In this document: positions 1 to 64,000 of the stretch, in pieces
Layout of the letters: each line of letters opens with the position of its first letter
How positions within the stretch are numbered: position 1 is the first letter of the stretch
Notes under the pieces: model-generated
Database searches by the model: none
Seen by the model: the letters and a program-made list of their open reading frames with translations, nothing else
Told to the model about the DNA's origin: nothing
Made by a program: the position numbers and the translations under genes
DNA from: an uncultured Eubacteriales bacterium
GTDB taxonomy: Bacteria > Acidobacteriota > Aminicenantia > Aminicenantales > Aminicenantaceae
Direction of reading: 5' to 3'
Length of the DNA: 64,000 nucleotides
Assembly: GCA_964584935.1 (NCBI GenBank)
Contig: CAZPBN010000008.1
Location: 38,962-102,961, forward strand

Positions 1-2
1 AG

Positions 3-407
3 GGATTTCACGTTGAAATACACACGAACTTGGATAAATTTCCAGCTGGCTCTCCTTATAAAACGGTTATATTTGCCATCGGAGCCAGTTTGAAAGGAAT
101 GGGAGCTTCGGGGCTTACGGTTGGAAAAGAAGAAAAACGCCTTAAGAACATCATCGACTACTGTCAAAATAACGATATCACCATTATTGCTGTCCATATC
201 GGAGGCATATCAAAAAGAGGAGCTCCGGGAAGTGATAATGAGCGGATGATCAATGCGGTTGCTCCTCAAGCAGATCAAATAATCATCACTACTTCAAGCA
301 ACAAAGACGGAAGATTTGACGAAATAGCCAAGAAAAATGACATTCCTTTAACAAAAATTGAATATGCATTGGAACTTGTTGATATTATAAAAGATATTTT
401 TGAATAA
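3..407 (+). CDS. DUF6305-like protein, 5'-partial (frame open to window edge)
   Basis: Frame is open from nt 3. The motifs GASLKGMGASG and IIAVHIGG..KRG match my recollection of DUF6305 proteins. Confidence 0.6.
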   Translation, partial: GFHVEIHTNLDKFPAGSPYKTVIFAIGASLKGMGASGLTVGKEEKRLKNIIDYCQNNDITIIAVHIGGISKRGAPGSDNERMINAVAPQADQIIITTSSNKDGRFDEIAKKNDIPLTKIEYALELVDIIKDIFE

Positions 408-625
408 ATCTTTCAATCCGAATTATCGTAAGACGCAAGATGCCATTGGAAAAATGAACACCAAGAGGACTATGTCATCATCTAACTTAAACAATGAGTG
501 CTCAGTTGCTATATGGTTGGATTGTTGGTTATATACGCCACTCTTTACAAAGAAAGCCATTTGATTGCGTTCCCCCTTACCCACTGTGTTTATTTTGTGC
601 CTGAGGCAGGGATTGTTTCTTCAGA

Positions 626-1135
626 TTATAAAAACAATTGTCTTGCTTTTTTTTCCAACACTCCGACTTCTGTAAGCAATTCCTGTAACTTTTTTATCAT
701 TAATCTGGCTTTAATATTCTCCAGCTTTCTTTTTCCTTCATTCTGCTTTTTGTAATATCTTAAAAGAAAAACTTCAATTTCTGAACCGTCTATATATTTT
801 CTCAATAATTCATCATTGATAATTTCTTTCCTCACATCTTCGAAATCTTTGCCTTTGGCAACTATGTGACTCTCTTTGCGCAGTTCCTCTCTCCACTTCT
901 CAAATTCGTCAGAAGCATAATCGGGCATGGGGCCTAAATACTTGCGTGCATTTTTAATGACTTCGTGATATAAATTTTCTCCGTCTTTATATACTTTCCT
1001 TGCTTGATAATAATCAGTAGAACTTGGAAATGAAATATCTTCCAGTAATTTCTTAAAAACATCAATAGAATAAACCAAATAATCGCAGGCTTCAATGGCT
1101 TTTTTGTAAACGAGTTTGTCTATTCTTCCTTTCAT
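626..1135 (-). CDS. hypothetical all-helical protein (169 aa)
   Basis: Long ATG ORF with charged, helical composition and no recognised motif. Confidence 0.6.
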   Translation of the reverse strand: MKGRIDKLVYKKAIEACDYLVYSIDVFKKLLEDISFPSSTDYYQARKVYKDGENLYHEVIKNARKYLGPMPDYASDEFEKWREELRKESHIVAKGKDFEDVRKEIINDELLRKYIDGSEIEVFLLRYYKKQNEGKRKLENIKARLMIKKLQELLTEVGVLEKKARQLFL

Positions 1136-1257
1136 TTTAAGCTGTTGATTTTATCCAGATTCTTCAAACATATCCCGCTTGATTTTTATCATATCATTTT
1201 TTTTGAAAAAATTAAAACCAAAATATCAGATTCCATCCTTTCATCTCTTGTCTTTTT

Positions 1258-2832
1258 CTATATAACAGATAAACTCTGATAATAATCGGATAAAATTTCG
1301 TCATATCTTTGTCTAAAATCTCTCAGAGCATAGGGAAGATAATCCAGAATATCCTGGGCTGTGATCCCATCCTCTCCTTTCTTCACAGCAGCCATATCTC
1401 CGGAATATCCATGCATAAACACTCCGGTTTTCACTGCTTCTATCAATGGGAGGCCCAATCCATACATGGCTGCAATAGTCCCCGTAAGGACATCTCCGGA
1501 TCCCGCGGACGCCATCCCTGAATTCCCGCTCATATTGACAAAGACATGTTCATCAGGGCTTCCAATCAAAGTGTGAGCTCCTTTTAGAACAATGACAGCG
1601 TTCAATTTCTTGGCCCATTTCTGTACCAAATCGGTTTTATTATTAATTATTTCAGAAACTGGTTTATCAACCATCCTTGACATTTCTCCCAAATGAGGAG
1701 TGAGAATTGTCGGAGCGGATCTTTTTCTCAGTATTTCTATATCACTTGATAGAGCAGTGATTCCATCCCCATCCAGGAGGAGAGGATTCTTTAATCTTCG
1801 TGCTAAATATAAAACCAGTTCCTGGGTTTCTTTATTCAGAGACAACCCCGGTCCTAAGACAACCATATCAAGTTTCTCAGCTAAACGTAAAATCTCCTCC
1901 CTGTTCTCCAAAGCAACACTTCCTGTATCTGTTTCCTTCTGGGGAACAAAAACAATTTCACTTCCTTTGTTGGCAATAAAAGGGCTTATTGAAAAAGGAG
2001 CCGCTAACCGAGAATAGCCTCCTCCAGCTTTTAAAAAGGATAGAGCAGAAAAGTAAGGAGCTCCGTAGTAATTGGACGCTCCCGCAACAAAAAGAACATC
2101 TCCAAAGTTTCCTTTATGGGCATCCTTATCCCTTTCCGGAAGTTTTAAGGGAATATTTATCTCTATTTTCAGGGAATCTTTCTTATAAAGCTGGGGAGGA
2201 AACGATATGTGAGTGACATACAGTCGCCCACAAAGATCGTATCCTGGATAAAGGAGATTGCCTATTTTGGGAAGCCCAAATGACACTGTATAATCCGCTT
2301 TGACCCCAGTCCCCATTATCTGTCCGGTATTCCCGTTGATTCCGGACGGAATATCTATACTGAAAATTGTTTTATTCGCTTTATTAATTGTTTGGATCAC
2401 ATTTTTATGCAAGCCCGTCACATTTCTGGTCAATCCGGTTCCAAATATCCCATCCACAATCGCATCGGAACGGGATATTTCATTTTCCAATGATTTGATT
2501 GATTTTATCCGATTGACCTCTATAGGCAATTGAGTAATGATTTCATAGTTTTTCTTTGCAGCTCCCTTAAATTTTGCTGAATCAGCCATTAAAAATACAG
2601 TCGCCTTTCCTCCCATTGAATGAATTTTTCTTGCAACCATCAATCCATCCCCCCCATTATTTCCTGAACCACAGATGATAATGAATTTTTTCCCTTTAAT
2701 GCCAAATTCTTTAAGAATCACAAAATATACAGCATGCCCCGCATTCTCCATGAGCAATTCTTGGGAAATTCCATATTTCTCCATAGCGCTTTTATCTAAA
2801 TTCCTCATTTCTTCAACAGTTGATATTTTCAT
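1258..2832 (-). CDS. nnr: bifunctional NAD(P)H-hydrate epimerase/dehydratase (YjeF_N + carbohydrate kinase)
   Basis: LMENAG, GSGNNGGDG, DIPSG, HKGNFG, LTPHLGEM and GSGDVLTG motifs; GGAGG RBS. Confidence 0.95.
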   Translation of the reverse strand: MKISTVEEMRNLDKSAMEKYGISQELLMENAGHAVYFVILKEFGIKGKKFIIICGSGNNGGDGLMVARKIHSMGGKATVFLMADSAKFKGAAKKNYEIITQLPIEVNRIKSIKSLENEISRSDAIVDGIFGTGLTRNVTGLHKNVIQTINKANKTIFSIDIPSGINGNTGQIMGTGVKADYTVSFGLPKIGNLLYPGYDLCGRLYVTHISFPPQLYKKDSLKIEINIPLKLPERDKDAHKGNFGDVLFVAGASNYYGAPYFSALSFLKAGGGYSRLAAPFSISPFIANKGSEIVFVPQKETDTGSVALENREEILRLAEKLDMVVLGPGLSLNKETQELVLYLARRLKNPLLLDGDGITALSSDIEILRKRSAPTILTPHLGEMSRMVDKPVSEIINNKTDLVQKWAKKLNAVIVLKGAHTLIGSPDEHVFVNMSGNSGMASAGSGDVLTGTIAAMYGLGLPLIEAVKTGVFMHGYSGDMAAVKKGEDGITAQDILDYLPYALRDFRQRYDEILSDYYQSLSVI

Positions 2833-2917
2833 TGTGCCTCCCTATAAGTTGGAATTCTTAATGAAACCTGATCATCATCCATAAAAATCCGGATTTTGGA
2901 GAAATCATTATATACAT

Positions 2918-3418
2918 TCATTGGAAACAATTCAAATGCATTGCCGGTTCGTTTTTTTCAATACTCAGCTGTCCGGCAAGAATCTGAAGAGCGAGAACAT
3001 CATCTTTAACAAAAGCATCCAGCTTCAGACTCTGCACATCGAGAACTCCAATAACTCTATTTTTTAGCTTAATAGGAACAGCTAGTTCAGACTTCGTTTC
3101 CATATCCTCAAAGAATTTAAAATATCGAGCATCCTTTTTAACATCAGGAACCACAATCGGTTCTCCTATACTTGCTACATAGCTGATGATCCCATGTGAT
3201 CCGATTTCAATTCTTATTTTATTTTCAAGTTCACGAAAAACAGGTCGTGTCGCCGCTTGAAGCTTCAGTTCTTTTCCCTCAGAATCTGAAAGGAAAATAC
3301 AGACATTATAATAAGCAAATGTATCGCTTATTAATTTTGTGGCTTCGTGAAGCAATTCATATAGATTAAGAATTGAAGTTATCTTTTTATTAAGTCTGGA
3401 GACCAGGCTTAAAATCAC
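2918..3418 (-). pseudogene. orphan GAF domain, probably a truncated sensor gene fragment
   Basis: GAF hallmarks (GIISYVA..GEPIVVPDV..D.RY; SELAVPIK...VIGVLDVQS). The sequence degenerates after LAGQLSI. No ATG start; the frame is open to 3499. Confidence 0.55.
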
Positions 3419-3913
3419 AGCCCGGCTTTTTAATCCTTTTTCCTGTTCATAAATTTTTGAATCATTCTCTTTATTATTTTTATTTTTTCCAATCAGTTTT
3501 TAAATATGTTTATTCGAATTATTCACCGGACAAGCTTAATGCAGATGCGAGTGCAGCCTTCAAAGCTGTGGTTGCCTTCCGCTAAGGTGCTGTCATAAAA
3601 CAAATTCAGCAAAACCAGCTTGCCTCTAAAGTATAAACAAAAACATATGTAAAAAATCATTTCAATAAGAAATAACCGCATTTGATTCCGGGATATATAA
3701 TTATTTAACGGGCATAACATGGAAATATATAATTTTGCTGCCATTTTTTAGAAATAGTCCAGATAGCATTATATCATAGAATTCCAGGCTTCTGGGATGG
3801 CTTTTTGAACACTCTTTTGACTACGATTATAAGAGTATTTAAAGAAAAAACCGGAATCTGACAACCGTTTATCCCAATTATGCTTTTTTTCATCTTCAAA
3901 ATCATTTCCTCAT

Positions 3914-5245
3914 TTATGGACAATTTTTTTTGTGCTCTTTCCCGTAAATAGTGCTATCTCTAGTGACACAGCCAACCACACATCCCGCCCGCATCAACTC
4001 AGAACATTTTGAACAAGCAATACAGACTTTTTTTGAATCCAATTTTCTATTTTTCATTAAATCTCTCGGAGCATCCGGATAAGCAAGCGAACTCCTTCCC
4101 AGACCTATTATCGATGCTTTTCCCCGATTGATCGCGGCTGCTCCCACATGAGGAAAAAATGAACGCAGCCAGGAAAATCCAGTTCCCACAAAAGGAATAT
4201 AAGGAAAATCCTTTTGCAGTTCTCCGCACAGTTTAATCAATCGGGCTATTCCCTCCAGAGGATGTTCTTCAGGAACAAGTGTTCCCGAAACCGGTTGGTC
4301 AAAAGGACGGCTTATATGAGCATTGTAATAAGGATTTCCCGCCGTGATATTGATGAGCGAGCATCCTGCATTCCCGAGACTTTGAATCAATTCTTTCGGT
4401 TCTTTCAGATCTATCTCCAGAGAACCATCTTTTGAAACTCCGAATCCATAGGGATAATGGATTCCGTCATAAGCATTCAAACGAACTGCCAAATCAAGTC
4501 CGGGAACTCTATCATGAATTTTCTGAATCACCTCCAATAGAAAACTGATTCGATTTGAAAAAGCTCCCCCATAACGGCTTTTTTCCCGGGCATAGGCTGC
4601 CAGAAGCTCATTAATCAAATATCCATGACAGGATTTGATGTCCACAGCATCAAATCCTGCTTCTCTGGCTAATCGGGCAGCCTTTACATAATGATCCTGC
4701 AATCGATCCAATTCATCATCTTTTATAATATGAACCTGATCATCCTTTCCTTCCAGAAAAGGATTGGAAACAGCGATCACCGGCTTTGATTTTCCTTCAG
4801 GTTTGCTGTATCGCCCTGAATGAGTCAATTGAAGGACTGTGAATAACTCCTGGGCATTTCCATAAACTCTATAAGCGGCTTTGCGAGTTTGCATCACCAG
4901 ATTTTCGAAACGACTCAGGCTTCGGGAGGAAATCATCAACTGATAGGGATTTGAACGTCCTTCAGGAATAACACCGGTGGCTTCAAACCATATGAGTCCG
5001 CTTCCTCCTTCGGCATAGCGGGTGTACCGTCTGAGTGTGAGTGCGCTGGGAGAGCCATCAGGATCAGCATCAAATCCTTCCATTGGCTGCACAGCCAAAC
5101 GGTTGGGTACATTCCTCAATCCAATCGTGATCGGATTGAATAGATTTGACAGCGAATCACTATAAGGAACCATAACTCCAAGATTCTCTGCTTTTTCTAA
5201 CAGCTCATTCTTGATTTTGAAATCAAATTGCTGATGCCTGGACAT
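3914..5245 (-). CDS. NADH:flavin oxidoreductase / old yellow enzyme family
   Basis: NRLAVQPMEG, GGSGLIWFEAT, QLTHSGRY, AGFDAVDIKSCHGYL and a C-terminal CIACSKC motif. Confidence 0.9.
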   Translation of the reverse strand: MSRHQQFDFKIKNELLEKAENLGVMVPYSDSLSNLFNPITIGLRNVPNRLAVQPMEGFDADPDGSPSALTLRRYTRYAEGGSGLIWFEATGVIPEGRSNPYQLMISSRSLSRFENLVMQTRKAAYRVYGNAQELFTVLQLTHSGRYSKPEGKSKPVIAVSNPFLEGKDDQVHIIKDDELDRLQDHYVKAARLAREAGFDAVDIKSCHGYLINELLAAYAREKSRYGGAFSNRISFLLEVIQKIHDRVPGLDLAVRLNAYDGIHYPYGFGVSKDGSLEIDLKEPKELIQSLGNAGCSLINITAGNPYYNAHISRPFDQPVSGTLVPEEHPLEGIARLIKLCGELQKDFPYIPFVGTGFSWLRSFFPHVGAAAINRGKASIIGLGRSSLAYPDAPRDLMKNRKLDSKKVCIACSKCSELMRAGCVVGCVTRDSTIYGKEHKKNCP

Positions 5246-5309
5246 AACACTCCTATAGTATATAAAAATATTTTAAAAAAGAAATAAAAATTTAATAACC
5301 TTCCCAATT

Positions 5310-6632
5310 TTATGCTGATTTTTTTAGTACTTTAAAATAAGGTATGAAAAGATAGCTCACAGCTAAAAATCGCCCCACTACAAGTGAAATGGCTGCCGCA
5401 ACGGCACCTATCATTCCCAAAAACTGTATAGAAATAATAAGTAAAATGATGACCGTCGTGACCTCAATAGCTGTGGCAATGGTTATGGGCTTTGTTCTCC
5501 GGGAATTAACCAGAACAGCTCTTTGCAAAGAGAGTAAAACCACCATGGCGGGTATGAATGTGAGTATTCGTGTGGGGAGAATTGAAAATTCTGTCAAATC
5601 CATTGACAATCCGGAAACATCTCTGAACCATATAAAAGATAATTTTGTGAAAACAACAACCAGAAAGATTCCGGCCATACATAATCCCAGTAAAATGGCA
5701 AATCGACGTATCTGTTGATATCTTCGGTTACCAGTTCCCAGAAGGGCAATCCCAACTTCTTGAAAAGACATCCCAACACTTCGAAAAATAAACACAAATG
5801 AATTTATAACCGGCAGCACAGCCAAGGACTCAATAGCCATGCGGCTGTTTCCCACAAAAAAGGTCACCAGGGGCTGAACAGCTAATCCCAGAATGGATGT
5901 CAGGGCAAGAGGATAATAAAAATGGGTGATATTTTTATAGGTTAACGTGGCTTTCTCCGAATCATCTGATTCAACAGTCATCAGAAATTTCACTGAATGA
6001 TGTGCCATAATCCGAGAGGCGATGGCTTCTCCGATCACTCCCATAGACAAGGAAAGCCCCCCAACCACGGCTCCCGGTATTTCCAATACCCAATAACAAA
6101 AAAGTGCTGTTAAAGACATCGATGTCAACCGGACAACTGTTCCATAAGCAACTCTTCTGGTCAGATTGCTTCTTATCAGAACTCCTTGATAAAAGCGCCG
6201 ATAACCAATCGCAGCCGGCCAAGGCAATAAAACCAGGCAGGTTTTATAAGTCAAATTTGCTACATCCACCTTCAATCCAATGAGACCCGTGGCAACAAAA
6301 TGGAAAACAGGTGGGATCAAAAGAATTAGCATTAAAAATGTGATGATACTGTTTAAAGTATAGGTGAAACGCCTTAGTTTCAAAAAAGTATATCTGTTTT
6401 TAACCAGAGCTGTGGAAGCACTCATAATCATGATAATGGGAGCTTCCATAAAAACAGCAATGGCAAAAGCAACTCCATAAGCGGCTAAATTGTACTTTGG
6501 GGAGGGCATCCGGGCAATCACAGCAGCCAGAAACGGTCCTTCTGTAGCCATCATCAACCAGGTCCCGGCAAGAGGAGCCCAGAAAATAAATATTTTCTTA
6601 AGGCTTAGTTCATCATTCGGCATTTCCGCCAA
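5310..6632 (-). CDS. MATE/MOP-superfamily membrane transporter (ANKH-like)
   Basis: About 12 hydrophobic segments in two similar halves (FWAPLA / FYYPLA). The LAAYGVAFAI segment resembles ANKH-type proteins. Confidence 0.7.
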   Translation of the reverse strand: MAEMPNDELSLKKIFIFWAPLAGTWLMMATEGPFLAAVIARMPSPKYNLAAYGVAFAIAVFMEAPIIMIMSASTALVKNRYTFLKLRRFTYTLNSIITFLMLILLIPPVFHFVATGLIGLKVDVANLTYKTCLVLLPWPAAIGYRRFYQGVLIRSNLTRRVAYGTVVRLTSMSLTALFCYWVLEIPGAVVGGLSLSMGVIGEAIASRIMAHHSVKFLMTVESDDSEKATLTYKNITHFYYPLALTSILGLAVQPLVTFFVGNSRMAIESLAVLPVINSFVFIFRSVGMSFQEVGIALLGTGNRRYQQIRRFAILLGLCMAGIFLVVVFTKLSFIWFRDVSGLSMDLTEFSILPTRILTFIPAMVVLLSLQRAVLVNSRRTKPITIATAIEVTTVIILLIISIQFLGMIGAVAAAISLVVGRFLAVSYLFIPYFKVLKKSA

Positions 6633-6695
6633 CTTTATCTTTATTTAATTAAAGAATCAAGTAAGTTATGAATAGATATTGTTACGAAAAAAAAG

Positions 6696-6724
6696 AGGGA
6701 CACTTTACCTATTTACCTTATTTT
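6696..6724 (+). repeat. 28-bp AGGGACAC-family dispersed repeat (solo copy)
   Basis: AGGGACACTTTACCTATTTACCTTATTT has 1 mismatch to the copy at 46220-46247. Confidence 0.85.
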
Positions 6725-6903
6725 GTGAAGCGAGACGAGAGAGAAAGGCGAGACGAATTTATAAAGAAGCAAGACAAGTTAATTGTGTTTGTTGCCTCCA
6801 TTGCGTTATTCGCGTTACTGGCATTTTTTGAATCGTTCCCTTAAATCTAGTCTGTTTTGCCCATTCATTTAATTTGCACTGGTTGATCTCCCTTCTTCTT
6901 CTT

Positions 6904-7011
6904 GGACTGTTCGTGGACTAATTCCACCATTAATTATCCTTTCTGTAGGGGCCGATTCCCTCATCAGTCCACATGGATTTAAAACAGGGCTGTTTGGGAA
7001 ATGGTTCCTAC
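6904..7011. repeat. cluster of three GTAG-type REP-like elements, including an inverted pair (REPIN-like)
   Basis: GTAGGGGCCGATTCCCTCATCAGTCC (6945-6970, +) faces GTAGGAACCATTTCCCAAACAGCCC (6987-7011, -). A degenerate copy lies at 6904-6928 (-). Confidence 0.65.
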
Positions 7012-7057
7012 AATCCTCTCCCACGCGAGAGAGGAACCTCTATCTTCAAAAGGGAAT

Positions 7058-8998
7058 TTAAGATTTTATGGTTTCCATCAATTTCTCCAGTTTCAGTTTA
7101 GACTGTTCCCAGTCCTGATAAAGATTTTCCAGCTCCTTCTTAAGGGCTGCATGTCTTTTTTGTAAGGAAACAATCTTTCCTGACTCTTTATAGGTTTCCG
7201 GGTTTGCCATCTCTTTTTCAATATGTTTGATTTCCTCTTCAATGTCATCTATCCTTTGTTCTTTTGATTTTATATTCTGATTCAATTGATTTCTTTCCTT
7301 GGTAATAGACTTTCGGGCTTCGGCTTCCATCCGTTTCTGCTGTTTCGTTTTTTTCCCGGAAACGATAACCTGTTTTTTTGTTTTCAATTGAATCCTGTCA
7401 TCTGCCTGTTCTTCTCTTTTTTCCAAATAATAGGAATAATTCCCTGGATATTCATTAAGCTTTTTGTCCTTTATTTCTATAACTCTATGGACAAGTTTAT
7501 CCAGAAAGTACCGGTCATGAGAGATGAGTAAAAGTGTGCCATTATAACCGGAAAGGGCATATTCGAGAGCTTCTTTTGAAACCACATCCAGGTGGGTGGT
7601 GGGTTCATCCATTATTATAAAATTAACCGGAAACAAAAGAATCTTTGCCAAAGAAACTCTGGCTTTCTCTCCCCCGGAAAGCACTTTAATCTTTTTAAAC
7701 ACATCGTCTCCGCTGAATTGAAAGATTCCCAGCACATCTCTAATCCTGGGGATATAATTTTTATCTGCAGAGGAAAGAACTTCATCGTAAATAGTGGATT
7801 CCAAATTAAGCATTTCGATCTGATGCTGAGCGTAATACCCTATTTGGGTCCTCTTCCCCAGGCTTATGGTTCCTAAATCAGGCTTTAACTTGGAAGTTAT
7901 CAGTTTAGTCAAGGTGGTTTTCCCGCTTCCGTTTGCTCCCACAAGGGCAATCTTTTCTCCTCTGTATAAATTAAGGTTGATATTGCTGAATATCCATTCT
8001 TTCTCATAACGAAAAGACATATTTTTTATTTCCAAAACGTCTTTATAACTGGGAACAGATACAGATAAATTAAATTGAACGGAACTTGAACTTTTCGGCA
8101 ATTCAATTATTTCCATTTCATTCAAATACTTAATTCGGCTTTGAACTTGGGCTGCTTTGTCCTTTTTATACCTGTATCTGCTTATAAACCTTTCTTGTCT
8201 TTTTCGTTCTTCCTCTTGCTCCTTCCATTTTTTAAGCAGCCGTTCCCTTTTCTTGGCTTTTTCCTGTTCATATTTATGATAATCACCTGGATAAAATTCT
8301 AATCTCCCATTTTCCAGTTCATATATTTCATCCGTAATCCTATCAATAAAAAAGCGGTCATGGGAAACAATCACAATGCTTCCTTTAAACTGAAGAAGAT
8401 ATTTCTCAAGCCACTCCAAGGAAGGAAGATCCAGATGATTAGAAGGCTCGTCCAGTAAAAGAATATCTGGCTTTTGAACAAGAAGGCGGGCAAGATACAC
8501 CCTCATACGCCATCCCCCACTGAAATCGGAAAGGGGGCGCGCAAAATTATGGGAAGAAAATCCCAATCCGGAAAGAATGGTTTTTGCATCTGTTTCCAGC
8601 TTATATCCTTCTAAAGCCTGGAATTTATGCTCCAGTTTGCCAAGCTGTTCTAAAAGTTCATTTTTATTATTGGAGTCATTCAAAGCATCGTGAATTTTTG
8701 CAATTTTCTTTTCTAAAACAGCAACTTCCTTCCGTCCTTCAATCACGGTGTCTAACACAGAAGTTCCTTCTAATGCTGTTTCTTCCTGGGGAAGATAAGC
8801 GATTTTGTATCGTTTGGGTTTGGTAATACTCCCTTTAAAGGAGGTAATATCACCGTTTATAATCTTTAAAAGGGTTGTTTTTCCAGCTCCGTTCGGTCCC
8901 AGCAATGCATCTCTTTGTCCAGACTGAATAAACCAGTCCACACCAGATAATATTTCTCTCCCGGCAATCGAATACTTTAAATCATGGAGTTGAAGCAT
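7058..8998 (-). CDS. ABC-F family ATPase (Uup/YheS-like) with C-terminal coiled coil
   Basis: Two ABC cassettes (GPNGAGKT/FSGGW/LLLDEP and GANGSGKT/LSGGE/IMDEP), no TM segments. Likely start MLQLH at 8998. Confidence 0.93.
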   Translation of the reverse strand: MLQLHDLKYSIAGREILSGVDWFIQSGQRDALLGPNGAGKTTLLKIINGDITSFKGSITKPKRYKIAYLPQEETALEGTSVLDTVIEGRKEVAVLEKKIAKIHDALNDSNNKNELLEQLGKLEHKFQALEGYKLETDAKTILSGLGFSSHNFARPLSDFSGGWRMRVYLARLLVQKPDILLLDEPSNHLDLPSLEWLEKYLLQFKGSIVIVSHDRFFIDRITDEIYELENGRLEFYPGDYHKYEQEKAKKRERLLKKWKEQEEERKRQERFISRYRYKKDKAAQVQSRIKYLNEMEIIELPKSSSSVQFNLSVSVPSYKDVLEIKNMSFRYEKEWIFSNINLNLYRGEKIALVGANGSGKTTLTKLITSKLKPDLGTISLGKRTQIGYYAQHQIEMLNLESTIYDEVLSSADKNYIPRIRDVLGIFQFSGDDVFKKIKVLSGGEKARVSLAKILLFPVNFIIMDEPTTHLDVVSKEALEYALSGYNGTLLLISHDRYFLDKLVHRVIEIKDKKLNEYPGNYSYYLEKREEQADDRIQLKTKKQVIVSGKKTKQQKRMEAEARKSITKERNQLNQNIKSKEQRIDDIEEEIKHIEKEMANPETYKESGKIVSLQKRHAALKKELENLYQDWEQSKLKLEKLMETIKS

Positions 8999-9020
8999 CA
9001 AAACCACTCAACAGGTGAAC

Positions 9021-9374
9021 TCATTTCAATAAACTTTTTAGCGCTTTTATATTATTTTTCATCCGTTCTTCACAAATCCCGGGCCACTCTTTTCGACCGG
9101 TGATGGATAATTCGCCTCTTTCATACATCTGCGCTGCTTGATGAGCCATTTGAATCAACCTTAAGAATTCTATAGGATTCAAATCAGGAAATCTCGAAAG
9201 AAACATTTCATCAAAAACAGGAATGGTGAAACTTCCTTCGTGGTCTTCAATGGATATTCCTGAATATTGAACTCCCTCCGATCCATTGTTTTTACTCCAT
9301 TTCATTATTTCCATAGGAGTTTGTTTCAAAGGAAAGAGACCATAATTGTCAATGCCCACACCAAATCTTTTCAT
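9021..9374 (-). pseudogene. internally deleted sugar-phosphate isomerase/AP-endonuclease-2 TIM-barrel-like gene
   Basis: N-terminal GIDNYGL...GSEGVQYSG is joined directly to a C-terminal-type SIEDH..FDEMFLSRFPDL. Only 117 aa. Confidence 0.5.
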
Positions 9375-9651
9375 GGCATATTTTTTTTAAGGATGATTTA
9401 TTTATTCTTTGAAATTTTATAGCACAGTGAATATTCTTAGTCAAAAATTAATATGGCAGAAGCTCCCTGTTTGTTCAAATAAATGCTTTCATAATTTAAA
9501 AATAACATATAAAATAATGTAAAATAAGATTTACATAATCGTGAACTATAATATACAATTTGAATTTCTCAGAAAATTAAATAAAATTTATTTTTATAAA
9601 TAACCTACAAAAACAATAAAAAACAATTAGGTTAATAATTTTGTTGAACAC

Positions 9652-9667
9652 TGGCATAAAAATTGCT
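9652..9667 (+). promoter_or_regulatory. sigma54 (-24/-12) promoter
   Basis: TGGCAT-AAAAA-TTGCT matches TGGCAC-N5-TTGCW with exact spacing, ~100 bp upstream of the 9765 ATG in a long AT-rich intergenic region. Confidence 0.75.
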
Positions 9668-9764
9668 TCTATATTATTATCTTTCAATGGAGGATAACAC
9701 CAGATAAGAATTTCATAAAAAATATGATAAAATATCATTAATATCAAATATTTAAGGAGGAACA

Positions 9765-11771
9765 ATGCCAGATGTTTCAGAGGAATTGAAAAATGAAATC
9801 AGAGATATTGCCAGCTCTATAGATCAAAAAAATTATGATGATGCCTTAAATACAATCAATGAAGCTCTATCCAAGTACCCAAACAGTGAAGAACTATCAT
9901 CACTTAAAAAAAGAGTCCAAGAAGACATCAAAACAATTATTGAAGAAACCAAACAATCTGCTCAGGAAGGCAAGTATGATATTGCTCTCAAAAACATCAG
10001 CGATTATTTACTTCTCAATCCTGGTAGTTTTCTAGCATTAAAAAAAGAAAAAAAATCAATTGAAAAAAAATTGAACAATGAGTTTTCCAGGGCAAAAAAA
10101 GAATATAAAGAAGGTCATAAAGATAAGGCCCTTGAAATTTTAGAACAATTAGCCAGAATCCCGGAGTCAGATTCAGAAACGATCAGCTCAAACATGGATT
10201 CCATAAAGGAAATGATAGAAGAAATCAAAGCCACATCACCCGATAAACCAGAAACGGAATCCGTTGACCCTGAACCGATTCAGAAAAAGAAGGGATCAAC
10301 AGCAAAAAAATGGAAGACTTTCCATAAAAAAATAGAAGATGAAAAATACGATGAAGCCAAACAAACTCTAGAAGAAATCATTGAATTGGATCCTGAAGAT
10401 GAAGAAGCCAAAAAATATTTAAATATAATGGAGATGGACTCCAAAAATATTTCCAATCTTTTTTTTCAAAACAGATTGGATGATGCCCTTCTGGCTATTT
10501 CAGTAAGCCTTTCAAAAAATCCGGATAATCAAGAAACTTTAAGCTATAAATGGCGGGTGGAATCTCAGGTGTCACAAAAAATCAATGAGATCAATAAAAT
10601 GGTCGAGGAAAAGAAATATAAAGACGCTCTTTATGAAATAAAAGATGCTCTTAAAAATAATCCCCGGGCTTTTAAGAAACTGGAACCGCTGCAAAAAAAA
10701 GTCAAAGCATTATCTGAAGGAAAAACTCCTGAAGAAATCGAAGAGGAAGAAAAAAGCAAAAAGACTTCTCCACGAACTAAAAAAAAGTTAGTTCCCCTAG
10801 TAGCAGGAATTGCTGGTATTGTTATCATTGCCCTAGCACTCGTTTTGTTTTTACCAAAAGGAAACAAGAAAAAAGAAGCAATAACTCCCGGACAAATTCT
10901 TCTCACAAAACAAGAAGGAATCAATTATTCAGACCTTTCGGTTACCATGGGTGATATCAGTTTTTCTCCAGAAAATCCCGTCACTCATGAAATAAAACCA
11001 GGAACATACAATTTCAACTTTCAAAAGGGAGTCCATACTTATAATAAACAAGTCAATATCCAATCAGAACAGGAAACAAAAGTCATGATTCCCCTCATCC
11101 CTGTCAAAATAGACATTCAACCAGATGGAGAAATTTGGGAAAATGAAGATATGATATCAGAAAGCAATTCTTTACACGAGTTTCACCTGCTACCAGATGA
11201 ATACACCTTCATTATAAAAAAAGAGGGTTATCAGGATGAAACTGTTAATTTTTCTCTTGAAGAAAACAATACAACCCAAACCTTTAGTTTTGAACTTGCC
11301 CCCGTTCCTCCGGATCAACCGGGTATTCTAAGAGTCCAGGTTCACCCATCAGGAAGTCAAGTTTATGAAGGATCCAATTTACTGGCTTCATTTCCTCCCC
11401 TGAGACAGGATATATCTTTATCTCCGGGAAGGCACACATTACGATACACCAACACAGAACAAAACTGTGAGGATAGAGAAATTAGCTACCGAATTAATTC
11501 TGGAGGAATCATAACAGATACGATTTACTTGTGCTTTGGGACTTTAAATATCAACACCATGCCCCCTGGAGCAGCAATCATCATTGATGGAAAAGAAAAT
11601 GATATATACGGCAACCCCTATGGCACCACTCCAAGAGCGAATCTCAGACTGCCAACTGGATTACACACGCTGCAGGTCAGCCACCCTGATTATTCTCCAA
11701 AAACTGTTCAATTCGTGATTGAAGCAAACAAAAGAGTCAATCGATCTGTTGACTTAGGAAAAGAACAATAA
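9765..11771 (+). CDS. bitopic membrane protein: cytoplasmic TPR-like repeats, one TM helix, periplasmic PEGA-like beta repeats
   Basis: AGGAGG RBS; TPR-like helices (KYDEAKQTLEEIIELDPEDEEAKKYL); TM segment LVPLVAGIAGIVIIALALVLFL; PEGA signature GTLNINTMPPGAAIIIDG...GTTP...LPTGLHTLQVSHPDY. Confidence 0.8.
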   Translation: MPDVSEELKNEIRDIASSIDQKNYDDALNTINEALSKYPNSEELSSLKKRVQEDIKTIIEETKQSAQEGKYDIALKNISDYLLLNPGSFLALKKEKKSIEKKLNNEFSRAKKEYKEGHKDKALEILEQLARIPESDSETISSNMDSIKEMIEEIKATSPDKPETESVDPEPIQKKKGSTAKKWKTFHKKIEDEKYDEAKQTLEEIIELDPEDEEAKKYLNIMEMDSKNISNLFFQNRLDDALLAISVSLSKNPDNQETLSYKWRVESQVSQKINEINKMVEEKKYKDALYEIKDALKNNPRAFKKLEPLQKKVKALSEGKTPEEIEEEEKSKKTSPRTKKKLVPLVAGIAGIVIIALALVLFLPKGNKKKEAITPGQILLTKQEGINYSDLSVTMGDISFSPENPVTHEIKPGTYNFNFQKGVHTYNKQVNIQSEQETKVMIPLIPVKIDIQPDGEIWENEDMISESNSLHEFHLLPDEYTFIIKKEGYQDETVNFSLEENNTTQTFSFELAPVPPDQPGILRVQVHPSGSQVYEGSNLLASFPPLRQDISLSPGRHTLRYTNTEQNCEDREISYRINSGGIITDTIYLCFGTLNINTMPPGAAIIIDGKENDIYGNPYGTTPRANLRLPTGLHTLQVSHPDYSPKTVQFVIEANKRVNRSVDLGKEQ

Positions 11772-11800
11772 TTCAATGAATCTATATAAAGGAGGGAACA

Positions 11801-13258
11801 GTGAAAACTAAACAAATTTTGGTTTTTTTGCTTATCCCTATTTTGCTTTTGCTTTTTGTTTCCCACAAAATTCTTGCTGCTCAAGAGGATTGCACACAAT
11901 TAATAAATAATGCCGTTGCGGAATTCACGGGAGCTAATTTTGAAAGAGCCATACAATTGTTCAATGAGATAATAAACATGCCTGATTTCCAAACAAACTG
12001 CACCCCTTCAGAAAGAGAAAAATCTTATTTCTATTTATCCTACTGCCATTACCTCCTCTACGGATGCAGAAATCAAGCCACTCAAGAGGCAACCTGCAAT
12101 TTAAAAATCTATTTTCCCAATTTTGACCCTTCTAATCCAGATTACCAATGGGTGTCTCAGGACTGGATAAATTGCCTGAATAATGTGGAATGTTCCAATT
12201 GTGATCTCATTGCCCGTTTCTACAATTTAGGAAAAAACCAATATTCAAATAAAAATTACATATCAGCCGTTCAAAATTTAATCAACACCCGGGTGCTGAT
12301 TGAATCCGGACCCAGACCGCCGGATTGTCCCAAATATGACCAGTATAATAATTTTTCTTCTGAATATCTCTCTATATGTGAATCGAGGTTGATAGAAAAT
12401 TGGAACAAACACTTTGAATCGAACAATTATAATCAATGCTATGAAATGGAAAAAAATCTGTTTAACATTGAAGGACATGAAAACTATCTCCAAAATTTCA
12501 ACAGCCACATCGCTGAAAAAAAACAGTCCCTAGTGGAACAAGTCAACAATTCCTTACAAGACATCAAAGAAAAACTGGATACATTGTTGAGCATTGAACG
12601 ATTTGAAACAGTCAATTTTGATGAGTTACAGAATGATTGGGATATCATCAAAAACATCAATAAAGAATGGCTCCAAAGTGAGAACATATCACTCTCAATG
12701 GAAATGATTCCAGCTCAGGAATTGCTGGATAGCTTTAATACATTTTGCCGTTTTGCAACCACCCAATATGACCTTGAAAAAGAAAGAAATGTCATGACTT
12801 TAATGGAAAACTATAAAAATTTCATAATCAACAATTTTCCAAATTCTCAAGAACAGGTTCAATCCCAATATCAAAAATATATTAATGATCCTTCTACTGT
12901 TTTTAGAAAAACCAATATTGGAGTTTTCCCCCCTACCCGCAACACGGATTTCTTACTGCCTATATCTGATTGCATGAGAAACTACAACATCAAAGGAAGC
13001 ATAACCTGCGGAATCATAGTTGGAAGAGAGGGAAGAGTGGATAAATCCACCATCATTGAGAACAACCTGGATAGAAAAGAATCCTATTGCGTCAAGGATT
13101 TTGAAAAAAGTTTATTACAATACTTAGAACGTATAAGATTTAAGCCTGCATACAAAGTAAGGTATCTTCCTGCATGCACCAAACCAACCGGACATATTTC
13201 TTCGGCCAATACCATTAATGTCAGATACTATATAGAAAGACAATTTACTCTTAAATAG
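11801..13258 (+). CDS. secreted Cys-rich protein with TPR-like N-terminus and TonB C-terminal-like domain
   Basis: AGGAGG RBS and GTG start; signal peptide; 16 Cys. The C-terminus IKGSITCGIIVGREGRVDKSTII...RFKPA...INVRYYIERQFTLK resembles TonB_C. Confidence 0.65.
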   Translation: MKTKQILVFLLIPILLLLFVSHKILAAQEDCTQLINNAVAEFTGANFERAIQLFNEIINMPDFQTNCTPSEREKSYFYLSYCHYLLYGCRNQATQEATCNLKIYFPNFDPSNPDYQWVSQDWINCLNNVECSNCDLIARFYNLGKNQYSNKNYISAVQNLINTRVLIESGPRPPDCPKYDQYNNFSSEYLSICESRLIENWNKHFESNNYNQCYEMEKNLFNIEGHENYLQNFNSHIAEKKQSLVEQVNNSLQDIKEKLDTLLSIERFETVNFDELQNDWDIIKNINKEWLQSENISLSMEMIPAQELLDSFNTFCRFATTQYDLEKERNVMTLMENYKNFIINNFPNSQEQVQSQYQKYINDPSTVFRKTNIGVFPPTRNTDFLLPISDCMRNYNIKGSITCGIIVGREGRVDKSTIIENNLDRKESYCVKDFEKSLLQYLERIRFKPAYKVRYLPACTKPTGHISSANTINVRYYIERQFTLK

Positions 13259-13376
13259 TTGAAAATAGTTTAGAAGCAACAATAATTCAACGACTCGTAT
13301 TCTCTCACCTCCTATCTTCATTCACTCATTCAGTTTCTGAATAACACTCCAACTCCGGACTATAATAAACAGATGC

Positions 13377-14462
13377 TTATCCAGATAGTTCAGGTTCCTG
13401 TTGACGCAAGGATTCTTCATGGATCAGTTGATAAATGCGAAAAATGAAATCTTCACTGAGATTCTTTGATTTGCCGGTCTGAGTCCTGCTTCTTATAATT
13501 TCATTCCAGCGATCAGGCTGGTATTTGGAAACACCCGCCCTTTTTTTGTAAGAACCTATTTGACGCGATAGATTCATCCGTTCCGATAATAATTCAATCA
13601 ATTGATTATCAACATCATCCATTTCGCTTCGGTATTCTCTGAGTCTTTTAAAAAAATCTGTGTTATCACTATACGGCTTTTTAATTTTTAAATTGTCCAC
13701 AAGCTTTTTATAATCATCAGGAACAATCTGCTGTTTTGAATCACTCCAGGCTTCATCAGGATTGGTATGGACTTCAATCATCAGTCCATCAAATAACAAA
13801 TCCATCGCTTTCTGAGAAATTGTCTGAAGCCACTCCCTGTTTCCACAGATGTGACTGGCATCACAGAGGAGAGGAACATCAATCAAAGTTCTTTTCAATT
13901 CAATGGGAATTCGCCAGCAGGGTTCATTCCGAAAAACTGTTTTCATATGGGAATAAAAACCCCTATGAATGGCAATGAGTCGTTCAATTCCTGAATTGTG
14001 AAAACGATCAAATGCTCCCAGCCACAATTGAATATCAGGGCTTATGGGATTTTTAATCATAATGGGCTTGTCGATTCCTTTCAAACAATCCACAAGTGTT
14101 TGGACAGAAAATGGATTGGTTGTCGTCCGTGCTCCAATCCATAAAATATCGATATCATACTTCAAACTTTGTTCAACATGGTCGGGTTTAGCGACTTCAA
14201 CGCAAACAGGGATATTCGCCTCTTTTCCAGCATTTTTAAGCCATGGCAGTGCCTGAATACCCATTCCTTGGAAAGAGCTGGGCCTGGTTCTTGGTTTCCA
14301 TATGCCTCCACGAAGAACATTCACTTCATATTTTGACAATTTGAATGCTGTTTGCATTATTTGCTCCTCCGATTCCACACTGCACGGCCCTGCAATCAGA
14401 AATGTCTTATATTGAGGTGACTTTATTTTGAGAATATCATGAATGCTCTTATAACTGTTCAT
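13377..14462 (-). CDS. bifunctional DAHP synthase (type I-beta) / chorismate mutase type II
   Basis: IAGPCSVES, RGGIWKPRTRP, WIGART, IHRGF, DASH and MIEVH motifs. C-terminal CM domain YRSEMDDVDNQLIELLSERM...IGSYKK...HEES. Confidence 0.92.
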   Translation of the reverse strand: MNSYKSIHDILKIKSPQYKTFLIAGPCSVESEEQIMQTAFKLSKYEVNVLRGGIWKPRTRPSSFQGMGIQALPWLKNAGKEANIPVCVEVAKPDHVEQSLKYDIDILWIGARTTTNPFSVQTLVDCLKGIDKPIMIKNPISPDIQLWLGAFDRFHNSGIERLIAIHRGFYSHMKTVFRNEPCWRIPIELKRTLIDVPLLCDASHICGNREWLQTISQKAMDLLFDGLMIEVHTNPDEAWSDSKQQIVPDDYKKLVDNLKIKKPYSDNTDFFKRLREYRSEMDDVDNQLIELLSERMNLSRQIGSYKKRAGVSKYQPDRWNEIIRSRTQTGKSKNLSEDFIFRIYQLIHEESLRQQEPELSG

Positions 14463-14557
14463 AAAAATAAACCTTATTATTTAAATTGAATTCATTATAT
14501 CATTTTTTTTAATCTCAATTTGAATAAAATCCAATTATACCCTAAATTCCTGTCCTT

Positions 14558-15631
14558 TTGACTCTATTTGATTCTATAGTTGTTGGCTCAATGAAATTTT
14601 GTTATATTATTGAGGAAAGAGAAAGTGTTTTAAATTTGTCAAAAGAGTCAGTGGATATGATTTCTAATGGATTTCCCAAAACCAAGGGATTGAAAAAGAG
14701 ATTTTCTATAGGGCTAACTTTACGATTTATGAGCGAAGAAGAATATAAATCAATCATTGACGAATTTAACGAATACATTTACGAAATATACTTTTCTCCC
14801 CCTTTTGGAGACAAATTCCACTCAAGAAAAGAAGTAGCCAAAGGATTGAAACCTTCTCCTGAAACTGAAGAAAAAGTGTTCCGAATACTCACCTATGCTG
14901 TTGATAAAGGAATTCAATTGACCCTCGCATTGAACACAAAAGTGATCCTCCTGGCGAATGTCTTAAAAGCTGCTGAACGAGTCCTGGAAAGAGTGAACAT
15001 TGGTTCCTTCACCACCCTCATGAATTTTGCTGGCCCCTTGAAATGTTTGTACCCGGACATTCCTATAAAATGTTCATACAATGAAGGAGTCAAGAATCCA
15101 AGTGAATTAGAACAAATCTGTTCTCATAACCTGTTTTCATCCATTGTCCTCGGAAATTCGACCTTAAGAAATAATGATTTATTCAGACAGGCAGTCACAA
15201 AAGGCTTGGAAGTGGAACTGCTTTTAAACAATGGCTGTACTTTTGCCTGCAACAATTTCTGTTTCCCTTCTTCCCATTGTGAAGAAGACTTCATGAAAAG
15301 CTTAAAATCCCACCCTATCAATTTTTTGTATTCCAGACAGTCCATCATCCCCAGGGAATTTTTTACCTATTACATTGAAAACAAAAACATACGCCACTTC
15401 AAAATATCAAATAGACCGTGCACTTATAACTATTTATCCACCTGCTTGAAATCGTATATTCAAAACATCGATTTTGAACTGATCAAAAGAGACATAAAAT
15501 ATTATCGACTCTGGGCGCGCCTGGTTCATTTCAATCGATTCCTTGGTTTTTTGGATTTTGATAAAATCTGTGAATACAAGGATAATTTATGGGAACATCA
15601 CAACAGTCATAACCTTAAAGCTATTCGATAA
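14558..15631 (+). CDS. divergent peptidase-U32-family Fe-S protein (putative hydroxylase); true start may be 14591 or 14657
   Basis: Pattern EIYFS...GIQLTLALN...YPDIPIKCS; Cys cluster ELLLNNGCTFACNNFCFPSSHC; IIPRE..Y; FKISNR (U32 KIxGR-like). Confidence 0.7.
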   Translation: MTLFDSIVVGSMKFCYIIEERESVLNLSKESVDMISNGFPKTKGLKKRFSIGLTLRFMSEEEYKSIIDEFNEYIYEIYFSPPFGDKFHSRKEVAKGLKPSPETEEKVFRILTYAVDKGIQLTLALNTKVILLANVLKAAERVLERVNIGSFTTLMNFAGPLKCLYPDIPIKCSYNEGVKNPSELEQICSHNLFSSIVLGNSTLRNNDLFRQAVTKGLEVELLLNNGCTFACNNFCFPSSHCEEDFMKSLKSHPINFLYSRQSIIPREFFTYYIENKNIRHFKISNRPCTYNYLSTCLKSYIQNIDFELIKRDIKYYRLWARLVHFNRFLGFLDFDKICEYKDNLWEHHNSHNLKAIR

Positions 15632-15696
15632 AGTTATGATTTGTATATCCGAATTATAAACCTTATCAACCATGAAGGTTTAAATCGATAATTATT

Positions 15697-15969
15697 CTAA
15701 ATTTTTCCAAAAAGCATTAAAATTCCAATAAATATAAATAGAATCCCTCCACTGTATTTAATAATCTCTGGACTTATATATTTGCTGAGCAAAGAACCAA
15801 TAATAACAGATATGGCCGTCACAAGGATATAGGCAGTTACAGAGCCAAACCATACGCTTAAGGGTTTCCCTGTTTTTGCGGTCATCCCAATGGCAACGAA
15901 CTGGGTTTTATCAGCCAATTCAGCCAAAAATATAGCTCCAAACGTTGTGACAAATACCTTGAAATCCAT
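15697..15969 (-). CDS. TMEM165/GDT1 (UPF0016) family putative Mn/Ca transporter, single-domain form
   Basis: FLAELADKTQ signature, three TM helices, AGGAG RBS before 15969. Confidence 0.9.
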   Translation of the reverse strand: MDFKVFVTTFGAIFLAELADKTQFVAIGMTAKTGKPLSVWFGSVTAYILVTAISVIIGSLLSKYISPEIIKYSGGILFIFIGILMLFGKI

Positions 15970-16007
15970 TATCTTTCTCCTTTTCCAGAAAACCAATTTT
16001 TCATTAT

Positions 16008-16637
16008 CTAAAATCTGATAAAAGCACTCAAATAAGCGTTAAAGCTTCTTATATTGTCAGGTTCAGCGAAAAGAAATACGTAACGAATATCCGTACTGAT
16101 TCCAAAACCGGGATTGATAAAATACTGAATTCCGGCTCCTGCTTGAACTAAGGGATCTATAGTGTTTTCGGGCACCAGGATATCTATTTTATATCCGTAT
16201 TCCGAAATATAAGTTCTATCTTTAGCCAATAATTTATCGAATCCGCCTCCTAAATAAAGATAAGGTCTAAATTTTTCTTTTGACAAACTGTAATGCAGAT
16301 TCAGAGTCAATGAAACATGATTCGAAGTATCAATATCAACAGTGTCCTGATCAGAAGGATCTTCCAGGGTTATCTCTGATTTAAAAAAATAACTGGCATC
16401 CAAGTTAATTCCGAATCTTTCGGAAAAAAAATAAGCAAAATTTGTTCCCAAGCAGGCAGAAATATGGGTAGGAGTGACAGGAAAATCATTCTTTCCTAAA
16501 ACATAATCATCCTCTGATCCATATTCCAAAACACAGCTCATTCCTCCGTAAATGGATAATTGTATATTTTTTCCTTTCCCAAAACTGACTCCAGAACAAA
16601 TAAAGACAATCCAAAAAAAGAGTAATGCTTTCTTCAC
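16008..16637 (-). CDS. outer-membrane beta-barrel protein (OmpW/OMP_b-brl-like)
   Basis: Signal peptide, RPYLYLGGG, alternating beta strands and a C-terminal Phe. Confidence 0.8.
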   Translation of the reverse strand: MKKALLFFWIVFICSGVSFGKGKNIQLSIYGGMSCVLEYGSEDDYVLGKNDFPVTPTHISACLGTNFAYFFSERFGINLDASYFFKSEITLEDPSDQDTVDIDTSNHVSLTLNLHYSLSKEKFRPYLYLGGGFDKLLAKDRTYISEYGYKIDILVPENTIDPLVQAGAGIQYFINPGFGISTDIRYVFLFAEPDNIRSFNAYLSAFIRF

Positions 16638-16964
16638 AGCCAGCTCCTTTCTCCCTTTTTCATCCTCATAATGATATCATCTTACTAACTTGATATAAAT
16701 AGAAGATTTATTCACTATCTTTATTTTAAAATCCACATACAAGCTTTGTTCCACTTTCTTATTAATGAATCGAACCTCTTTTCCATCAGCCTCAATCTTA
16801 TTGGCCTTTGTGTCTAGTGGATATCATCGGTTTTGGAGGGAGCTGGATTGCTGTGGGAATCATCATATTTTTACTCTGGCTGATGCTCAATATCAAATAG
16901 ATATTTTTTTGCTTGGCAGAAAACCGGAAATTTTTGCATGGCGTTGACAGGAAATTAAACGGAT

Positions 16965-16993
16965 TTGACCATTTTTCTGGACTGTGATATAAG
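16965..16993 (+). promoter_or_regulatory. sigma70-type promoter for the DPP-IV gene
   Basis: TTGACC-17 bp-TATAAG with an extended -10 TG. Confidence 0.5.
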
Positions 16994-17039
16994 CTAAAAT
17001 CGATTGCCATAATAAAAAGTATGGAAAGAGGAGGATAAT

Positions 17040-19238
17040 ATGAAATCTCTTCAACGAACATTTTTTATCTCATTTCTCATACTGATATTTATATTTTCCC
17101 TAAGCTCTTTGACTCATGCCCAATTAAGAGGGAAAGCTCTTTATGAAAAATTAATAAAAGACAAGGAATTAATTAAGTTTGACGGTTTATCAAGGATAAA
17201 ATGGACTCCTGATGGAAAATCCTATTATATATTCGAAGAAGACACTTTTAATAAAATTGATATACTCAGTGGCGAAAAAACATCTCTTTTTAAAGACGAG
17301 GAAATTATCCAAGCCTATAATCGAATAACCGGAAAAAGTGAAGAAAAACTGCCCTTTAAAGAGTTTCATTTTCTGGATGATGGCAAAAAAATCCAGTTTA
17401 AAGTTCAAAATAAAGCATTCATCTTTACTTTTAAAACAGGAAACATCATTTTTTATACTCCTGAAAAAGAAATCATAGGAGTCAGGGGAAGAACATATTC
17501 GGAAGTTTTTTCTCCTGATTATAAGCACCGGGCATTCACCAGAGACTATAATCTGTATGTCAAAGACCTGGAAGATCGCGAAAAATCACTGACAACCGAT
17601 GGTCATAAAGACCTGAGAAATGGATTCCCCGACTGGGTTTATCCTGAAGAACTCAGCCAATATGATGCTTTCTGGTGGTCTCCGGATTCAAAAAAAATCG
17701 CCTTCATGCAGTTTGACGAAAGTCCGGTGACCAAATATCCCATTGTGCATGATATCAATCCAGCTCCTGAGCTCGAGATGCAGAGCTATCCCAAAGCTGG
17801 AGCCAACAATCCCATAGTAAGCCTTTTCATCGCTGACATAAAATCAGGCAAAACAACCAGAATCAAAACAGGAATGGAAACAAATGTTTATTTTTTGAGA
17901 GGAAAGTGGACTCCAGACAGTGAAGAATTCACTTTCCAGAAGCTCAATAGACTACAAAATATCATTGAATTGTACGCAGCCAATCCTGAAACCGGCGAGG
18001 TGAGATCTATCCTGAAAGACGAAGACCAATGCTATATTGAAGCTGATTTTGATCTCACCTTCCTCAAAGACAGCAAACATTTTTTGTGGACTTCAGAAAG
18101 GAGCGGCTGGAACCAAATCTATCTCTATGACCTTGAGGGAAATTTGATTAAACAATTGACCGATGAAGAAATTCCGGTAGGAAACATTCTGGCTGTGGAT
18201 GAAGAAAACAACTGGGTTTATTTCTCCGGCCAGGAAAACAGGGGTATGGAATATCACACATACCGGATAAAGCTTGACGGATCGGGTTGGACGAGGCTCA
18301 CTCAAAGTCCAGGATCCCATCGGGTTGACTTTTCTCCCGGAGCCCAATTTTATGTTGATTCCCATAGCTCATTCCAATCACCGCAAAGAGTGACTCTTCA
18401 TAAATCAGATGGAACCTTCATAAGAGAGCTGGGGAAAACGACAATATCCCAGGAATTCAAGGATTTGAAATTAATCGAACCAGAACATTTTACTTTTAAA
18501 TCCGCAGACGGGAAATACGACCTTGATGGAATTCTGTACAAACCGGCTCATTTTGATAAAAATGAACAATACCCGCTCATCATGTCTGTTTATGGAGGAC
18601 CCGGAGCGAAAAGAATATACAACCGATTCAATTTAAACAGCAGAAGTCAAGCGTTAGCCCAATTGGGATTTATTGTCGCTTCCATTGATCATAGGGGAGT
18701 CTCAGGAAGAGGGAAGGCTTTCCAAAATCTTATGTATATGAATCTGGGGCAGATAGAACTGGCTGACCATGTGGCTGCCGTCAAACATATATCCACAAGA
18801 TCTTATGTTGACGGAAACCGGGTGGGAATATTCGGGCACTCTTACGGCGGATATCTCACCTGTATTGCACTGCTTAAAGCGGCGGATGTTTTTCATGTGG
18901 GAGTCGCAGGGGCTCCGGTCACATCCTGGAGAAATTACGATACTATTTATACGGAAAGATACATGCGAAGACCACAGGATAATCCGGAAGGCTATGAAAA
19001 AGGCTCCTGTATGAATTATGCCGAAAATCTCAAAGGGCATCTGTTTATCCATCACGGCACCGTGGATAACAATGTTCATCCAGGAAATGCCATCCAGCTT
19101 CTCTATGTTTTGCTCAAACACAATAAAAAGTTTGACTTTATGTTCTACCCGGAGCAAAGACATGGCATTCGCTTTAAACAATATAGTGAAGGCCGGGTAG
19201 AATATTTCATTGAACATTTGAACCCCGAAATAAAATAA
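17040..19238 (+). CDS. dipeptidyl peptidase IV, S9B family, secreted
   Basis: Signal peptide; DWVYPEE, WWSPD, YPKAG, GHSYGG nucleophile, DNNVH and catalytic His in QRHG. Confidence 0.95.
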   Translation: MKSLQRTFFISFLILIFIFSLSSLTHAQLRGKALYEKLIKDKELIKFDGLSRIKWTPDGKSYYIFEEDTFNKIDILSGEKTSLFKDEEIIQAYNRITGKSEEKLPFKEFHFLDDGKKIQFKVQNKAFIFTFKTGNIIFYTPEKEIIGVRGRTYSEVFSPDYKHRAFTRDYNLYVKDLEDREKSLTTDGHKDLRNGFPDWVYPEELSQYDAFWWSPDSKKIAFMQFDESPVTKYPIVHDINPAPELEMQSYPKAGANNPIVSLFIADIKSGKTTRIKTGMETNVYFLRGKWTPDSEEFTFQKLNRLQNIIELYAANPETGEVRSILKDEDQCYIEADFDLTFLKDSKHFLWTSERSGWNQIYLYDLEGNLIKQLTDEEIPVGNILAVDEENNWVYFSGQENRGMEYHTYRIKLDGSGWTRLTQSPGSHRVDFSPGAQFYVDSHSSFQSPQRVTLHKSDGTFIRELGKTTISQEFKDLKLIEPEHFTFKSADGKYDLDGILYKPAHFDKNEQYPLIMSVYGGPGAKRIYNRFNLNSRSQALAQLGFIVASIDHRGVSGRGKAFQNLMYMNLGQIELADHVAAVKHISTRSYVDGNRVGIFGHSYGGYLTCIALLKAADVFHVGVAGAPVTSWRNYDTIYTERYMRRPQDNPEGYEKGSCMNYAENLKGHLFIHHGTVDNNVHPGNAIQLLYVLLKHNKKFDFMFYPEQRHGIRFKQYSEGRVEYFIEHLNPEIK

Positions 19239-19245
19239 CTCTGAA

Positions 19246-20781
19246 TTAAAGAAACGAACGGATTATTATTTTCTTTATTCTGCCTTCGATTTTGTAATCA
19301 AGAATTTTGTTCTCTTCAAGCCATTCCATAAGAGCTCTATTCAAAGGACAATGAGTGTCTTTTATCTTTTTAAGAGGAAAACCGAAATATTTATCCTCTG
19401 CGTGACCAGCTAAATAGTTATTGCTGGCCGCGGAATAGACTTTTTCGGGCAAAAGGACTTCTCCTTCTTTTACAAGAACTTCTCCATTGACTTCTATATA
19501 TTTGATCCGATCCCCGTATGGTTTCTTGTTTTTTGGATAATATCGATATTTCAACCCTGAAATCTGAAGTCTATCCCAGCCCCGTTCAATATCAAACTCC
19601 AGCAAATCTTTTATCTGCTGTCCGGTCAATTCAAACAAGACTATCATATTGTGAAAAGGAGAGACATTGAAAACATCTGATTTTTTTATGGGGCCGACTC
19701 TTATAATGGATCTTATTCCCCCTGAGTTGTGGAGTCCTATCTGGGCTCCTGTTTTCCAGCGCATCACATCCGTTATCCAGTTTCCCAATTCACTTTCCAC
19801 TGAATTTCCTAATCCCCTCAAGGTGGATTTGGCTTCACCTATAACTTTCTCGTATTCCAGGCCAATTTTTTCATCGACCTCTTTGACCAGGCGGCTCACC
19901 TGAGGATGTGGTTTCATATCCACATCAGCCCATAACCAAATCAATTTCTCTTCATGACTGATGATTTTATCGTTCTTCACATCGACTTTGAGATATCCCA
20001 GTGTTCTTTGATGCCCAAAAGTGGACTGAACGAGGACTCCGTTTATATTATCGAACTTCCCGTCTTCAGATGCCACTAACACAATATCAATTCCCGGAAC
20101 TTTTTTGGCAATTTTGATTCCCTTTTCATACCAGCCATGAAGCACCACAATGATTAAATCTGTCTTTTTATCAATATCCGGAACATATGAGTTGAGGGTG
20201 GGAATCACAGGCAAGACATCCAGACCGATGATCTTTTCTTTCTGAACTTCAAGAAGAAAATGTTCCTCCATCATTGCAATAATTCCAACTTTCAAGCCTC
20301 CAATAGGAAATATGGCATAAGGATTGACAGGGAAGAGTTTTTTGTCTTTTTTGTAGATGATGTTGGCAAGGAGAGTAGGAAATTCAGCAATGTTCGCAAG
20401 TCCTAATGCGTTTTCCTGGCCTCTGTCAAAATCGTGATTTCCAAGGCACCACACATCATAAGCCATTCTATTCAAAAACTCGATCATGGCTCCACCAATA
20501 ACCCCTTTGTACCTTATCTCTGTCGCCTGAGTTCCGGTCATAACATCTCCTTTGTCAATAACCAGAACATTTTCCTCTGTTTTTCTTATAGAGTTCAGAT
20601 AATGACTGGTTGCCTGCATTCCTCCAACCAGTCTTTCTTTCTCATCTATCTTGATTTTAAATGATTTGTAATTGCCATGGGTATCGTTAGAATGAACAAT
20701 ACAAATGGACTCAGCCCCTGCATTAACAAATAGATTAAAAAAAAGTATAAAAAAAAGGTATCGGCGAAAAATCAATATCAT
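19246..20781 (-). CDS. 5'-nucleotidase / UDP-sugar hydrolase family metallophosphoesterase
   Basis: HSNDTHG, DKGD, LGNHDFD, NSGGIR and LQISG motifs; signal peptide. Confidence 0.92.
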   Translation of the reverse strand: MILIFRRYLFFILFFNLFVNAGAESICIVHSNDTHGNYKSFKIKIDEKERLVGGMQATSHYLNSIRKTEENVLVIDKGDVMTGTQATEIRYKGVIGGAMIEFLNRMAYDVWCLGNHDFDRGQENALGLANIAEFPTLLANIIYKKDKKLFPVNPYAIFPIGGLKVGIIAMMEEHFLLEVQKEKIIGLDVLPVIPTLNSYVPDIDKKTDLIIVVLHGWYEKGIKIAKKVPGIDIVLVASEDGKFDNINGVLVQSTFGHQRTLGYLKVDVKNDKIISHEEKLIWLWADVDMKPHPQVSRLVKEVDEKIGLEYEKVIGEAKSTLRGLGNSVESELGNWITDVMRWKTGAQIGLHNSGGIRSIIRVGPIKKSDVFNVSPFHNMIVLFELTGQQIKDLLEFDIERGWDRLQISGLKYRYYPKNKKPYGDRIKYIEVNGEVLVKEGEVLLPEKVYSAASNNYLAGHAEDKYFGFPLKKIKDTHCPLNRALMEWLEENKILDYKIEGRIKKIIIRSFL

Positions 20782-20803
20782 CTTGTTGTTTTCCTATTCT
20801 TTC

Positions 20804-21259
20804 CTAGTCTTCACCTTTTTCATAACCCAAGGAAGTGTAATAGATGGCTCGGTCAAAAAAATACAGAACTCTATTATTGAGTTCCAGAGCTTGGTACAGA
20901 TCCAAAGCTGTATCCAAAAATCCTTCACTTCGCACTTTATACCAGAGATGTCGTCTTGTGATAATCAACGCCTGTATCACTTCAGAAAGTGAAAAACCTT
21001 CCTTTCGGCGTTGGACTCCCAGAGTCATATAATGTTCCGCGATTTCTTCTTTTGCCGTTTCAAAAGATATCCATTTTCCTAATTGGCTATAGACATTGAA
21101 CGCACGACTGTAAATTTCATCTTCATCATATGTATGAAAGGTGGGTGTGCACCCATGTGACCGTAGTTCTATTAGACAATTCCTTGTTAACTCATCGGCA
21201 TTCTGCTCAATGAGTTCCACAAGTTTTAGGGAAACATGAGTTGCCATTCCCTTTTTCAT
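20804..21259 (-). CDS. stand-alone RsbRD_N/HisK-N-like (non-heme globin-like) domain protein
   Basis: AGGAG RBS before ATG 21259. LGVQRRKEGFSLSEVIQAL...FFDRAIYY..GYE is typical of this helical family. Confidence 0.55.
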   Translation of the reverse strand: MKKGMATHVSLKLVELIEQNADELTRNCLIELRSHGCTPTFHTYDEDEIYSRAFNVYSQLGKWISFETAKEEIAEHYMTLGVQRRKEGFSLSEVIQALIITRRHLWYKVRSEGFLDTALDLYQALELNNRVLYFFDRAIYYTSLGYEKGED

Positions 21260-21579
21260 TTCAATTTCTCCTTCTGGCATTTTTATACCATAGGAAAATG
21301 TTAAGGTCAAAAAGTTTTGATTTAAAAGTAGATCCCGTTTCCCAAACGGGCTGCATGGCATGATCCCCGCATCGAACCGTACATGTCATTGCTTGCCTTG
21401 TCCCTTTTTAGTAGTCTTAGTAGTAAATAAATTCCGTAGGCAGGGTCAGACCTACGGTACTAACTCTAAACAAATAAGATAGCCCTTTGTTTTCCTGGAA
21501 ATATGGACTTAATTGAGACATTGAACCTTCCAAAACGTCTTATTAAGAGTTTAAGCCTCTAAAAATAAAGGGGTTTATC

Positions 21580-21656
<77 letters not shown>

Positions 21657-22007
21657 ACTAGGTTGAATATGGCTATTTTTTCCTAGAATCTATTATTAGA
21701 TTCTAGAATCGATTCACGATTACTATATCGCAATAAAAAATATTTTTCAATTCTATTAAAAAATGATATGGATGAACGATGATTAAACTGAGGAGCATGT
21801 TAGTTATAAACAACACTATTAGGCTCAGTGGTCTCACTTATATTTATAAAGATGTTATCCATAAAGAATATTTTTATATTAGAACAATCTTTATGGCCCC
21901 TTGTTTTAAGAATTTTATTCTTAAAGTCAATTTTGGGGGGCAAAAATAAGCTTTAAGGAATCTCTAAGGAGATAGCAATAAAGCTTTCTCTAATTATATC
22001 AACACAT

Positions 22008-22027
22008 AAGTCAGCCAAGGCTGATTT
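22008..22027 (-). terminator. possible hairpin terminator after the M1 peptidase gene
   Basis: AAGTCAGC-CAAG-GCTGATTT stem-loop 15 nt past the stop codon; weak U tract. Confidence 0.35.
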
Positions 22028-22042
22028 ATGATTTACATGTTA

Positions 22043-24391
22043 CTACTTTTTCTTCTTCTCCTTTTTCATCTCTCGAACTTTCTGCATCAAGTTTTTTCCT
22101 TCGCGCCGTTCAAACTTCTTCACTTTAAAGTAATCCGGTTTTTCCTGAATAGTCCATCTGTTATTGACTGTGTCCACATCTGCCGTTTCCAAATAGGGAT
22201 CGAGAGTAATATTCTGGATCTCTTTTTTATAGGCAAATACTTTCTTTACGCTGTCGTTCCTACGGTGCCATATCTGAGCAGGAATTCTCACAATCTCTTC
22301 AGAACCATCTTTAAATTCAAATCTAAGAATGATGGGCATGACCATTCCACCTTTATTTGAAAAAGTAATCTCATAATAATTATATCCTGCATTGAGAATC
22401 TTTTTTTCTTCTTCAGTGAGAGATTCTAGGTATTTTTTATACTGTTTTTCATCTTGGGGAGTGACTTTAAGAGGATCATACTTATCATAAAAATCAGTTA
22501 AGGATTTATCTTTTTCCACGGCTGTTTTTTCTATTTTCTTTTTATTTCTGATATTGGTTATATATCTATCCCTTTCAAAATTTTCCTCTTTCTGTTCTAG
22601 CCTTTTTGCCAACTTCGGCTCTCCGGTATTTATTTTATACCATTTGACATTTTCCAGGGCGATATCCACATGGTCTGTGCCAAAAAACCAACCTTTCCAA
22701 AACCAATCCAGATCAATACCCGAAGCATCTTCCATCGTCCGAAAGAAATCCGCAGGAGTGGGATGTTTGAATTTCCATCTCAGGGCGTACTCTTTGAACG
22801 CATAGTCAAACAGTTCCCTTCCCATAATCGTCTCACGCAGAATATTCAATCCCGCAGACGTTTTTGAATAAGCATTGCTTCCCAGATTGAGATCAATATC
22901 CGGCGCTGACATGATCGGGGACATATATTTTTTATCCCCTTTCATATATTCAATCATAGTGTAAGCCGGACCACTTCTTTCTGAAAACTCCCGCTCCCAT
23001 TCCTGCTCTGCCAGATATTCCACAAATGTATTCAAGCCTTCATCCATCCATGCCCACTGACGTTCATCCGAATTGACTATCATAGGAAAGAAGTTGTGTC
23101 CGAATTCATGGATAACCACACCAATGAGGCTGTATTTCAACCGCTCGGAATAAGTCCCATCAGGCTCAGTCTTGCCTCCGTTGAAAGCAATCATGGGATA
23201 CTCCATTCCGCCCCCTCTTCCTGCTAATATGGATATGGCTTTGGGATAGGGATAGTCAAAGGTGAATTTTGAATAGACTTTAATGGCGTGGGCTAGGGCT
23301 TTTGTCGAATACTTCTCCCACAGGGGATTTCCTTCCTTGGTGTAATAAGACATAGCCATAACAGTCCGATCTCCAAATTTGACTGCCATGGCATCCCATA
23401 TGAATTTCCTGGAGGTGGCAAAAGCAAAATCTCTTACCTTCTCGGCTTCAAAAATCCAGGTTTTCTTTTCATCCGACCGTTTTTTCTCATTCTTGACAGC
23501 CTCTTTTTCAGTGACAATCATAACCGTATGGTCTACGGCATTTTGTGCTTTTTTAATCCGGGACTGCTGGGTCGAAGTTAAAACATCATCCAAATTTTTT
23601 AAAGTGCCCGTGGCTCCAATAATATGGTCTGCAGGAGCTGTGATACTCACTCTGTAGTTCCCAAAAGGGAGAGCGAACTCCCCACTCCCAATATATTGCT
23701 TATGCTGCCATCCTTCTGTTTCATTGTAAACAGCCATCCTCGGAAAAAACTGGGCAATAGCAAAAACACTGTTTCCATCTTTTTCGTAATAATCAAATCC
23801 TGACCTGCCCCGGACTTTCGATTTATCATTTAAATTGTACCCCCACTTAATTTTAAATGAATATTGTGAGTCAGGTTTCAAGACGTTAGGAAGATCCACC
23901 CTCATCATCGTATTCACTATCTTATAAGGCAAATCCTTGTCTTGGTCATCCTTGACATACTCGATTTTAAATCCTCCATCAAAATCCATATGGAGTCTCT
24001 TGAGATACATGAAATACATCGGATCGGAAATTCTTCCTGAGCTTATTTTTCCTGCCAATGAATCTTCAGCACGGATGTTTTGATCCAGTTGAAGCCATAA
24101 ATAATAAAGAGGAACAGGAGAATTATTGAAATAGGTGACTGTTTCTGTCCCGTATATACGCTTTTCTTCTTCATCCAGTTCAATCGATATATCATAATCA
24201 GCTCTCTGCTGCCAGTACTCAGGCCCCGGCGCTCCGGATGCTGTCCTGTACTGATTGGGGGTCGGAAGTTCCTGATAAAGTTGACGGAATTGATTCTTCT
24301 GCTGATCTATATCATCTGATGATGCAGAAAGACCCATAATGGAGAAAGAAAACATAATAATCAAACATAATAAACCACTTTTTTTAAACAT
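22043..24391 (-). CDS. M1 family zinc aminopeptidase, secreted
   Basis: GGMEYP, HEFGH-x18-E (WMDEG) and NAYSK motifs. AGGAGG RBS before ATG 24391; signal peptide. Confidence 0.93.
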   Translation of the reverse strand: MFKKSGLLCLIIMFSFSIMGLSASSDDIDQQKNQFRQLYQELPTPNQYRTASGAPGPEYWQQRADYDISIELDEEEKRIYGTETVTYFNNSPVPLYYLWLQLDQNIRAEDSLAGKISSGRISDPMYFMYLKRLHMDFDGGFKIEYVKDDQDKDLPYKIVNTMMRVDLPNVLKPDSQYSFKIKWGYNLNDKSKVRGRSGFDYYEKDGNSVFAIAQFFPRMAVYNETEGWQHKQYIGSGEFALPFGNYRVSITAPADHIIGATGTLKNLDDVLTSTQQSRIKKAQNAVDHTVMIVTEKEAVKNEKKRSDEKKTWIFEAEKVRDFAFATSRKFIWDAMAVKFGDRTVMAMSYYTKEGNPLWEKYSTKALAHAIKVYSKFTFDYPYPKAISILAGRGGGMEYPMIAFNGGKTEPDGTYSERLKYSLIGVVIHEFGHNFFPMIVNSDERQWAWMDEGLNTFVEYLAEQEWEREFSERSGPAYTMIEYMKGDKKYMSPIMSAPDIDLNLGSNAYSKTSAGLNILRETIMGRELFDYAFKEYALRWKFKHPTPADFFRTMEDASGIDLDWFWKGWFFGTDHVDIALENVKWYKINTGEPKLAKRLEQKEENFERDRYITNIRNKKKIEKTAVEKDKSLTDFYDKYDPLKVTPQDEKQYKKYLESLTEEEKKILNAGYNYYEITFSNKGGMVMPIILRFEFKDGSEEIVRIPAQIWHRRNDSVKKVFAYKKEIQNITLDPYLETADVDTVNNRWTIQEKPDYFKVKKFERREGKNLMQKVREMKKEKKKK

Positions 24392-24513
24392 TGATGACCT
24401 CCTTAAATATGTCAATTAAAATTATCTTTCAAATTTAATCAAAAGAATATTATAAGATTATTCGCCCAAATATCGCAACGAAAAAATAGAGAATGCTTTA
24501 CCCAAAATATATT

Positions 24514-24543
24514 TTGACAAATTATTTCATAATTCTATATGAT
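24514..24543 (+). promoter_or_regulatory. sigma70-type promoter
   Basis: TTGACA-18 bp-TATGAT upstream of the 24569 ORF. Confidence 0.45.
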
Positions 24544-24568
24544 TTCTGATTAGGCATAGGATTGAATA

Positions 24569-26497
24569 TTGAACAAAGATACAAAGATTAAATTCGCTGC
24601 CTTTTTTTTATTCACGGTTTTAACTTTTTTACACCTCTCTCCTCTGTCTTTTCATCCTTCAAACAGACTCAATGCCATGATGGATGGATTTTTAAACACC
24701 TGGATAATCACCTGGGTTCAGTCTCACTTTTTTTCCGATCCCGTGAACCTGTTCAATGCGGATGTTTTCTATCCTCATTCTAACACTCTCAGTTTTTCCG
24801 AACATCTCTTTCCCCAGGCAATCATTTCTCTTCCCCTATACGTCATTTTTAACAATCCAATTTTAACCTATAATTTTTTATTATTGCTATCTTACATTCT
24901 CATAGCCTATTGTATGTTTCTTTTCATAAGATATCTCACCCAAAGCGATATCGCCGGTATTGCCTGTGGCATTATGTTTGCCTTCAATACATTTCATATG
25001 CACCACATCACCCATCTCCAGCTCTTAAGTTCCGGACTGATTCCGCTTGCCTTCCTTTACTTGCATAAATATTTTCAGGATCAAAAATTAAAAAATTCCA
25101 TACTTTTCTCTGTTTTTTTTACCACTCAATCACTGGCGTGCCTTTACTACGGCCTTTTTTTTATCAGCATATTATGTATAGCCATTCCTGTGTTTTTCCT
25201 AATCTATAAACAAAGACTCCATTTGAACTTCCTGTTCAAATTAGGGTTTCCCTTTATTTTATCTTCTCTAGTGCTCTTTGTCTTTTCACTTCCTTATTTG
25301 AACGTATTCAAAAAATATGGATTCAAACGTTTTATGGAAGAAGGAGCTGATGTGGCTAATTATTTGGCGACGAATCCCCATAACCGGCTTTTCAGTAGAA
25401 TTCTCACTCCTCTTGGAAAACCGGAACATTTTTTGTTTCCCGGAATGATTGCTCTGCTTCTTGCCGGATTTTTTGTTTTTAAAAAGAGGAATCTTTTTTA
25501 TTCCCCGCCAAAAGGAGTCAAACTGACCGTTCTGGTTCTTGTTTCCCTGGCTTCACTTTTCATCATCGTTGCTGTTGTCACCGGAGGACTGGAATTCCAC
25601 TGGGGTGATCAGTCTTTTTCGATCCACAACATCTCAAAACCTGCTTTGTTCATTCTGTTTGTCGGGATTCTATATATTCTGTTTCCTTTTATAAATGCCT
25701 CCGTCAAAAAAAACTTCTTATTATCAACAGAAAACAAGAATTTTTATCTATATTTATTAATTGGTTTATGGGCGTTCCTCCTTTCTCTGGGAAAATATTT
25801 TTCTGTATTGGGCGATAAAAATGCCATCTTCCCTCTCCCTTTTAAGTTTATGTATCATTTTTTCCCGGGATTCAAAGGCATCAGAGTCCCCTCAAGATAT
25901 GCTGTTTTTGTCATCTTTTGCGTGGTGGTGATGGCTGGATACGGCTTGAGTTATTTGTTAGGAAGAATCAAAAGTAAAAATTTAAAAGTTTTTATAATCA
26001 TTGCTCTCTTATTATTTTTAAATATCGAATACCTATCCATCCCTCAAAGAATGTATTCTGTTCCTGTGAAAAAGGATATTCCCCCCACTTACTTATGGCT
26101 GAAAGAAAAACCCGGGGATTTTCCAATTATAGAATTGCCTTTTCTCACTCCCATAGGAAGAGAATCAACTTATATGTATTTTTCACTATTTCATAAGAAA
26201 AAGATTGTTAACGGCTACAGTGGATTCATTCCTTCTGATACACGACATCTGCGCAAAAGATTTGACGGCTTCCCTTCACGTTCCAGTATAAAGTCATTAA
26301 AGGAATTGGATGTGAAATATGTCATCCTCCATTTGAAATCATGGAACAAGATAGAGGCACAGAAAAAAATAAAAATAATGAATGATCAATATAAGGATGA
26401 TCTCAAGCTTGTTAAAGAATTCAGATATGACTACAAAAAATTCAAACAAAAATTCCGTTTTCTAGGAAAAGACAGAGTCTATGAAGTCCTCGAATAA
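24569..26497 (+). CDS. GT-C fold / YfhO-like integral membrane glycosyltransferase
   Basis: Many TM helices; LFNADVFYPHSNTLSFSEH, PGFKGIRVPSRY, IIELP and VNGYSGF motifs. Confidence 0.75.
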   Translation: MNKDTKIKFAAFFLFTVLTFLHLSPLSFHPSNRLNAMMDGFLNTWIITWVQSHFFSDPVNLFNADVFYPHSNTLSFSEHLFPQAIISLPLYVIFNNPILTYNFLLLLSYILIAYCMFLFIRYLTQSDIAGIACGIMFAFNTFHMHHITHLQLLSSGLIPLAFLYLHKYFQDQKLKNSILFSVFFTTQSLACLYYGLFFISILCIAIPVFFLIYKQRLHLNFLFKLGFPFILSSLVLFVFSLPYLNVFKKYGFKRFMEEGADVANYLATNPHNRLFSRILTPLGKPEHFLFPGMIALLLAGFFVFKKRNLFYSPPKGVKLTVLVLVSLASLFIIVAVVTGGLEFHWGDQSFSIHNISKPALFILFVGILYILFPFINASVKKNFLLSTENKNFYLYLLIGLWAFLLSLGKYFSVLGDKNAIFPLPFKFMYHFFPGFKGIRVPSRYAVFVIFCVVVMAGYGLSYLLGRIKSKNLKVFIIIALLLFLNIEYLSIPQRMYSVPVKKDIPPTYLWLKEKPGDFPIIELPFLTPIGRESTYMYFSLFHKKKIVNGYSGFIPSDTRHLRKRFDGFPSRSSIKSLKELDVKYVILHLKSWNKIEAQKKIKIMNDQYKDDLKLVKEFRYDYKKFKQKFRFLGKDRVYEVLE

Positions 26498-26522
26498 GAG
26501 TTAAAGAAAACACCCATCCTTT

Positions 26523-26537
26523 GCTTGTTAAACAAGC
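26523..26537. terminator. hairpin between convergent genes
   Basis: GCTTGT-TAA-ACAAGC inverted repeat in the 60-bp gap between two convergent stop codons. Confidence 0.35.
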
Positions 26538-26557
26538 GGGTGATGAAGCCCTATCTT

Positions 26558-27883
26558 TCATTTATCACGATCCGGATTATGATAAAGTTTTAATTTCTTA
26601 TTCAGCCTCTCTATACGGTGGGAAAAATCCTTTTTATAAGGCAGTGATAACTCACTGGATACCACTAAGCCTTCCTCGGCAATCTTTTTGGCTTTTTCAT
26701 ATTGTTTAGCTCTGTGTTCAAAATACATCGCTAGTTCTCTGAAAGAAAAAAGATGTCTGTCCAGAATTTGTTCAGAAGAAGCAATCTCTTCCCAAATGGA
26801 CACAGCTTGTTCCCACTTCTGATTTTTTTTCAAGTAGTAAGACAATTTTTTCTTGGTTAAAAGAGACAAATGCTCTGGCAATTTTCCCTTGAGAGCCCGT
26901 TTAAAAAAATCCTCAGATTTTTTAAGGTCTCCGATTCTTTCCATCACTTTCCCGGCACCAAAAAGATCCACCGCATCCTCCAAACATTCTTCCCCCTCTT
27001 GGGATAAAATAAGAGAACCAGCAATCAGTCCACCCAGTAAAGAAAGAATATCCTCTTCATTATGGTAAATCACCGGTTCTATCAAATCAAAGTTGCCTGT
27101 GTTTAAATATTGATAATACCTCCATGGAATCTCAGCAGAAGGGATGTCCTCTTCTCTATAAGTTTTTAAAATTTCCCTTGCAAGATTACTCAATCGGCAA
27201 TTTTCAAGTTTATGAGCCCAGAGACTTCTGGCTGGAAATAAAAAATCGAGATGAGGAAGTTCATTAATAGAAAAAGGTTTTCTGTGCATAATGAATCTGT
27301 TCTCCAGTAAAGGCAAATCATAGACCTTTCCGTTATAGGTAATGACTGATTTGAAATCCATATCGAGAAAAAATTGACTTAACTCCTGAATCATCTGTTC
27401 TTCCTCTGCCGGCTCCCCCAAAAAATACATAGAGATGTGAAACTTATCTCCTCTGTAGTATCCCATTCCCACTAGAAAAGGAATGATACCCACCCCTCCT
27501 GAAAGTCCGGTTGTTTCCAGGTCGATGAAAAGGGCAGAAGAAAGATCGAGAGACTCAAATTCTTTTTCCCGGCTCAAACAGGCAAGAATTTCTCCAGATA
27601 TTTCCAGACCAGAGGAAAGGGTGATCCGTCCGTATCTCTTATCCAAAGGATAGGAATTCTCAAAATATTTGAGAGGTTCTTTATTAACTTGCTCCAACGG
27701 TTCGGTTTTGATATTTTCTTTTCTTTGACGGCCGGTTAAATTTATCAATTGATCCAGTTTTTCTTTGGTAGTCAGGTCATTTTTTTTCTCGATTTCTTCC
27801 CAAGCATTTTTTATTCTTTCTAATTTGGGACGTCTCCGCCGTTCCTGCTTTAAATATTTCAACTTGTCTTTGATATCGGTCAT
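26558..27883 (-). CDS. RNase_H_2 (YprB/MrfB-like) DEDD exonuclease with C-terminal TPRs
   Basis: FIDLETTGLSGG, TYNGKVYDLP, HLD, EDIPS and HNEED motifs, followed by TPR-like helices. Confidence 0.85.
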   Translation of the reverse strand: MTDIKDKLKYLKQERRRRPKLERIKNAWEEIEKKNDLTTKEKLDQLINLTGRQRKENIKTEPLEQVNKEPLKYFENSYPLDKRYGRITLSSGLEISGEILACLSREKEFESLDLSSALFIDLETTGLSGGVGIIPFLVGMGYYRGDKFHISMYFLGEPAEEEQMIQELSQFFLDMDFKSVITYNGKVYDLPLLENRFIMHRKPFSINELPHLDFLFPARSLWAHKLENCRLSNLAREILKTYREEDIPSAEIPWRYYQYLNTGNFDLIEPVIYHNEEDILSLLGGLIAGSLILSQEGEECLEDAVDLFGAGKVMERIGDLKKSEDFFKRALKGKLPEHLSLLTKKKLSYYLKKNQKWEQAVSIWEEIASSEQILDRHLFSFRELAMYFEHRAKQYEKAKKIAEEGLVVSSELSLPYKKDFSHRIERLNKKLKLYHNPDRDK

Positions 27884-27926
27884 AACACTTTCCGGTTTCT
27901 AATTTTCAGTTCCTGTCTCTATCTTA

Positions 27927-28346
27927 TCATTCTCCCATGAATTGAATCAATATTTTACGGGAACGGGATCTATTATCAAAATCAACAAACACAATTTGCT
28001 GCCAGGTTCCAAGATTCAAGTTTCCCTCAGAAAAAGGAACAACCAGAGAAGGTCCCAGAAGGGAAGCTCGAATATGGGAAAAGCCGTTTCCATCACCCCA
28101 ACGGGCATCATGTCCATACGTGACATCACTGGGAATAATTTTTTCCATAAGCTCAGAAAAATCTTTTTTCAATCCCGGTTCATATTCAATTGTGGTCAAA
28201 CCTCCGGTTGATCCAGGAACAAATAGGGAAACAATTCCGTTATGCATTTTGTGCTTTGACAATTTTTCAGCAACCCCAGAAGTAATATCCAGCATGTCAT
28301 TATAACCTTTTGTTGATAGACTGATCGAATCACTGATTATTTTCAT
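27927..28346 (-). CDS. YjbQ/UPF0047 family protein
   Basis: GSTGGLTTIEYEPGL, NGFSHIRASLLGPS and LGTWQQI motifs. Confidence 0.92.
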   Translation of the reverse strand: MKIISDSISLSTKGYNDMLDITSGVAEKLSKHKMHNGIVSLFVPGSTGGLTTIEYEPGLKKDFSELMEKIIPSDVTYGHDARWGDGNGFSHIRASLLGPSLVVPFSEGNLNLGTWQQIVFVDFDNRSRSRKILIQFMGE

Positions 28347-28408
28347 ATGAAATCTCCTCAATCACATTTCATTTATTCTAAGAAAGAAATGATTCTTTCA
28401 TTCTCCTA

Positions 28409-29440
28409 TCAGGGAACCGGCCATGAGAAAGGAAGAAATAATTTTTCATATAGTCCTAATATATATCGGTCAGTCATTCCTGCAATAAAATCCCCGGTTC
28501 TTCTCTCCAGACTATCCTCTTTAGGATATTCTTTGATATGATTTTCTGGATTTTTGAGAAAATATTGATAAAGGTCTTTTATTATTTTATCTGCTTTTGC
28601 CAATTCTTTTCTTGAATCCGGCTTGAAATAGACCTTATCATACAAAAAATCCCGAAGTTCGGAAAGGGCATTCCGGATATCATCACTCATTTTAATTTTA
28701 TCCAGCCTGAATTTCAGGCTTGTCCTCACCACATCCTCGACCATTTTGTCTATACGGGAGGCATGCCACTTTCCAAAAATATCGACTAAATGAGCTGGGA
28801 GATCCGCTTTTTTAATCACTCCGGCTCTAATGGCATCATCGATATCATGATTCACATAAGCGATAATATCCGAAACCCTCACCACCTGTCCTTCCAGTGT
28901 ACACGGCATATTCTGCTTTTTATCATTAAGTATTTCTCCCCTTCCTTTGGAATGCTTAAAAATTCCATCTTTGACTTCAAAGGTAAGGTTTAATCCCTTT
29001 CCTTTATATTCTAATTTTTCAATAATCCTTAAGCTTTGTTCATAGTGTTTGAATCCCCCGGGAATAACTTCATTCAGAACTTTTTCTCCAGAATGTCCGA
29101 ACGGAGTGTGACCCAGGTCATGTCCCAGACCAATCGCTTCTGTTAAATCTTCATTTAATTTCAGGGCTTTGGCTATAGTCCTGGCTATCTGGGAAACCTC
29201 AAGAGTATGAGTTAATCTTGTTCTAAAATGGTCTCCAAAAGGAGCCAGAAACACCTGAGTTTTATGCTTCAGCCTTCTAAATGATTTGCAGTGAATTATC
29301 CGGTCTCGGTCTCTCTGAAAACATGTCCTCAAATGATGAGGCTTTTCATTCTTATCTCTTCCTCGTGAATAAGAAGATAAACAGGCTTTTTTAGAAAGGG
29401 TTTTCCTTTCAATATCCTCAATTTCTTCCCGAATATTCAT
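28409..29440 (-). CDS. dgt: deoxyguanosinetriphosphate triphosphohydrolase (HD family)
   Basis: [42 protein letters not shown] and DFIAGMTD motifs. Confidence 0.93.
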
Positions 29441-29619
29441 CTGTTATTCAATCCTTATTTTTGACCATGAATCCATATTTTCTATGGCTCGTTCAAAGAT
29501 CAATCATACAGATCTGACCTCATTGTATCTTTCATCTCAAATCTAAGTTCTGACATCCTTCAATATTGATTTTTTTCTTCCATTGGATGTCTTCGTATGT
29601 TCGGTGTTCCGCTGCTGAC

Positions 29620-30732
29620 TCACTCTTTTAAATTCCAAGGAGAATTCTTTTGCATCTGATTTATAAGAAGATCGGGGATAGGAAAATTTATTTCTTTCCT
29701 GTGAGAAAGCTCCATTTTTTCTGTCACTATCCGCATAGCTTCTTTAAGTGACAGTCTGTTCATCATAGCAAAAGGCCCCTCTTTCCACTTGAACGTCTTC
29801 GTACACAAGCGATCCATGTCTTCCATTTCAATCAACCCGGCATTGACAACCTCGGTTGAAGTCATAAACAGAACTCCCAGAAATCGTCTTTCCAGCATAT
29901 CTAATAACATTAAATCTTTGACTTCTTTTCTTGCATCACTCTCCGGCATAAGTTTAATATATGATTTACCATCCTCTTTCTCATACCTCTCAAAAAGTTC
30001 CTCAATCGTTTTTGATGGAGTGAAGAAATTGTCATAAGACTTATACAAATCATCTTCCCCATCTGTGGAATCCGAAAAAGAGGAAAGAAAAGAAACAATT
30101 TTCGGAATTCCTATTTCATCGATCAGACTTAAAAATCCATTTGACAGCTTAAAAACTTGACGGGATGCTTTTTCAATAGTGGACAAATCGGCTCCATCAT
30201 CAATCATTCTTGTCGCTTCCAGAAGAAGGGAGATAAAAATAATTCCTGCAGCACCGCCTTTCCGGCATTTCAGAAGCCTCACCGATTCTATCCTTCCTAA
30301 AGTCAAATAATCGGAAACAGTTTTAAGATTTTCTTCTTTTGTCTCATGGATATTCGAATATTCACATGTGTTCATCTGTAACTCAGGAAATAAAAAATTA
30401 ATCCATACAATCCTATCCTTTCCTTTGACTTCCTCAACCAGTTTATAGGGATTTATCAAAGCAGAGTTCGTCGCTATTATTACACCAGGAGGGCATAACT
30501 GATCGATTCTTTTCAGAAGTTTTTCCTTTTCATATAGTTGCTCAACGTTATCCTCAATAACCAATTTTAAATGTTCATCTGCACATTTGGAATCCAGTTC
30601 CTTTTCGTCCTTATTCAGGTTAAAAAATTCAGATTTGATTTTCTTCGATTGAAAGGCTTTGGCAATAGGACTTGCCTCATCTGACCTGCCTATTATCAAT
30701 ATATCCGCTTTGCCAAAATTATGATTTGTCAT
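29620..30732 (-). CDS. 3-hydroxyacyl-CoA dehydrogenase-like protein with degenerate active-site motifs
   Basis: LVIED..E....K..LL..ID..CPP..IIATNS plus two 3HCDH C-terminal-like domains. GxGxxG and the catalytic His are missing. Confidence 0.7.
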   Translation of the reverse strand: MTNHNFGKADILIIGRSDEASPIAKAFQSKKIKSEFFNLNKDEKELDSKCADEHLKLVIEDNVEQLYEKEKLLKRIDQLCPPGVIIATNSALINPYKLVEEVKGKDRIVWINFLFPELQMNTCEYSNIHETKEENLKTVSDYLTLGRIESVRLLKCRKGGAAGIIFISLLLEATRMIDDGADLSTIEKASRQVFKLSNGFLSLIDEIGIPKIVSFLSSFSDSTDGEDDLYKSYDNFFTPSKTIEELFERYEKEDGKSYIKLMPESDARKEVKDLMLLDMLERRFLGVLFMTSTEVVNAGLIEMEDMDRLCTKTFKWKEGPFAMMNRLSLKEAMRIVTEKMELSHRKEINFPIPDLLINQMQKNSPWNLKE

Positions 30733-31008
30733 AATGTATTCCTTTTGAAATCAAGATCAATGATTCGACGGTTGAATCAATATTATATCAGAATCAATCA
30801 TCGAATCATTATTGTAGGACTCCTTACATTCCCTTTCTCTTCTTCAGATTCCTATGAATATTTAGCCTTTTCATAGAAATGGCTCTATAAAATAATTAGT
30901 GAAACAGGGACATGTAACAAGCACATGTCTGATTTCCAATTTCTGATTTCTGATTTTTCTCACTCACTTCTTACATCTTACAATATTAGCCCCAATGAGG
31001 CATTTATC

Positions 31009-31035
31009 AACGCTATAAACGCAACAAACACAAGT
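31009..31035 (+). repeat. 9-bp tandem repeat (AACGCAAYA-like)
   Basis: AACGCTATA AACGCAACA AACACAAGT; same family as 35390-35436. Confidence 0.55.
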
Positions 31036-31047
31036 ACGTCTAACGAT

Positions 31048-31935
31048 TCATATCAGTATATTCTCTTTCCATCCCAGTTTAATAAGCTCTATTTTATCCG
31101 GACTGCTTTCTCCAATATGATGTTTTGTATCCGCAATATAAATATGCTTGGCAGGAGGCTTTAGCGGGCTTTCATTTTTAAAATGTTCCCGTCGTTTGGC
31201 TTCAATGATCCGAACACCGGTTGCATCTACAGCCACTGGATCCGTGCTCACCAAAATCCCCTTATATTCCCAGACATATTTGTCACTGTAATGATGAGGC
31301 CCGATACCATGGAAAAGAGGATTCAGCATCACCAAAATATTGAGTTTTGTTTTTTCCAAAAGATTGTTCTCTTTCCAAATTTTCGCTAAATCGGCACAGG
31401 AATCATTATGCCAAGCATACGGTTTGGATTCAAACATGATATAGTTCTTTATACAACTGCCGACTCCTGACCAGTGATGGGTTCGCATAGGTCGGGCATT
31501 GATGAGAGCTGTGGCATTTTTAAAAATAGAGCTTCTTCTGACTCCCCTATCACTGATGTCAATATTTTTTTCCTTAACTCCCGCATCCAGGACTCTTTGT
31601 TTTATCGCCTGCTCAACTTCAGTGGTGGTGGGTATATATCTCCAAACATTCGTCTTTATGCCCACAATATCATTCGGCTTGATAAACTGTTTCCAGGCTT
31701 TCACAGGATCGTTTTCTTCCAATAACACAGAGACACTTTCATCCAGCATACTCTGAATCACTTTAGGATTCGGGTTTTTGAACGATAGGGTGGCATGTTT
31801 GTCTCTAATAAGCACGACTCTGGACTTTCCATTGTCTCCATGAGGGATTTTCAACCGGCTGGCAAGAGCTCCGGCCACCGGAGTTATAGCAGCCGCTTTT
31901 AGAAAATCCCGTCTTGTTATACTTTTATTTTTCAT
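31048..31935 (-). CDS. Tat-exported DUF362 family protein
   Basis: Twin-arginine signal ITRRDFLK; DIVGIKTN, RTHHWSG.GSCIKN and STDPVAVD motifs. Confidence 0.85.
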   Translation of the reverse strand: MKNKSITRRDFLKAAAITPVAGALASRLKIPHGDNGKSRVVLIRDKHATLSFKNPNPKVIQSMLDESVSVLLEENDPVKAWKQFIKPNDIVGIKTNVWRYIPTTTEVEQAIKQRVLDAGVKEKNIDISDRGVRRSSIFKNATALINARPMRTHHWSGVGSCIKNYIMFESKPYAWHNDSCADLAKIWKENNLLEKTKLNILVMLNPLFHGIGPHHYSDKYVWEYKGILVSTDPVAVDATGVRIIEAKRREHFKNESPLKPPAKHIYIADTKHHIGESSPDKIELIKLGWKENILI

Positions 31936-32011
31936 CCACTCCTCCTTCATACATCTCTTAATCTGATATCCTTCAATTTCTATGAAAAACCCAACGGGAA
32001 TAATTCAAATC

Positions 32012-32932
32012 TCATTCATTACTTTCTACTCTCTCTTTGATAACCGCTAACAACTCTTTTGCAGATACCGGGGACGGGGAATCAAAAACAATCACAATAA
32101 ATTCTTTAATTTTCTTTATGAACGTCCATTTTGAATTTTCTGTCTGGACTATACCTAGTTCCACAGCATCCGGCATATATACGCTTATGAAATTTTCATA
32201 GGCTTTATCCATTTTTTCCAGTTTAGAATACTTCACTATCAAAATGGTTAATGGCTCATCATCATCTCCTTTGCATCGGGCAAGAGCTGCGTTTGTTTTT
32301 TGATCAAGAAAAAGAATATTCTCTTCGGAAACATAATAGTGATAATTGAGTATCAAATGGTTATGAAAATAGCGGATTCTGTCCTCATCAATTTTACCCT
32401 TGGGGAAAAAAGAAATCATTTCTGGTTTTTTCCCTTCTATTTTTATGGACAATGATATTTTCTCTCCCAATTGATACAATGTGTCTTTGGCTTGGATTGT
32501 TTCTTCCTCTGAATACAGGGATACATAAAAACGCCCTTTCCAGAAAGTCAAAAGTCCTCCTTTATAAACCGAATCTCTTCCTATCCCTGTCTTCTCCCCT
32601 TCAAGATCATGGGTGAAAACTCCAAAAGCATCCTCTGAGGAACCCATATCAAACAGGTCTGCTATGATATCAGGCTGGCCCTCTCTAGTGTAACGCCTGG
32701 CTAACAATTTTTTAAAATTATAGGAGCGGTACACTTCTCCGGCTCCGTTGATATAATCAAAAATCGTTTCAGAATTGAATATCTGATCCTTTTCTCTTGC
32801 CTTCCATTTATTCACTTCAACAGGAAGAATTTGAGCAAGATCCTGTTCATTCTCATCGTGACTATTTCCCATAGAATCCACTCCTCCTATTGATAAAAGC
32901 AAAATCAATCCCCAAATTATCTTTTTCATCAT
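32012..32932 (-). CDS. DUF6599-like exported protein
   Basis: Signal peptide; IFDYINGAGEVYRSYNF and DLFDMGSSEDAFGVFT motifs. Confidence 0.7.
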   Translation of the reverse strand: MMKKIIWGLILLLSIGGVDSMGNSHDENEQDLAQILPVEVNKWKAREKDQIFNSETIFDYINGAGEVYRSYNFKKLLARRYTREGQPDIIADLFDMGSSEDAFGVFTHDLEGEKTGIGRDSVYKGGLLTFWKGRFYVSLYSEEETIQAKDTLYQLGEKISLSIKIEGKKPEMISFFPKGKIDEDRIRYFHNHLILNYHYYVSEENILFLDQKTNAALARCKGDDDEPLTILIVKYSKLEKMDKAYENFISVYMPDAVELGIVQTENSKWTFIKKIKEFIVIVFDSPSPVSAKELLAVIKERVESNE

Positions 32933-32966
32933 ACTGTTTGATAATAACACTACTTAAAGGGATTTT

Positions 32967-35321
32967 TCAAATTTTACTGAAACAGGAATGGCATCTCCAT
33001 TTTTGTATCATGCTCACCGCTTCATCGGATCGCCTGAAACACGGAATCCCCTTTTTCTCAAAGGCTTTTACGAGAGGATTGTATATCTCTCCGGAATCAA
33101 TATTCACAACAAAAGGAGTTTCATTATTTTGAAATATCTCGGATAACAAATGGACAATTCCACCTTTTTTATTCAGGTCTTCTTTATGATACGAAGCAGG
33201 TGCGAGAGTCTGCATCGCCGGCGTCATGGGAACTGGAGAAACCACGGCGCAATCAACATTTTTATCTTTCAGGATAGCTTCCACGCATCGAGCAAATGTG
33301 AGATCATCCGCAACCGGAGTTACATCAAGCGGATTCCGCACATCCTGAAGCCGATCTATCCCCAGAGGGCTCAATATCTCAGCGATTTTTTTTATTGTGG
33401 AAGAAGAGAATTGAGCCAGTTCCAATCCCTTGCCTCCCTTCAGATTATCCGCCATGATGACACATTCAAAACCCGCGTTGCTGATCAATCCTATTTTATT
33501 TCCTTTGATTTGCTTTTCATCCAGAAATATAGAGAATTTTATGTAATTTTCAAACTCAAAAATATCATTCGCGACGATGACACCAGCTTCTTGAAGAATG
33601 GAGCGGCAAACATCATATTCTCCAGCGACAGAAGCTGTATGGCTTGAAGTGGCTGCTTTTCCTTCAAGACTTCTTCCTGATTTGTAGACAACAATCCGTT
33701 TCCCCTGTTTTTTTAATATTTCTTTGGCTGCTTTGGCAAACAAATAACCATCAGAGGAAAGAAAGCCTTCGATATAGACAGCAAAAACTCTTGCTTCTGA
33801 ATCTTCTTTGAAGTAATTCAAATAATCGGAAAGCGAAAGGTCTATTTGATTTCCTATGGAAATTCCGTATAAAGGAACAATCCCTGAAAGATTGCTCATC
33901 CTGGATATCATAAAGGCTCCGCTCTGGCTTATATAGACCATATTTGCCTTCTTTGTTTCATGCCGGGGAATTTCATAAAGCTTATAGGCAGGCACAAAAG
34001 TGGTATCAAATTTTCCTGGCCTGGAGTAAATACCAAGGCAGTTTCCTCCATTGACAACCGGAGTGATTTTATTTTCCTTTCTTCCCTTGTTTATCAGTTT
34101 TTTTATCCTGCTTTCCAGATGATGAGTTCCTTCTTTTTCCCCAATACCTCCGGCAATGATTATGACCGAACGGGCCTTTTCATAGGTAATGATATCTTTC
34201 ATAACTTCATAACTCTGTTCTGCTGCCAGAGTGAGAACAAACATATCCACCGTTTCCGGTAAATCCTTTACCGAAGAAACACACCGGCAACCTTCTATCT
34301 CATTGACACCTGGTTTGATCACCCAAACTTTTTCTTCCGAAAATCCCTCATTCAATATATTATTGAGAATGATATGCCCTAGATTCATCTTTTCTGAAAC
34401 ACCGATGATCGCAATGCTTTTGGGTTTCAACAGAAATTGGATATCCTTAAAAGGCCGGGAAACAACCTCTTGATGTTTTTTTGAAAAACGGCACATCCCG
34501 TCAAGAGGAACCAGGCTCTGGTTGCTTATCACAAACGGATTGACCTCTGCCTCTTCAATCACATAATCACTTTGTTCCAAATATACCGAATAATATAAAG
34601 CCAATTGGATAAAACGGGAATATGTATTGATCAACTCTTCTTTCTTGAGCAGGGGCTCTTTACCCCGGAATTTCTTAACCAATTTTTCATAAACAGCAAG
34701 GGGACTTAAAATACTTTCAATGGAGTCCTTTTTAAGCAAATGGGGAGAACCAATAGAGACCGCTTTTCCTTCTTTAATTCTCTCCTTCAGGAATTCGACT
34801 TCTATACCCCCAATTCCAAAAGATAGAACAGGTCCAAACTCTCGTGTGGTCCGGATCCCCAAAAGAAGCTCGGTTCCAAATCCTGTTTTCTTATAATCGA
34901 TGGATTCGCAGATTAAAATACCTTTTAAGCTCTGTTGGACTTCCTTCGAAGTTATCACTTTTTCCGGATGGTTTTTTTTAAACTTTTTTATCCAGTTTAC
35001 ATAATTAGGAGGAATTTCTTCAAGCATTCTCCGGTAGGTTTTGTTCACCTTGTCAACATTGTTTTCAACAAATCGAACTCCCCCTACATCTGTTTTATGG
35101 ATTATTTCAGGAGAAACAATCTTTAAAACAAGCTCATTTGTTTTCAATAAAGATAACTTCTCTGATTCGATCTCCTGTCCTTTTTCCAAAAAAATATAAT
35201 TGGGGGAACGGACACCAATTTCCTTGAGCATATCATAGACTTCGTTTTCTAATAAAAAATTTCGATCGGCGTTTTCTGCATTCTTAAATATTTTATTGAT
35301 TTTCTTAAAATTGATATCCAT
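32967..35321 (-). CDS. ADP-forming acyl-CoA synthetase (acetate-CoA ligase family), ATP-grasp domain first
   Basis: LKIVSPEIIHKTDVGGV, EVNP, PKSIAIIG, GGNCLG, SQSG, SHTAS phospho-His, NAG and NPLD motifs. Confidence 0.9.
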   Translation of the reverse strand: MDINFKKINKIFKNAENADRNFLLENEVYDMLKEIGVRSPNYIFLEKGQEIESEKLSLLKTNELVLKIVSPEIIHKTDVGGVRFVENNVDKVNKTYRRMLEEIPPNYVNWIKKFKKNHPEKVITSKEVQQSLKGILICESIDYKKTGFGTELLLGIRTTREFGPVLSFGIGGIEVEFLKERIKEGKAVSIGSPHLLKKDSIESILSPLAVYEKLVKKFRGKEPLLKKEELINTYSRFIQLALYYSVYLEQSDYVIEEAEVNPFVISNQSLVPLDGMCRFSKKHQEVVSRPFKDIQFLLKPKSIAIIGVSEKMNLGHIILNNILNEGFSEEKVWVIKPGVNEIEGCRCVSSVKDLPETVDMFVLTLAAEQSYEVMKDIITYEKARSVIIIAGGIGEKEGTHHLESRIKKLINKGRKENKITPVVNGGNCLGIYSRPGKFDTTFVPAYKLYEIPRHETKKANMVYISQSGAFMISRMSNLSGIVPLYGISIGNQIDLSLSDYLNYFKEDSEARVFAVYIEGFLSSDGYLFAKAAKEILKKQGKRIVVYKSGRSLEGKAATSSHTASVAGEYDVCRSILQEAGVIVANDIFEFENYIKFSIFLDEKQIKGNKIGLISNAGFECVIMADNLKGGKGLELAQFSSSTIKKIAEILSPLGIDRLQDVRNPLDVTPVADDLTFARCVEAILKDKNVDCAVVSPVPMTPAMQTLAPASYHKEDLNKKGGIVHLLSEIFQNNETPFVVNIDSGEIYNPLVKAFEKKGIPCFRRSDEAVSMIQKWRCHSCFSKI

Positions 35322-35389
35322 TCTTCACACTTCCACTCTATTCATCTTACTTATCACGTTTTGAAATTCGCAGCACAACGAATACAATT

Positions 35390-35436
35390 AACGCAATAAA
35401 CGCAAGCAACGGCTACAAACGCAATAAACGCTATCG
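35390..35436 (+). repeat. 9-bp tandem repeat (AACGCAATA-like, about 5 units)
   Basis: AACGCAATA AACGCAAGC AACGGCTAC A AACGCAATA AACGCTATC. Confidence 0.65.
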
Positions 35437-35481
35437 ATTCAAGTGCGTCCTGCGATTTATTAATTTCCAATTTCCATTTTC

Positions 35482-36066
35482 TTATATCTCATTATTTCCA
35501 GCAGCTTCTTTCCCCAAATGAAAAGCTTTTCTGTTCAACTCAACAAGCTTTTCCCCCCGGTCTTTGAATAACACTTCTATAAACTCGAGCAAGCTTTCTT
35601 CTTTAATCGGCAAATCACTGGATGCTGCTCCCAATACCACCATGTTCTGGGCTTTTGTTGTGCCTGCCTCTTTAGCCAGTTTAACAGAATCAACATCAAT
35701 TACTTTTTTTGATTTCCTGATTTGAGACATAACCTCATTCACATCCGGATAATCAGGTATGTTTTCATAAGGATTCCGGCTGGTGACAATAATGCCTTCC
35801 ATGGAGAGATAATCAAAATAGCGAAGCACCTCCAAAGGCTCAACACTTATGATCATATCAGCAGAACCTTTGGGAATAAGATCGCTATAGATTTTTTCCT
35901 TGGAAATGCGAAGATGAGATTGCACAGCTCCCCCTCGTTGAGCCATACCATGAACTTCTGCCTGCTTAAAATAAAAGCCGTCTTTCAGTGCGGCATTGTC
36001 AATAACAAATGCTATGGAAAGAATCCCCTGTCCCCCCACACCGGCTAAGATAATATCTTGTTTCAT
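35482..36066 (-). CDS. iorB: indolepyruvate:ferredoxin oxidoreductase beta subunit
   Basis: GVGGQG, EVHGMAQRGGAVQSH and NMVVLGA motifs; AGGAG RBS within the end of iorA. Confidence 0.93.
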   Translation of the reverse strand: MKQDIILAGVGGQGILSIAFVIDNAALKDGFYFKQAEVHGMAQRGGAVQSHLRISKEKIYSDLIPKGSADMIISVEPLEVLRYFDYLSMEGIIVTSRNPYENIPDYPDVNEVMSQIRKSKKVIDVDSVKLAKEAGTTKAQNMVVLGAASSDLPIKEESLLEFIEVLFKDRGEKLVELNRKAFHLGKEAAGNNEI

Positions 36067-36068
36067 CC

Positions 36069-37667
36069 TTATTGACTCCTTCTTTTTTTCTTGAGTTCCT
36101 GAATACACTTCCGGGCAGCAATAATGACAGAAAGTCCTTCATACTCGATTTCTTCCTTCATAACCTGAATGTTCTTTTCCAAATTTTTCGGAAGCGGCAC
36201 AATGACTCGCACGTGTTCATCTTCCACTCCCAATCCTTTGACAATTCTTACCAAGTTTCCCCCTGTGGAAAATGAAGGCTGTAATCCTGTCATGGCAACG
36301 CAGGCATTATCCACAATAACAAGAACCATATTCGTACTTGCACTCGCCGCATCTAAAAGAGGAGTCATGCCTGAGTGAGCAAAAGTAGAATCCCCAATAA
36401 CTCCCATAGAAGGATATATTCCTGCTTCGGCGCCTCCTTTTGCCATACTCACACTTGCTCCCATACAAACACAGGTGTCAACGGCTTTATAAGGAGGAAG
36501 CGCTCCCAGAGTATAACAGCCGATATCACTGAAAACAGTAGCATTGGGATAATTTTCCAGAGCTTTATTCAAAGCATCAAACGTATCCGCATGAGGACAT
36601 CCTTTGCATAATTGAGGAGGACGACCGGGGAGCTTGAAATCCCCAGGCTCCATATGCGGTTTTGGTTTCATTTCAAGTGCATGACGGACTGAGTCTGAAG
36701 ACAATTCTCCGGTTACGGGAAGAGTTCCATTCAATTTGCCCCTTATATTTTTACCATTCAATCCAAGAATCCCATTAAGATGGCTCTCAATATACGGATA
36801 TCCTTCTTCCACTACCAGAATGGAATCCACATGATCCACCAGCTCTTTGATAAGATCATCAGGAAGAGGATATGTGGATATCTTTAAAAAAGAAGGAGGA
36901 GTTTCCAATTCAAGAAAGTTTTCCATCACATAGTTATAAGCAATTCCAGAAGCAATCACTCCCAGGGATTTATTTGATTGGTTTATATCCAAAGAGTTGA
37001 ATTTCGAATCATTCGAAACCTTTTTTAATTTTGTCTGAACATCGTTAAGTATTTTAAACCTCCTTCGGGCATTCACAGGAAGGAGAGTCCAATCCCTTCC
37101 CTCTCCATATTTGATTGTGTTTTCATTTTTTAAAGAGGCAGTTTTGACAAGGGACCGGCTATGGGAAAGTCTAGTAACCATCCGAATCATAACCGGAACA
37201 CCTATTTCCTCAGATATATCAAATGCCAATCGGGTCATGTCATAGGCTTCCTGATGGTTTGCCGGTTCAAAGCAGAAAATTTTTGCAAACTGGGCGTAAT
37301 AACGGCTGTCCTGTTCGTTTTGAGAGCTATGCATACCTGGATCATCAGCGACAGCTAAAACGAGGCCTCCGTTTGTTCCGGTTATTGCTGAATTCATAAA
37401 AGGATCAGCTGCCACATTCAATCCAACGTGCTTCATAGAAACCATGGCTCTCTTCCCGGCAAAAGATACTCCTAAAGCTTCCTCATACGCTACTTTTTCA
37501 TTGACACACCATAAAGCTTTCAAACTCTTCCCGCTCTTTGATATTTTTAGAAGATATTCCATGATTTCAGATGCAGGTGTTCCTGGATAAGAATAACCCA
37601 CTGAAAGACCGGCATGAAAACCTCCCAGGGCAAGAGCTTCATCTCCCAATAAAATTACTTTTTTCAT
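36069..37667 (-). CDS. iorA: indolepyruvate:ferredoxin oxidoreductase alpha subunit (no C-terminal ferredoxin domain)
   Basis: YPGTPASEI, NEKVA, MKHVGLNVAADP, DDPGMHSSQNEQD, RPPQLCKGCPH, DIGCY and the GDST TPP motif. Confidence 0.95.
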   Translation of the reverse strand: MKKVILLGDEALALGGFHAGLSVGYSYPGTPASEIMEYLLKISKSGKSLKALWCVNEKVAYEEALGVSFAGKRAMVSMKHVGLNVAADPFMNSAITGTNGGLVLAVADDPGMHSSQNEQDSRYYAQFAKIFCFEPANHQEAYDMTRLAFDISEEIGVPVMIRMVTRLSHSRSLVKTASLKNENTIKYGEGRDWTLLPVNARRRFKILNDVQTKLKKVSNDSKFNSLDINQSNKSLGVIASGIAYNYVMENFLELETPPSFLKISTYPLPDDLIKELVDHVDSILVVEEGYPYIESHLNGILGLNGKNIRGKLNGTLPVTGELSSDSVRHALEMKPKPHMEPGDFKLPGRPPQLCKGCPHADTFDALNKALENYPNATVFSDIGCYTLGALPPYKAVDTCVCMGASVSMAKGGAEAGIYPSMGVIGDSTFAHSGMTPLLDAASASTNMVLVIVDNACVAMTGLQPSFSTGGNLVRIVKGLGVEDEHVRVIVPLPKNLEKNIQVMKEEIEYEGLSVIIAARKCIQELKKKRRSQ

Positions 37668-37894
37668 ATGAAATTCCTTCAAATGTTGTATTTATAATGA
37701 ATCGATAGAACCAAATAATAGAAATAAGAATACCTTCTATAAATTCAAGTGTCAAGATAAAGAAGTTCAATGAAGTTTCTCCAATTTTAATGGACTTTTT
37801 ATATTACAGAAAATTTATATGTTTTATAATTTCCATTTATTTATGGTACAATAAATATAATTATAAAGAATGTTTTCTTATTGAGGAGTATTAA

Positions 37895-38335
37895 ATGATA
37901 AAACTTTCCACAAAAGGAAGATATGGAACACGATTGATGCTCAACCTTGCCCAGAATTATAACAATGGAAACAAGGCTACCATTCTAAAGAATATATCTG
38001 AAAAAGAGAATATATCCATTCGCTACCTCGAACAAATCATCATTCCATTAAAAATACAAAAACTGGTCAAAAGTATAAGAGGAGCAGGCGGAGGATATAT
38101 CCTGGCACGAGATCCTGTTGATATTAAAATCAGTGATATTCTTCACGCTCTTGAAGGTTCTTGCTGTTTGGTTGAATGCGTGGAAGAGGATGACTATTGT
38201 AACAGAATTTACACCTGTGCTACCCATGAAATATGGAAAGAAGCAAGCAAAATGCTGAAGGATTACTTTGAACGAATAACTCTGGAAAATCTTCTTAATA
38301 TATCGAAAAATAAAAACTCTTCATCTGGAAAATGA
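37895..38335 (+). CDS. Rrf2 family regulator, IscR-like with 3 Cys + His
   Basis: LSTKGRYG, YLEQI, SIRGAGGGY and C-x7-C-x5-C-x2-H. Confidence 0.9.
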   Translation: MIKLSTKGRYGTRLMLNLAQNYNNGNKATILKNISEKENISIRYLEQIIIPLKIQKLVKSIRGAGGGYILARDPVDIKISDILHALEGSCCLVECVEEDDYCNRIYTCATHEIWKEASKMLKDYFERITLENLLNISKNKNSSSGK

Positions 38336-38448
38336 ATATTCTAAGGATAAAAACATTACACTTCTTCATTTTATACTAGAAATTTCATTTTAGTCCGATT
38401 AACCATTAGATATAAAACCAGTCATCTTATATTCCAAATCTCAAAAAG

Positions 38449-39558
38449 ATGAAAAAGAAAAAAGTCGCCGTTGCCATGAGCGGGGGGATTGATTCCTCTT
38501 TTGCCGCTTATATTCTCAAAAAACAGGGTTTTGATGTTATGGGCTTAACCATGAACATTGTTAATCCATCTGGCAGTAACAAACACACCCGCAATCAAAA
38601 GAAGGAAAACGGTTTTTATAAAGATCCGGCCGAGGATGCCCATCAGGTTGCCAAGTTTCTTGATATCGATCATCACTCAGTTGATTTAAGGGAAATTTTC
38701 GAAAAAAAAATAGTGGCAAACTTCTGCAGAGAATATTCCAAAGGGTATACCCCGAATCCTTGTGTTCGCTGCAACCAACTCATAAAATTTGGTGTTCTTT
38801 TAAATAAATTAAAAGACTATAATGCGGATTATCTGGCAACCGGTCATCACAGTCTTATTGAATTCGATAAAAAAACAAACCGATACATTTTAAAAAAAGG
38901 GAAAGATAGAGAAAAAGACCAGTCATATTTTCTTTATACACTGACTCAAGAACAACTGTCCCGAATACTCATGCCTGTAGGAAATTTCAGGAAAAAAGAA
39001 ATAATAAAAATATCCCGTGAAATCGGACTTCCTGCATTCAAAAGTAAAGAAAGTCAGGAAATTTGTTTTATCCCTGATGATAATTATATAAAATTTCTCA
39101 AAGAAAGAGTCCCTGGTTCTTTTTCATCCGGAAAGATTGTTGACCTTGCACATAATGTGCTTGGTTATCATAAAGGGATCGCCCATTTCACCATTGGACA
39201 GAGAAAAGGGATGGGAATTTCGCATCCTCAACCTCTGTATGTTCTTCATATTTCAGCAAAAAACAACACAGTGACAGTGGGGCCGGATCAATGTTTGCAC
39301 AAAAAAGATTTATTAGCCTCTAATGTAAACTTCATATCTCAAGAAAAAATCGAAGCTCCTCAATTTGTCAAAGCAAAAATCCGGTACAATCAGAAGGAAT
39401 CAAAAGCATGGATATCACCTGCTGGAAAAGGTAAAATCAAAGTTAAATTTTCAACTCCCCAAAGAGCCATATCTCCCGGACAATCTGTGGTTTTTTATTG
39501 GAAAGACACTGTTGTCGGCGGAGGGATTATTGAAAAGGAAACAGAACTCTCCCTTTGA
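38449..39558 (+). CDS. mnmA: tRNA 2-thiouridylase MnmA
   Basis: SGGIDS PP-loop, TPNPCVRCN, ATGH, KDQSYFL, SQEICF, TIGQRKG and PGQ motifs. Confidence 0.96.
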   Translation: MKKKKVAVAMSGGIDSSFAAYILKKQGFDVMGLTMNIVNPSGSNKHTRNQKKENGFYKDPAEDAHQVAKFLDIDHHSVDLREIFEKKIVANFCREYSKGYTPNPCVRCNQLIKFGVLLNKLKDYNADYLATGHHSLIEFDKKTNRYILKKGKDREKDQSYFLYTLTQEQLSRILMPVGNFRKKEIIKISREIGLPAFKSKESQEICFIPDDNYIKFLKERVPGSFSSGKIVDLAHNVLGYHKGIAHFTIGQRKGMGISHPQPLYVLHISAKNNTVTVGPDQCLHKKDLLASNVNFISQEKIEAPQFVKAKIRYNQKESKAWISPAGKGKIKVKFSTPQRAISPGQSVVFYWKDTVVGGGIIEKETELSL

Positions 39559-39565
39559 TTTGTGA

Positions 39566-39594
39566 TTGACATAGATAAGCCTTGATGCTATAAA
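39566..39594 (+). promoter_or_regulatory. sigma70-type promoter
   Basis: TTGACA-17 bp-TATAAA with an extended -10 TG, upstream of the cysteine synthase gene. Confidence 0.6.
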
Positions 39595-39704
39595 CTGTCT
39601 TTTTGAACCGAAATTGCTTTCAATTCGAAGAAAAAAGGTACAAAACATTAATCTGATGGCTTCTTATTCACTAGAAAAATCAGTTCGCTTTTTAGGAATG
39701 CACA

Positions 39705-40682
39705 ATGCCATTGAATAATTATAACAACATCCTGGATGGAATTGGCAGCACTCCTCTTTTGAAACTCAAACGAATCACAAAAGGAATTAAAGCGGATATT
39801 TTTTCTAAACTTGAATTTTATAATCCCACTGGCAGTGTCAAAGACAGAATAGCAAAATATATGATTGAAAAAGCAGAAAAAGATGGCAGGATAAAGCCGG
39901 GCTGCACTATCGTCGATAATTCTTCAGGAAACACAGCTATCGGCCTGGCTGTTGTGTGTGCGGTGAAGGGATACAAACTGAAAATAATCATAAGGGACAG
40001 CACAAGTCGTGAAAAAATCGAATTTCTCAAATCATTGAATGTCAACCTCGTTTTTGTTGACCACACGCTTCCCCCTGAATCCCCAAACAGCTATAACAAT
40101 CTTGCTCCAAAAGTGGTCAAAGAAACGCCCAATTCTTATTATTTTGACCAGCACAATAACCTAGATAACAATGAAACTCATTACTATACGACCGGTCCGG
40201 AAATCTGGGAACAAATGGAAGGAAACATTGACTACTTGGTTGCCGGAATGGGAACCGGAGGAACCCTTTGCGGAGCTGGAAGATTCCTTAAAGAAAAGGA
40301 CCCAAACATTAAGGTCATTGCTGTTGATCCGGAAGGCTCGATATTTTACGACTATTTTCACTCAATGCGTCTGATCAAACCTTTTCCTTATCTTATTGAG
40401 GGCCTGGGGGATGAATTTCTCATAGGTTGTGCTGAATTCGATGTCCTGGACGATATTATCAGAGTTGCGGATAAAGAAGCATTCCTTATGACAAGGAAGC
40501 TGGCAAAAACAGAAGGTGTTCTAGCAGGAGGATCAAGCGGAGCGGCTATATGGGCTGTCTTAAAACTGGCAAAAGAAATCGATCAACCAGCCCGGATTGT
40601 CACCCTTTTTCCAGACTCAGCCAACCGCTATCTCAGCACCATATACAATGATGCTTGGCTCAAAGAAAAAGGATTTCTCTGA
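39705..40682 (+). CDS. PLP-dependent cysteine synthase / cystathionine beta-synthase family
   Basis: NPTGSVKDR (PLP Lys), SSGNT, GMGTGGT, IEGLG and GGSSG motifs. Confidence 0.92.
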   Translation: MPLNNYNNILDGIGSTPLLKLKRITKGIKADIFSKLEFYNPTGSVKDRIAKYMIEKAEKDGRIKPGCTIVDNSSGNTAIGLAVVCAVKGYKLKIIIRDSTSREKIEFLKSLNVNLVFVDHTLPPESPNSYNNLAPKVVKETPNSYYFDQHNNLDNNETHYYTTGPEIWEQMEGNIDYLVAGMGTGGTLCGAGRFLKEKDPNIKVIAVDPEGSIFYDYFHSMRLIKPFPYLIEGLGDEFLIGCAEFDVLDDIIRVADKEAFLMTRKLAKTEGVLAGGSSGAAIWAVLKLAKEIDQPARIVTLFPDSANRYLSTIYNDAWLKEKGFL

Positions 40683-40907
40683 TAAAAAACAATGAATAGT
40701 AAAACATAAGAGGTCAGACAGTAAGATGTGAAACAAAATTCATGGAGAGGCTAGTAACACAAAAAACGCAAACAGACTAAAGAGATCCGATTGACCAAAC
40801 ATACCAAATAAAAACAATCAACACAAGTAATGCAACTTCTACCTGCTATTTGTTTTATAGGAACAATTGTGCTAAAATTTTTAATAATAAACCCATAAGG
40901 AGATAAT

Positions 40908-41657
40908 ATGTCAGGACATTCAAAATGGCATTCTATCAAACATAAAAAAGCAGCAGCAGATGCCAAAAGAGGGAAAATTTTCACAAAAATAATCCGTGAA
41001 CTTTCAGTGGCGGCCCGAATGGGAGGAGATGATCCTGATGCCAATCCCCGTTTAAGAAAAGCGATTTCTGATGCCAAAGCGGTCAACATGCCGGCTGATA
41101 ACGTCAAAAAAGCCATCATGAAGGGAACCGGTCAGCTTGAAGGTGTGAATTACGAAGAAATTTCCTATGAAGGATATGGACCCGGAGGAGTTGCCATCTA
41201 TGTTGAAGCATTGACTGATAATAAGAACAGGACTGTATCTGAGCTTAGGAATATATTTTCAAAAAATGGAGGAAATCTTGGCGAATCCGGCTGTGTAGCT
41301 TGGATGTTTGACCGAAAAGGATATATTGTTATTGAAAAAAGTGAAGCTTCGGAGGATGAACTTTTAGAAATTATCTTGGAAGCCGGAGCTGAAGACCTAA
41401 AAGAAGACGGAAGCAATTACGAAATTTTCACCTCTCCGGACAACTATGAATCGGTTGTCAATGCCTTAAAAAACAATAATATAGAACTGGCTGCTTCCAA
41501 TCTGGGTTATATCCCCCAAAATTATGTTAAACTAGAAGGTAAACAAGCCCATCAACTGCTCCGGTTGATTGAAAGCCTGGAAGAACATGATGATGTTCAG
41601 AATGTTTGGGCTAATTTTGATATCGATGAAGAAGAAATTGCCCAATATTCAAACTAA
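40908..41657 (+). CDS. yebC: YebC/PmpR family protein
   Basis: MSGHSKW, YEGYGPGG, TDNKNRT and DDVQNV motifs. Confidence 0.96.
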   Translation: MSGHSKWHSIKHKKAAADAKRGKIFTKIIRELSVAARMGGDDPDANPRLRKAISDAKAVNMPADNVKKAIMKGTGQLEGVNYEEISYEGYGPGGVAIYVEALTDNKNRTVSELRNIFSKNGGNLGESGCVAWMFDRKGYIVIEKSEASEDELLEIILEAGAEDLKEDGSNYEIFTSPDNYESVVNALKNNNIELAASNLGYIPQNYVKLEGKQAHQLLRLIESLEEHDDVQNVWANFDIDEEEIAQYSN

Positions 41658-41660
41658 ATA

Positions 41661-42164
41661 ATGATAGTCCTTGGAATCGATCCCAGTGTCCGGTCCACAG
41701 GATTTGGAATCATTGATGAATGCGAGGGTAAATACTCTGTGATCAGCTACGGAGTGATCAAACCCTCTCCTCTCAAATTATTCCACCATAAAATCAATGA
41801 AATTCGATCTAATATAGAAAATATCATATCCAATTACAAACCAGATGAGGTGGCGATTGAAAATCTATTCTACGCCCAAAATATTAAAACAGCCCTTACT
41901 CTTGGACAGACCAGAGGAGCTGTTCTCATAGCTGTTGCTTCCTGCGACTGTAATCTCTATGAATACTCCCCTTTAGAAATAAAAAAAGCGGTCACAGGAT
42001 ACGGGCAGGCAAATAAACACCAGGTCCAAAAAATGATCAAAACACTTCTCAATATCGAAGATGACAAAATGGGTTCGGATGAATCGGATGCTCTCGCTGC
42101 TGCATTCTGCCACCTAAACTCAAGAAGTTTTTTGAATAAAATTTATAAACAAGACAGACATTAG
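41661..42164 (+). CDS. ruvC: Holliday junction resolvase
   Basis: LGIDP, AIE, IKKAVTGYG.A.K.QV and DESDALA motifs; operon context. Confidence 0.96.
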   Translation: MIVLGIDPSVRSTGFGIIDECEGKYSVISYGVIKPSPLKLFHHKINEIRSNIENIISNYKPDEVAIENLFYAQNIKTALTLGQTRGAVLIAVASCDCNLYEYSPLEIKKAVTGYGQANKHQVQKMIKTLLNIEDDKMGSDESDALAAAFCHLNSRSFLNKIYKQDRH

Positions 42165-42173
42165 GAAAGGGGA

Positions 42174-42761
42174 ATGATCGCATATCTCAAGGGATTATTG
42201 ATACAAAAATCGCCGGACCAGGTTGTCCTTGACACCGGGGGAGTTGGATACAGAGCCTGGATTCCTCTTTCAACCTATTTGAAACTGGGAAACACTGATG
42301 AATCTGTTGAACTTTTTATATACACCTATCTCAGTGATAATGCCATCTCTCTTTACGGCTTCTATTCGGAAAAAGAAAAAAACATTTTTCAGAGATTGAT
42401 AAGTATATCAGGCATAGGCCCTAAACTGGCTCTCAATATTCTATCAGGAATTGAAACTTCTGATCTGGAAGACGCCATAAGAAAAAGTGATGTCACCCGG
42501 CTTTCTTTAATTCCGGGAATTGGAAAAAAAACAGCCATGCGTATAGCTCTTGAGCTTCAGGAGAAACTGGACCTGAAAGAAAAAATATTAGCTCCGGAAG
42601 AATCCACTCACAAAAATGACCTGATATCAGCTCTCACAAACCTGGGATTCAGAAAAAAAGAAGTGGAAACTATTGTCGATGAAACCATAAGAAAAAGTTC
42701 TGCAGACACAGATTTTGAATCCCTCTTAAGGAAAAGCTTGAAGAAACTCTCAAAATTCTAA
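42174..42761 (+). CDS. ruvA: Holliday junction DNA-binding subunit
   Basis: MIAYLKG, GVGY, LYGF, ISGIGPKLA and IPGIGKKTA motifs. Confidence 0.96.
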   Translation: MIAYLKGLLIQKSPDQVVLDTGGVGYRAWIPLSTYLKLGNTDESVELFIYTYLSDNAISLYGFYSEKEKNIFQRLISISGIGPKLALNILSGIETSDLEDAIRKSDVTRLSLIPGIGKKTAMRIALELQEKLDLKEKILAPEESTHKNDLISALTNLGFRKKEVETIVDETIRKSSADTDFESLLRKSLKKLSKF

Positions 42762-42826
42762 TGAAATGAATAGTTCCTTAACTTCTTGCTTGAATCCAGT
42801 TCCTTCTATAAAATAGAGCACACACA

Positions 42827-43873
42827 ATGATTAAAGAAAAAAAATTTGAAGCCGTCCTCAATCCGATAAGAACTAAAGAGGATCTTCTTTTCGAAGACAA
42901 TCTGCGACCTAAAAATTTCAAAGAATTTATCGGACAGGAAACTGTTAAATCCAATATGGATGTATTCATCAAGGCTGCTCAAAAAAGAAATGAGCATTTG
43001 GATCATGTCCTTCTTCACGGGCCTCCGGGACTGGGAAAAACAAGCCTCGCTTATTTGATCGCTAAAAGCATGGGAGCAGGAATCAAGCCCACTTCAGGTC
43101 CTGTGATTGAAAAAACAGGCGATTTATCCGCCATTCTATCCAACATTCAGGAAAGGGAAATCCTTTTTATTGATGAAATCCACAGACTTCATCCTTCTGT
43201 AGAAGAGATTCTCTATTCAGCAATGGAAGATTTTTCTCTGGATATTATTATTGGACAAGGGCCGGGAGCAAGAAGTCACAAACTCAAGCTCAAGAAATTT
43301 ACGCTCATTGGAGCAACAACCAGAGCAGGACGCATTTCTCCGCCTTTGAGGGGAAGGTTTGGAATCATCAACCGTCTTGATTATTACAAAGAAAAGGATT
43401 TAAAGGATATTATTAAAAGATCTGCCTTTCTTCTTAACATTGATATTGATGATAAGGGAGCAACCCAGATCGCTCACAGATCCAGGGGAACACCGCGAGT
43501 TGCCAACAGGCTGCTGCGTCGAGTCAGAGATTTCGCCGATGTCAAGGGAGAAGGGAAAATAACCATAAATGAAGCAACATCAGCTCTGGACATGATGGAA
43601 GTCGACTCCAGAGGCCTCGATGAAGTTGACAGAAAAATCATTATGACCATAATCGAAAACTTTAGCGGCGGGCCTGTCGGAATCAACACCATTGCTGCTG
43701 CCATTGATGAAGAAAAAGACACCATTGAATCCATTTATGAACCTTTTCTGATGCGCATAGGATTTCTTGCCCGGACGTCAAGAGGCAGGGAAATAACTCC
43801 GAGAGCTTACAAGCACTTTGGGCTCAAATACTATCAATCCGATCAGGGAAAACTATTTCAGAACAAAGATTAG
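42827..43873 (+). CDS. ruvB: Holliday junction branch-migration helicase
   Basis: [37 protein letters not shown] and YEPFL motifs. Confidence 0.97.
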
Positions 43874-43918
43874 ATAAAATTGATATGGGATTTCTCAATT
43901 TAAAGTTAAATCAGTGAT

Positions 43919-44950
43919 ATGCTCGTCAGTGAATTTGATTATTATCTCCCACCTGAATTGATTGCCCAGCACCCCCTTCCCAAAAGAGAACAATCCAGAA
44001 TGATGGTTGTCAAAAGAGACAGCGGAGATATCACTCATTCTCAATTCAATCACTTTCCCGATTTTTTGAATGACAAAGATATGCTCGTCTTAAATGATAC
44101 AAAAGTTCTTCCAGCAAAAATATGGGGGGAAATAGAGGGAAAAACCATTGAATTCCTTTTTATCAAACAACACAGTCCTGACATATGGGAAGTTCTTTGC
44201 CGTCCTGCCAGAAAAATCAATATCGGAGATACCATTGATTTTGAAAATGGATACAAAGGAAAAATAATCAACAAAGGACCCGAAGGAAGGAGAAAAATTC
44301 ATTTTTTTTCAAACAATATTATTTCTCTGCTCAAGAAAGCAGGTTATGCCCCTCTTCCCCCTTACATAAAAAGAGAAGAACATACCGAAAAAACAAGAAA
44401 AAAAGATATAGGACGATACCAGACTATCTTTGCCCGGAAAGAAGGAGCCATAGCTGCTCCTACAGCAGGGCTTCACTTCACTCCGGAAATCCTAAAAAAA
44501 ATTCAATCTAAAGGTGTATCCATTCAAAAAATCACTCTGGATGTCGGTTTTGCTACGTTCAAACCGGTGCGTAAAGAACACACAGAAAAAATAAAAATGC
44601 TCGAAGAAACTTATGAAATAAGCCAATCCACAGCAGAAAATTTGAATAAAGCGATCCAAGAATCAAAATCCATCGTATCGGTTGGAACAACAACAGTCCG
44701 GGCTCTGGAAAGCTCTATAAAAAATAAAAATATTCTTCCCGGAAGCCGTTCCACCAACCTTTTCATTTGCCCCGGTTATAATTTTAAAGTTACAGATAAA
44801 TTATTAACCAACTTTCATCTCCCTAAATCCACTTTATTGATGCTCGTTTCGGCATTTGCCGGATTAGACCTTATAAAAAAAGCCTATCAAGAAGCTGTTC
44901 AAAAAAGATACCGGTTCTATAGCTACGGAGATTGTATGTTTATTATATAA
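43919..44950 (+). CDS. queA: S-adenosylmethionine:tRNA ribosyltransferase-isomerase
   Basis: LPPELIAQ, PLPPYI, AAPTAGLHF, VGTTTVRALES, TNFHLP and YRFYSYGD motifs. Confidence 0.97.
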   Translation: MLVSEFDYYLPPELIAQHPLPKREQSRMMVVKRDSGDITHSQFNHFPDFLNDKDMLVLNDTKVLPAKIWGEIEGKTIEFLFIKQHSPDIWEVLCRPARKINIGDTIDFENGYKGKIINKGPEGRRKIHFFSNNIISLLKKAGYAPLPPYIKREEHTEKTRKKDIGRYQTIFARKEGAIAAPTAGLHFTPEILKKIQSKGVSIQKITLDVGFATFKPVRKEHTEKIKMLEETYEISQSTAENLNKAIQESKSIVSVGTTTVRALESSIKNKNILPGSRSTNLFICPGYNFKVTDKLLTNFHLPKSTLLMLVSAFAGLDLIKKAYQEAVQKRYRFYSYGDCMFII

Positions 44951-44962
44951 CCTGATTCGGAT

Positions 44963-45052
44963 TGGATTTCCCGGTCAAGCCGGGCGATGACAAAAGGTCA
45001 GACCGGGCAATGACAGGGGAAATGGATTGCCCGATCAAGTCGGACAATGACA
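44963..45052 (+). repeat. tandem 30-bp palindromic elements (TGGATTGCCCGGTCAAGCCGGGCAATGACA family), 2 full copies + 1 partial
   Basis: Copies at 44963-44992, 44996-45015 (partial) and 45023-45052; a fourth copy lies at 54914-54943. Confidence 0.85.
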
Positions 45053-45055
45053 TAT

Positions 45056-45080
45056 GAAGGGACTAGTCTCCAAACAGTCC
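45056..45080 (+). repeat. REP-like element (GTAG family, degenerate)
   Basis: GAAGGGACTAGTCTCCAAACAGTCC resembles the copies at 6904-7011. Confidence 0.5.
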
Positions 45081-45165
45081 ATATAATAAAAAATGATGGT
45101 TTCGGTTATTTAAACAGGAACTAGATATAGACCTGAGCCTCATTTGATGTTAAAATAATTTTCTT

Positions 45166-45513
45166 ATGAAACACAATACAGACAGAACCACGGAATCAAA
45201 ATTGAACAGCGTCCTTCATCCATCCAACAAAGCAGAACAATTTATAATCACCATTGTCTTCAGATATAAAATTTCTCCTAACTACAAAAAAGCGGTTGAG
45301 CTGGCGAAAAAAAATCCAACCTACAGAGAAGAAGGAGAAGGAGAATGGATCCGTCATTCAGCGGACTACACACAGGCAGAAGTTGAAGATTTATTTAAGC
45401 TGTTTAACCTGGTTCATGAATGGGACAACACGGAAGTTCTTATCAATCACAAAAACATTCCTTATGGACACCAGCTTTGGCTCCCTCTTATGTGGTTTTA
45501 TCGAATAAAGTAA
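45166..45513 (+). CDS. hypothetical protein
   Basis: 115-aa ORF with protein-like composition (LFNLVHEWD...PYGHQLWLPLMWFY). Confidence 0.65.
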   Translation: MKHNTDRTTESKLNSVLHPSNKAEQFIITIVFRYKISPNYKKAVELAKKNPTYREEGEGEWIRHSADYTQAEVEDLFKLFNLVHEWDNTEVLINHKNIPYGHQLWLPLMWFYRIK

Positions 45514-45614
45514 CACACTTATATTTTCTCTTTTTACTTTATCTAATGATCGAGAATGATTTCATCTTATTTTTAAATAAGACAAATAGATATACTGCCA
45601 CATATAGCTGAATA

Positions 45615-46043
45615 TTATTCCACTTTTTTCAGAACAAATGTCATAGCACTTCCTGTCGAATCAAATGAAGGCGCTCTTTCATTTTTCCCGGGTTCACCAA
45701 GTACTAAAGTCAAAGTATCTCCCTCAATTTTATAGATTCCAAGCGAAGTTTGTCCTATATAGGCAGGAATCCCGGACTCTTTGATTTTGAGATCGATTTC
45801 TTTAGGATCAGCCTCTGCATTTGTTTTAAACACCCCGGAATACCAAACGGTTGGATTGGGAGATTTGACTTTGCAATCATTTCCTGAATAAGTGAATTTC
45901 CAGCCCTGGTAATGCTCCTTTCCTTCCCATATTCCTTCAAGCTCACTTTTTCCATTGGCTCCATACATGCCATCAAAGCTTCCCATATAGATAACACCCA
46001 TTATTAAAACACAGATTAACATTGCTTTTTTCATTTTTCTCAC
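45615..46043 (-). CDS. TIGR03067-like exported domain protein
   Basis: GGAGG RBS; signal peptide; LEGIW...DPKEIDL...LGIYKIEGDTLTL....R..SF pattern. Confidence 0.75.
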   Translation of the reverse strand: MRKMKKAMLICVLIMGVIYMGSFDGMYGANGKSELEGIWEGKEHYQGWKFTYSGNDCKVKSPNPTVWYSGVFKTNAEADPKEIDLKIKESGIPAYIGQTSLGIYKIEGDTLTLVLGEPGKNERAPSFDSTGSAMTFVLKKVE

Positions 46044-46219
46044 TATTCAAACCTCCTCTAATTCATATATACTAACTCATATCACATATAAATCCTCAAT
46101 TCAACACACTTTATCTCAAAAACCAATATGAATCATGAATTGGAAAATGCCCAACATCGAATGAAAATCAAATGAATCATTAAAAAAAGTCACTTTATAA
46201 AAGGGACATCTAAAAATTG

Positions 46220-46434
46220 AGGGACACTTTACCCATTTACCTTATTTAGTGATGTTCGATGATTTTGTAGTGATGTTCGATGATTTTGATTTGGAAAATA
46301 TATGAAGGACACTATACCTGTTTACTTTATTTAATTATATTTAACAATGGCAGGTGATTTCTATTTATTATTAAATTAGGTAAATAGGTATAGTGTCCCT
46401 ATTTTAAAATAAGGTAAATGGGTAAAGTGTCCCT
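46220..46434. mobile_element. MITE/REPIN-like element: nested inverted repeats of the 28-bp AGGGACAC unit
   Basis: 46220-46247 and 46407-46434 are perfect 28-bp inverted copies. An inner imperfect pair lies at 46305-46332 / 46373-46400. No coding capacity. Confidence 0.65.
46247..46288 (+). repeat. perfect 21-bp tandem duplication
   Basis: TAGTGATGTTCGATGATTTTG x2. Confidence 0.9.
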
Positions 46435-46439
46435 GCATT

Positions 46440-47822
46440 TCAGATCTGTTCGAATCTTGCCGTGAAGTGCCTGAGGTGTTCCGGTTGATAGACTATTTTC
46501 AGTCCCTTTATCTTGCTTCGTTCTTTATAAAGCGCTTTCAGGGAATCAGCTATATAGTTCAAATGAGAAACCGTATAGACTCTTCTCGGTATCGCCAGGC
46601 GAACCAGTTCCAACTTGGGATATTCCACTTCCCCTGTTTGTTCATTTGTCTTTGAAAACATAACACCGCCAATCTCGACTGCACGAATTCCTGATTTTCT
46701 GAACAATTCCACGGTCAAAGTCCATCCAGGGAATTGATGACGCGGAATATGGGGAAGAAACTGATCAGCCAGTATATAGACGGCATGACCTCCAATAGGA
46801 TTAAAAACAGGTATTCCTGCCTCTTTTAAAAGATTTCCAAGATACTGCACTTGATTCACCCGGTATTCCAGATAATCTTCATCCAGTACTTCCTGAATCC
46901 CTATAGAAATGGCTTCAAGATCCCGTCCAGCAAGACCTCCATAGGTTAAAAATCCTTCGCCTATGATAAGAAGATTTTTAATTTTTTGTGCCAGAGAATC
47001 GTCATTCAAGGTAACAAATCCTCCAATGTTCACCAGGGCATCCTTTTTTGCGCTCATAGTCGCCCCATCGGCATAGGAGAACATTTCCCTTGAAATTTCC
47101 AACATGGATTTACTTGAAAAACCCTTTTCTCTTTTTTTAATAAAATAGGCATTCTCAGCAAAGCGACAGGCATCAAAGAAAAAGGGAATGCCATATTTCC
47201 GGCAAAGGCTGCTCGTATCTTTGATATTTTTGAGTGATACAGGCTGTCCTCCACCACTGTTATTGGTCAATGTCAACATAACAAGAGGTATTTTTTCTTT
47301 TTCGTTTTCCTTGAAAAAATTCTCCAGTTTTTCCAAATTCATGTTCCCTTTAAATCCAAAATCAGAGTCAGGATTATAGGCTTCATCAATCACTAAGTTT
47401 CTAGCTTCGGCTTCTCTGACCTCAATGTTTGCCCGGGTAGTGTCAAAGTGAATATTGTTCACCACAACATCCCCTTTTTTCAGTACCGATTGAAAAAGTA
47501 TCCTTTCCGCTGCTCTTCCCTGATGAGTTGGTACGACATGATCAAATCCGAATACACTCTTTACAGATTTTTCAAAATTGAAGAAGCTTTTTGATCCGGC
47601 ATAAGACTCATCCCCGGTCATCATCCCTGCCCATTGATGATCACTCATTGCAGAAGTCCCGCTGTCCGTGAGAAGATCGATATAGACCTTCTCAGAAGGA
47701 ATATCAAACACATTGAATCCGCATTCTTTAAGGAGTTTCTCTCTTTCCTTTTGTGAAATCTTCTTTATCGGTTCCACAACCTTTATTTTGAAAGGTTCAA
47801 CGGGAAGCTTAAAATCAGACAT
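46440..47822 (-). CDS. tnaA: tryptophanase (beta-eliminating lyase; tyrosine phenol-lyase is the alternative)
   Basis: IDLLTDSGT, GDESYAGS, THQGR.AE, FDTTR, GGQPVS, MSAKKD (PLP Lys), TYGGL and RLAIPRRVYT motifs. Confidence 0.88.
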   Translation of the reverse strand: MSDFKLPVEPFKIKVVEPIKKISQKEREKLLKECGFNVFDIPSEKVYIDLLTDSGTSAMSDHQWAGMMTGDESYAGSKSFFNFEKSVKSVFGFDHVVPTHQGRAAERILFQSVLKKGDVVVNNIHFDTTRANIEVREAEARNLVIDEAYNPDSDFGFKGNMNLEKLENFFKENEKEKIPLVMLTLTNNSGGGQPVSLKNIKDTSSLCRKYGIPFFFDACRFAENAYFIKKREKGFSSKSMLEISREMFSYADGATMSAKKDALVNIGGFVTLNDDSLAQKIKNLLIIGEGFLTYGGLAGRDLEAISIGIQEVLDEDYLEYRVNQVQYLGNLLKEAGIPVFNPIGGHAVYILADQFLPHIPRHQFPGWTLTVELFRKSGIRAVEIGGVMFSKTNEQTGEVEYPKLELVRLAIPRRVYTVSHLNYIADSLKALYKERSKIKGLKIVYQPEHLRHFTARFEQI

Positions 47823-47875
47823 AATCACCTCCGGATGTTCAAAAGCACTAGTATTCCATTATTTCAAAAGTCTGT

Positions 47876-48769
47876 CTAAAATGAAACAAGTTTTTTGAAC
47901 TCACCATAGCGTCTTTCTATCTCTGAATTCGACAAACTTTCAAATCGTTCCAGACCAAAATTCTCTATGGCAAATGACGCCATAACAGTTCCATAAACAG
48001 CAGCTCTTCGAATTCCTTTCCGGGTTATTTTCCTTCCTTTATCCAAATAGCCCAGAAATCCCCCTGCAAAACAATCCCCTGCTCCGGTGGGATCAACCAC
48101 ACACTCACAAGGAAAAGCGGGAATAGAAAAAATGCTGGTTTCATCAAAAATAAGAACCCCATGTTCTCCCTTTTTTACCACAATTATCTCAGGCCCCATA
48201 TTTATGATGCTCTTTCCGGCTTTAATCAAATTGGGCTCATTTTGAATCAATTTGATTTCCTGGTCATTGGCAAAAAAAACATCCACTTGTCCAAGGACCT
48301 TTAAAAGAGCTTCTTTCTTTTTTTCAATCCAAAAATTCATTGTATCCATAGCCACCAGCTTCGGCTTTTTGACTTGATTGAGTATATCCTGTTGAAGGGT
48401 TGGATCAATATTGGCAAGAAGTACAATGTCAGACAATTCATATTCTTTGGGGATTTGAGGCTTATATTGTTCCAAAACATTCAATTCGGTCTTTATTGTG
48501 GTTCGTATATTGGGATCCTCTCCATACCGGCCTTCCCAAAAGAAAGTTTTCCCTGATTCGATTTGAAGACCTTTGATATCTATATCTTTGCTCTTGAAAT
48601 ATTCTATGGTCTTTTGAGGAAAATCCTCTCCAATAACCCCCACTATTTTAGGGTTGGTGAAAAAACTTGCAGCCACAGCACAATAGGTTCCGGATCCCCC
48701 GGCAATTCTTTCTCTTCTGGCTACAGGAGTTTCAATGGTATCAATATTAAACGTTCCAATAATAATCAT
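47876..48769 (-). CDS. PfkB family carbohydrate/nucleoside kinase
   Basis: GGSGTY, DTMNFWI, KKGEHG and DPTGAGDCFAGGF motifs. Confidence 0.92.
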   Translation of the reverse strand: MIIIGTFNIDTIETPVARRERIAGGSGTYCAVAASFFTNPKIVGVIGEDFPQKTIEYFKSKDIDIKGLQIESGKTFFWEGRYGEDPNIRTTIKTELNVLEQYKPQIPKEYELSDIVLLANIDPTLQQDILNQVKKPKLVAMDTMNFWIEKKKEALLKVLGQVDVFFANDQEIKLIQNEPNLIKAGKSIINMGPEIIVVKKGEHGVLIFDETSIFSIPAFPCECVVDPTGAGDCFAGGFLGYLDKGRKITRKGIRRAAVYGTVMASFAIENFGLERFESLSNSEIERRYGEFKKLVSF

Positions 48770-48785
48770 ACAAATTCCTTTGGTG

Positions 48786-49676
48786 CTATTTTATATATTT
48801 TCCAATAATGAATCTGAGTTTTTCTTTAACCTCTTTGGGTATTTCTTGAGTATGGGTGACAATACAATTTCTCATTGCCTCACTGCATTCACAATCTCCC
48901 CTTCTCTTTGGCTCTAATTCTTTCAACGTATTTTTTATTATTGTTTTGGCATTACTGATGTTTTTTCTCATATTGTCCAGGATCATTTCCACTGACACCT
49001 GTTCCATCTCTTCATGCCAAGCATCATAATCCGTAGAAAGATTCATGGTGGCATAACAGATCTCTGCTTCCCGGCATAATTTTGCTTCCGTAGCTCCGGT
49101 CATGCCAATCACATCACAACCCAGAGAGCGGTATATATTGGATTCGGCTCTGCTCGAAAAAGAAGGCCCCTCAATACACATATAGATCCCTCCTTTGTGT
49201 ACGGGCAAATTGAGTTCCTTGCCCGCATTGTATAGAGATTCCGATAACTGAGGACACACAGGATGAGCAAAACTGATATGAGCTGCGATTCCTTCACCAA
49301 AAAAAGAATTTTTCCGTTTTGTCCTGTCAACAAACTGATCAGAAAAGACAATGTCTCTGGGCTTTATTTCTTCCTTAAGAGATCCCACCGAATTAACAGA
49401 AATGATCCTATCCACGCCCAACATCTTAAAACCATAGATGTTGGCACGATAGTTTATTTCAGAAGGTAAAAATTTATGGCCTCTTCCATGCCTGCTGAGA
49501 AAAGCAACCTTTTTCCCTTCCAGAACACCTATCATATAAGGAGCAGAGGGTTTTCCAAAAGGAGTCACAATATCAATTTCCTTCACATCTTCAATTCCTT
49601 CGATTTCATAAAGACCTGTTCCACCAAGGATTCCTATCTGGATCCGGATATCTTCTAAATCATGATTGTCCGCCAT
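48786..49676 (-). CDS. mtnP: S-methyl-5'-thioadenosine phosphorylase
   Basis: GILGGTG, TPFG.PS, RHGRGH, NYRANI, EGPSFS, IGMT and TDYD motifs; AGGAGG RBS before 49676. Confidence 0.93.
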   Translation of the reverse strand: MADNHDLEDIRIQIGILGGTGLYEIEGIEDVKEIDIVTPFGKPSAPYMIGVLEGKKVAFLSRHGRGHKFLPSEINYRANIYGFKMLGVDRIISVNSVGSLKEEIKPRDIVFSDQFVDRTKRKNSFFGEGIAAHISFAHPVCPQLSESLYNAGKELNLPVHKGGIYMCIEGPSFSSRAESNIYRSLGCDVIGMTGATEAKLCREAEICYATMNLSTDYDAWHEEMEQVSVEMILDNMRKNISNAKTIIKNTLKELEPKRRGDCECSEAMRNCIVTHTQEIPKEVKEKLRFIIGKYIK

Positions 49677-49819
49677 TTTTTCCTCCTTTATTGAAGTTAC
49701 CTGTATATAATTTATATGATAAAAAATCAAGGATTAAAAGGATTGAAGTTCCTCCAATTTTAAATTTCTATAATAAACATCAGAAGCAATAAGCATTGAG
49801 GGTTCTTGTTACAACGATT

Positions 49820-49918
49820 TCGTCAGAAGTAAGACGTGAGACGTGAGATGATATCAAATATAATATCGTTAGAAGTAAGACGTGAGACGTGAGACGTGAG
49901 ATGATATTGAATATAATA
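49820..49918 (+). repeat. two tandem units (46 and 53 bp) built from GTGAGAC heptamers
   Basis: TCGTCAGAAGTAAGAC(GTGAGAC)GTGAGATGATATCAAATATAATA is followed by a near-identical unit with one extra GTGAGAC. Confidence 0.85.
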
Positions 49919-50018
49919 TAATTTCGCAGAACATGAGAAGTCAGATGAGAAATATTTTTGAATCCTTAGTTTAAAAAGTTTTGATTTTTATGAGATAAAC
50001 CATTATTCTATTGAAGTT

Positions 50019-50771
50019 ATGGTTTCAAAAGACAAATTGGATTCTTTAGTAAAAATCCTTAAAAACACAAAAAAGGTCGTCATCTCTACTGGAGCAGGAA
50101 TTTCTGCCGAATCCGGAATACCAACCTTCAGAGGAAAGGATGGCTTATGGAAAAAATACAGAGCCGAAGAGCTTGCCACACCTCAAGCTTTCAGAAATGA
50201 TCCAAAACTTGTCTGGGAATGGTATGAATGGAGACGAAGCATTATCGGAAAGAAAAATCCCAATCCAGGCCATAAAATACTGGCTCAATGGGAGAAAATA
50301 TTTCCGGAATACACTCTGATAACTCAAAATATTGATGGGCTTCATCAAAAAGCAGGCTCGACAAAAGTCCTTGAACTCCACGGAAATATCTGGAAAACAC
50401 GATGCACAAAAACGGAAAAATTATTTGATTGTTTTGATCTCCCTCTTAAGGAAATTCCCCCAGTTTGTCCTGAATGCGGAGCTATACTTAGACCCCATGT
50501 TGTATGGTTCGGGGAATCTCTCCCTCATGAAACGCTCCACCAAGCATTTCAAAAAAGCTCGGACTGTGAAGTGATATTCGTTGTGGGCACTTCTGCCTTT
50601 GTCCAACCGGCTGCATCTCTTCCTTTGTATGCTGCTGAAGGAGGGGCTAAGATCGTGGAAATCAATATCAATTCCACTCCTCTCACATCTCAGTCAGATT
50701 TTTCCTTCTTAGGGAAAGCTGGAGAAATACTCCCCCTCATCAATAATGAACTTGGATTGAAACCGTCCTAA
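50019..50771 (+). CDS. cobB: NAD-dependent protein deacylase (Sir2/CobB, class III)
   Basis: TGAGISAESGIPTFRG, WEWYEWRR, TQNIDGLH, HG, RPHVVWFGE and GTS..VQPAA motifs. Confidence 0.93.
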   Translation: MVSKDKLDSLVKILKNTKKVVISTGAGISAESGIPTFRGKDGLWKKYRAEELATPQAFRNDPKLVWEWYEWRRSIIGKKNPNPGHKILAQWEKIFPEYTLITQNIDGLHQKAGSTKVLELHGNIWKTRCTKTEKLFDCFDLPLKEIPPVCPECGAILRPHVVWFGESLPHETLHQAFQKSSDCEVIFVVGTSAFVQPAASLPLYAAEGGAKIVEININSTPLTSQSDFSFLGKAGEILPLINNELGLKPS

Positions 50772-50788
50772 ATAAGGAAATATGAGGA

Positions 50789-51958
50789 ATGAAATACACT
50801 TACTTTGACGCATCCGCAGGAATAAGCGGGGATATGATCCTTGGAGCTCTAATAGACCTCGGCGTTCCCTCCTCTATATTTAAAGAAAAAATATCTGAAC
50901 TGAAACTTCCAATCGATATCGAAATCAAGGAAGTTCAAAAGAAATCTCTCAGGGGAATGAAGGTCAATGTCACAGTAAACAAAAAAAATCACGGATCTCG
51001 AAAACTATCTGATATTCAAAGTTTTATCGAAAATATTCCTTTTTCCTCATCTGTTAAAAAGAAATCTTTGGAAATATTCAGCAACCTTTTCAAAGCTGAA
51101 TCCCGAGTCCACGGCAGTGAATTATCAGAGGCTCATCTTCACGAAGCTGGCGCCGATGATGCCCTGGCAGATATCATTGGCTGCTGTTTTCTTATAGATT
51201 ATCTCAAAATTAGCAAATTATATTCTTCTCCTTTAAATGTGGGACAAGGATGGGTCAAGGCAGCCCATGGCACACTTCCTGTTCCTCCCCCTGCAGTGGG
51301 AGAGCTTCTGAAAAATATTCCTGTTTATTCAGCCTGGGAAAAAGAAGAACTTGTCACCCCAACCGGAGCAGCCATTATCTCCACTCTGGTCGAAGAATTC
51401 CTTCCTTTTCCCCAACTCATCTATGAAAAAATTGGATATGGGGCAGGAAGCCGGGACCTTTCCAACCTCTCAAATATTTTGCGTGTCTTTTATGGACCTT
51501 TAAAAAATTTCAAACAAGATAAAAAAATTTATGTCATAGAAACAAATATCGATGATTCCAATCCTCAGGTTCTGGGAAGTTTCATTGATCAATCTCTCCA
51601 GCTGGGTGCCCTGGATGTATCTTATACTCCCGTGGTCATGAAAAAAAACCGGCTTGGAACTCAATTGACCATAGTGGCAGAGATTGATAAAATAGATTCT
51701 TTAATAAATTCTATTTTTAGAGAAACAACCACTATCGGAGTCAGATACTTTCCTGTCGAACGGAGAACCCTTAAAAGGGAAAGGCAAAAAGTCGAACTCT
51801 TTGGAGAAGAAATCACAATAAAAATTTCCTATTTGGAGGGGGAAAAAGCCAGTATTCAACCTGAATTTTCTGAATGCCTAAAATTGGCAAAAAAGAAAGA
51901 TTTGCCTGTGAAAGATATTATTCAGATGGCAATACAACAATATCACAAGAATGATTAA
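50789..51958 (+). CDS. larC: nickel pincer cofactor biosynthesis protein LarC
   Basis: GISGDMILGAL, AES.VHG, HLHEAGADD, HGTLPVP.PA, ELVTPTGAA, ETNIDD, MKKNR, ETTTIGVR and PEFSEC motifs. Confidence 0.92.
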   Translation: MKYTYFDASAGISGDMILGALIDLGVPSSIFKEKISELKLPIDIEIKEVQKKSLRGMKVNVTVNKKNHGSRKLSDIQSFIENIPFSSSVKKKSLEIFSNLFKAESRVHGSELSEAHLHEAGADDALADIIGCCFLIDYLKISKLYSSPLNVGQGWVKAAHGTLPVPPPAVGELLKNIPVYSAWEKEELVTPTGAAIISTLVEEFLPFPQLIYEKIGYGAGSRDLSNLSNILRVFYGPLKNFKQDKKIYVIETNIDDSNPQVLGSFIDQSLQLGALDVSYTPVVMKKNRLGTQLTIVAEIDKIDSLINSIFRETTTIGVRYFPVERRTLKRERQKVELFGEEITIKISYLEGEKASIQPEFSECLKLAKKKDLPVKDIIQMAIQQYHKND

Positions 51959-51994
51959 GGAAGGACAAATTTATTCATATAATAGGAGTATAAA

Positions 51995-52576
51995 GTGGAT
52001 CACAAGAAAATAGAAAAAGGTGTCCATCTCATACTGGAAGGAATAGAAGAAGATACCAAACGTCCAGGGATTAAAGATACTCCCCGGAGAGTTGCAAAGA
52101 TGTTATCTGAAATACTGGGAGGAGCGAAAGAAGATCCTTCCAAACAACTGCGGGTAATCGAAGGAGAAAAACATGATGAAATGGTTATTATCCGGAATAT
52201 ACCTTTGTATTCCATGTGTGAACATCATCTTCTTCCCTTCGCCGGAACAGCCCATGTTGCTTATATTCCAAAGGAAGGAAGAATTGTTGGATTGAGTAAA
52301 ATCGCCAGAGTGGTGGATATCATGTCCAGAAGGCTTCAAGTTCAGGAAAGACTCACCAAAGAAATTGCTGACTTGATAAACAACCATCTCAAACCCCTTG
52401 GAGTCATGGTTGTTATCGAGGCAGAACATATGTGTATGTCTATGAGAGGAGCAAAGAAACCTAAATCAATGACCGTGACATCGGCAGTGAGAGGTTCTTT
52501 TCGCAAAAACAGCGCTACCAGAGCAGAAGCCATGACCCTGTTCAAAGGAGGAGTGTTCAGTGACAAAGAAACCTGA
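51995..52576 (+). CDS. folE: GTP cyclohydrolase I
   Basis: [30 protein letters not shown] and HMCMSMRG motifs. Confidence 0.97.
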
Positions 52577-54497
52577 CAAAGAAACTTTTTACATCACCAC
52601 TCCTATTTATTATGTCAACGACATCCCTCACATTGGCCATGCCTACACCACGATCATAGCCGATACACTCAGCCGTTACAAAAAACTATCTGGATATGAT
52701 GTGTTCTTTTTAACTGGAACTGATGAACATGGACAAAAGGTCCAAAAGTCCGCATCTGAAAAAGGGATGAAACCCATTGAGCTTGCTGATAAAGTGGTAG
52801 GACGGTTTAAGAATCTTTGGAAGTCTTTGAATATTTCTTATGACTTTTTCATTCGCACAACCGAACCTTTTCATGAAAGAGGAATACAAAAAATCTTTCA
52901 AAAACTATATAAAAAGGGTGATATTTATAAAGGAATTTATAAGGGATGGTATTGCATTTCAGATGAAAATTTTTTACCAGAAGATGTTCCTCTTGAACAA
53001 GATGGCTCTAAAATTTGTCCGGATTGTGGTAAAAAAGCAAACCTTGTTTCAGAGGAAACATATTTTTTTAAACTGTCATCTTATCAAGACTGTCTTCTCA
53101 AGCACTACACTCAAAACCCGGATTTTGTTCGGCCCAAAAGCCGTATGAATGAAGTGGTGAGCTTTGTTCAACAAGGTCTTAAAGACTTAAGCATTACCAG
53201 GACTTCAGTCCAGTGGGGTGTTGCCATTCCTGATGATCCGGACCACACGATCTATGTGTGGTTTGATGCCCTTCACAATTATCTAACAGGAATTGGTTTT
53301 GACCGGGATATGGAACTTTTCAATAAATTCTGGCCTGCCACAGTTCAACTTATCGGAAAAGATATCCTTCGGTTCCATGCTGTGTACTGGCTTGCATTCC
53401 TTATGGCAGCAGATTTTTCTCTTCCTAAAACTGTGTTCAGTCACGGCTGGTGGTTGAAAGATGAATCTAAAATGTCCAAATCAAAAGGAAATGTTCTTGA
53501 TCCTCACTCAATTCTGCAAACCTTTGGTGCTGATCCCTTGCGGTATTTCTTACTCAGAGAAATTCCTATTGGGTATGATGGGAATTTCTCTCACGAAGGA
53601 TTTATTCACCGAGTCAATTCCGACCTTGCCAATGACCTCGGGAACTTGGTTCAACGGACTCTCACAATGATTTGCAAATATTTCAACGGAACCATATCAG
53701 AAATCAATCATGAGCAGGAACAAGATAAAAAGCTTCGCCTCGATTTTGAAAAAACTCAAACGAATGTCAGGAAATTCTTTGATGATTATTCTATAAATCG
53801 TGCTTTGGAGGAAATCTGGAATTACATCAATAAAGTAAACCGGTATATTGCCGAAAATGAGCCATGGAAGCTATCCAAGGATAAAACTCAAAGAAAGAGA
53901 CTGGGAAGAGTTCTTTATCAAACAGCGGCAGCCATCAGGGGCATAACTTATCTCTTGTATCCTGTGATCCCTGAATCGTCCCAAAAAATCTGGACTTATC
54001 TAGGAATCGAAGACCCCTTAGAAAAAACACTTTTTGATGAATTGGATTTCAATGATTTTAAAACCAGTCAGAAAATTAAAAAATCCGAACCTCTTTTCCC
54101 AAGGATACTCCTTGAGGATTTTATAAAGGAAGAGGCTGCCCATCAAACAAAGTCTCAACAGGAGGGAAAAATGAACACTGTGACATTTGATGAATTCAAA
54201 AAGATGGACTTGAGAGTTGCGGAAATAAAAAAAGCAGAACGAATTGAAGGAACAGATAAACTCCTCAAACTCGAAGTGGATATTGGAACAGAAACAAGAC
54301 AGCTTGTTGCCGGAATAGCGGAAGTCTATGCCCCGGAGGACTTAATAGGAAAGAAACTCCCTGTTATTGTCAATCTCCAACCGGCAAAAATACGAGGCAT
54401 TGAATCAAAAGGTATGATTCTGGCAACCAGTGTCGAAGGAAAACCGTCTATTTCATTTTTTGATCCAAATATTCCCGCAGGATCTCAAATCACCTAA
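52560..54497 (+). CDS. metG: methionyl-tRNA synthetase with C-terminal tRNA-binding domain
   Basis: [26 protein letters not shown] and KMSKS motifs; C-terminal Trbp111-like domain. Overlaps the end of folE. Confidence 0.97.
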
Positions 54498-54539
54498 CAG
54501 CATCAGTGATTTTAATTCACCAAGAAAGAAGTCAAGAGC

Positions 54540-54692
54540 TTATCTATCTTTCTCTAATTTTTCGATTCGTTTCAGTATATCTTCGTATCTTTTCTGCTGT
54601 TTTTTCAGTTCCTGGATTTGCTTCTGTTGGCTCATAATTTTTTCCTGCTGCATCTTAAGCAATAAGCCCTGTTTCTTAATACAAGATCCCAT
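54540..54692 (-). other. 50-aa coiled-coil ORF, possibly a gene remnant (below the ORF-track cutoff)
   Basis: MGSCIKKQGLLLKMQQEKIMSQQKQIQELKKQQKRYEDILKRIEKLEKDR*. Confidence 0.35.
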
Positions 54693-54879
54693 TGAAAATC
54701 ACCTACACTTCAAAGACAGCTATTGTGTAGGATTGAGCCAAGGACACAAATGTCCAGCTGAAGGTGGGATAGCTATGAGAGACAATCACCAGCTACATAT
54801 CATCTCCTGATGATACGCCTTAATGATGATGCAATAGAATAAAACCCGATGGCAGGAAACTGTATATTTATTATTGACA

Positions 54880-54943
54880 GTCCGTTCGGGGACCGGGCCC
54901 TGCAGAATAGGTTTGGATTGCCCGGTCAAGCCGGCCAATGACA
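54880..54943. repeat. REP-like element (-) next to a 30-bp palindromic element (+)
   Basis: The reverse complement of 54880-54903 is GCAGGGCCCGGTCCCCGAACGGAC. TGGATTGCCCGGTCAAGCCGGCCAATGACA lies at 54914-54943. Confidence 0.7.
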
Positions 54944-55041
54944 TAGGGAATTGTGAGATGTAATAAACGTAAGACGTAAGATAAAAAATATATTGTGCAA
55001 AAGGTTAGATGTAAGATGTGAGACGAAAAAATTGTCGTGAT

Positions 55042-55683
55042 TTATTTTATTTGTTTTTCTATTTCCAAAAAAGGGACCGCTCCTTCCCTCAGGATTTTGG
55101 GTCTTCCAGAAGTTAGGTCAACTACCGTCGAAGGTATTCTTCCTTGAGTTTCTCCTCCATCCACAATTAATGAAACTTTACCTTGAAAGTCTTTCACAAC
55201 CGCATATGGATTTGATATCTCCGACTTACCTGATATATTGGCACTTGTGGCTGTTAGAGGAAACCCGGCTTGCTCGACCAGCTCATGAAGCCATGCTCCT
55301 TTAGGCAAACGAATTCCTATGGAATCACCACGACCAAGCAATTCCTGAGGCAGATTTGATGAAGCTTTCAAAACTACGGTCAAAGGTCCGGGCCACAAAT
55401 TATCCGTGATTTTCCAGAATATATCAGGAATATCAACAGCCAGCTTTTCCACCATATTTCTATTTGAAATGATAATGGATATCGGTTTTGCCTGATCCCT
55501 TCTTTTTATTTTGTATATTAATCGGAGTGCTTTTCTTGAAAAGCAGTTCGCGCCGACTCCGTAAAAAGTATCTGTGGGATAAATGATGATTTCTTCTTTT
55601 TGGAGTGCTTTTGCTATTTCTAATATTTTTTCTTTTTCAACAGTTTCTGTATTAATTTTTATTATTTTTGTCATTACATCCAT
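55042..55683 (-). CDS. tsaC: L-threonylcarbamoyladenylate synthase (TsaC/YrdC)
   Basis: YPTDTFYG, K.R...KP, WPGPLT, TATSANISG, PSTVVD and LREGA motifs. Confidence 0.93.
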   Translation of the reverse strand: MDVMTKIIKINTETVEKEKILEIAKALQKEEIIIYPTDTFYGVGANCFSRKALRLIYKIKRRDQAKPISIIISNRNMVEKLAVDIPDIFWKITDNLWPGPLTVVLKASSNLPQELLGRGDSIGIRLPKGAWLHELVEQAGFPLTATSANISGKSEISNPYAVVKDFQGKVSLIVDGGETQGRIPSTVVDLTSGRPKILREGAVPFLEIEKQIK

Positions 55684-55934
55684 AATATTACAATTTGAAC
55701 AATTATAAAATGGAAAAATTTTTTGACGTTTTTAAAATAAAAAAATAGGACAGTTGACCTTTTTTTAGAACATGGTTTTTTTATATTTTAAAACACAAAA
55801 TTCCTTGTTTAGACATTCCATGAAAAATTATAAAAAATAGAAAATTTTTCTCCTATCCCTCCATAAGAGAGGCTTGAATGACTTGCTGTTTCATCCCTAA
55901 TATTCAACGAAACTTGCCCAATAATTAATTTATT

Positions 55935-55950
55935 TGGCATACTTTTTGCA
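55935..55950 (+). promoter_or_regulatory. sigma54 (-24/-12) promoter
   Basis: TGGCAT-ACTTT-TTGCA with exact spacing, 41 bp upstream of ATG 55992. Confidence 0.75.
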
Positions 55951-55991
55951 GTATAATAATCGAAGTGAGATAATTGAAAGGAGAAACGATA

Positions 55992-56744
55992 ATGAAAAAA
56001 TGGTTCACTATTATCATTATGCTTATCATCCCAAGTCTAGCCTTTTCAGATACTTTTACACTTAGAATAGGCTACTTTATTCCTTTTGCCAAAAGTGACT
56101 TATGGGATATAGAATTTGAAAATATGGATTTCAGTAAAAACAACTTTCAAAGAATTAATCTTGGTTTTTCCTACGAAGGATTTATTACAAATGAAATTAG
56201 TCTGGAAGCAGGAATGGATAACTACAACAGACTTAAATGGGGAATGTACAATGAATACGTTGGCGTCTATACACTAAATGGAGAATTTGCCTTTCCTAAC
56301 AATTATATAAAGGATTTTTCCATCTCCCATAGCTTCAATGTCTCAATGATGCCATTTTTTCTTTCTATGAAAATCACTCCTTTAGGAAGAAGATCAAGAG
56401 TTATTCCCTATATAGGAGGGGGAGTCAATGTATACCTCTGGAGTGTTCGCATTTACGGAGATATGATCGACTTCAGCGACACTTGGTATTATTATGATGA
56501 AGACATTCAAGCTGACATTGAAGTTTATCCCATTTATGAAGTCAACGCTCAAGAAAATGATAATTGGGCAATCGGATATCATGCTTTTTTAGGATTCATG
56601 ATGCCACTGGCAAACAGGATCACTTTTGATTTTGAATTTCGGTATAACTCCGGAAAAGGTGAATTCAAAGACGCTTACCTAGGTTTTCAACCATTTGACC
56701 TCGGAGGATACCAAATTTCTGTATCACTCAATTATTGGTTTTAG
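55992..56744 (+). CDS. outer-membrane beta-barrel protein
   Basis: AGGAG RBS, signal peptide, IPYIGGG and C-terminal ISVSLNYWF beta-signal. Confidence 0.8.
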   Translation: MKKWFTIIIMLIIPSLAFSDTFTLRIGYFIPFAKSDLWDIEFENMDFSKNNFQRINLGFSYEGFITNEISLEAGMDNYNRLKWGMYNEYVGVYTLNGEFAFPNNYIKDFSISHSFNVSMMPFFLSMKITPLGRRSRVIPYIGGGVNVYLWSVRIYGDMIDFSDTWYYYDEDIQADIEVYPIYEVNAQENDNWAIGYHAFLGFMMPLANRITFDFEFRYNSGKGEFKDAYLGFQPFDLGGYQISVSLNYWF

Positions 56745-57260
56745 CTAAAATTTATCATAAGAAATAATTTCTTCCAACGGCTTCCTTCCACGAAAGCGGG
56801 ATTCCTTCGCCGGGTATCCAACAGGTGTTAATGCCAAAACTTTAACATCCCTTGGGATTTCCAAAATCGATTTAACTTCATCCTCTTTAAACGCACCTAT
56901 CCAGCATGTGCCTAAACCCTCTTCCCATGCCTGTAATATCATGTGTTCCAGGGCGATAGCCACATCAATAGGCCATGATTTCATATAACGTCCCATATGA
57001 GCATAGCTTTCCTCAGGAAATCCACATGCGGCAATAACAATTGGAGCCTGTGCGATAAAAGACTGACCGGCACAAGCAGAAACCAGTTTCTCTTTGATGA
57101 TTTTATCTTTAACAACAATAAACTTCCAGGGCTGAAAATTCTTTCCAGAGGGAGCAAGTCTCCCCGCCTCAAGAATCCTAAAAAGGGTTTCTTCAGGAAT
57201 TGAATCAACTTTATATTTTCTAATACTTTTTCTCTCTCTGATTACCTTCAAAATGCTCAT
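56745..57260 (-). CDS. nitroreductase family protein
   Basis: RKSIRKY, LAPSGKN.QPW.F and GLGTCWIG motifs. Confidence 0.93.
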   Translation of the reverse strand: MSILKVIRERKSIRKYKVDSIPEETLFRILEAGRLAPSGKNFQPWKFIVVKDKIIKEKLVSACAGQSFIAQAPIVIAACGFPEESYAHMGRYMKSWPIDVAIALEHMILQAWEEGLGTCWIGAFKEDEVKSILEIPRDVKVLALTPVGYPAKESRFRGRKPLEEIISYDKF

Positions 57261-57276
57261 TATACCTCCCATATTA

Positions 57277-58107
57277 TTAATGATATTTATTTATCAAATC
57301 CAAATATTTTTCAGCTTCATCCAACTTATTTCTTTTTCTGAATCCGTTTTTAAGAATCTCACATTTTCTTTTCAACTCATTTCTAACAAGAACCTTTTGC
57401 TCTGGATTCAGATTGGAACAAAGCGCCTTCTCTAATGCCTTGACTCTAAACCTGTCCATCCCCCAAAATTTCCGGGATAGCTGATCAGAATGCCCTCCTC
57501 TCTTAACGATTAACTTTTTCGGTATCAAATGAATAGGATACTTGCTTGCCAAACGAATACCAAAATCATAATCTTCACAAGCAGGAAGCTGTTCATCAAA
57601 TACGCCGATATCATCAAATATTTTCCTTTTAAATAAAGCCGATGACAGACTCAGGAGACACAAAGGCAAAACCTTATCAAAAATCCATCCAGAATATTTC
57701 CTGTGCTTCTTTTTAGGATTGACAACCACACCCTCCCTTATCCATATTTCTTCTGTATAACAAACAGAAACTTTGGAGAAAGCATCCATAAAATTCATCT
57801 GATTTTTTATTTTATCTTTTTTCCAAAGGTCATCTGAATCCAGAAAGGCAATATAATCCCCCTTAGCTAAGCAAAGTCCTTTATTTCGGGCTGCACTGAC
57901 ACCTTTATGGTCTTGAACATAATATTTAACCTTATTTCCGAAAAATTCAATCACTTTTTTTGTTTCATCTGTAGACCCATCATCAATAATCAACAACTCA
58001 AATCTGTTGCCATTGTGGGCTTGAAAATAACTCTGTTCTAACACAGATGAAATCGCTTCCTTTACAAAATCGGCGCGGTTATAGGTTGGTATAATAACAC
58101 TAATCAT
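57277..58107 (-). CDS. glycosyltransferase family 2
   Basis: SVIIPTYNR, DDGSTD, GVSAARN.G, FLDSDD and CEDYD motifs. Confidence 0.93.
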   Translation of the reverse strand: MISVIIPTYNRADFVKEAISSVLEQSYFQAHNGNRFELLIIDDGSTDETKKVIEFFGNKVKYYVQDHKGVSAARNKGLCLAKGDYIAFLDSDDLWKKDKIKNQMNFMDAFSKVSVCYTEEIWIREGVVVNPKKKHRKYSGWIFDKVLPLCLLSLSSALFKRKIFDDIGVFDEQLPACEDYDFGIRLASKYPIHLIPKKLIVKRGGHSDQLSRKFWGMDRFRVKALEKALCSNLNPEQKVLVRNELKRKCEILKNGFRKRNKLDEAEKYLDLINKYH

Positions 58108-58121
58108 AGATAATATATTGT

Positions 58122-58976
58122 TTATGGAGTTCTCAATACAGTCACTCTTTCACTTTTATCAAAAGGAATATCCAACCATCCCCAAATAGATTTGACTTTA
58201 ACCTCTCCATATATTCGGCACAGGATAGAGTCTTGATGAAGAAGGTTATAGACTTTCTTTCCCACTTCAAAAAAATTAACAAGCAAAGGCAGATTAAATT
58301 CTTTAGTTCCTTGAGCTGATAAATTTTTATCACCTTTAATCCTTCCCTTCCCAACTGGATATTTGTTCAGCTCAAGATTATAACTGATCCTATATACAAA
58401 AAGCTCAAACTTGTTGTTATTCACAAATCTCACATCAAATTCAATATTCGATCCTCCTATGGTTAACTCTTTCACGTTAAGAGAAATGAATTGTACTTTT
58501 GGTTTTTTGAAAATCGGAAACTCTCCCGGAAAAGAAAACCGAATTCTCCCCCTTACTTTTTCTCCATCAGAAAAAGTCATCCCTCCCATAAGGTAACAAT
58601 AAGCTGTGTCATCATCCTTTAAACCGGGGATACTTTCAAAAAGACGGGAATAGGTGATTTTCAGAGGGAAGGAAAGAAGAGACGTATTTTCTTCTTCTAT
58701 TTTAATAGGTTCATCGAGAGAAGTATCCAAATCAATATACTCAATACCATCAATAACAAAATTATGATTATATCCTGTAATATAGTAGGATTCATGAGAA
58801 TCATTTTTTATTTCAAGATAAAAAACAAGTAAAAGACTGGATGGTTCAAATTCCATTATTCTTTTTTCTCTTAAGGAAATAGAAATATCCTTATTGATAT
58901 CTCTTGAAAATCCTGATATTGAAAAGAATAAAATAATCATCCCCGCTATTGATAATATGTTCTGTCTCTTTTTCAT
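58122..58976 (-). CDS. tandem LEA_2/WHy-domain exported protein
   Basis: Signal peptide and two beta-sandwich repeats (LEIKND....ITGYNHNFVIDG; VRFVNNN.F....ISYNLELN). Confidence 0.7.
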   Translation of the reverse strand: MKKRQNILSIAGMIILFFSISGFSRDINKDISISLREKRIMEFEPSSLLLVFYLEIKNDSHESYYITGYNHNFVIDGIEYIDLDTSLDEPIKIEEENTSLLSFPLKITYSRLFESIPGLKDDDTAYCYLMGGMTFSDGEKVRGRIRFSFPGEFPIFKKPKVQFISLNVKELTIGGSNIEFDVRFVNNNKFELFVYRISYNLELNKYPVGKGRIKGDKNLSAQGTKEFNLPLLVNFFEVGKKVYNLLHQDSILCRIYGEVKVKSIWGWLDIPFDKSERVTVLRTP

Positions 58977-59121
58977 TCCACAAACCTTTCCAAAACATCA
59001 GAATACAATAATATAAAATAGAGGACAAGGGTTTAATAATTGTTATTTGACATATCCATCTTTTTACTGTTTACTATTTTATTGAACATTTTTATTATAT
59101 ATTAATATTTAGGAGGTACTT

Positions 59122-60363
59122 ATGAGAAAAAATGGATGGATTGCTTTTGTATGCCTATTTTTAATCGCAGGCAGCACCTTTTTTCTGTCATGTCAAAAAG
59201 AACCACAAGAAACACATCCAGCTATGATCCAATTAGAAAATGAAGATTTACAGCCTTATAATATCACAACCTATAAGACTCGAAAATTCAGAGGAAGAGA
59301 GCGCACCTATCTCTCATTTGACTTCAATTATCTCAAAAAACCGGAGTCGATTGATAATTTCAATAAGAAATTTCATTTTCCCCCTATCAGACAGTTCTGG
59401 ACAGGAACCTGCTGGTCTTTTGCCACAACATCATTTCTTGAATCAGAATTGTGGCGTCTTAAAAAGGAAAAAGTAAAACTTTCAGAAATGCATACTGTAT
59501 ACTGGGAATATATAGAAAAAGCCAGACGTTTTATTCGTGAAAAAGGAGATTCGTTCTTAGGTCAGGGTTCAGAACACAATGCTGTTATTTTAAGAATGAA
59601 AGAATACGGGGCAGTGAGAAATTCTGATTACACAGGGCTTCTCGGTGATAAAACAGAACACAATCACAGAGAATTATTTCAGGAAATAAAAAATTATCTC
59701 GACTTCTGCAAAGAAAATGAATATTGGGATGAAACCAAATCCATTAACTATGTCAAAAGCATTCTCAACAAGCATTTGGGAAAGCCACCTGAAATAATTG
59801 AAGTTAATGGTAAGAAAATTACTCCTAAAGAGTATATGGAAAATATCCTCGAACTTCCGCTAGACGACTATATTTGTTTTATGAGTACCAAGTCCATTCC
59901 TTTTTATACCAAAGGGGAATACAAAGTTCCCGATAACTGGTGGCACAGCGAAGAATATCACAATATCCCTCTTGATGACTTTTATAATGCCATCAAAAAT
60001 GCCATCACAAAAGGATATACCCTCGCCCTGGGGGGAGATGTATCTGAGCCTGGATTGAACGGCTCAGAAGATGTCGCCATTGTCCCCAGTTTTGACATTC
60101 CTCAAAAGCTTATCAATCAGGACAGCCGGGAATACAGATTTTATAACAGATCTTCCTCTGATGACCACGCCATTCATGTCGCGGGGTACAGAGAACAGGA
60201 CAATCACACATGGTTTCTTGTTAAAGACTCAGGTTCCGGGGCTCAAAGGGGAGATGTCAAAGGTTACTATTTTTATAGAGATGACTACATAAAACTGAAA
60301 ATGCTTACTTTTATTGTCCATAAAGATGCCATAAAGGAGCTGCTTACGAAATTCTCTGAATAA
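59122..60363 (+). CDS. C1 family cysteine aminopeptidase (bleomycin hydrolase-like), lipoprotein
   Basis: Lipobox FLSC; QFWTGTCWSF; DDHAIH; KDSG. Confidence 0.88.
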   Translation: MRKNGWIAFVCLFLIAGSTFFLSCQKEPQETHPAMIQLENEDLQPYNITTYKTRKFRGRERTYLSFDFNYLKKPESIDNFNKKFHFPPIRQFWTGTCWSFATTSFLESELWRLKKEKVKLSEMHTVYWEYIEKARRFIREKGDSFLGQGSEHNAVILRMKEYGAVRNSDYTGLLGDKTEHNHRELFQEIKNYLDFCKENEYWDETKSINYVKSILNKHLGKPPEIIEVNGKKITPKEYMENILELPLDDYICFMSTKSIPFYTKGEYKVPDNWWHSEEYHNIPLDDFYNAIKNAITKGYTLALGGDVSEPGLNGSEDVAIVPSFDIPQKLINQDSREYRFYNRSSSDDHAIHVAGYREQDNHTWFLVKDSGSGAQRGDVKGYYFYRDDYIKLKMLTFIVHKDAIKELLTKFSE

Positions 60364-60366
60364 CAC

Positions 60367-61806
60367 ATGAAATCAGATTTTAAAGAAAAAGCACTCTTCG
60401 TCCAATTGTTTGGTGATACAATCTATGCTGTTGGAGGCTATGTCCGTGATCTTATAAGTAAAAATCAAAAGAAAAAAAAAGAAATAGATATTTTAATCAC
60501 CCATCATACTGTCAATGAAATCACAAACAAACTCAAAGCCTATGGAAGAATCGATTTAGTAGGAAAGAGCTTCGGGGTTATTAAATTTTCCATTAATGGA
60601 AACACATATGATATCGCACTCCCCAGAAAGGACATTTCTAAGGGCAAAAAGCGACCGAGTCATAAGGACTTCCTAATCCATTCTGATCCCTTCCTGCCTA
60701 TTGAAAAGGACTTGAGCCGGAGAGATTTCCGGTGCAACAGTATGGCATTAAGGCTCATCGATGATACAATTATTGATCCGTTCGGGGGGAAAAAAGACAC
60801 ATCAAATAAAATATTAAAGCTTACCAATCCTCAAGCATTTCCCGAAGATCCCCTGCGCGTCCTTAGAGCAGCCCGGTTTGCATCTGTTCTTAATTTCAAA
60901 ATAGATCCTGAAATCTATATTATTTCAAACAGGATCGATCTATCCACCTTAAGTGTAGAAAGAATCAATGAAGAAATTTTTAAAATTCTGCTTGATTCCC
61001 AGAAGCCTTCTGTGGGACTGGAATCTTTATTCAAACTGGGAGCTTTAAAGAAAATATTTCCTGAACTCTATAGATTAACTCTGACAATCCAGGATTCAAT
61101 TTTCCACCCGGAAAAAGACAAATACGGTCATCACACAGTCTGGGAACACACAAAATTGACCGTTGATCAAGCAAAAAGACTGGGAGATATATACAAAATC
61201 AATCAATCTAAAAATCTCACTCTGATTCTTGCTGCCCTTTTTCATGATGTGGGAAAGCCTTTTGTTACAAATTGGGATTACAAAAAAGGCAGGATGGTCA
61301 TAACCAGCATTGGCCATGACAAAGAGAGCAAGGAAATAACAAAATCCATTTTCAACCGATTAAAAATTTACTCCTGGAATGGCTTTGATGTGAAAAAATA
61401 CGTACTTTTGCTCATAAAAAATCACCATAGATTATCAGAACTATGGAATAACAGAGAAACCGTATCTAAGAAAGCATTCAATCGTCTTGCCGCTGATATT
61501 TCTGGAGAAATAGAACTTTTGATCTATCTTGATGCGGCTGACAGAGGTGGACGCAAAAAAAGAGCGGTCAAAGGACTTGATAAAGAAGGAAAATGGCTGC
61601 TCAATAAATTCAACGAACTCAACATTAACAAAGACACAATAAAGCCAATTCTTTTAGGAAGAGATCTCATAAAGCTAGGAGTGAAGCCGGGACCCTCCAT
61701 GGGCAAAATGTTAAAAAAGCTCTATTCCTATCAACTAGATAACAAATTCACAACAAAAGAGGAAGGAATAGAAATCGCTAAAGAAATGATAAAAGAAAAG
61801 CCGTGA
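60367..61806 (+). CDS. cca: class II tRNA nucleotidyltransferase with HD domain
   Basis: VGGYVRD, DIALPR, DLSRRDF, EDPLRVLRAARF, ERINEE, H...HDVGK and GRDLI..G.KPGP motifs. Confidence 0.88.
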   Translation: MKSDFKEKALFVQLFGDTIYAVGGYVRDLISKNQKKKKEIDILITHHTVNEITNKLKAYGRIDLVGKSFGVIKFSINGNTYDIALPRKDISKGKKRPSHKDFLIHSDPFLPIEKDLSRRDFRCNSMALRLIDDTIIDPFGGKKDTSNKILKLTNPQAFPEDPLRVLRAARFASVLNFKIDPEIYIISNRIDLSTLSVERINEEIFKILLDSQKPSVGLESLFKLGALKKIFPELYRLTLTIQDSIFHPEKDKYGHHTVWEHTKLTVDQAKRLGDIYKINQSKNLTLILAALFHDVGKPFVTNWDYKKGRMVITSIGHDKESKEITKSIFNRLKIYSWNGFDVKKYVLLLIKNHHRLSELWNNRETVSKKAFNRLAADISGEIELLIYLDAADRGGRKKRAVKGLDKEGKWLLNKFNELNINKDTIKPILLGRDLIKLGVKPGPSMGKMLKKLYSYQLDNKFTTKEEGIEIAKEMIKEKP

Positions 61807-61902
61807 GACGTCAGATGTAAGATGAATAACAATGATATAAAGACCAATTAGGATTGCTTTTATTCTGTATTCATGCTATAAATTTAATTTTTTAGGTCAA
61901 AA

Positions 61903-63684
61903 ATGAGAAACATCAAATCTTTATTTTTCTTAATTATATTATTAATGATGTCATGTTTTTATTTTAACTGTACTTCCAGTAAGAATAAATCCGTAAATAT
62001 TCAAACATTTTCTTCAGTCAAAACAAATAAAGATGACTCCTCAAAAATTGAAAAATCCCCTAATCCTGAAAAAAAGCAGGGACAACAGGAAAAAGAGACT
62101 CTTGATGAACCCTTGGAAGAACAAAACTCTACGAAAAAAAATGAAACAGCTATTCTTGAAGAAGCCCTTTTTTCCTATCAGGATGCCCAGATCTCCTGGG
62201 AAAAAGGCGACCTGCAAACAGCCCTTGCTGCCTTGGATAATGCCTACAGTCTGATTCTAAAACTAGACCTTGCTCATGATTCTCCTCTTATTCAGGAAAA
62301 AAACGATTTAAGACTTCTGATAGCTCGAAGAATTCAAGAAATCTATGCTTCTTCAAAGCTCACCGCTGTAGGGGAGAATGGTCAAACCATTCTTCTCGTT
62401 GAAAACGAACATGTCAAAAAAGAAATCAAACGATTTCAAACCGATGAACACGAATCTTTTTTAAATGCTTACAAAAGGTCAGGAAAATACAGGAATATCA
62501 TATTGAACGAACTGAAAAAGGCTGGTCTTCCTGAAGACCTAAGCTGGCTTCCCATGATAGAAAGCTGGTTTAAAGTCAAAGCCTATTCCAGAGCACGAGC
62601 TCTCGGCTTATGGCAGTTCATTTCCTCAACAGGATACCGTTTCGGACTCAAACGAGACCGCTGGATTGATGAACGAATGGATCCTGAAAAATCCACTAAA
62701 GCGGCTGTAAAATATTTAAAAGAACTCCACGCCTTATTTGGTGATTGGACAACCGCTCTTGCTGCTTATAATTGCGGAGAATTTAAGGTGCAGCGAATTA
62801 TTCGGGCACAGAGAATCAAATACCTTGACAATTTCTGGGATCTTTATCTTATGCTCCCCCAAGAAACCGCCCGGTTTGTTCCCCGCTTCATTGCCACACT
62901 TTTAATAATTAAGAATCATGAACAATACGGATTCAACCTCCCCGAACCAGATCCTCCCTTAAAATACGAACAAATCTCAATCAATCAGGCTATTAATCTT
63001 TCTTCTTTATCCAAGAACATCGGACTTGATTCTGATGAACTTTCCTTTTTCAATCCTGAGCTTCGCCATAACGGAACTCCTGATTATTCCTACAATTTGA
63101 AAATCCCTCCTGGCTATTCTGAAAAAGCCAAAATCGCTATGAATTCTCTTTCTCGATGGATTCCACCTGAAGCCAGTTATGTTTTACACTACGTCCGGAG
63201 AGGGGAAACCTTATCTGGAATCGCCAGCCGCTACAGAACCTCAGTTTCTTCCATTGCCCGGTTGAATCATATGCGCCGGGTTCATCTCATCCGCCCAGGA
63301 CAACGGCTCAAGATTCCTTTAAGAGGTCGATACTCGTCCAGTCACTCGACCCCAAAAGTAACCAACAAAGATGGAAAACTTGTCTATACTGTCAGAAGAG
63401 GAGATTCTCTTTATTTGATCGCCCGGATGTTTAATACAAACATCAACCAGATAAAAAAAACGAATAATTTAAAAAGTGATATTCTCCATGTCGGCCAAAA
63501 GCTGGTTATCCGATCAGGCAAACCCGCTAATTCAATTGTATATAAAGTCAAACCGGGAGATACCCCCTTTGATATTGCCCGAAGATTTAAAATGAATCTC
63601 AACACTTTATTGAATATCAATGGCCTTAACCGATACTCAAAAATATATCCGGGACAGGAACTCTGGGTCACCCGGAATCAATAG
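61903..63684 (+). CDS. mltD: membrane-bound lytic murein transglycosylase D with 3 LysM domains
   Basis: IES, GLWQF, DERMD, AAYNCGE and ET..FVP motifs; three LysM repeats; lipoprotein-like N-terminus. Confidence 0.9.
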   Translation: MRNIKSLFFLIILLMMSCFYFNCTSSKNKSVNIQTFSSVKTNKDDSSKIEKSPNPEKKQGQQEKETLDEPLEEQNSTKKNETAILEEALFSYQDAQISWEKGDLQTALAALDNAYSLILKLDLAHDSPLIQEKNDLRLLIARRIQEIYASSKLTAVGENGQTILLVENEHVKKEIKRFQTDEHESFLNAYKRSGKYRNIILNELKKAGLPEDLSWLPMIESWFKVKAYSRARALGLWQFISSTGYRFGLKRDRWIDERMDPEKSTKAAVKYLKELHALFGDWTTALAAYNCGEFKVQRIIRAQRIKYLDNFWDLYLMLPQETARFVPRFIATLLIIKNHEQYGFNLPEPDPPLKYEQISINQAINLSSLSKNIGLDSDELSFFNPELRHNGTPDYSYNLKIPPGYSEKAKIAMNSLSRWIPPEASYVLHYVRRGETLSGIASRYRTSVSSIARLNHMRRVHLIRPGQRLKIPLRGRYSSSHSTPKVTNKDGKLVYTVRRGDSLYLIARMFNTNINQIKKTNNLKSDILHVGQKLVIRSGKPANSIVYKVKPGDTPFDIARRFKMNLNTLLNINGLNRYSKIYPGQELWVTRNQ

Positions 63685-63698
63685 AGAATAAAAAATTA

Positions 63699-63998
63699 TT
63701 ATTTCTTTTTTGCTTCTTTGGCTTCTTTTGCTTTTTCTTTTATAGATTTCTTCTTGCTTTTCTTTTTATACTCATAATCCACAAATTCCAGTATTGCCAT
63801 TTCTGCACCATCTCCTGATCTTTGCCCTAACTTTATAATCCTTGTATACCCTCCAGGTCTCTCATTAAAACGGGGACCGATTTCCTCAAACAGCTTTTTT
63901 ACAACACTTTTTTTAAATATATATTTTAAAACCTGGCGTCTTGAATGAAGTTCATCTTCCTTTCCAATGGTGATCATCTTTTCCGCAATAGGTCTAGT
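63699..63998 (-). CDS. rplQ: 50S ribosomal protein L17, 5'-partial
   Basis: [17 protein letters not shown] and [20 protein letters not shown] motifs; runs off the window end. Confidence 0.95.
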
Positions 63999-64000
63999 GG

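Follow-up and report, generated by a model that had tools for sequence, protein, structure and literature searches.

The window, meaning the whole 64 kb stretch of DNA that was analysed, carries two genes standing back to back: a fusion of DAHP synthase (DAHPS) and chorismate mutase (CM), here called gene A, and a divergently oriented U32-like gene, here called gene B. An earlier note on this DNA had described the pair, and both Pfam domains and translation of the motifs bore the description out. The features are as follows.

13377..14462, minus strand: gene A, 361 aa, bifunctional DAHP synthase with a C-terminal type II chorismate mutase (Pfam)
14463..14656, between the genes: AT-rich divergent spacer, 194 bp if gene B starts at 14657, 95 bp if it starts at the TTG at 14558
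14657..15631, plus strand: gene B, 324 aa from its likely ATG (longest open reading frame 14558-15631, 357 aa), distant U32-like TIM-barrel family, predicted Fe-S protein
15236..15280, plus strand: four-Cys motif C-x3-C-x3-C-x5-C after barrel strand 7, predicted [4Fe-4S] site (translation, family conservation)
15398..15415, plus strand: FKISNR, barrel strand 8, counterpart of the U32 'KIEGR' strand (translation, alignment)

Residues 19-253 of gene A matched Pfam DAHP_synth_1 (E 9.7e-38, 130 bits, cut-off 25.5) and residues 277-356 matched CM_2 (E 3.7e-23, 82 bits, cut-off 27), and these two domains, following each other in one chain, are what defines a bifunctional DAHPS/CM of type II. The score against NCBIfam NF009239 was 194.9, under the cut-off of 279. 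Gene A has more than 8000 homologs, whose source name is 'bifunctional 3-deoxy-7-phosphoheptulonate synthase/chorismate mutase type II'; among the 120 matches listed, all contain both domains and the closest non-self homolog is 65-68% identical. Enzymes named in this way in Bacteroidota, Verrucomicrobiota and other groups share the domains and their order with gene A, identities to named or listed homologs range from 54 to 68%, and the protein itself shows no oddities. Its setting differs from the usual one, since the lineage otherwise has unfused DAHPS and gene A is redundant here. The earlier note had proposed looking for a second DAHPS in the genome, and we found both a separate DAHPS, which has a ferredoxin-like domain and lies at the end of trpEGDCFBA, adjoining aroQ, and a separate chorismate mutase, which adjoins a weak prephenate-dehydrogenase-like gene. 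Gene A is thus redundant with both, as the genome's second DAHPS and its second chorismate mutase. Among the 54 open reading frames of at least 90 aa scanned in the window, no other aro/phe/tyr/trp biosynthesis genes were present, as had been said before, and the aromatic-related genes were catabolic only (a beta-eliminating lyase and a 2-oxoacid:ferredoxin oxidoreductase pair).

Fusions of the gene A type were found in none of 40 relatives and in 4 of 200 genomes of the phylum, all four in one genus and 43-44% identical, while the family of gene B (family B) was found in none of the 40 relatives and none of 400 genomes of the phylum. This phyletic pattern would be best explained by horizontal acquisition of gene B and by a gene A foreign to the lineage. 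GC, GC3 and codon usage of both genes lay inside the genome's spread, and a search of 12800-16200 revealed no long flanking direct or inverted repeats. In a synteny check for a two-gene insertion, 5 relatives had, upstream of their S9 peptidase ortholog, no other gene in common with the window, and the 485-aa neighbour gene of the window was present in 1 of 25 relatives. With no synteny around the two genes, no insertion boundary can be drawn, and because the surrounding 8 kb is non-syntenic with the relatives, the joint absence of genes A and B is weak evidence for joint transfer. Sigma-70-like matches on both strands numbered 17 within 13200-15800, compared with 9.6 +/- 2.8 in shuffles. The spacer itself matched no Rfam family and contained no RiPP-like small open reading frame; the single Rfam match at gathering thresholds was a tRNA at 21583-21656.

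Homologs of gene B are about 305-315 aa long and align to about 85% of its longest open reading frame, and residues 1-26 of that frame have a pLDDT below 50 in the AF2 model. Translation thus probably begins at the ATG at 14657, which makes the divergent spacer 194 bp rather than 95 bp. Across 41 aligned homologs, the K, S and R of FKISNR never vary, nor do three of the motif cysteines; the other cysteine, which falls on residue 8 or 9 of a 15-residue span, is retained by 90% or more of the sequences. Given this conservation, the two motifs, which the earlier note had already picked out and which we placed at the coordinates listed above, are not chance features. Most members of the family have the spacing C-x3-C-x2-C, whereas gene B has C-x3-C-x3-C; its open reading frame is intact and retains all family-invariant residues.

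To which superfamily gene B belongs is less apparent from domain databases. At E up to 0.1 it matched neither PF01136 nor any other Pfam family, and in NCBIfam it matched no family and no U32 model; when the 41 aligned members were searched at E up to 1, PF01136 was absent among the 25 of 40 families listed. However, the AF2 model is a TIM barrel (pLDDT 88, pTM 0.85) and most resembles the one U32 barrel for which a solved structure was found, Methanopyrus kandleri Mk0906 (PDB 5d88), with a lead over generic barrels of only about 1.5 Z. Sequence identity to Mk0906 is 9%, and the alignment leaves out model residues 294-357, gene B being longer by a helical C-terminal stretch of about 55 residues. 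Profile-profile comparison by hhalign of 126 family-B sequences with 10 U32 sequences (E. coli UbiU, UbiV, TrhP and RlhA plus six others) gave a probability of 84% (E 7.3e-6, 208 co-linear columns), which is no proof, since barrels cross-hit and U32 against the DAHPS barrel reached 54.6% over 84 columns. The controls for family B were 1.1% against the DAHPS barrel alignment and 0.1% against reversed U32. A shallower pair of alignments (41 rows against 6) gave 4.6% and was replaced by the deeper ones. An HMM built from the same 10 U32 sequences and run over the genome's 8256 open reading frames picked out gene B as its sole match (E 1.1e-3), and PF01136 occurred in 17 of 30 named clusters among the ESM Atlas neighbours of gene B (5 of 30 in the unfiltered search). 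In the hhalign alignment, cysteines 2-4 of gene B fall on cysteines of the U32 motif, albeit with different spacing, and FKISNR falls on the KIEGR column block. Fused forms of 500-600 aa also exist in the family, and their C-terminal half was itself U32-like (94.6%, E 6.7e-8). These forms had no domain in Pfam (0/28) or NCBIfam (0/13), and their C-terminal halves had no BLASTP match to the 197-aa neighbour open reading frames. In sequence searches of the PDB, gene B gave chance or weak barrel matches only (E 0.5 or worse with the single sequence, E 0.014 for IGPS with the profile).

The earlier note had also remarked that gene B lacks an ELLAPAG-type N-terminus, and this is correct: the U32 proteins compared start with ELLSPAG, ELLAPAG or ELLCPAG, while the family-B consensus starts with KKFNIGLTL. 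The U32 signature is E-x-F-x2-G-[SA]-x-C. Neither the ELL(A/S)PAG strand nor the Glu of that signature is conserved in family B, in which the position preceding LLLNNGC is not a conserved Glu. Radical-SAM enzymes, for their part, have a C-x3-C-x2-C motif after strand 1 of a partial barrel and keep one Fe free for SAM. In the AF2 model, the cysteines of gene B (227-241) lie after strand 7 (E218-224) rather than strand 1 and are spaced C-x3-C-x3-C, and the fourth conserved Cys would occupy the Fe site that is kept free for SAM; we therefore rejected gene B as a radical-SAM enzyme. That gene B is no U32 hydroxylase at all but another Fe-S or Zn TIM barrel, such as a peptidase, a scaffold that binds peptides for the maturase, or a radical-SAM-like or electron-transferring partner, would accord with the missing PF01136 match, the radical-SAM spacing of most members, the weak Radical_SAM (3/41, best E 0.028) and Fer4_12 (4/41) matches in the family and the first description of U32 proteins as peptidases (PMC5727448), but four independent U32 signals (structure, profile-profile comparison, genome HMM and protein-language-model neighbours) agree, and we consider this quite improbable.

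Judged by remote homology and modelled fold, gene B belongs to the U32 superfamily as a distant branch that the Pfam U32 model does not cover. The U32 identity proposed in the earlier note was thus upheld for the fold, the profile similarity, the lone pick by the U32 HMM and the position of the Cys cluster, though not for membership in PF01136 or NCBIfam. According to PMC5727448, U32 comprises 12 subfamilies, defined on Pfam members, so that gene B, having no PF01136 match, lies outside all 12. Like UbiU/UbiV, TrhP and RlhA, it has a TIM barrel, a Cys motif and a basic K-I-x-x-R strand 8, and it too comes from an apparent anaerobe; the UbiU/UbiV pair and the tandem or two-domain arrangement of RlhA1/RlhA2 recall the fused forms of family B (PMC5727448). 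Unlike these proteins, gene B lacks the ELL(A/S)PAG strand 1, DUF3656 and the U32 C-terminal domain, its Cys span is 15 residues rather than the roughly 30 of the U32 proteins compared, and its family neighbours peptide maturases instead of RNA or quinone genes.

This last difference emerged from the neighbourhoods of 54 family-B loci, 22 from genomes and 32 from metagenomes, with flanks of up to 6 kb and many contigs shorter. Of the 54 loci, 43 had a SPASM radical-SAM gene near family B, 23 of them at a distance of no more than 300 bp; with duplicates removed, the count was 35 of 45. The best NCBIfam matches of these enzymes were DynA, anaerobic sulfatase maturase and cyclophane-forming maturases, with one exception below the cut-offs; the SPASM enzyme in genome G043 matched TIGR04261 GrrM/OscB at 376.9 bits, above the cut-off of 310. 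The loci also contain conserved small same-strand open reading frames with an aromatic/acidic core, the precursor-like ones having C-termini rich in Tyr/His/Trp/Phe and Asp/Glu; one type, ending in CC(C), recurred at 13 distinct loci and at some of them was present as 2 or 3 copies in tandem. From their sequences, we regard these small frames as putative RiPP precursors. A search for precursor peptides around homologs, suggested in the earlier note, was therefore rewarded at homologous loci but not in the window, where a scan of 13240-15720 revealed no aromatic-rich small open reading frame around gene B and a partner-maturase profile search of the window's contig region revealed no radical-SAM gene. 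A RiPP cluster, taken as a precursor gene and a maturase beside a tailoring gene, is found at most homologous loci and is absent from the window. Family B has at least 465 cluster representatives, is not detected by Pfam or NCBIfam, and occurs with maturases mostly in gut and rumen Clostridia MAGs; tblastn of gene B gave no match in plasmids or phages, and viral contigs held no relative. The maturases and aromatic-rich precursor-like frames at these loci resemble SPASM radical-SAM RiPP systems such as DynA/DarE and the GrrM/OscB-type cyclophane formers, from which the window differs in having neither maturase nor precursor beside gene B. PqqE/PqqB is another SPASM radical-SAM peptide system acting on aromatic residues. 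Our literature search found no described SPASM radical-SAM RiPP system with a U32-like protein.

A functional link between the two genes of the window would predict that homologs of gene B are enriched near DAHPS/CM genes, a point on which the earlier note had proposed a neighbourhood analysis. They are not: a DAHPS was near family B at one of the 22 loci from genomes and at none of the 32 from metagenomes (flanks up to 6 kb, many contigs shorter), a chorismate mutase fusion at none of the 54 homologous loci, and the neighbours were instead SPASM maturases and small open reading frames. The sole DAHPS-bearing locus is that of G043, where an extra DAHPS paralog lies about 2 kb from the family-B gene, convergent to the operon and outside it. 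Three PF00793 matches were found in that genome; a 271-bit DAHPS and a KdsA-sized gene rank above the one near the family-B gene. The window DAHPS is CM-fused and that of G043 FXD-fused, and the two are 24% identical; with such different architectures, the link, if real, would imply independent recruitment in the two genomes. The clade of gene B itself comprises 7 rows, of which only the window and G043 have at least 5 kb of context, and because the window was chosen for its DAHPS adjacency, the independent support is a single locus, G043. Extra DAHPS paralogs beside specialised-metabolism genes, as here and in G043, are otherwise exemplified by pathway-dedicated DAHPS of the BagF/FevY type (NCBIfam NF041229), and further such copies exist in secondary-metabolite clusters. 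The BagF/FevY model scored 116 and 176 bits, far under its cut-off of 700, and BagF/FevY-type copies supply carbon skeletons, whereas the role proposed here would be to supply an oxygen-donor co-substrate.

Prephenate is the oxygen donor for UbiU/UbiV and is required for TrhP and RlhA (PMC10990095), so the literature premise of the earlier note on prephenate and U32 hydroxylation is correct. The reading that we favour, with a probability of roughly 55%, is that gene B encodes an acquired stand-alone TIM barrel of a U32 branch, likely an Fe-S protein, from a RiPP-type family that would hydroxylate with prephenate, and that it stands beside an ordinary gene A. The four-Cys site after strand 7 would most likely hold a [4Fe-4S] cluster. 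By analogy with UbiU/UbiV, TrhP and RlhA, family B would modify an aromatic ring without O2, most likely by hydroxylating it, and the same analogy suggests prephenate as the oxygen donor. Elsewhere the family would work inside RiPP-type clusters together with a SPASM maturase and precursor-like small open reading frames, neighbours that gene B here may have lost or never had. Gene B is thus probably an acquired U32-like enzyme, a predicted Fe-S, O2-independent modifier of aromatic residues. Lacking the usual partners of its family, it may also be inactive or have another role.

How gene B relates to gene A is a separate question. Their adjacency may quite possibly be accidental, gene A being a Phe/Tyr-branch isoenzyme and gene B either serving a RiPP-like cluster in trans or being an orphan remnant. 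This would fit the tie of family B to SPASM maturases and aromatic-rich small open reading frames, as well as the intact open reading frame of gene B with all its invariant residues. The same genome also has such a cluster, on contig C9 (locus L102), in which a DynA/anSME-like SPASM enzyme (13347-14426, minus strand) is directly followed by a 76-aa open reading frame (13066-13296, minus strand; local scan) with a Trp/Tyr/Asp-rich tail and accompanied by exporters of the MacB/HlyD/TolC type and a further two radical-SAM genes. When the whole genome was filtered for Tyr-rich small open reading frames, none came up; the filter was too strict, as it missed the C9 frame. However, an ortholog of the C9 maturase (54% identical) is present in G021, a relative without gene B, so gene B is no obligate part of the C9 system, and the C9 maturases scored 119 and 112 bits on the partner-maturase HMM, far below the true neighbours, most of which gave E 1e-60 to 1e-176.

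In the cassette proposed in the earlier note, an acquired gene A raises prephenate for an O2-independent hydroxylation by gene B, and we hold this to be doubtful. The two genes are divergent neighbours with a spacer of at most 194 bp, both are missing from the 40 relatives and rare or absent in the phylum, and gene A doubles a DAHPS and a chorismate mutase encoded elsewhere. Moreover, both clade members with at least 5 kb of context have an extra DAHPS within about 2 kb, and prephenate is known as the oxygen donor of U32 hydroxylation (PMC10990095). Against this, a DAHPS accompanies 1 of 54 homologous loci and a CM fusion none, the one independent locus has a convergent DAHPS that is not in the operon, the 8 kb around the genes are non-syntenic anyway, and the composition of both genes is ordinary. 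DAHPS-CM fusions are also very common housekeeping enzymes, and branch-specific isoenzymes are normal, the other DAHPS here being in the trp operon. Of the cassette, then, the redundancy of gene A and the absence of both genes from the relatives stood, and the enrichment of DAHPS/CM among homologs did not. A functional link in which gene A supplies prephenate to gene B is accordingly offered tentatively, as a step that may, but need not, belong to the favoured model of an acquired U32-branch barrel.

U32 proteins are described as the only enzymes known to use an organic oxygen donor, prephenate, for hydroxylation, and for most subfamilies the substrate is not known (PMC10990095, PMC5727448). 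The context of family B points to a candidate substrate class, the aromatic side chains of peptides, and to a way in which catechol- or quinone-type peptide products could arise anaerobically. A genuine DAHPS/CM pairing in the window and G043 would add genomic evidence, of an independent kind, that the family-B branch also uses prephenate; if the pairing is not genuine, the window would simply hold an orphan of a new family beside an ordinary enzyme. A bolder version, which we think unlikely as a whole, makes family B a thirteenth U32 branch that carries out O2-independent, prephenate-dependent hydroxylation of Tyr/Trp/His/Phe in ribosomal peptides beside SPASM maturases, while its sporadically transferred clade, seen in this genome and G043, would travel with or recruit a dedicated extra DAHPS, here fused to chorismate mutase, as a source of the oxygen-donor co-substrate. 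If true, prephenate-based hydroxylation would have its first genomic 'co-substrate supply' module, and family B would include the first peptide-acting U32-type enzyme.

ORF coordinates, Pfam searches of gene A and translation of gene B confirmed the divergent pair described in the earlier note, including the cysteine motif and FKISNR (positions in the window).

13377-14462, minus strand: gene A, 361 aa, Pfam DAHP_synth_1 (residues 19-253) and CM_2 (277-356), both far above cut-offs
14558-15631, plus strand: gene B, longest ORF, 357 aa, divergent to gene A
15236-15280, plus strand: C-x3-C-x3-C-x5-C motif in the translation of gene B
15398-15415, plus strand: FKISNR in the translation of gene B

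Because the homologs of gene B are shorter (about 305-315 aa, spanning 85% of its ORF) and the structure model shows its residues 1-26 as disordered, the likely start is the ATG at 14657, which leaves a spacer of 194 bp. This spacer carries promoter-like matches in both directions; neither an Rfam family nor a small peptide ORF of interest was found in it. As had also been claimed, no further aromatic-biosynthesis gene was found among the window's 54 ORFs of at least 90 aa. The window does hold genes of the kind with which an anaerobe breaks down aromatic amino acids, namely a 2-oxoacid (indolepyruvate-type):ferredoxin oxidoreductase pair adjoining an ADP-forming acyl-CoA synthetase-like gene (32967-37679, minus strand) and a beta-eliminating lyase of the tryptophanase/tyrosine phenol-lyase family (46440-47825, minus strand); the oxidoreductase genes would be consistent with an anaerobic lifestyle.

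Gene B fits neither a Pfam nor an NCBIfam family, precomputed Pfam domains are lacking in all 47 of its word-indexed homologs, and PF01136 (U32) was absent among the matches listed (25 of 40 families) for 41 aligned members of family B, as we call these homologs. When a 126-sequence family-B alignment was compared by hhalign with ten U32 proteins (E. coli UbiU, UbiV, TrhP and RlhA, and six from genomes also carrying family B), the probability was 84% (E 7.3e-6, 208 co-linear columns); FKISNR fell on the KIEGR strand of U32, and Cys 2-4 coincided with Cys positions of the U32 proteins. The controls gave 1.1% for the DAHP synthase (DAHPS) barrel and 0.1% for reversed U32. Since U32 against the DAHPS barrel itself scores 54.6% over 84 columns, we take this result as supportive, not conclusive; an earlier, shallow profile comparison had reached only 4.6%. 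A U32 HMM run against the 8256 ORFs of the source genome (G000) retrieved gene B as its sole match (E 1.1e-3), and PF01136 occurs in 17 of 30 named clusters among the ESM Atlas neighbours of gene B. A canonical PF01136 gene was found in none of 41 genomes of the order (G000 and 40 relatives). The U32 call thus stood as remote homology but not as family membership: four independent remote signals, the structural match included, support it, whereas ordinary annotation does not. With a probability that we put at about 0.8, gene B represents an unnamed, remote branch of the U32 superfamily, outside the 12 subfamilies that PMC5727448 defined from Pfam members.

Family B comprises at least 465 representatives at E <=1e-3 and 200 at <=1e-10. 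About one-sixth of the representatives listed are fused forms of 500-600 aa (P0052-P0058, P0064, P0066 and others) without a Pfam or NCBIfam match. In their C-terminal half they carry a second U32-like domain of a different kind (94.6% in hhalign with U32), reminiscent of the UbiU/UbiV pair and of the tandem motifs of RlhA (PMC5727448).

We examined 54 family-B loci, 9 of them duplicates; species genomes supplied 22 and metagenomes 32. A SPASM radical-SAM gene lies in the flank of 43, at <=300 bp in 23; of the 11 loci lacking one, 9 lie on short contigs or at contig ends. The maturases are most similar to DynA, to anaerobic sulfatase maturase and to peptide maturases that form cyclophanes; that of G043, a genome with another member of gene B's own clade, scores above the curated threshold for TIGR04261 (GrrM/OscB). 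The maturases are adjoined by short ORFs on the same strand whose C-termini are acidic and rich in aromatic residues. One type, at 13 distinct Clostridia loci and in two or three tandem copies at some, combines a conserved leader with an aromatic/acidic core that contains HFEHYDWTY and ends in CC(C).

L014:7537-8032, L015:4902-5078, L021:7564-8053 and 10 more loci: CC(C)-ending small ORFs, between a 197-aa ORF and DUF5685

The usual order there is DUF92, uppS, family-B gene, 197-aa ORF, peptide(s), DUF5685 and maturase. This gene set has the make-up of a RiPP cluster, and the CC(C)-ending peptides, SPASM maturase and U32-like gene look like an undescribed RiPP class. In the literature searched, no paper tied U32 proteins to RiPPs or radical-SAM clusters, and DUF5685 appeared in a single paper, on an unrelated subject.

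The earlier note had proposed that gene A supplies prephenate to gene B as an oxygen-independent hydroxylase, and had named enrichment of DAHPS/chorismate mutase genes near homologs as a check. That enrichment was not found: a DAHPS occurs in the flanks of a single locus among the 22 from genomes and of none among the 32 from metagenomes, and none of the 54 has a chorismate mutase fusion. Gene A is a very common enzyme (>8000 homologs; both domains in 120 of 120 among the matches listed). G000 has another DAHPS (L001), so gene A is not its only one.

G000 contig C4, L101:7910-15850, minus strand: housekeeping DAHPS (ferredoxin-like regulatory domain) and trp operon; last gene of a complete trpE-G-D-C-F-B-A, then aroQ

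Since this DAHPS closes the trp operon, it would be unremarkable for the Phe/Tyr branch to have an isoenzyme of its own. G000 (95% complete) also has a stand-alone chorismate mutase, adjoining a weak prephenate-dehydrogenase-like gene; prephenate dehydratase (PF00800) was not found in it.

Both genes have normal composition, and the 8 kb around them shows no synteny with relatives. Neither family B nor fused gene A occurs in the 40 relatives. Across the phylum, family B was absent from 400 genomes, and fused gene A was present, at 43-44% identity, in 4 of 200, each from the same genus. Those four matches (L096-L099, genus g67) sit inside ORFs of 455-702 aa, which suggests a further fusion.

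In a maximum-likelihood tree, gene B falls in a clade of seven rows, two of which, the window and G043, have at least 5 kb of context. In G043, the only carrier among 131 searched genomes of its phylum, the operon that includes the family-B gene also encodes an ABC exporter, two radical-SAM proteins, an MBOAT resembling DltB and a DltD-like protein. A candidate precursor lies upstream, and a third, divergent DAHPS paralog is located about 2 kb away in convergent orientation. By rough inference, chance would put a given extra paralog at a distance of a few genes from gene B in well under 1% of genomes, but G043 is one independent case, found post hoc. The absence of both genes from relatives, the redundant DAHPS/chorismate mutase, the failure to find a prephenate dehydratase and G043 speak for the cassette; the lack of enrichment, the commonness of gene A, the trp-linked DAHPS, the missing synteny and the normal composition speak against it. 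We consider a functional link between the two genes possible but less likely than not.

The two short metagenome contigs closest to gene B carry a sulfotransferase overlapping the start of the family-B gene (L041:2-442, plus strand; 42% identity) and a DXD glycosyltransferase directly beside it (L042:1575-2249, plus strand; 39%). Together with the DltB/DltD-like proteins of G043, these neighbours suggest that the clade may be surrounded by genes for envelope modification.

The surroundings of gene B in the window contain neither a SPASM maturase nor an aromatic-rich ORF; the substrate system of gene B could be encoded in trans.

G000 contig C9, L102:13066-14426 and 3334-10149, minus strand: RiPP-like cluster with maturase, small ORF, radical-SAM genes and exporters

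Here a DynA/anSME-like SPASM maturase gene precedes a 76-aa ORF whose leader is twin-arginine-like and whose tail is rich in Trp, Tyr and Asp; the cluster also has two further radical-SAM genes and exporters of the MacB/HlyD/TolC and MFS types. Against this partnership, the one relative of 40 with a maturase ortholog (G021, 54%) lacks gene B.

Mechanistically, the four Cys after strand 7 are predicted to hold a [4Fe-4S] cluster, as in UbiU/UbiV, and the invariant Arg/Lys/Asn/Ser at the C-terminal strand ends would form the active site, where they could grip the two carboxylates of prephenate. Its decarboxylation may yield hydroxide, as PMC10990095 proposes for U32 proteins, while the cluster would relay electrons away from an aromatic ring. 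The tyrosine phenol, a putative family-B target, resembles octaprenylphenol, the substrate of UbiU/UbiV.

The two-gene cassette is unproven and, in our judgement, less likely than not. The membership of gene B in an unannotated U32-like family, one embedded in clusters for peptide maturation, is the firmer and the more novel result.
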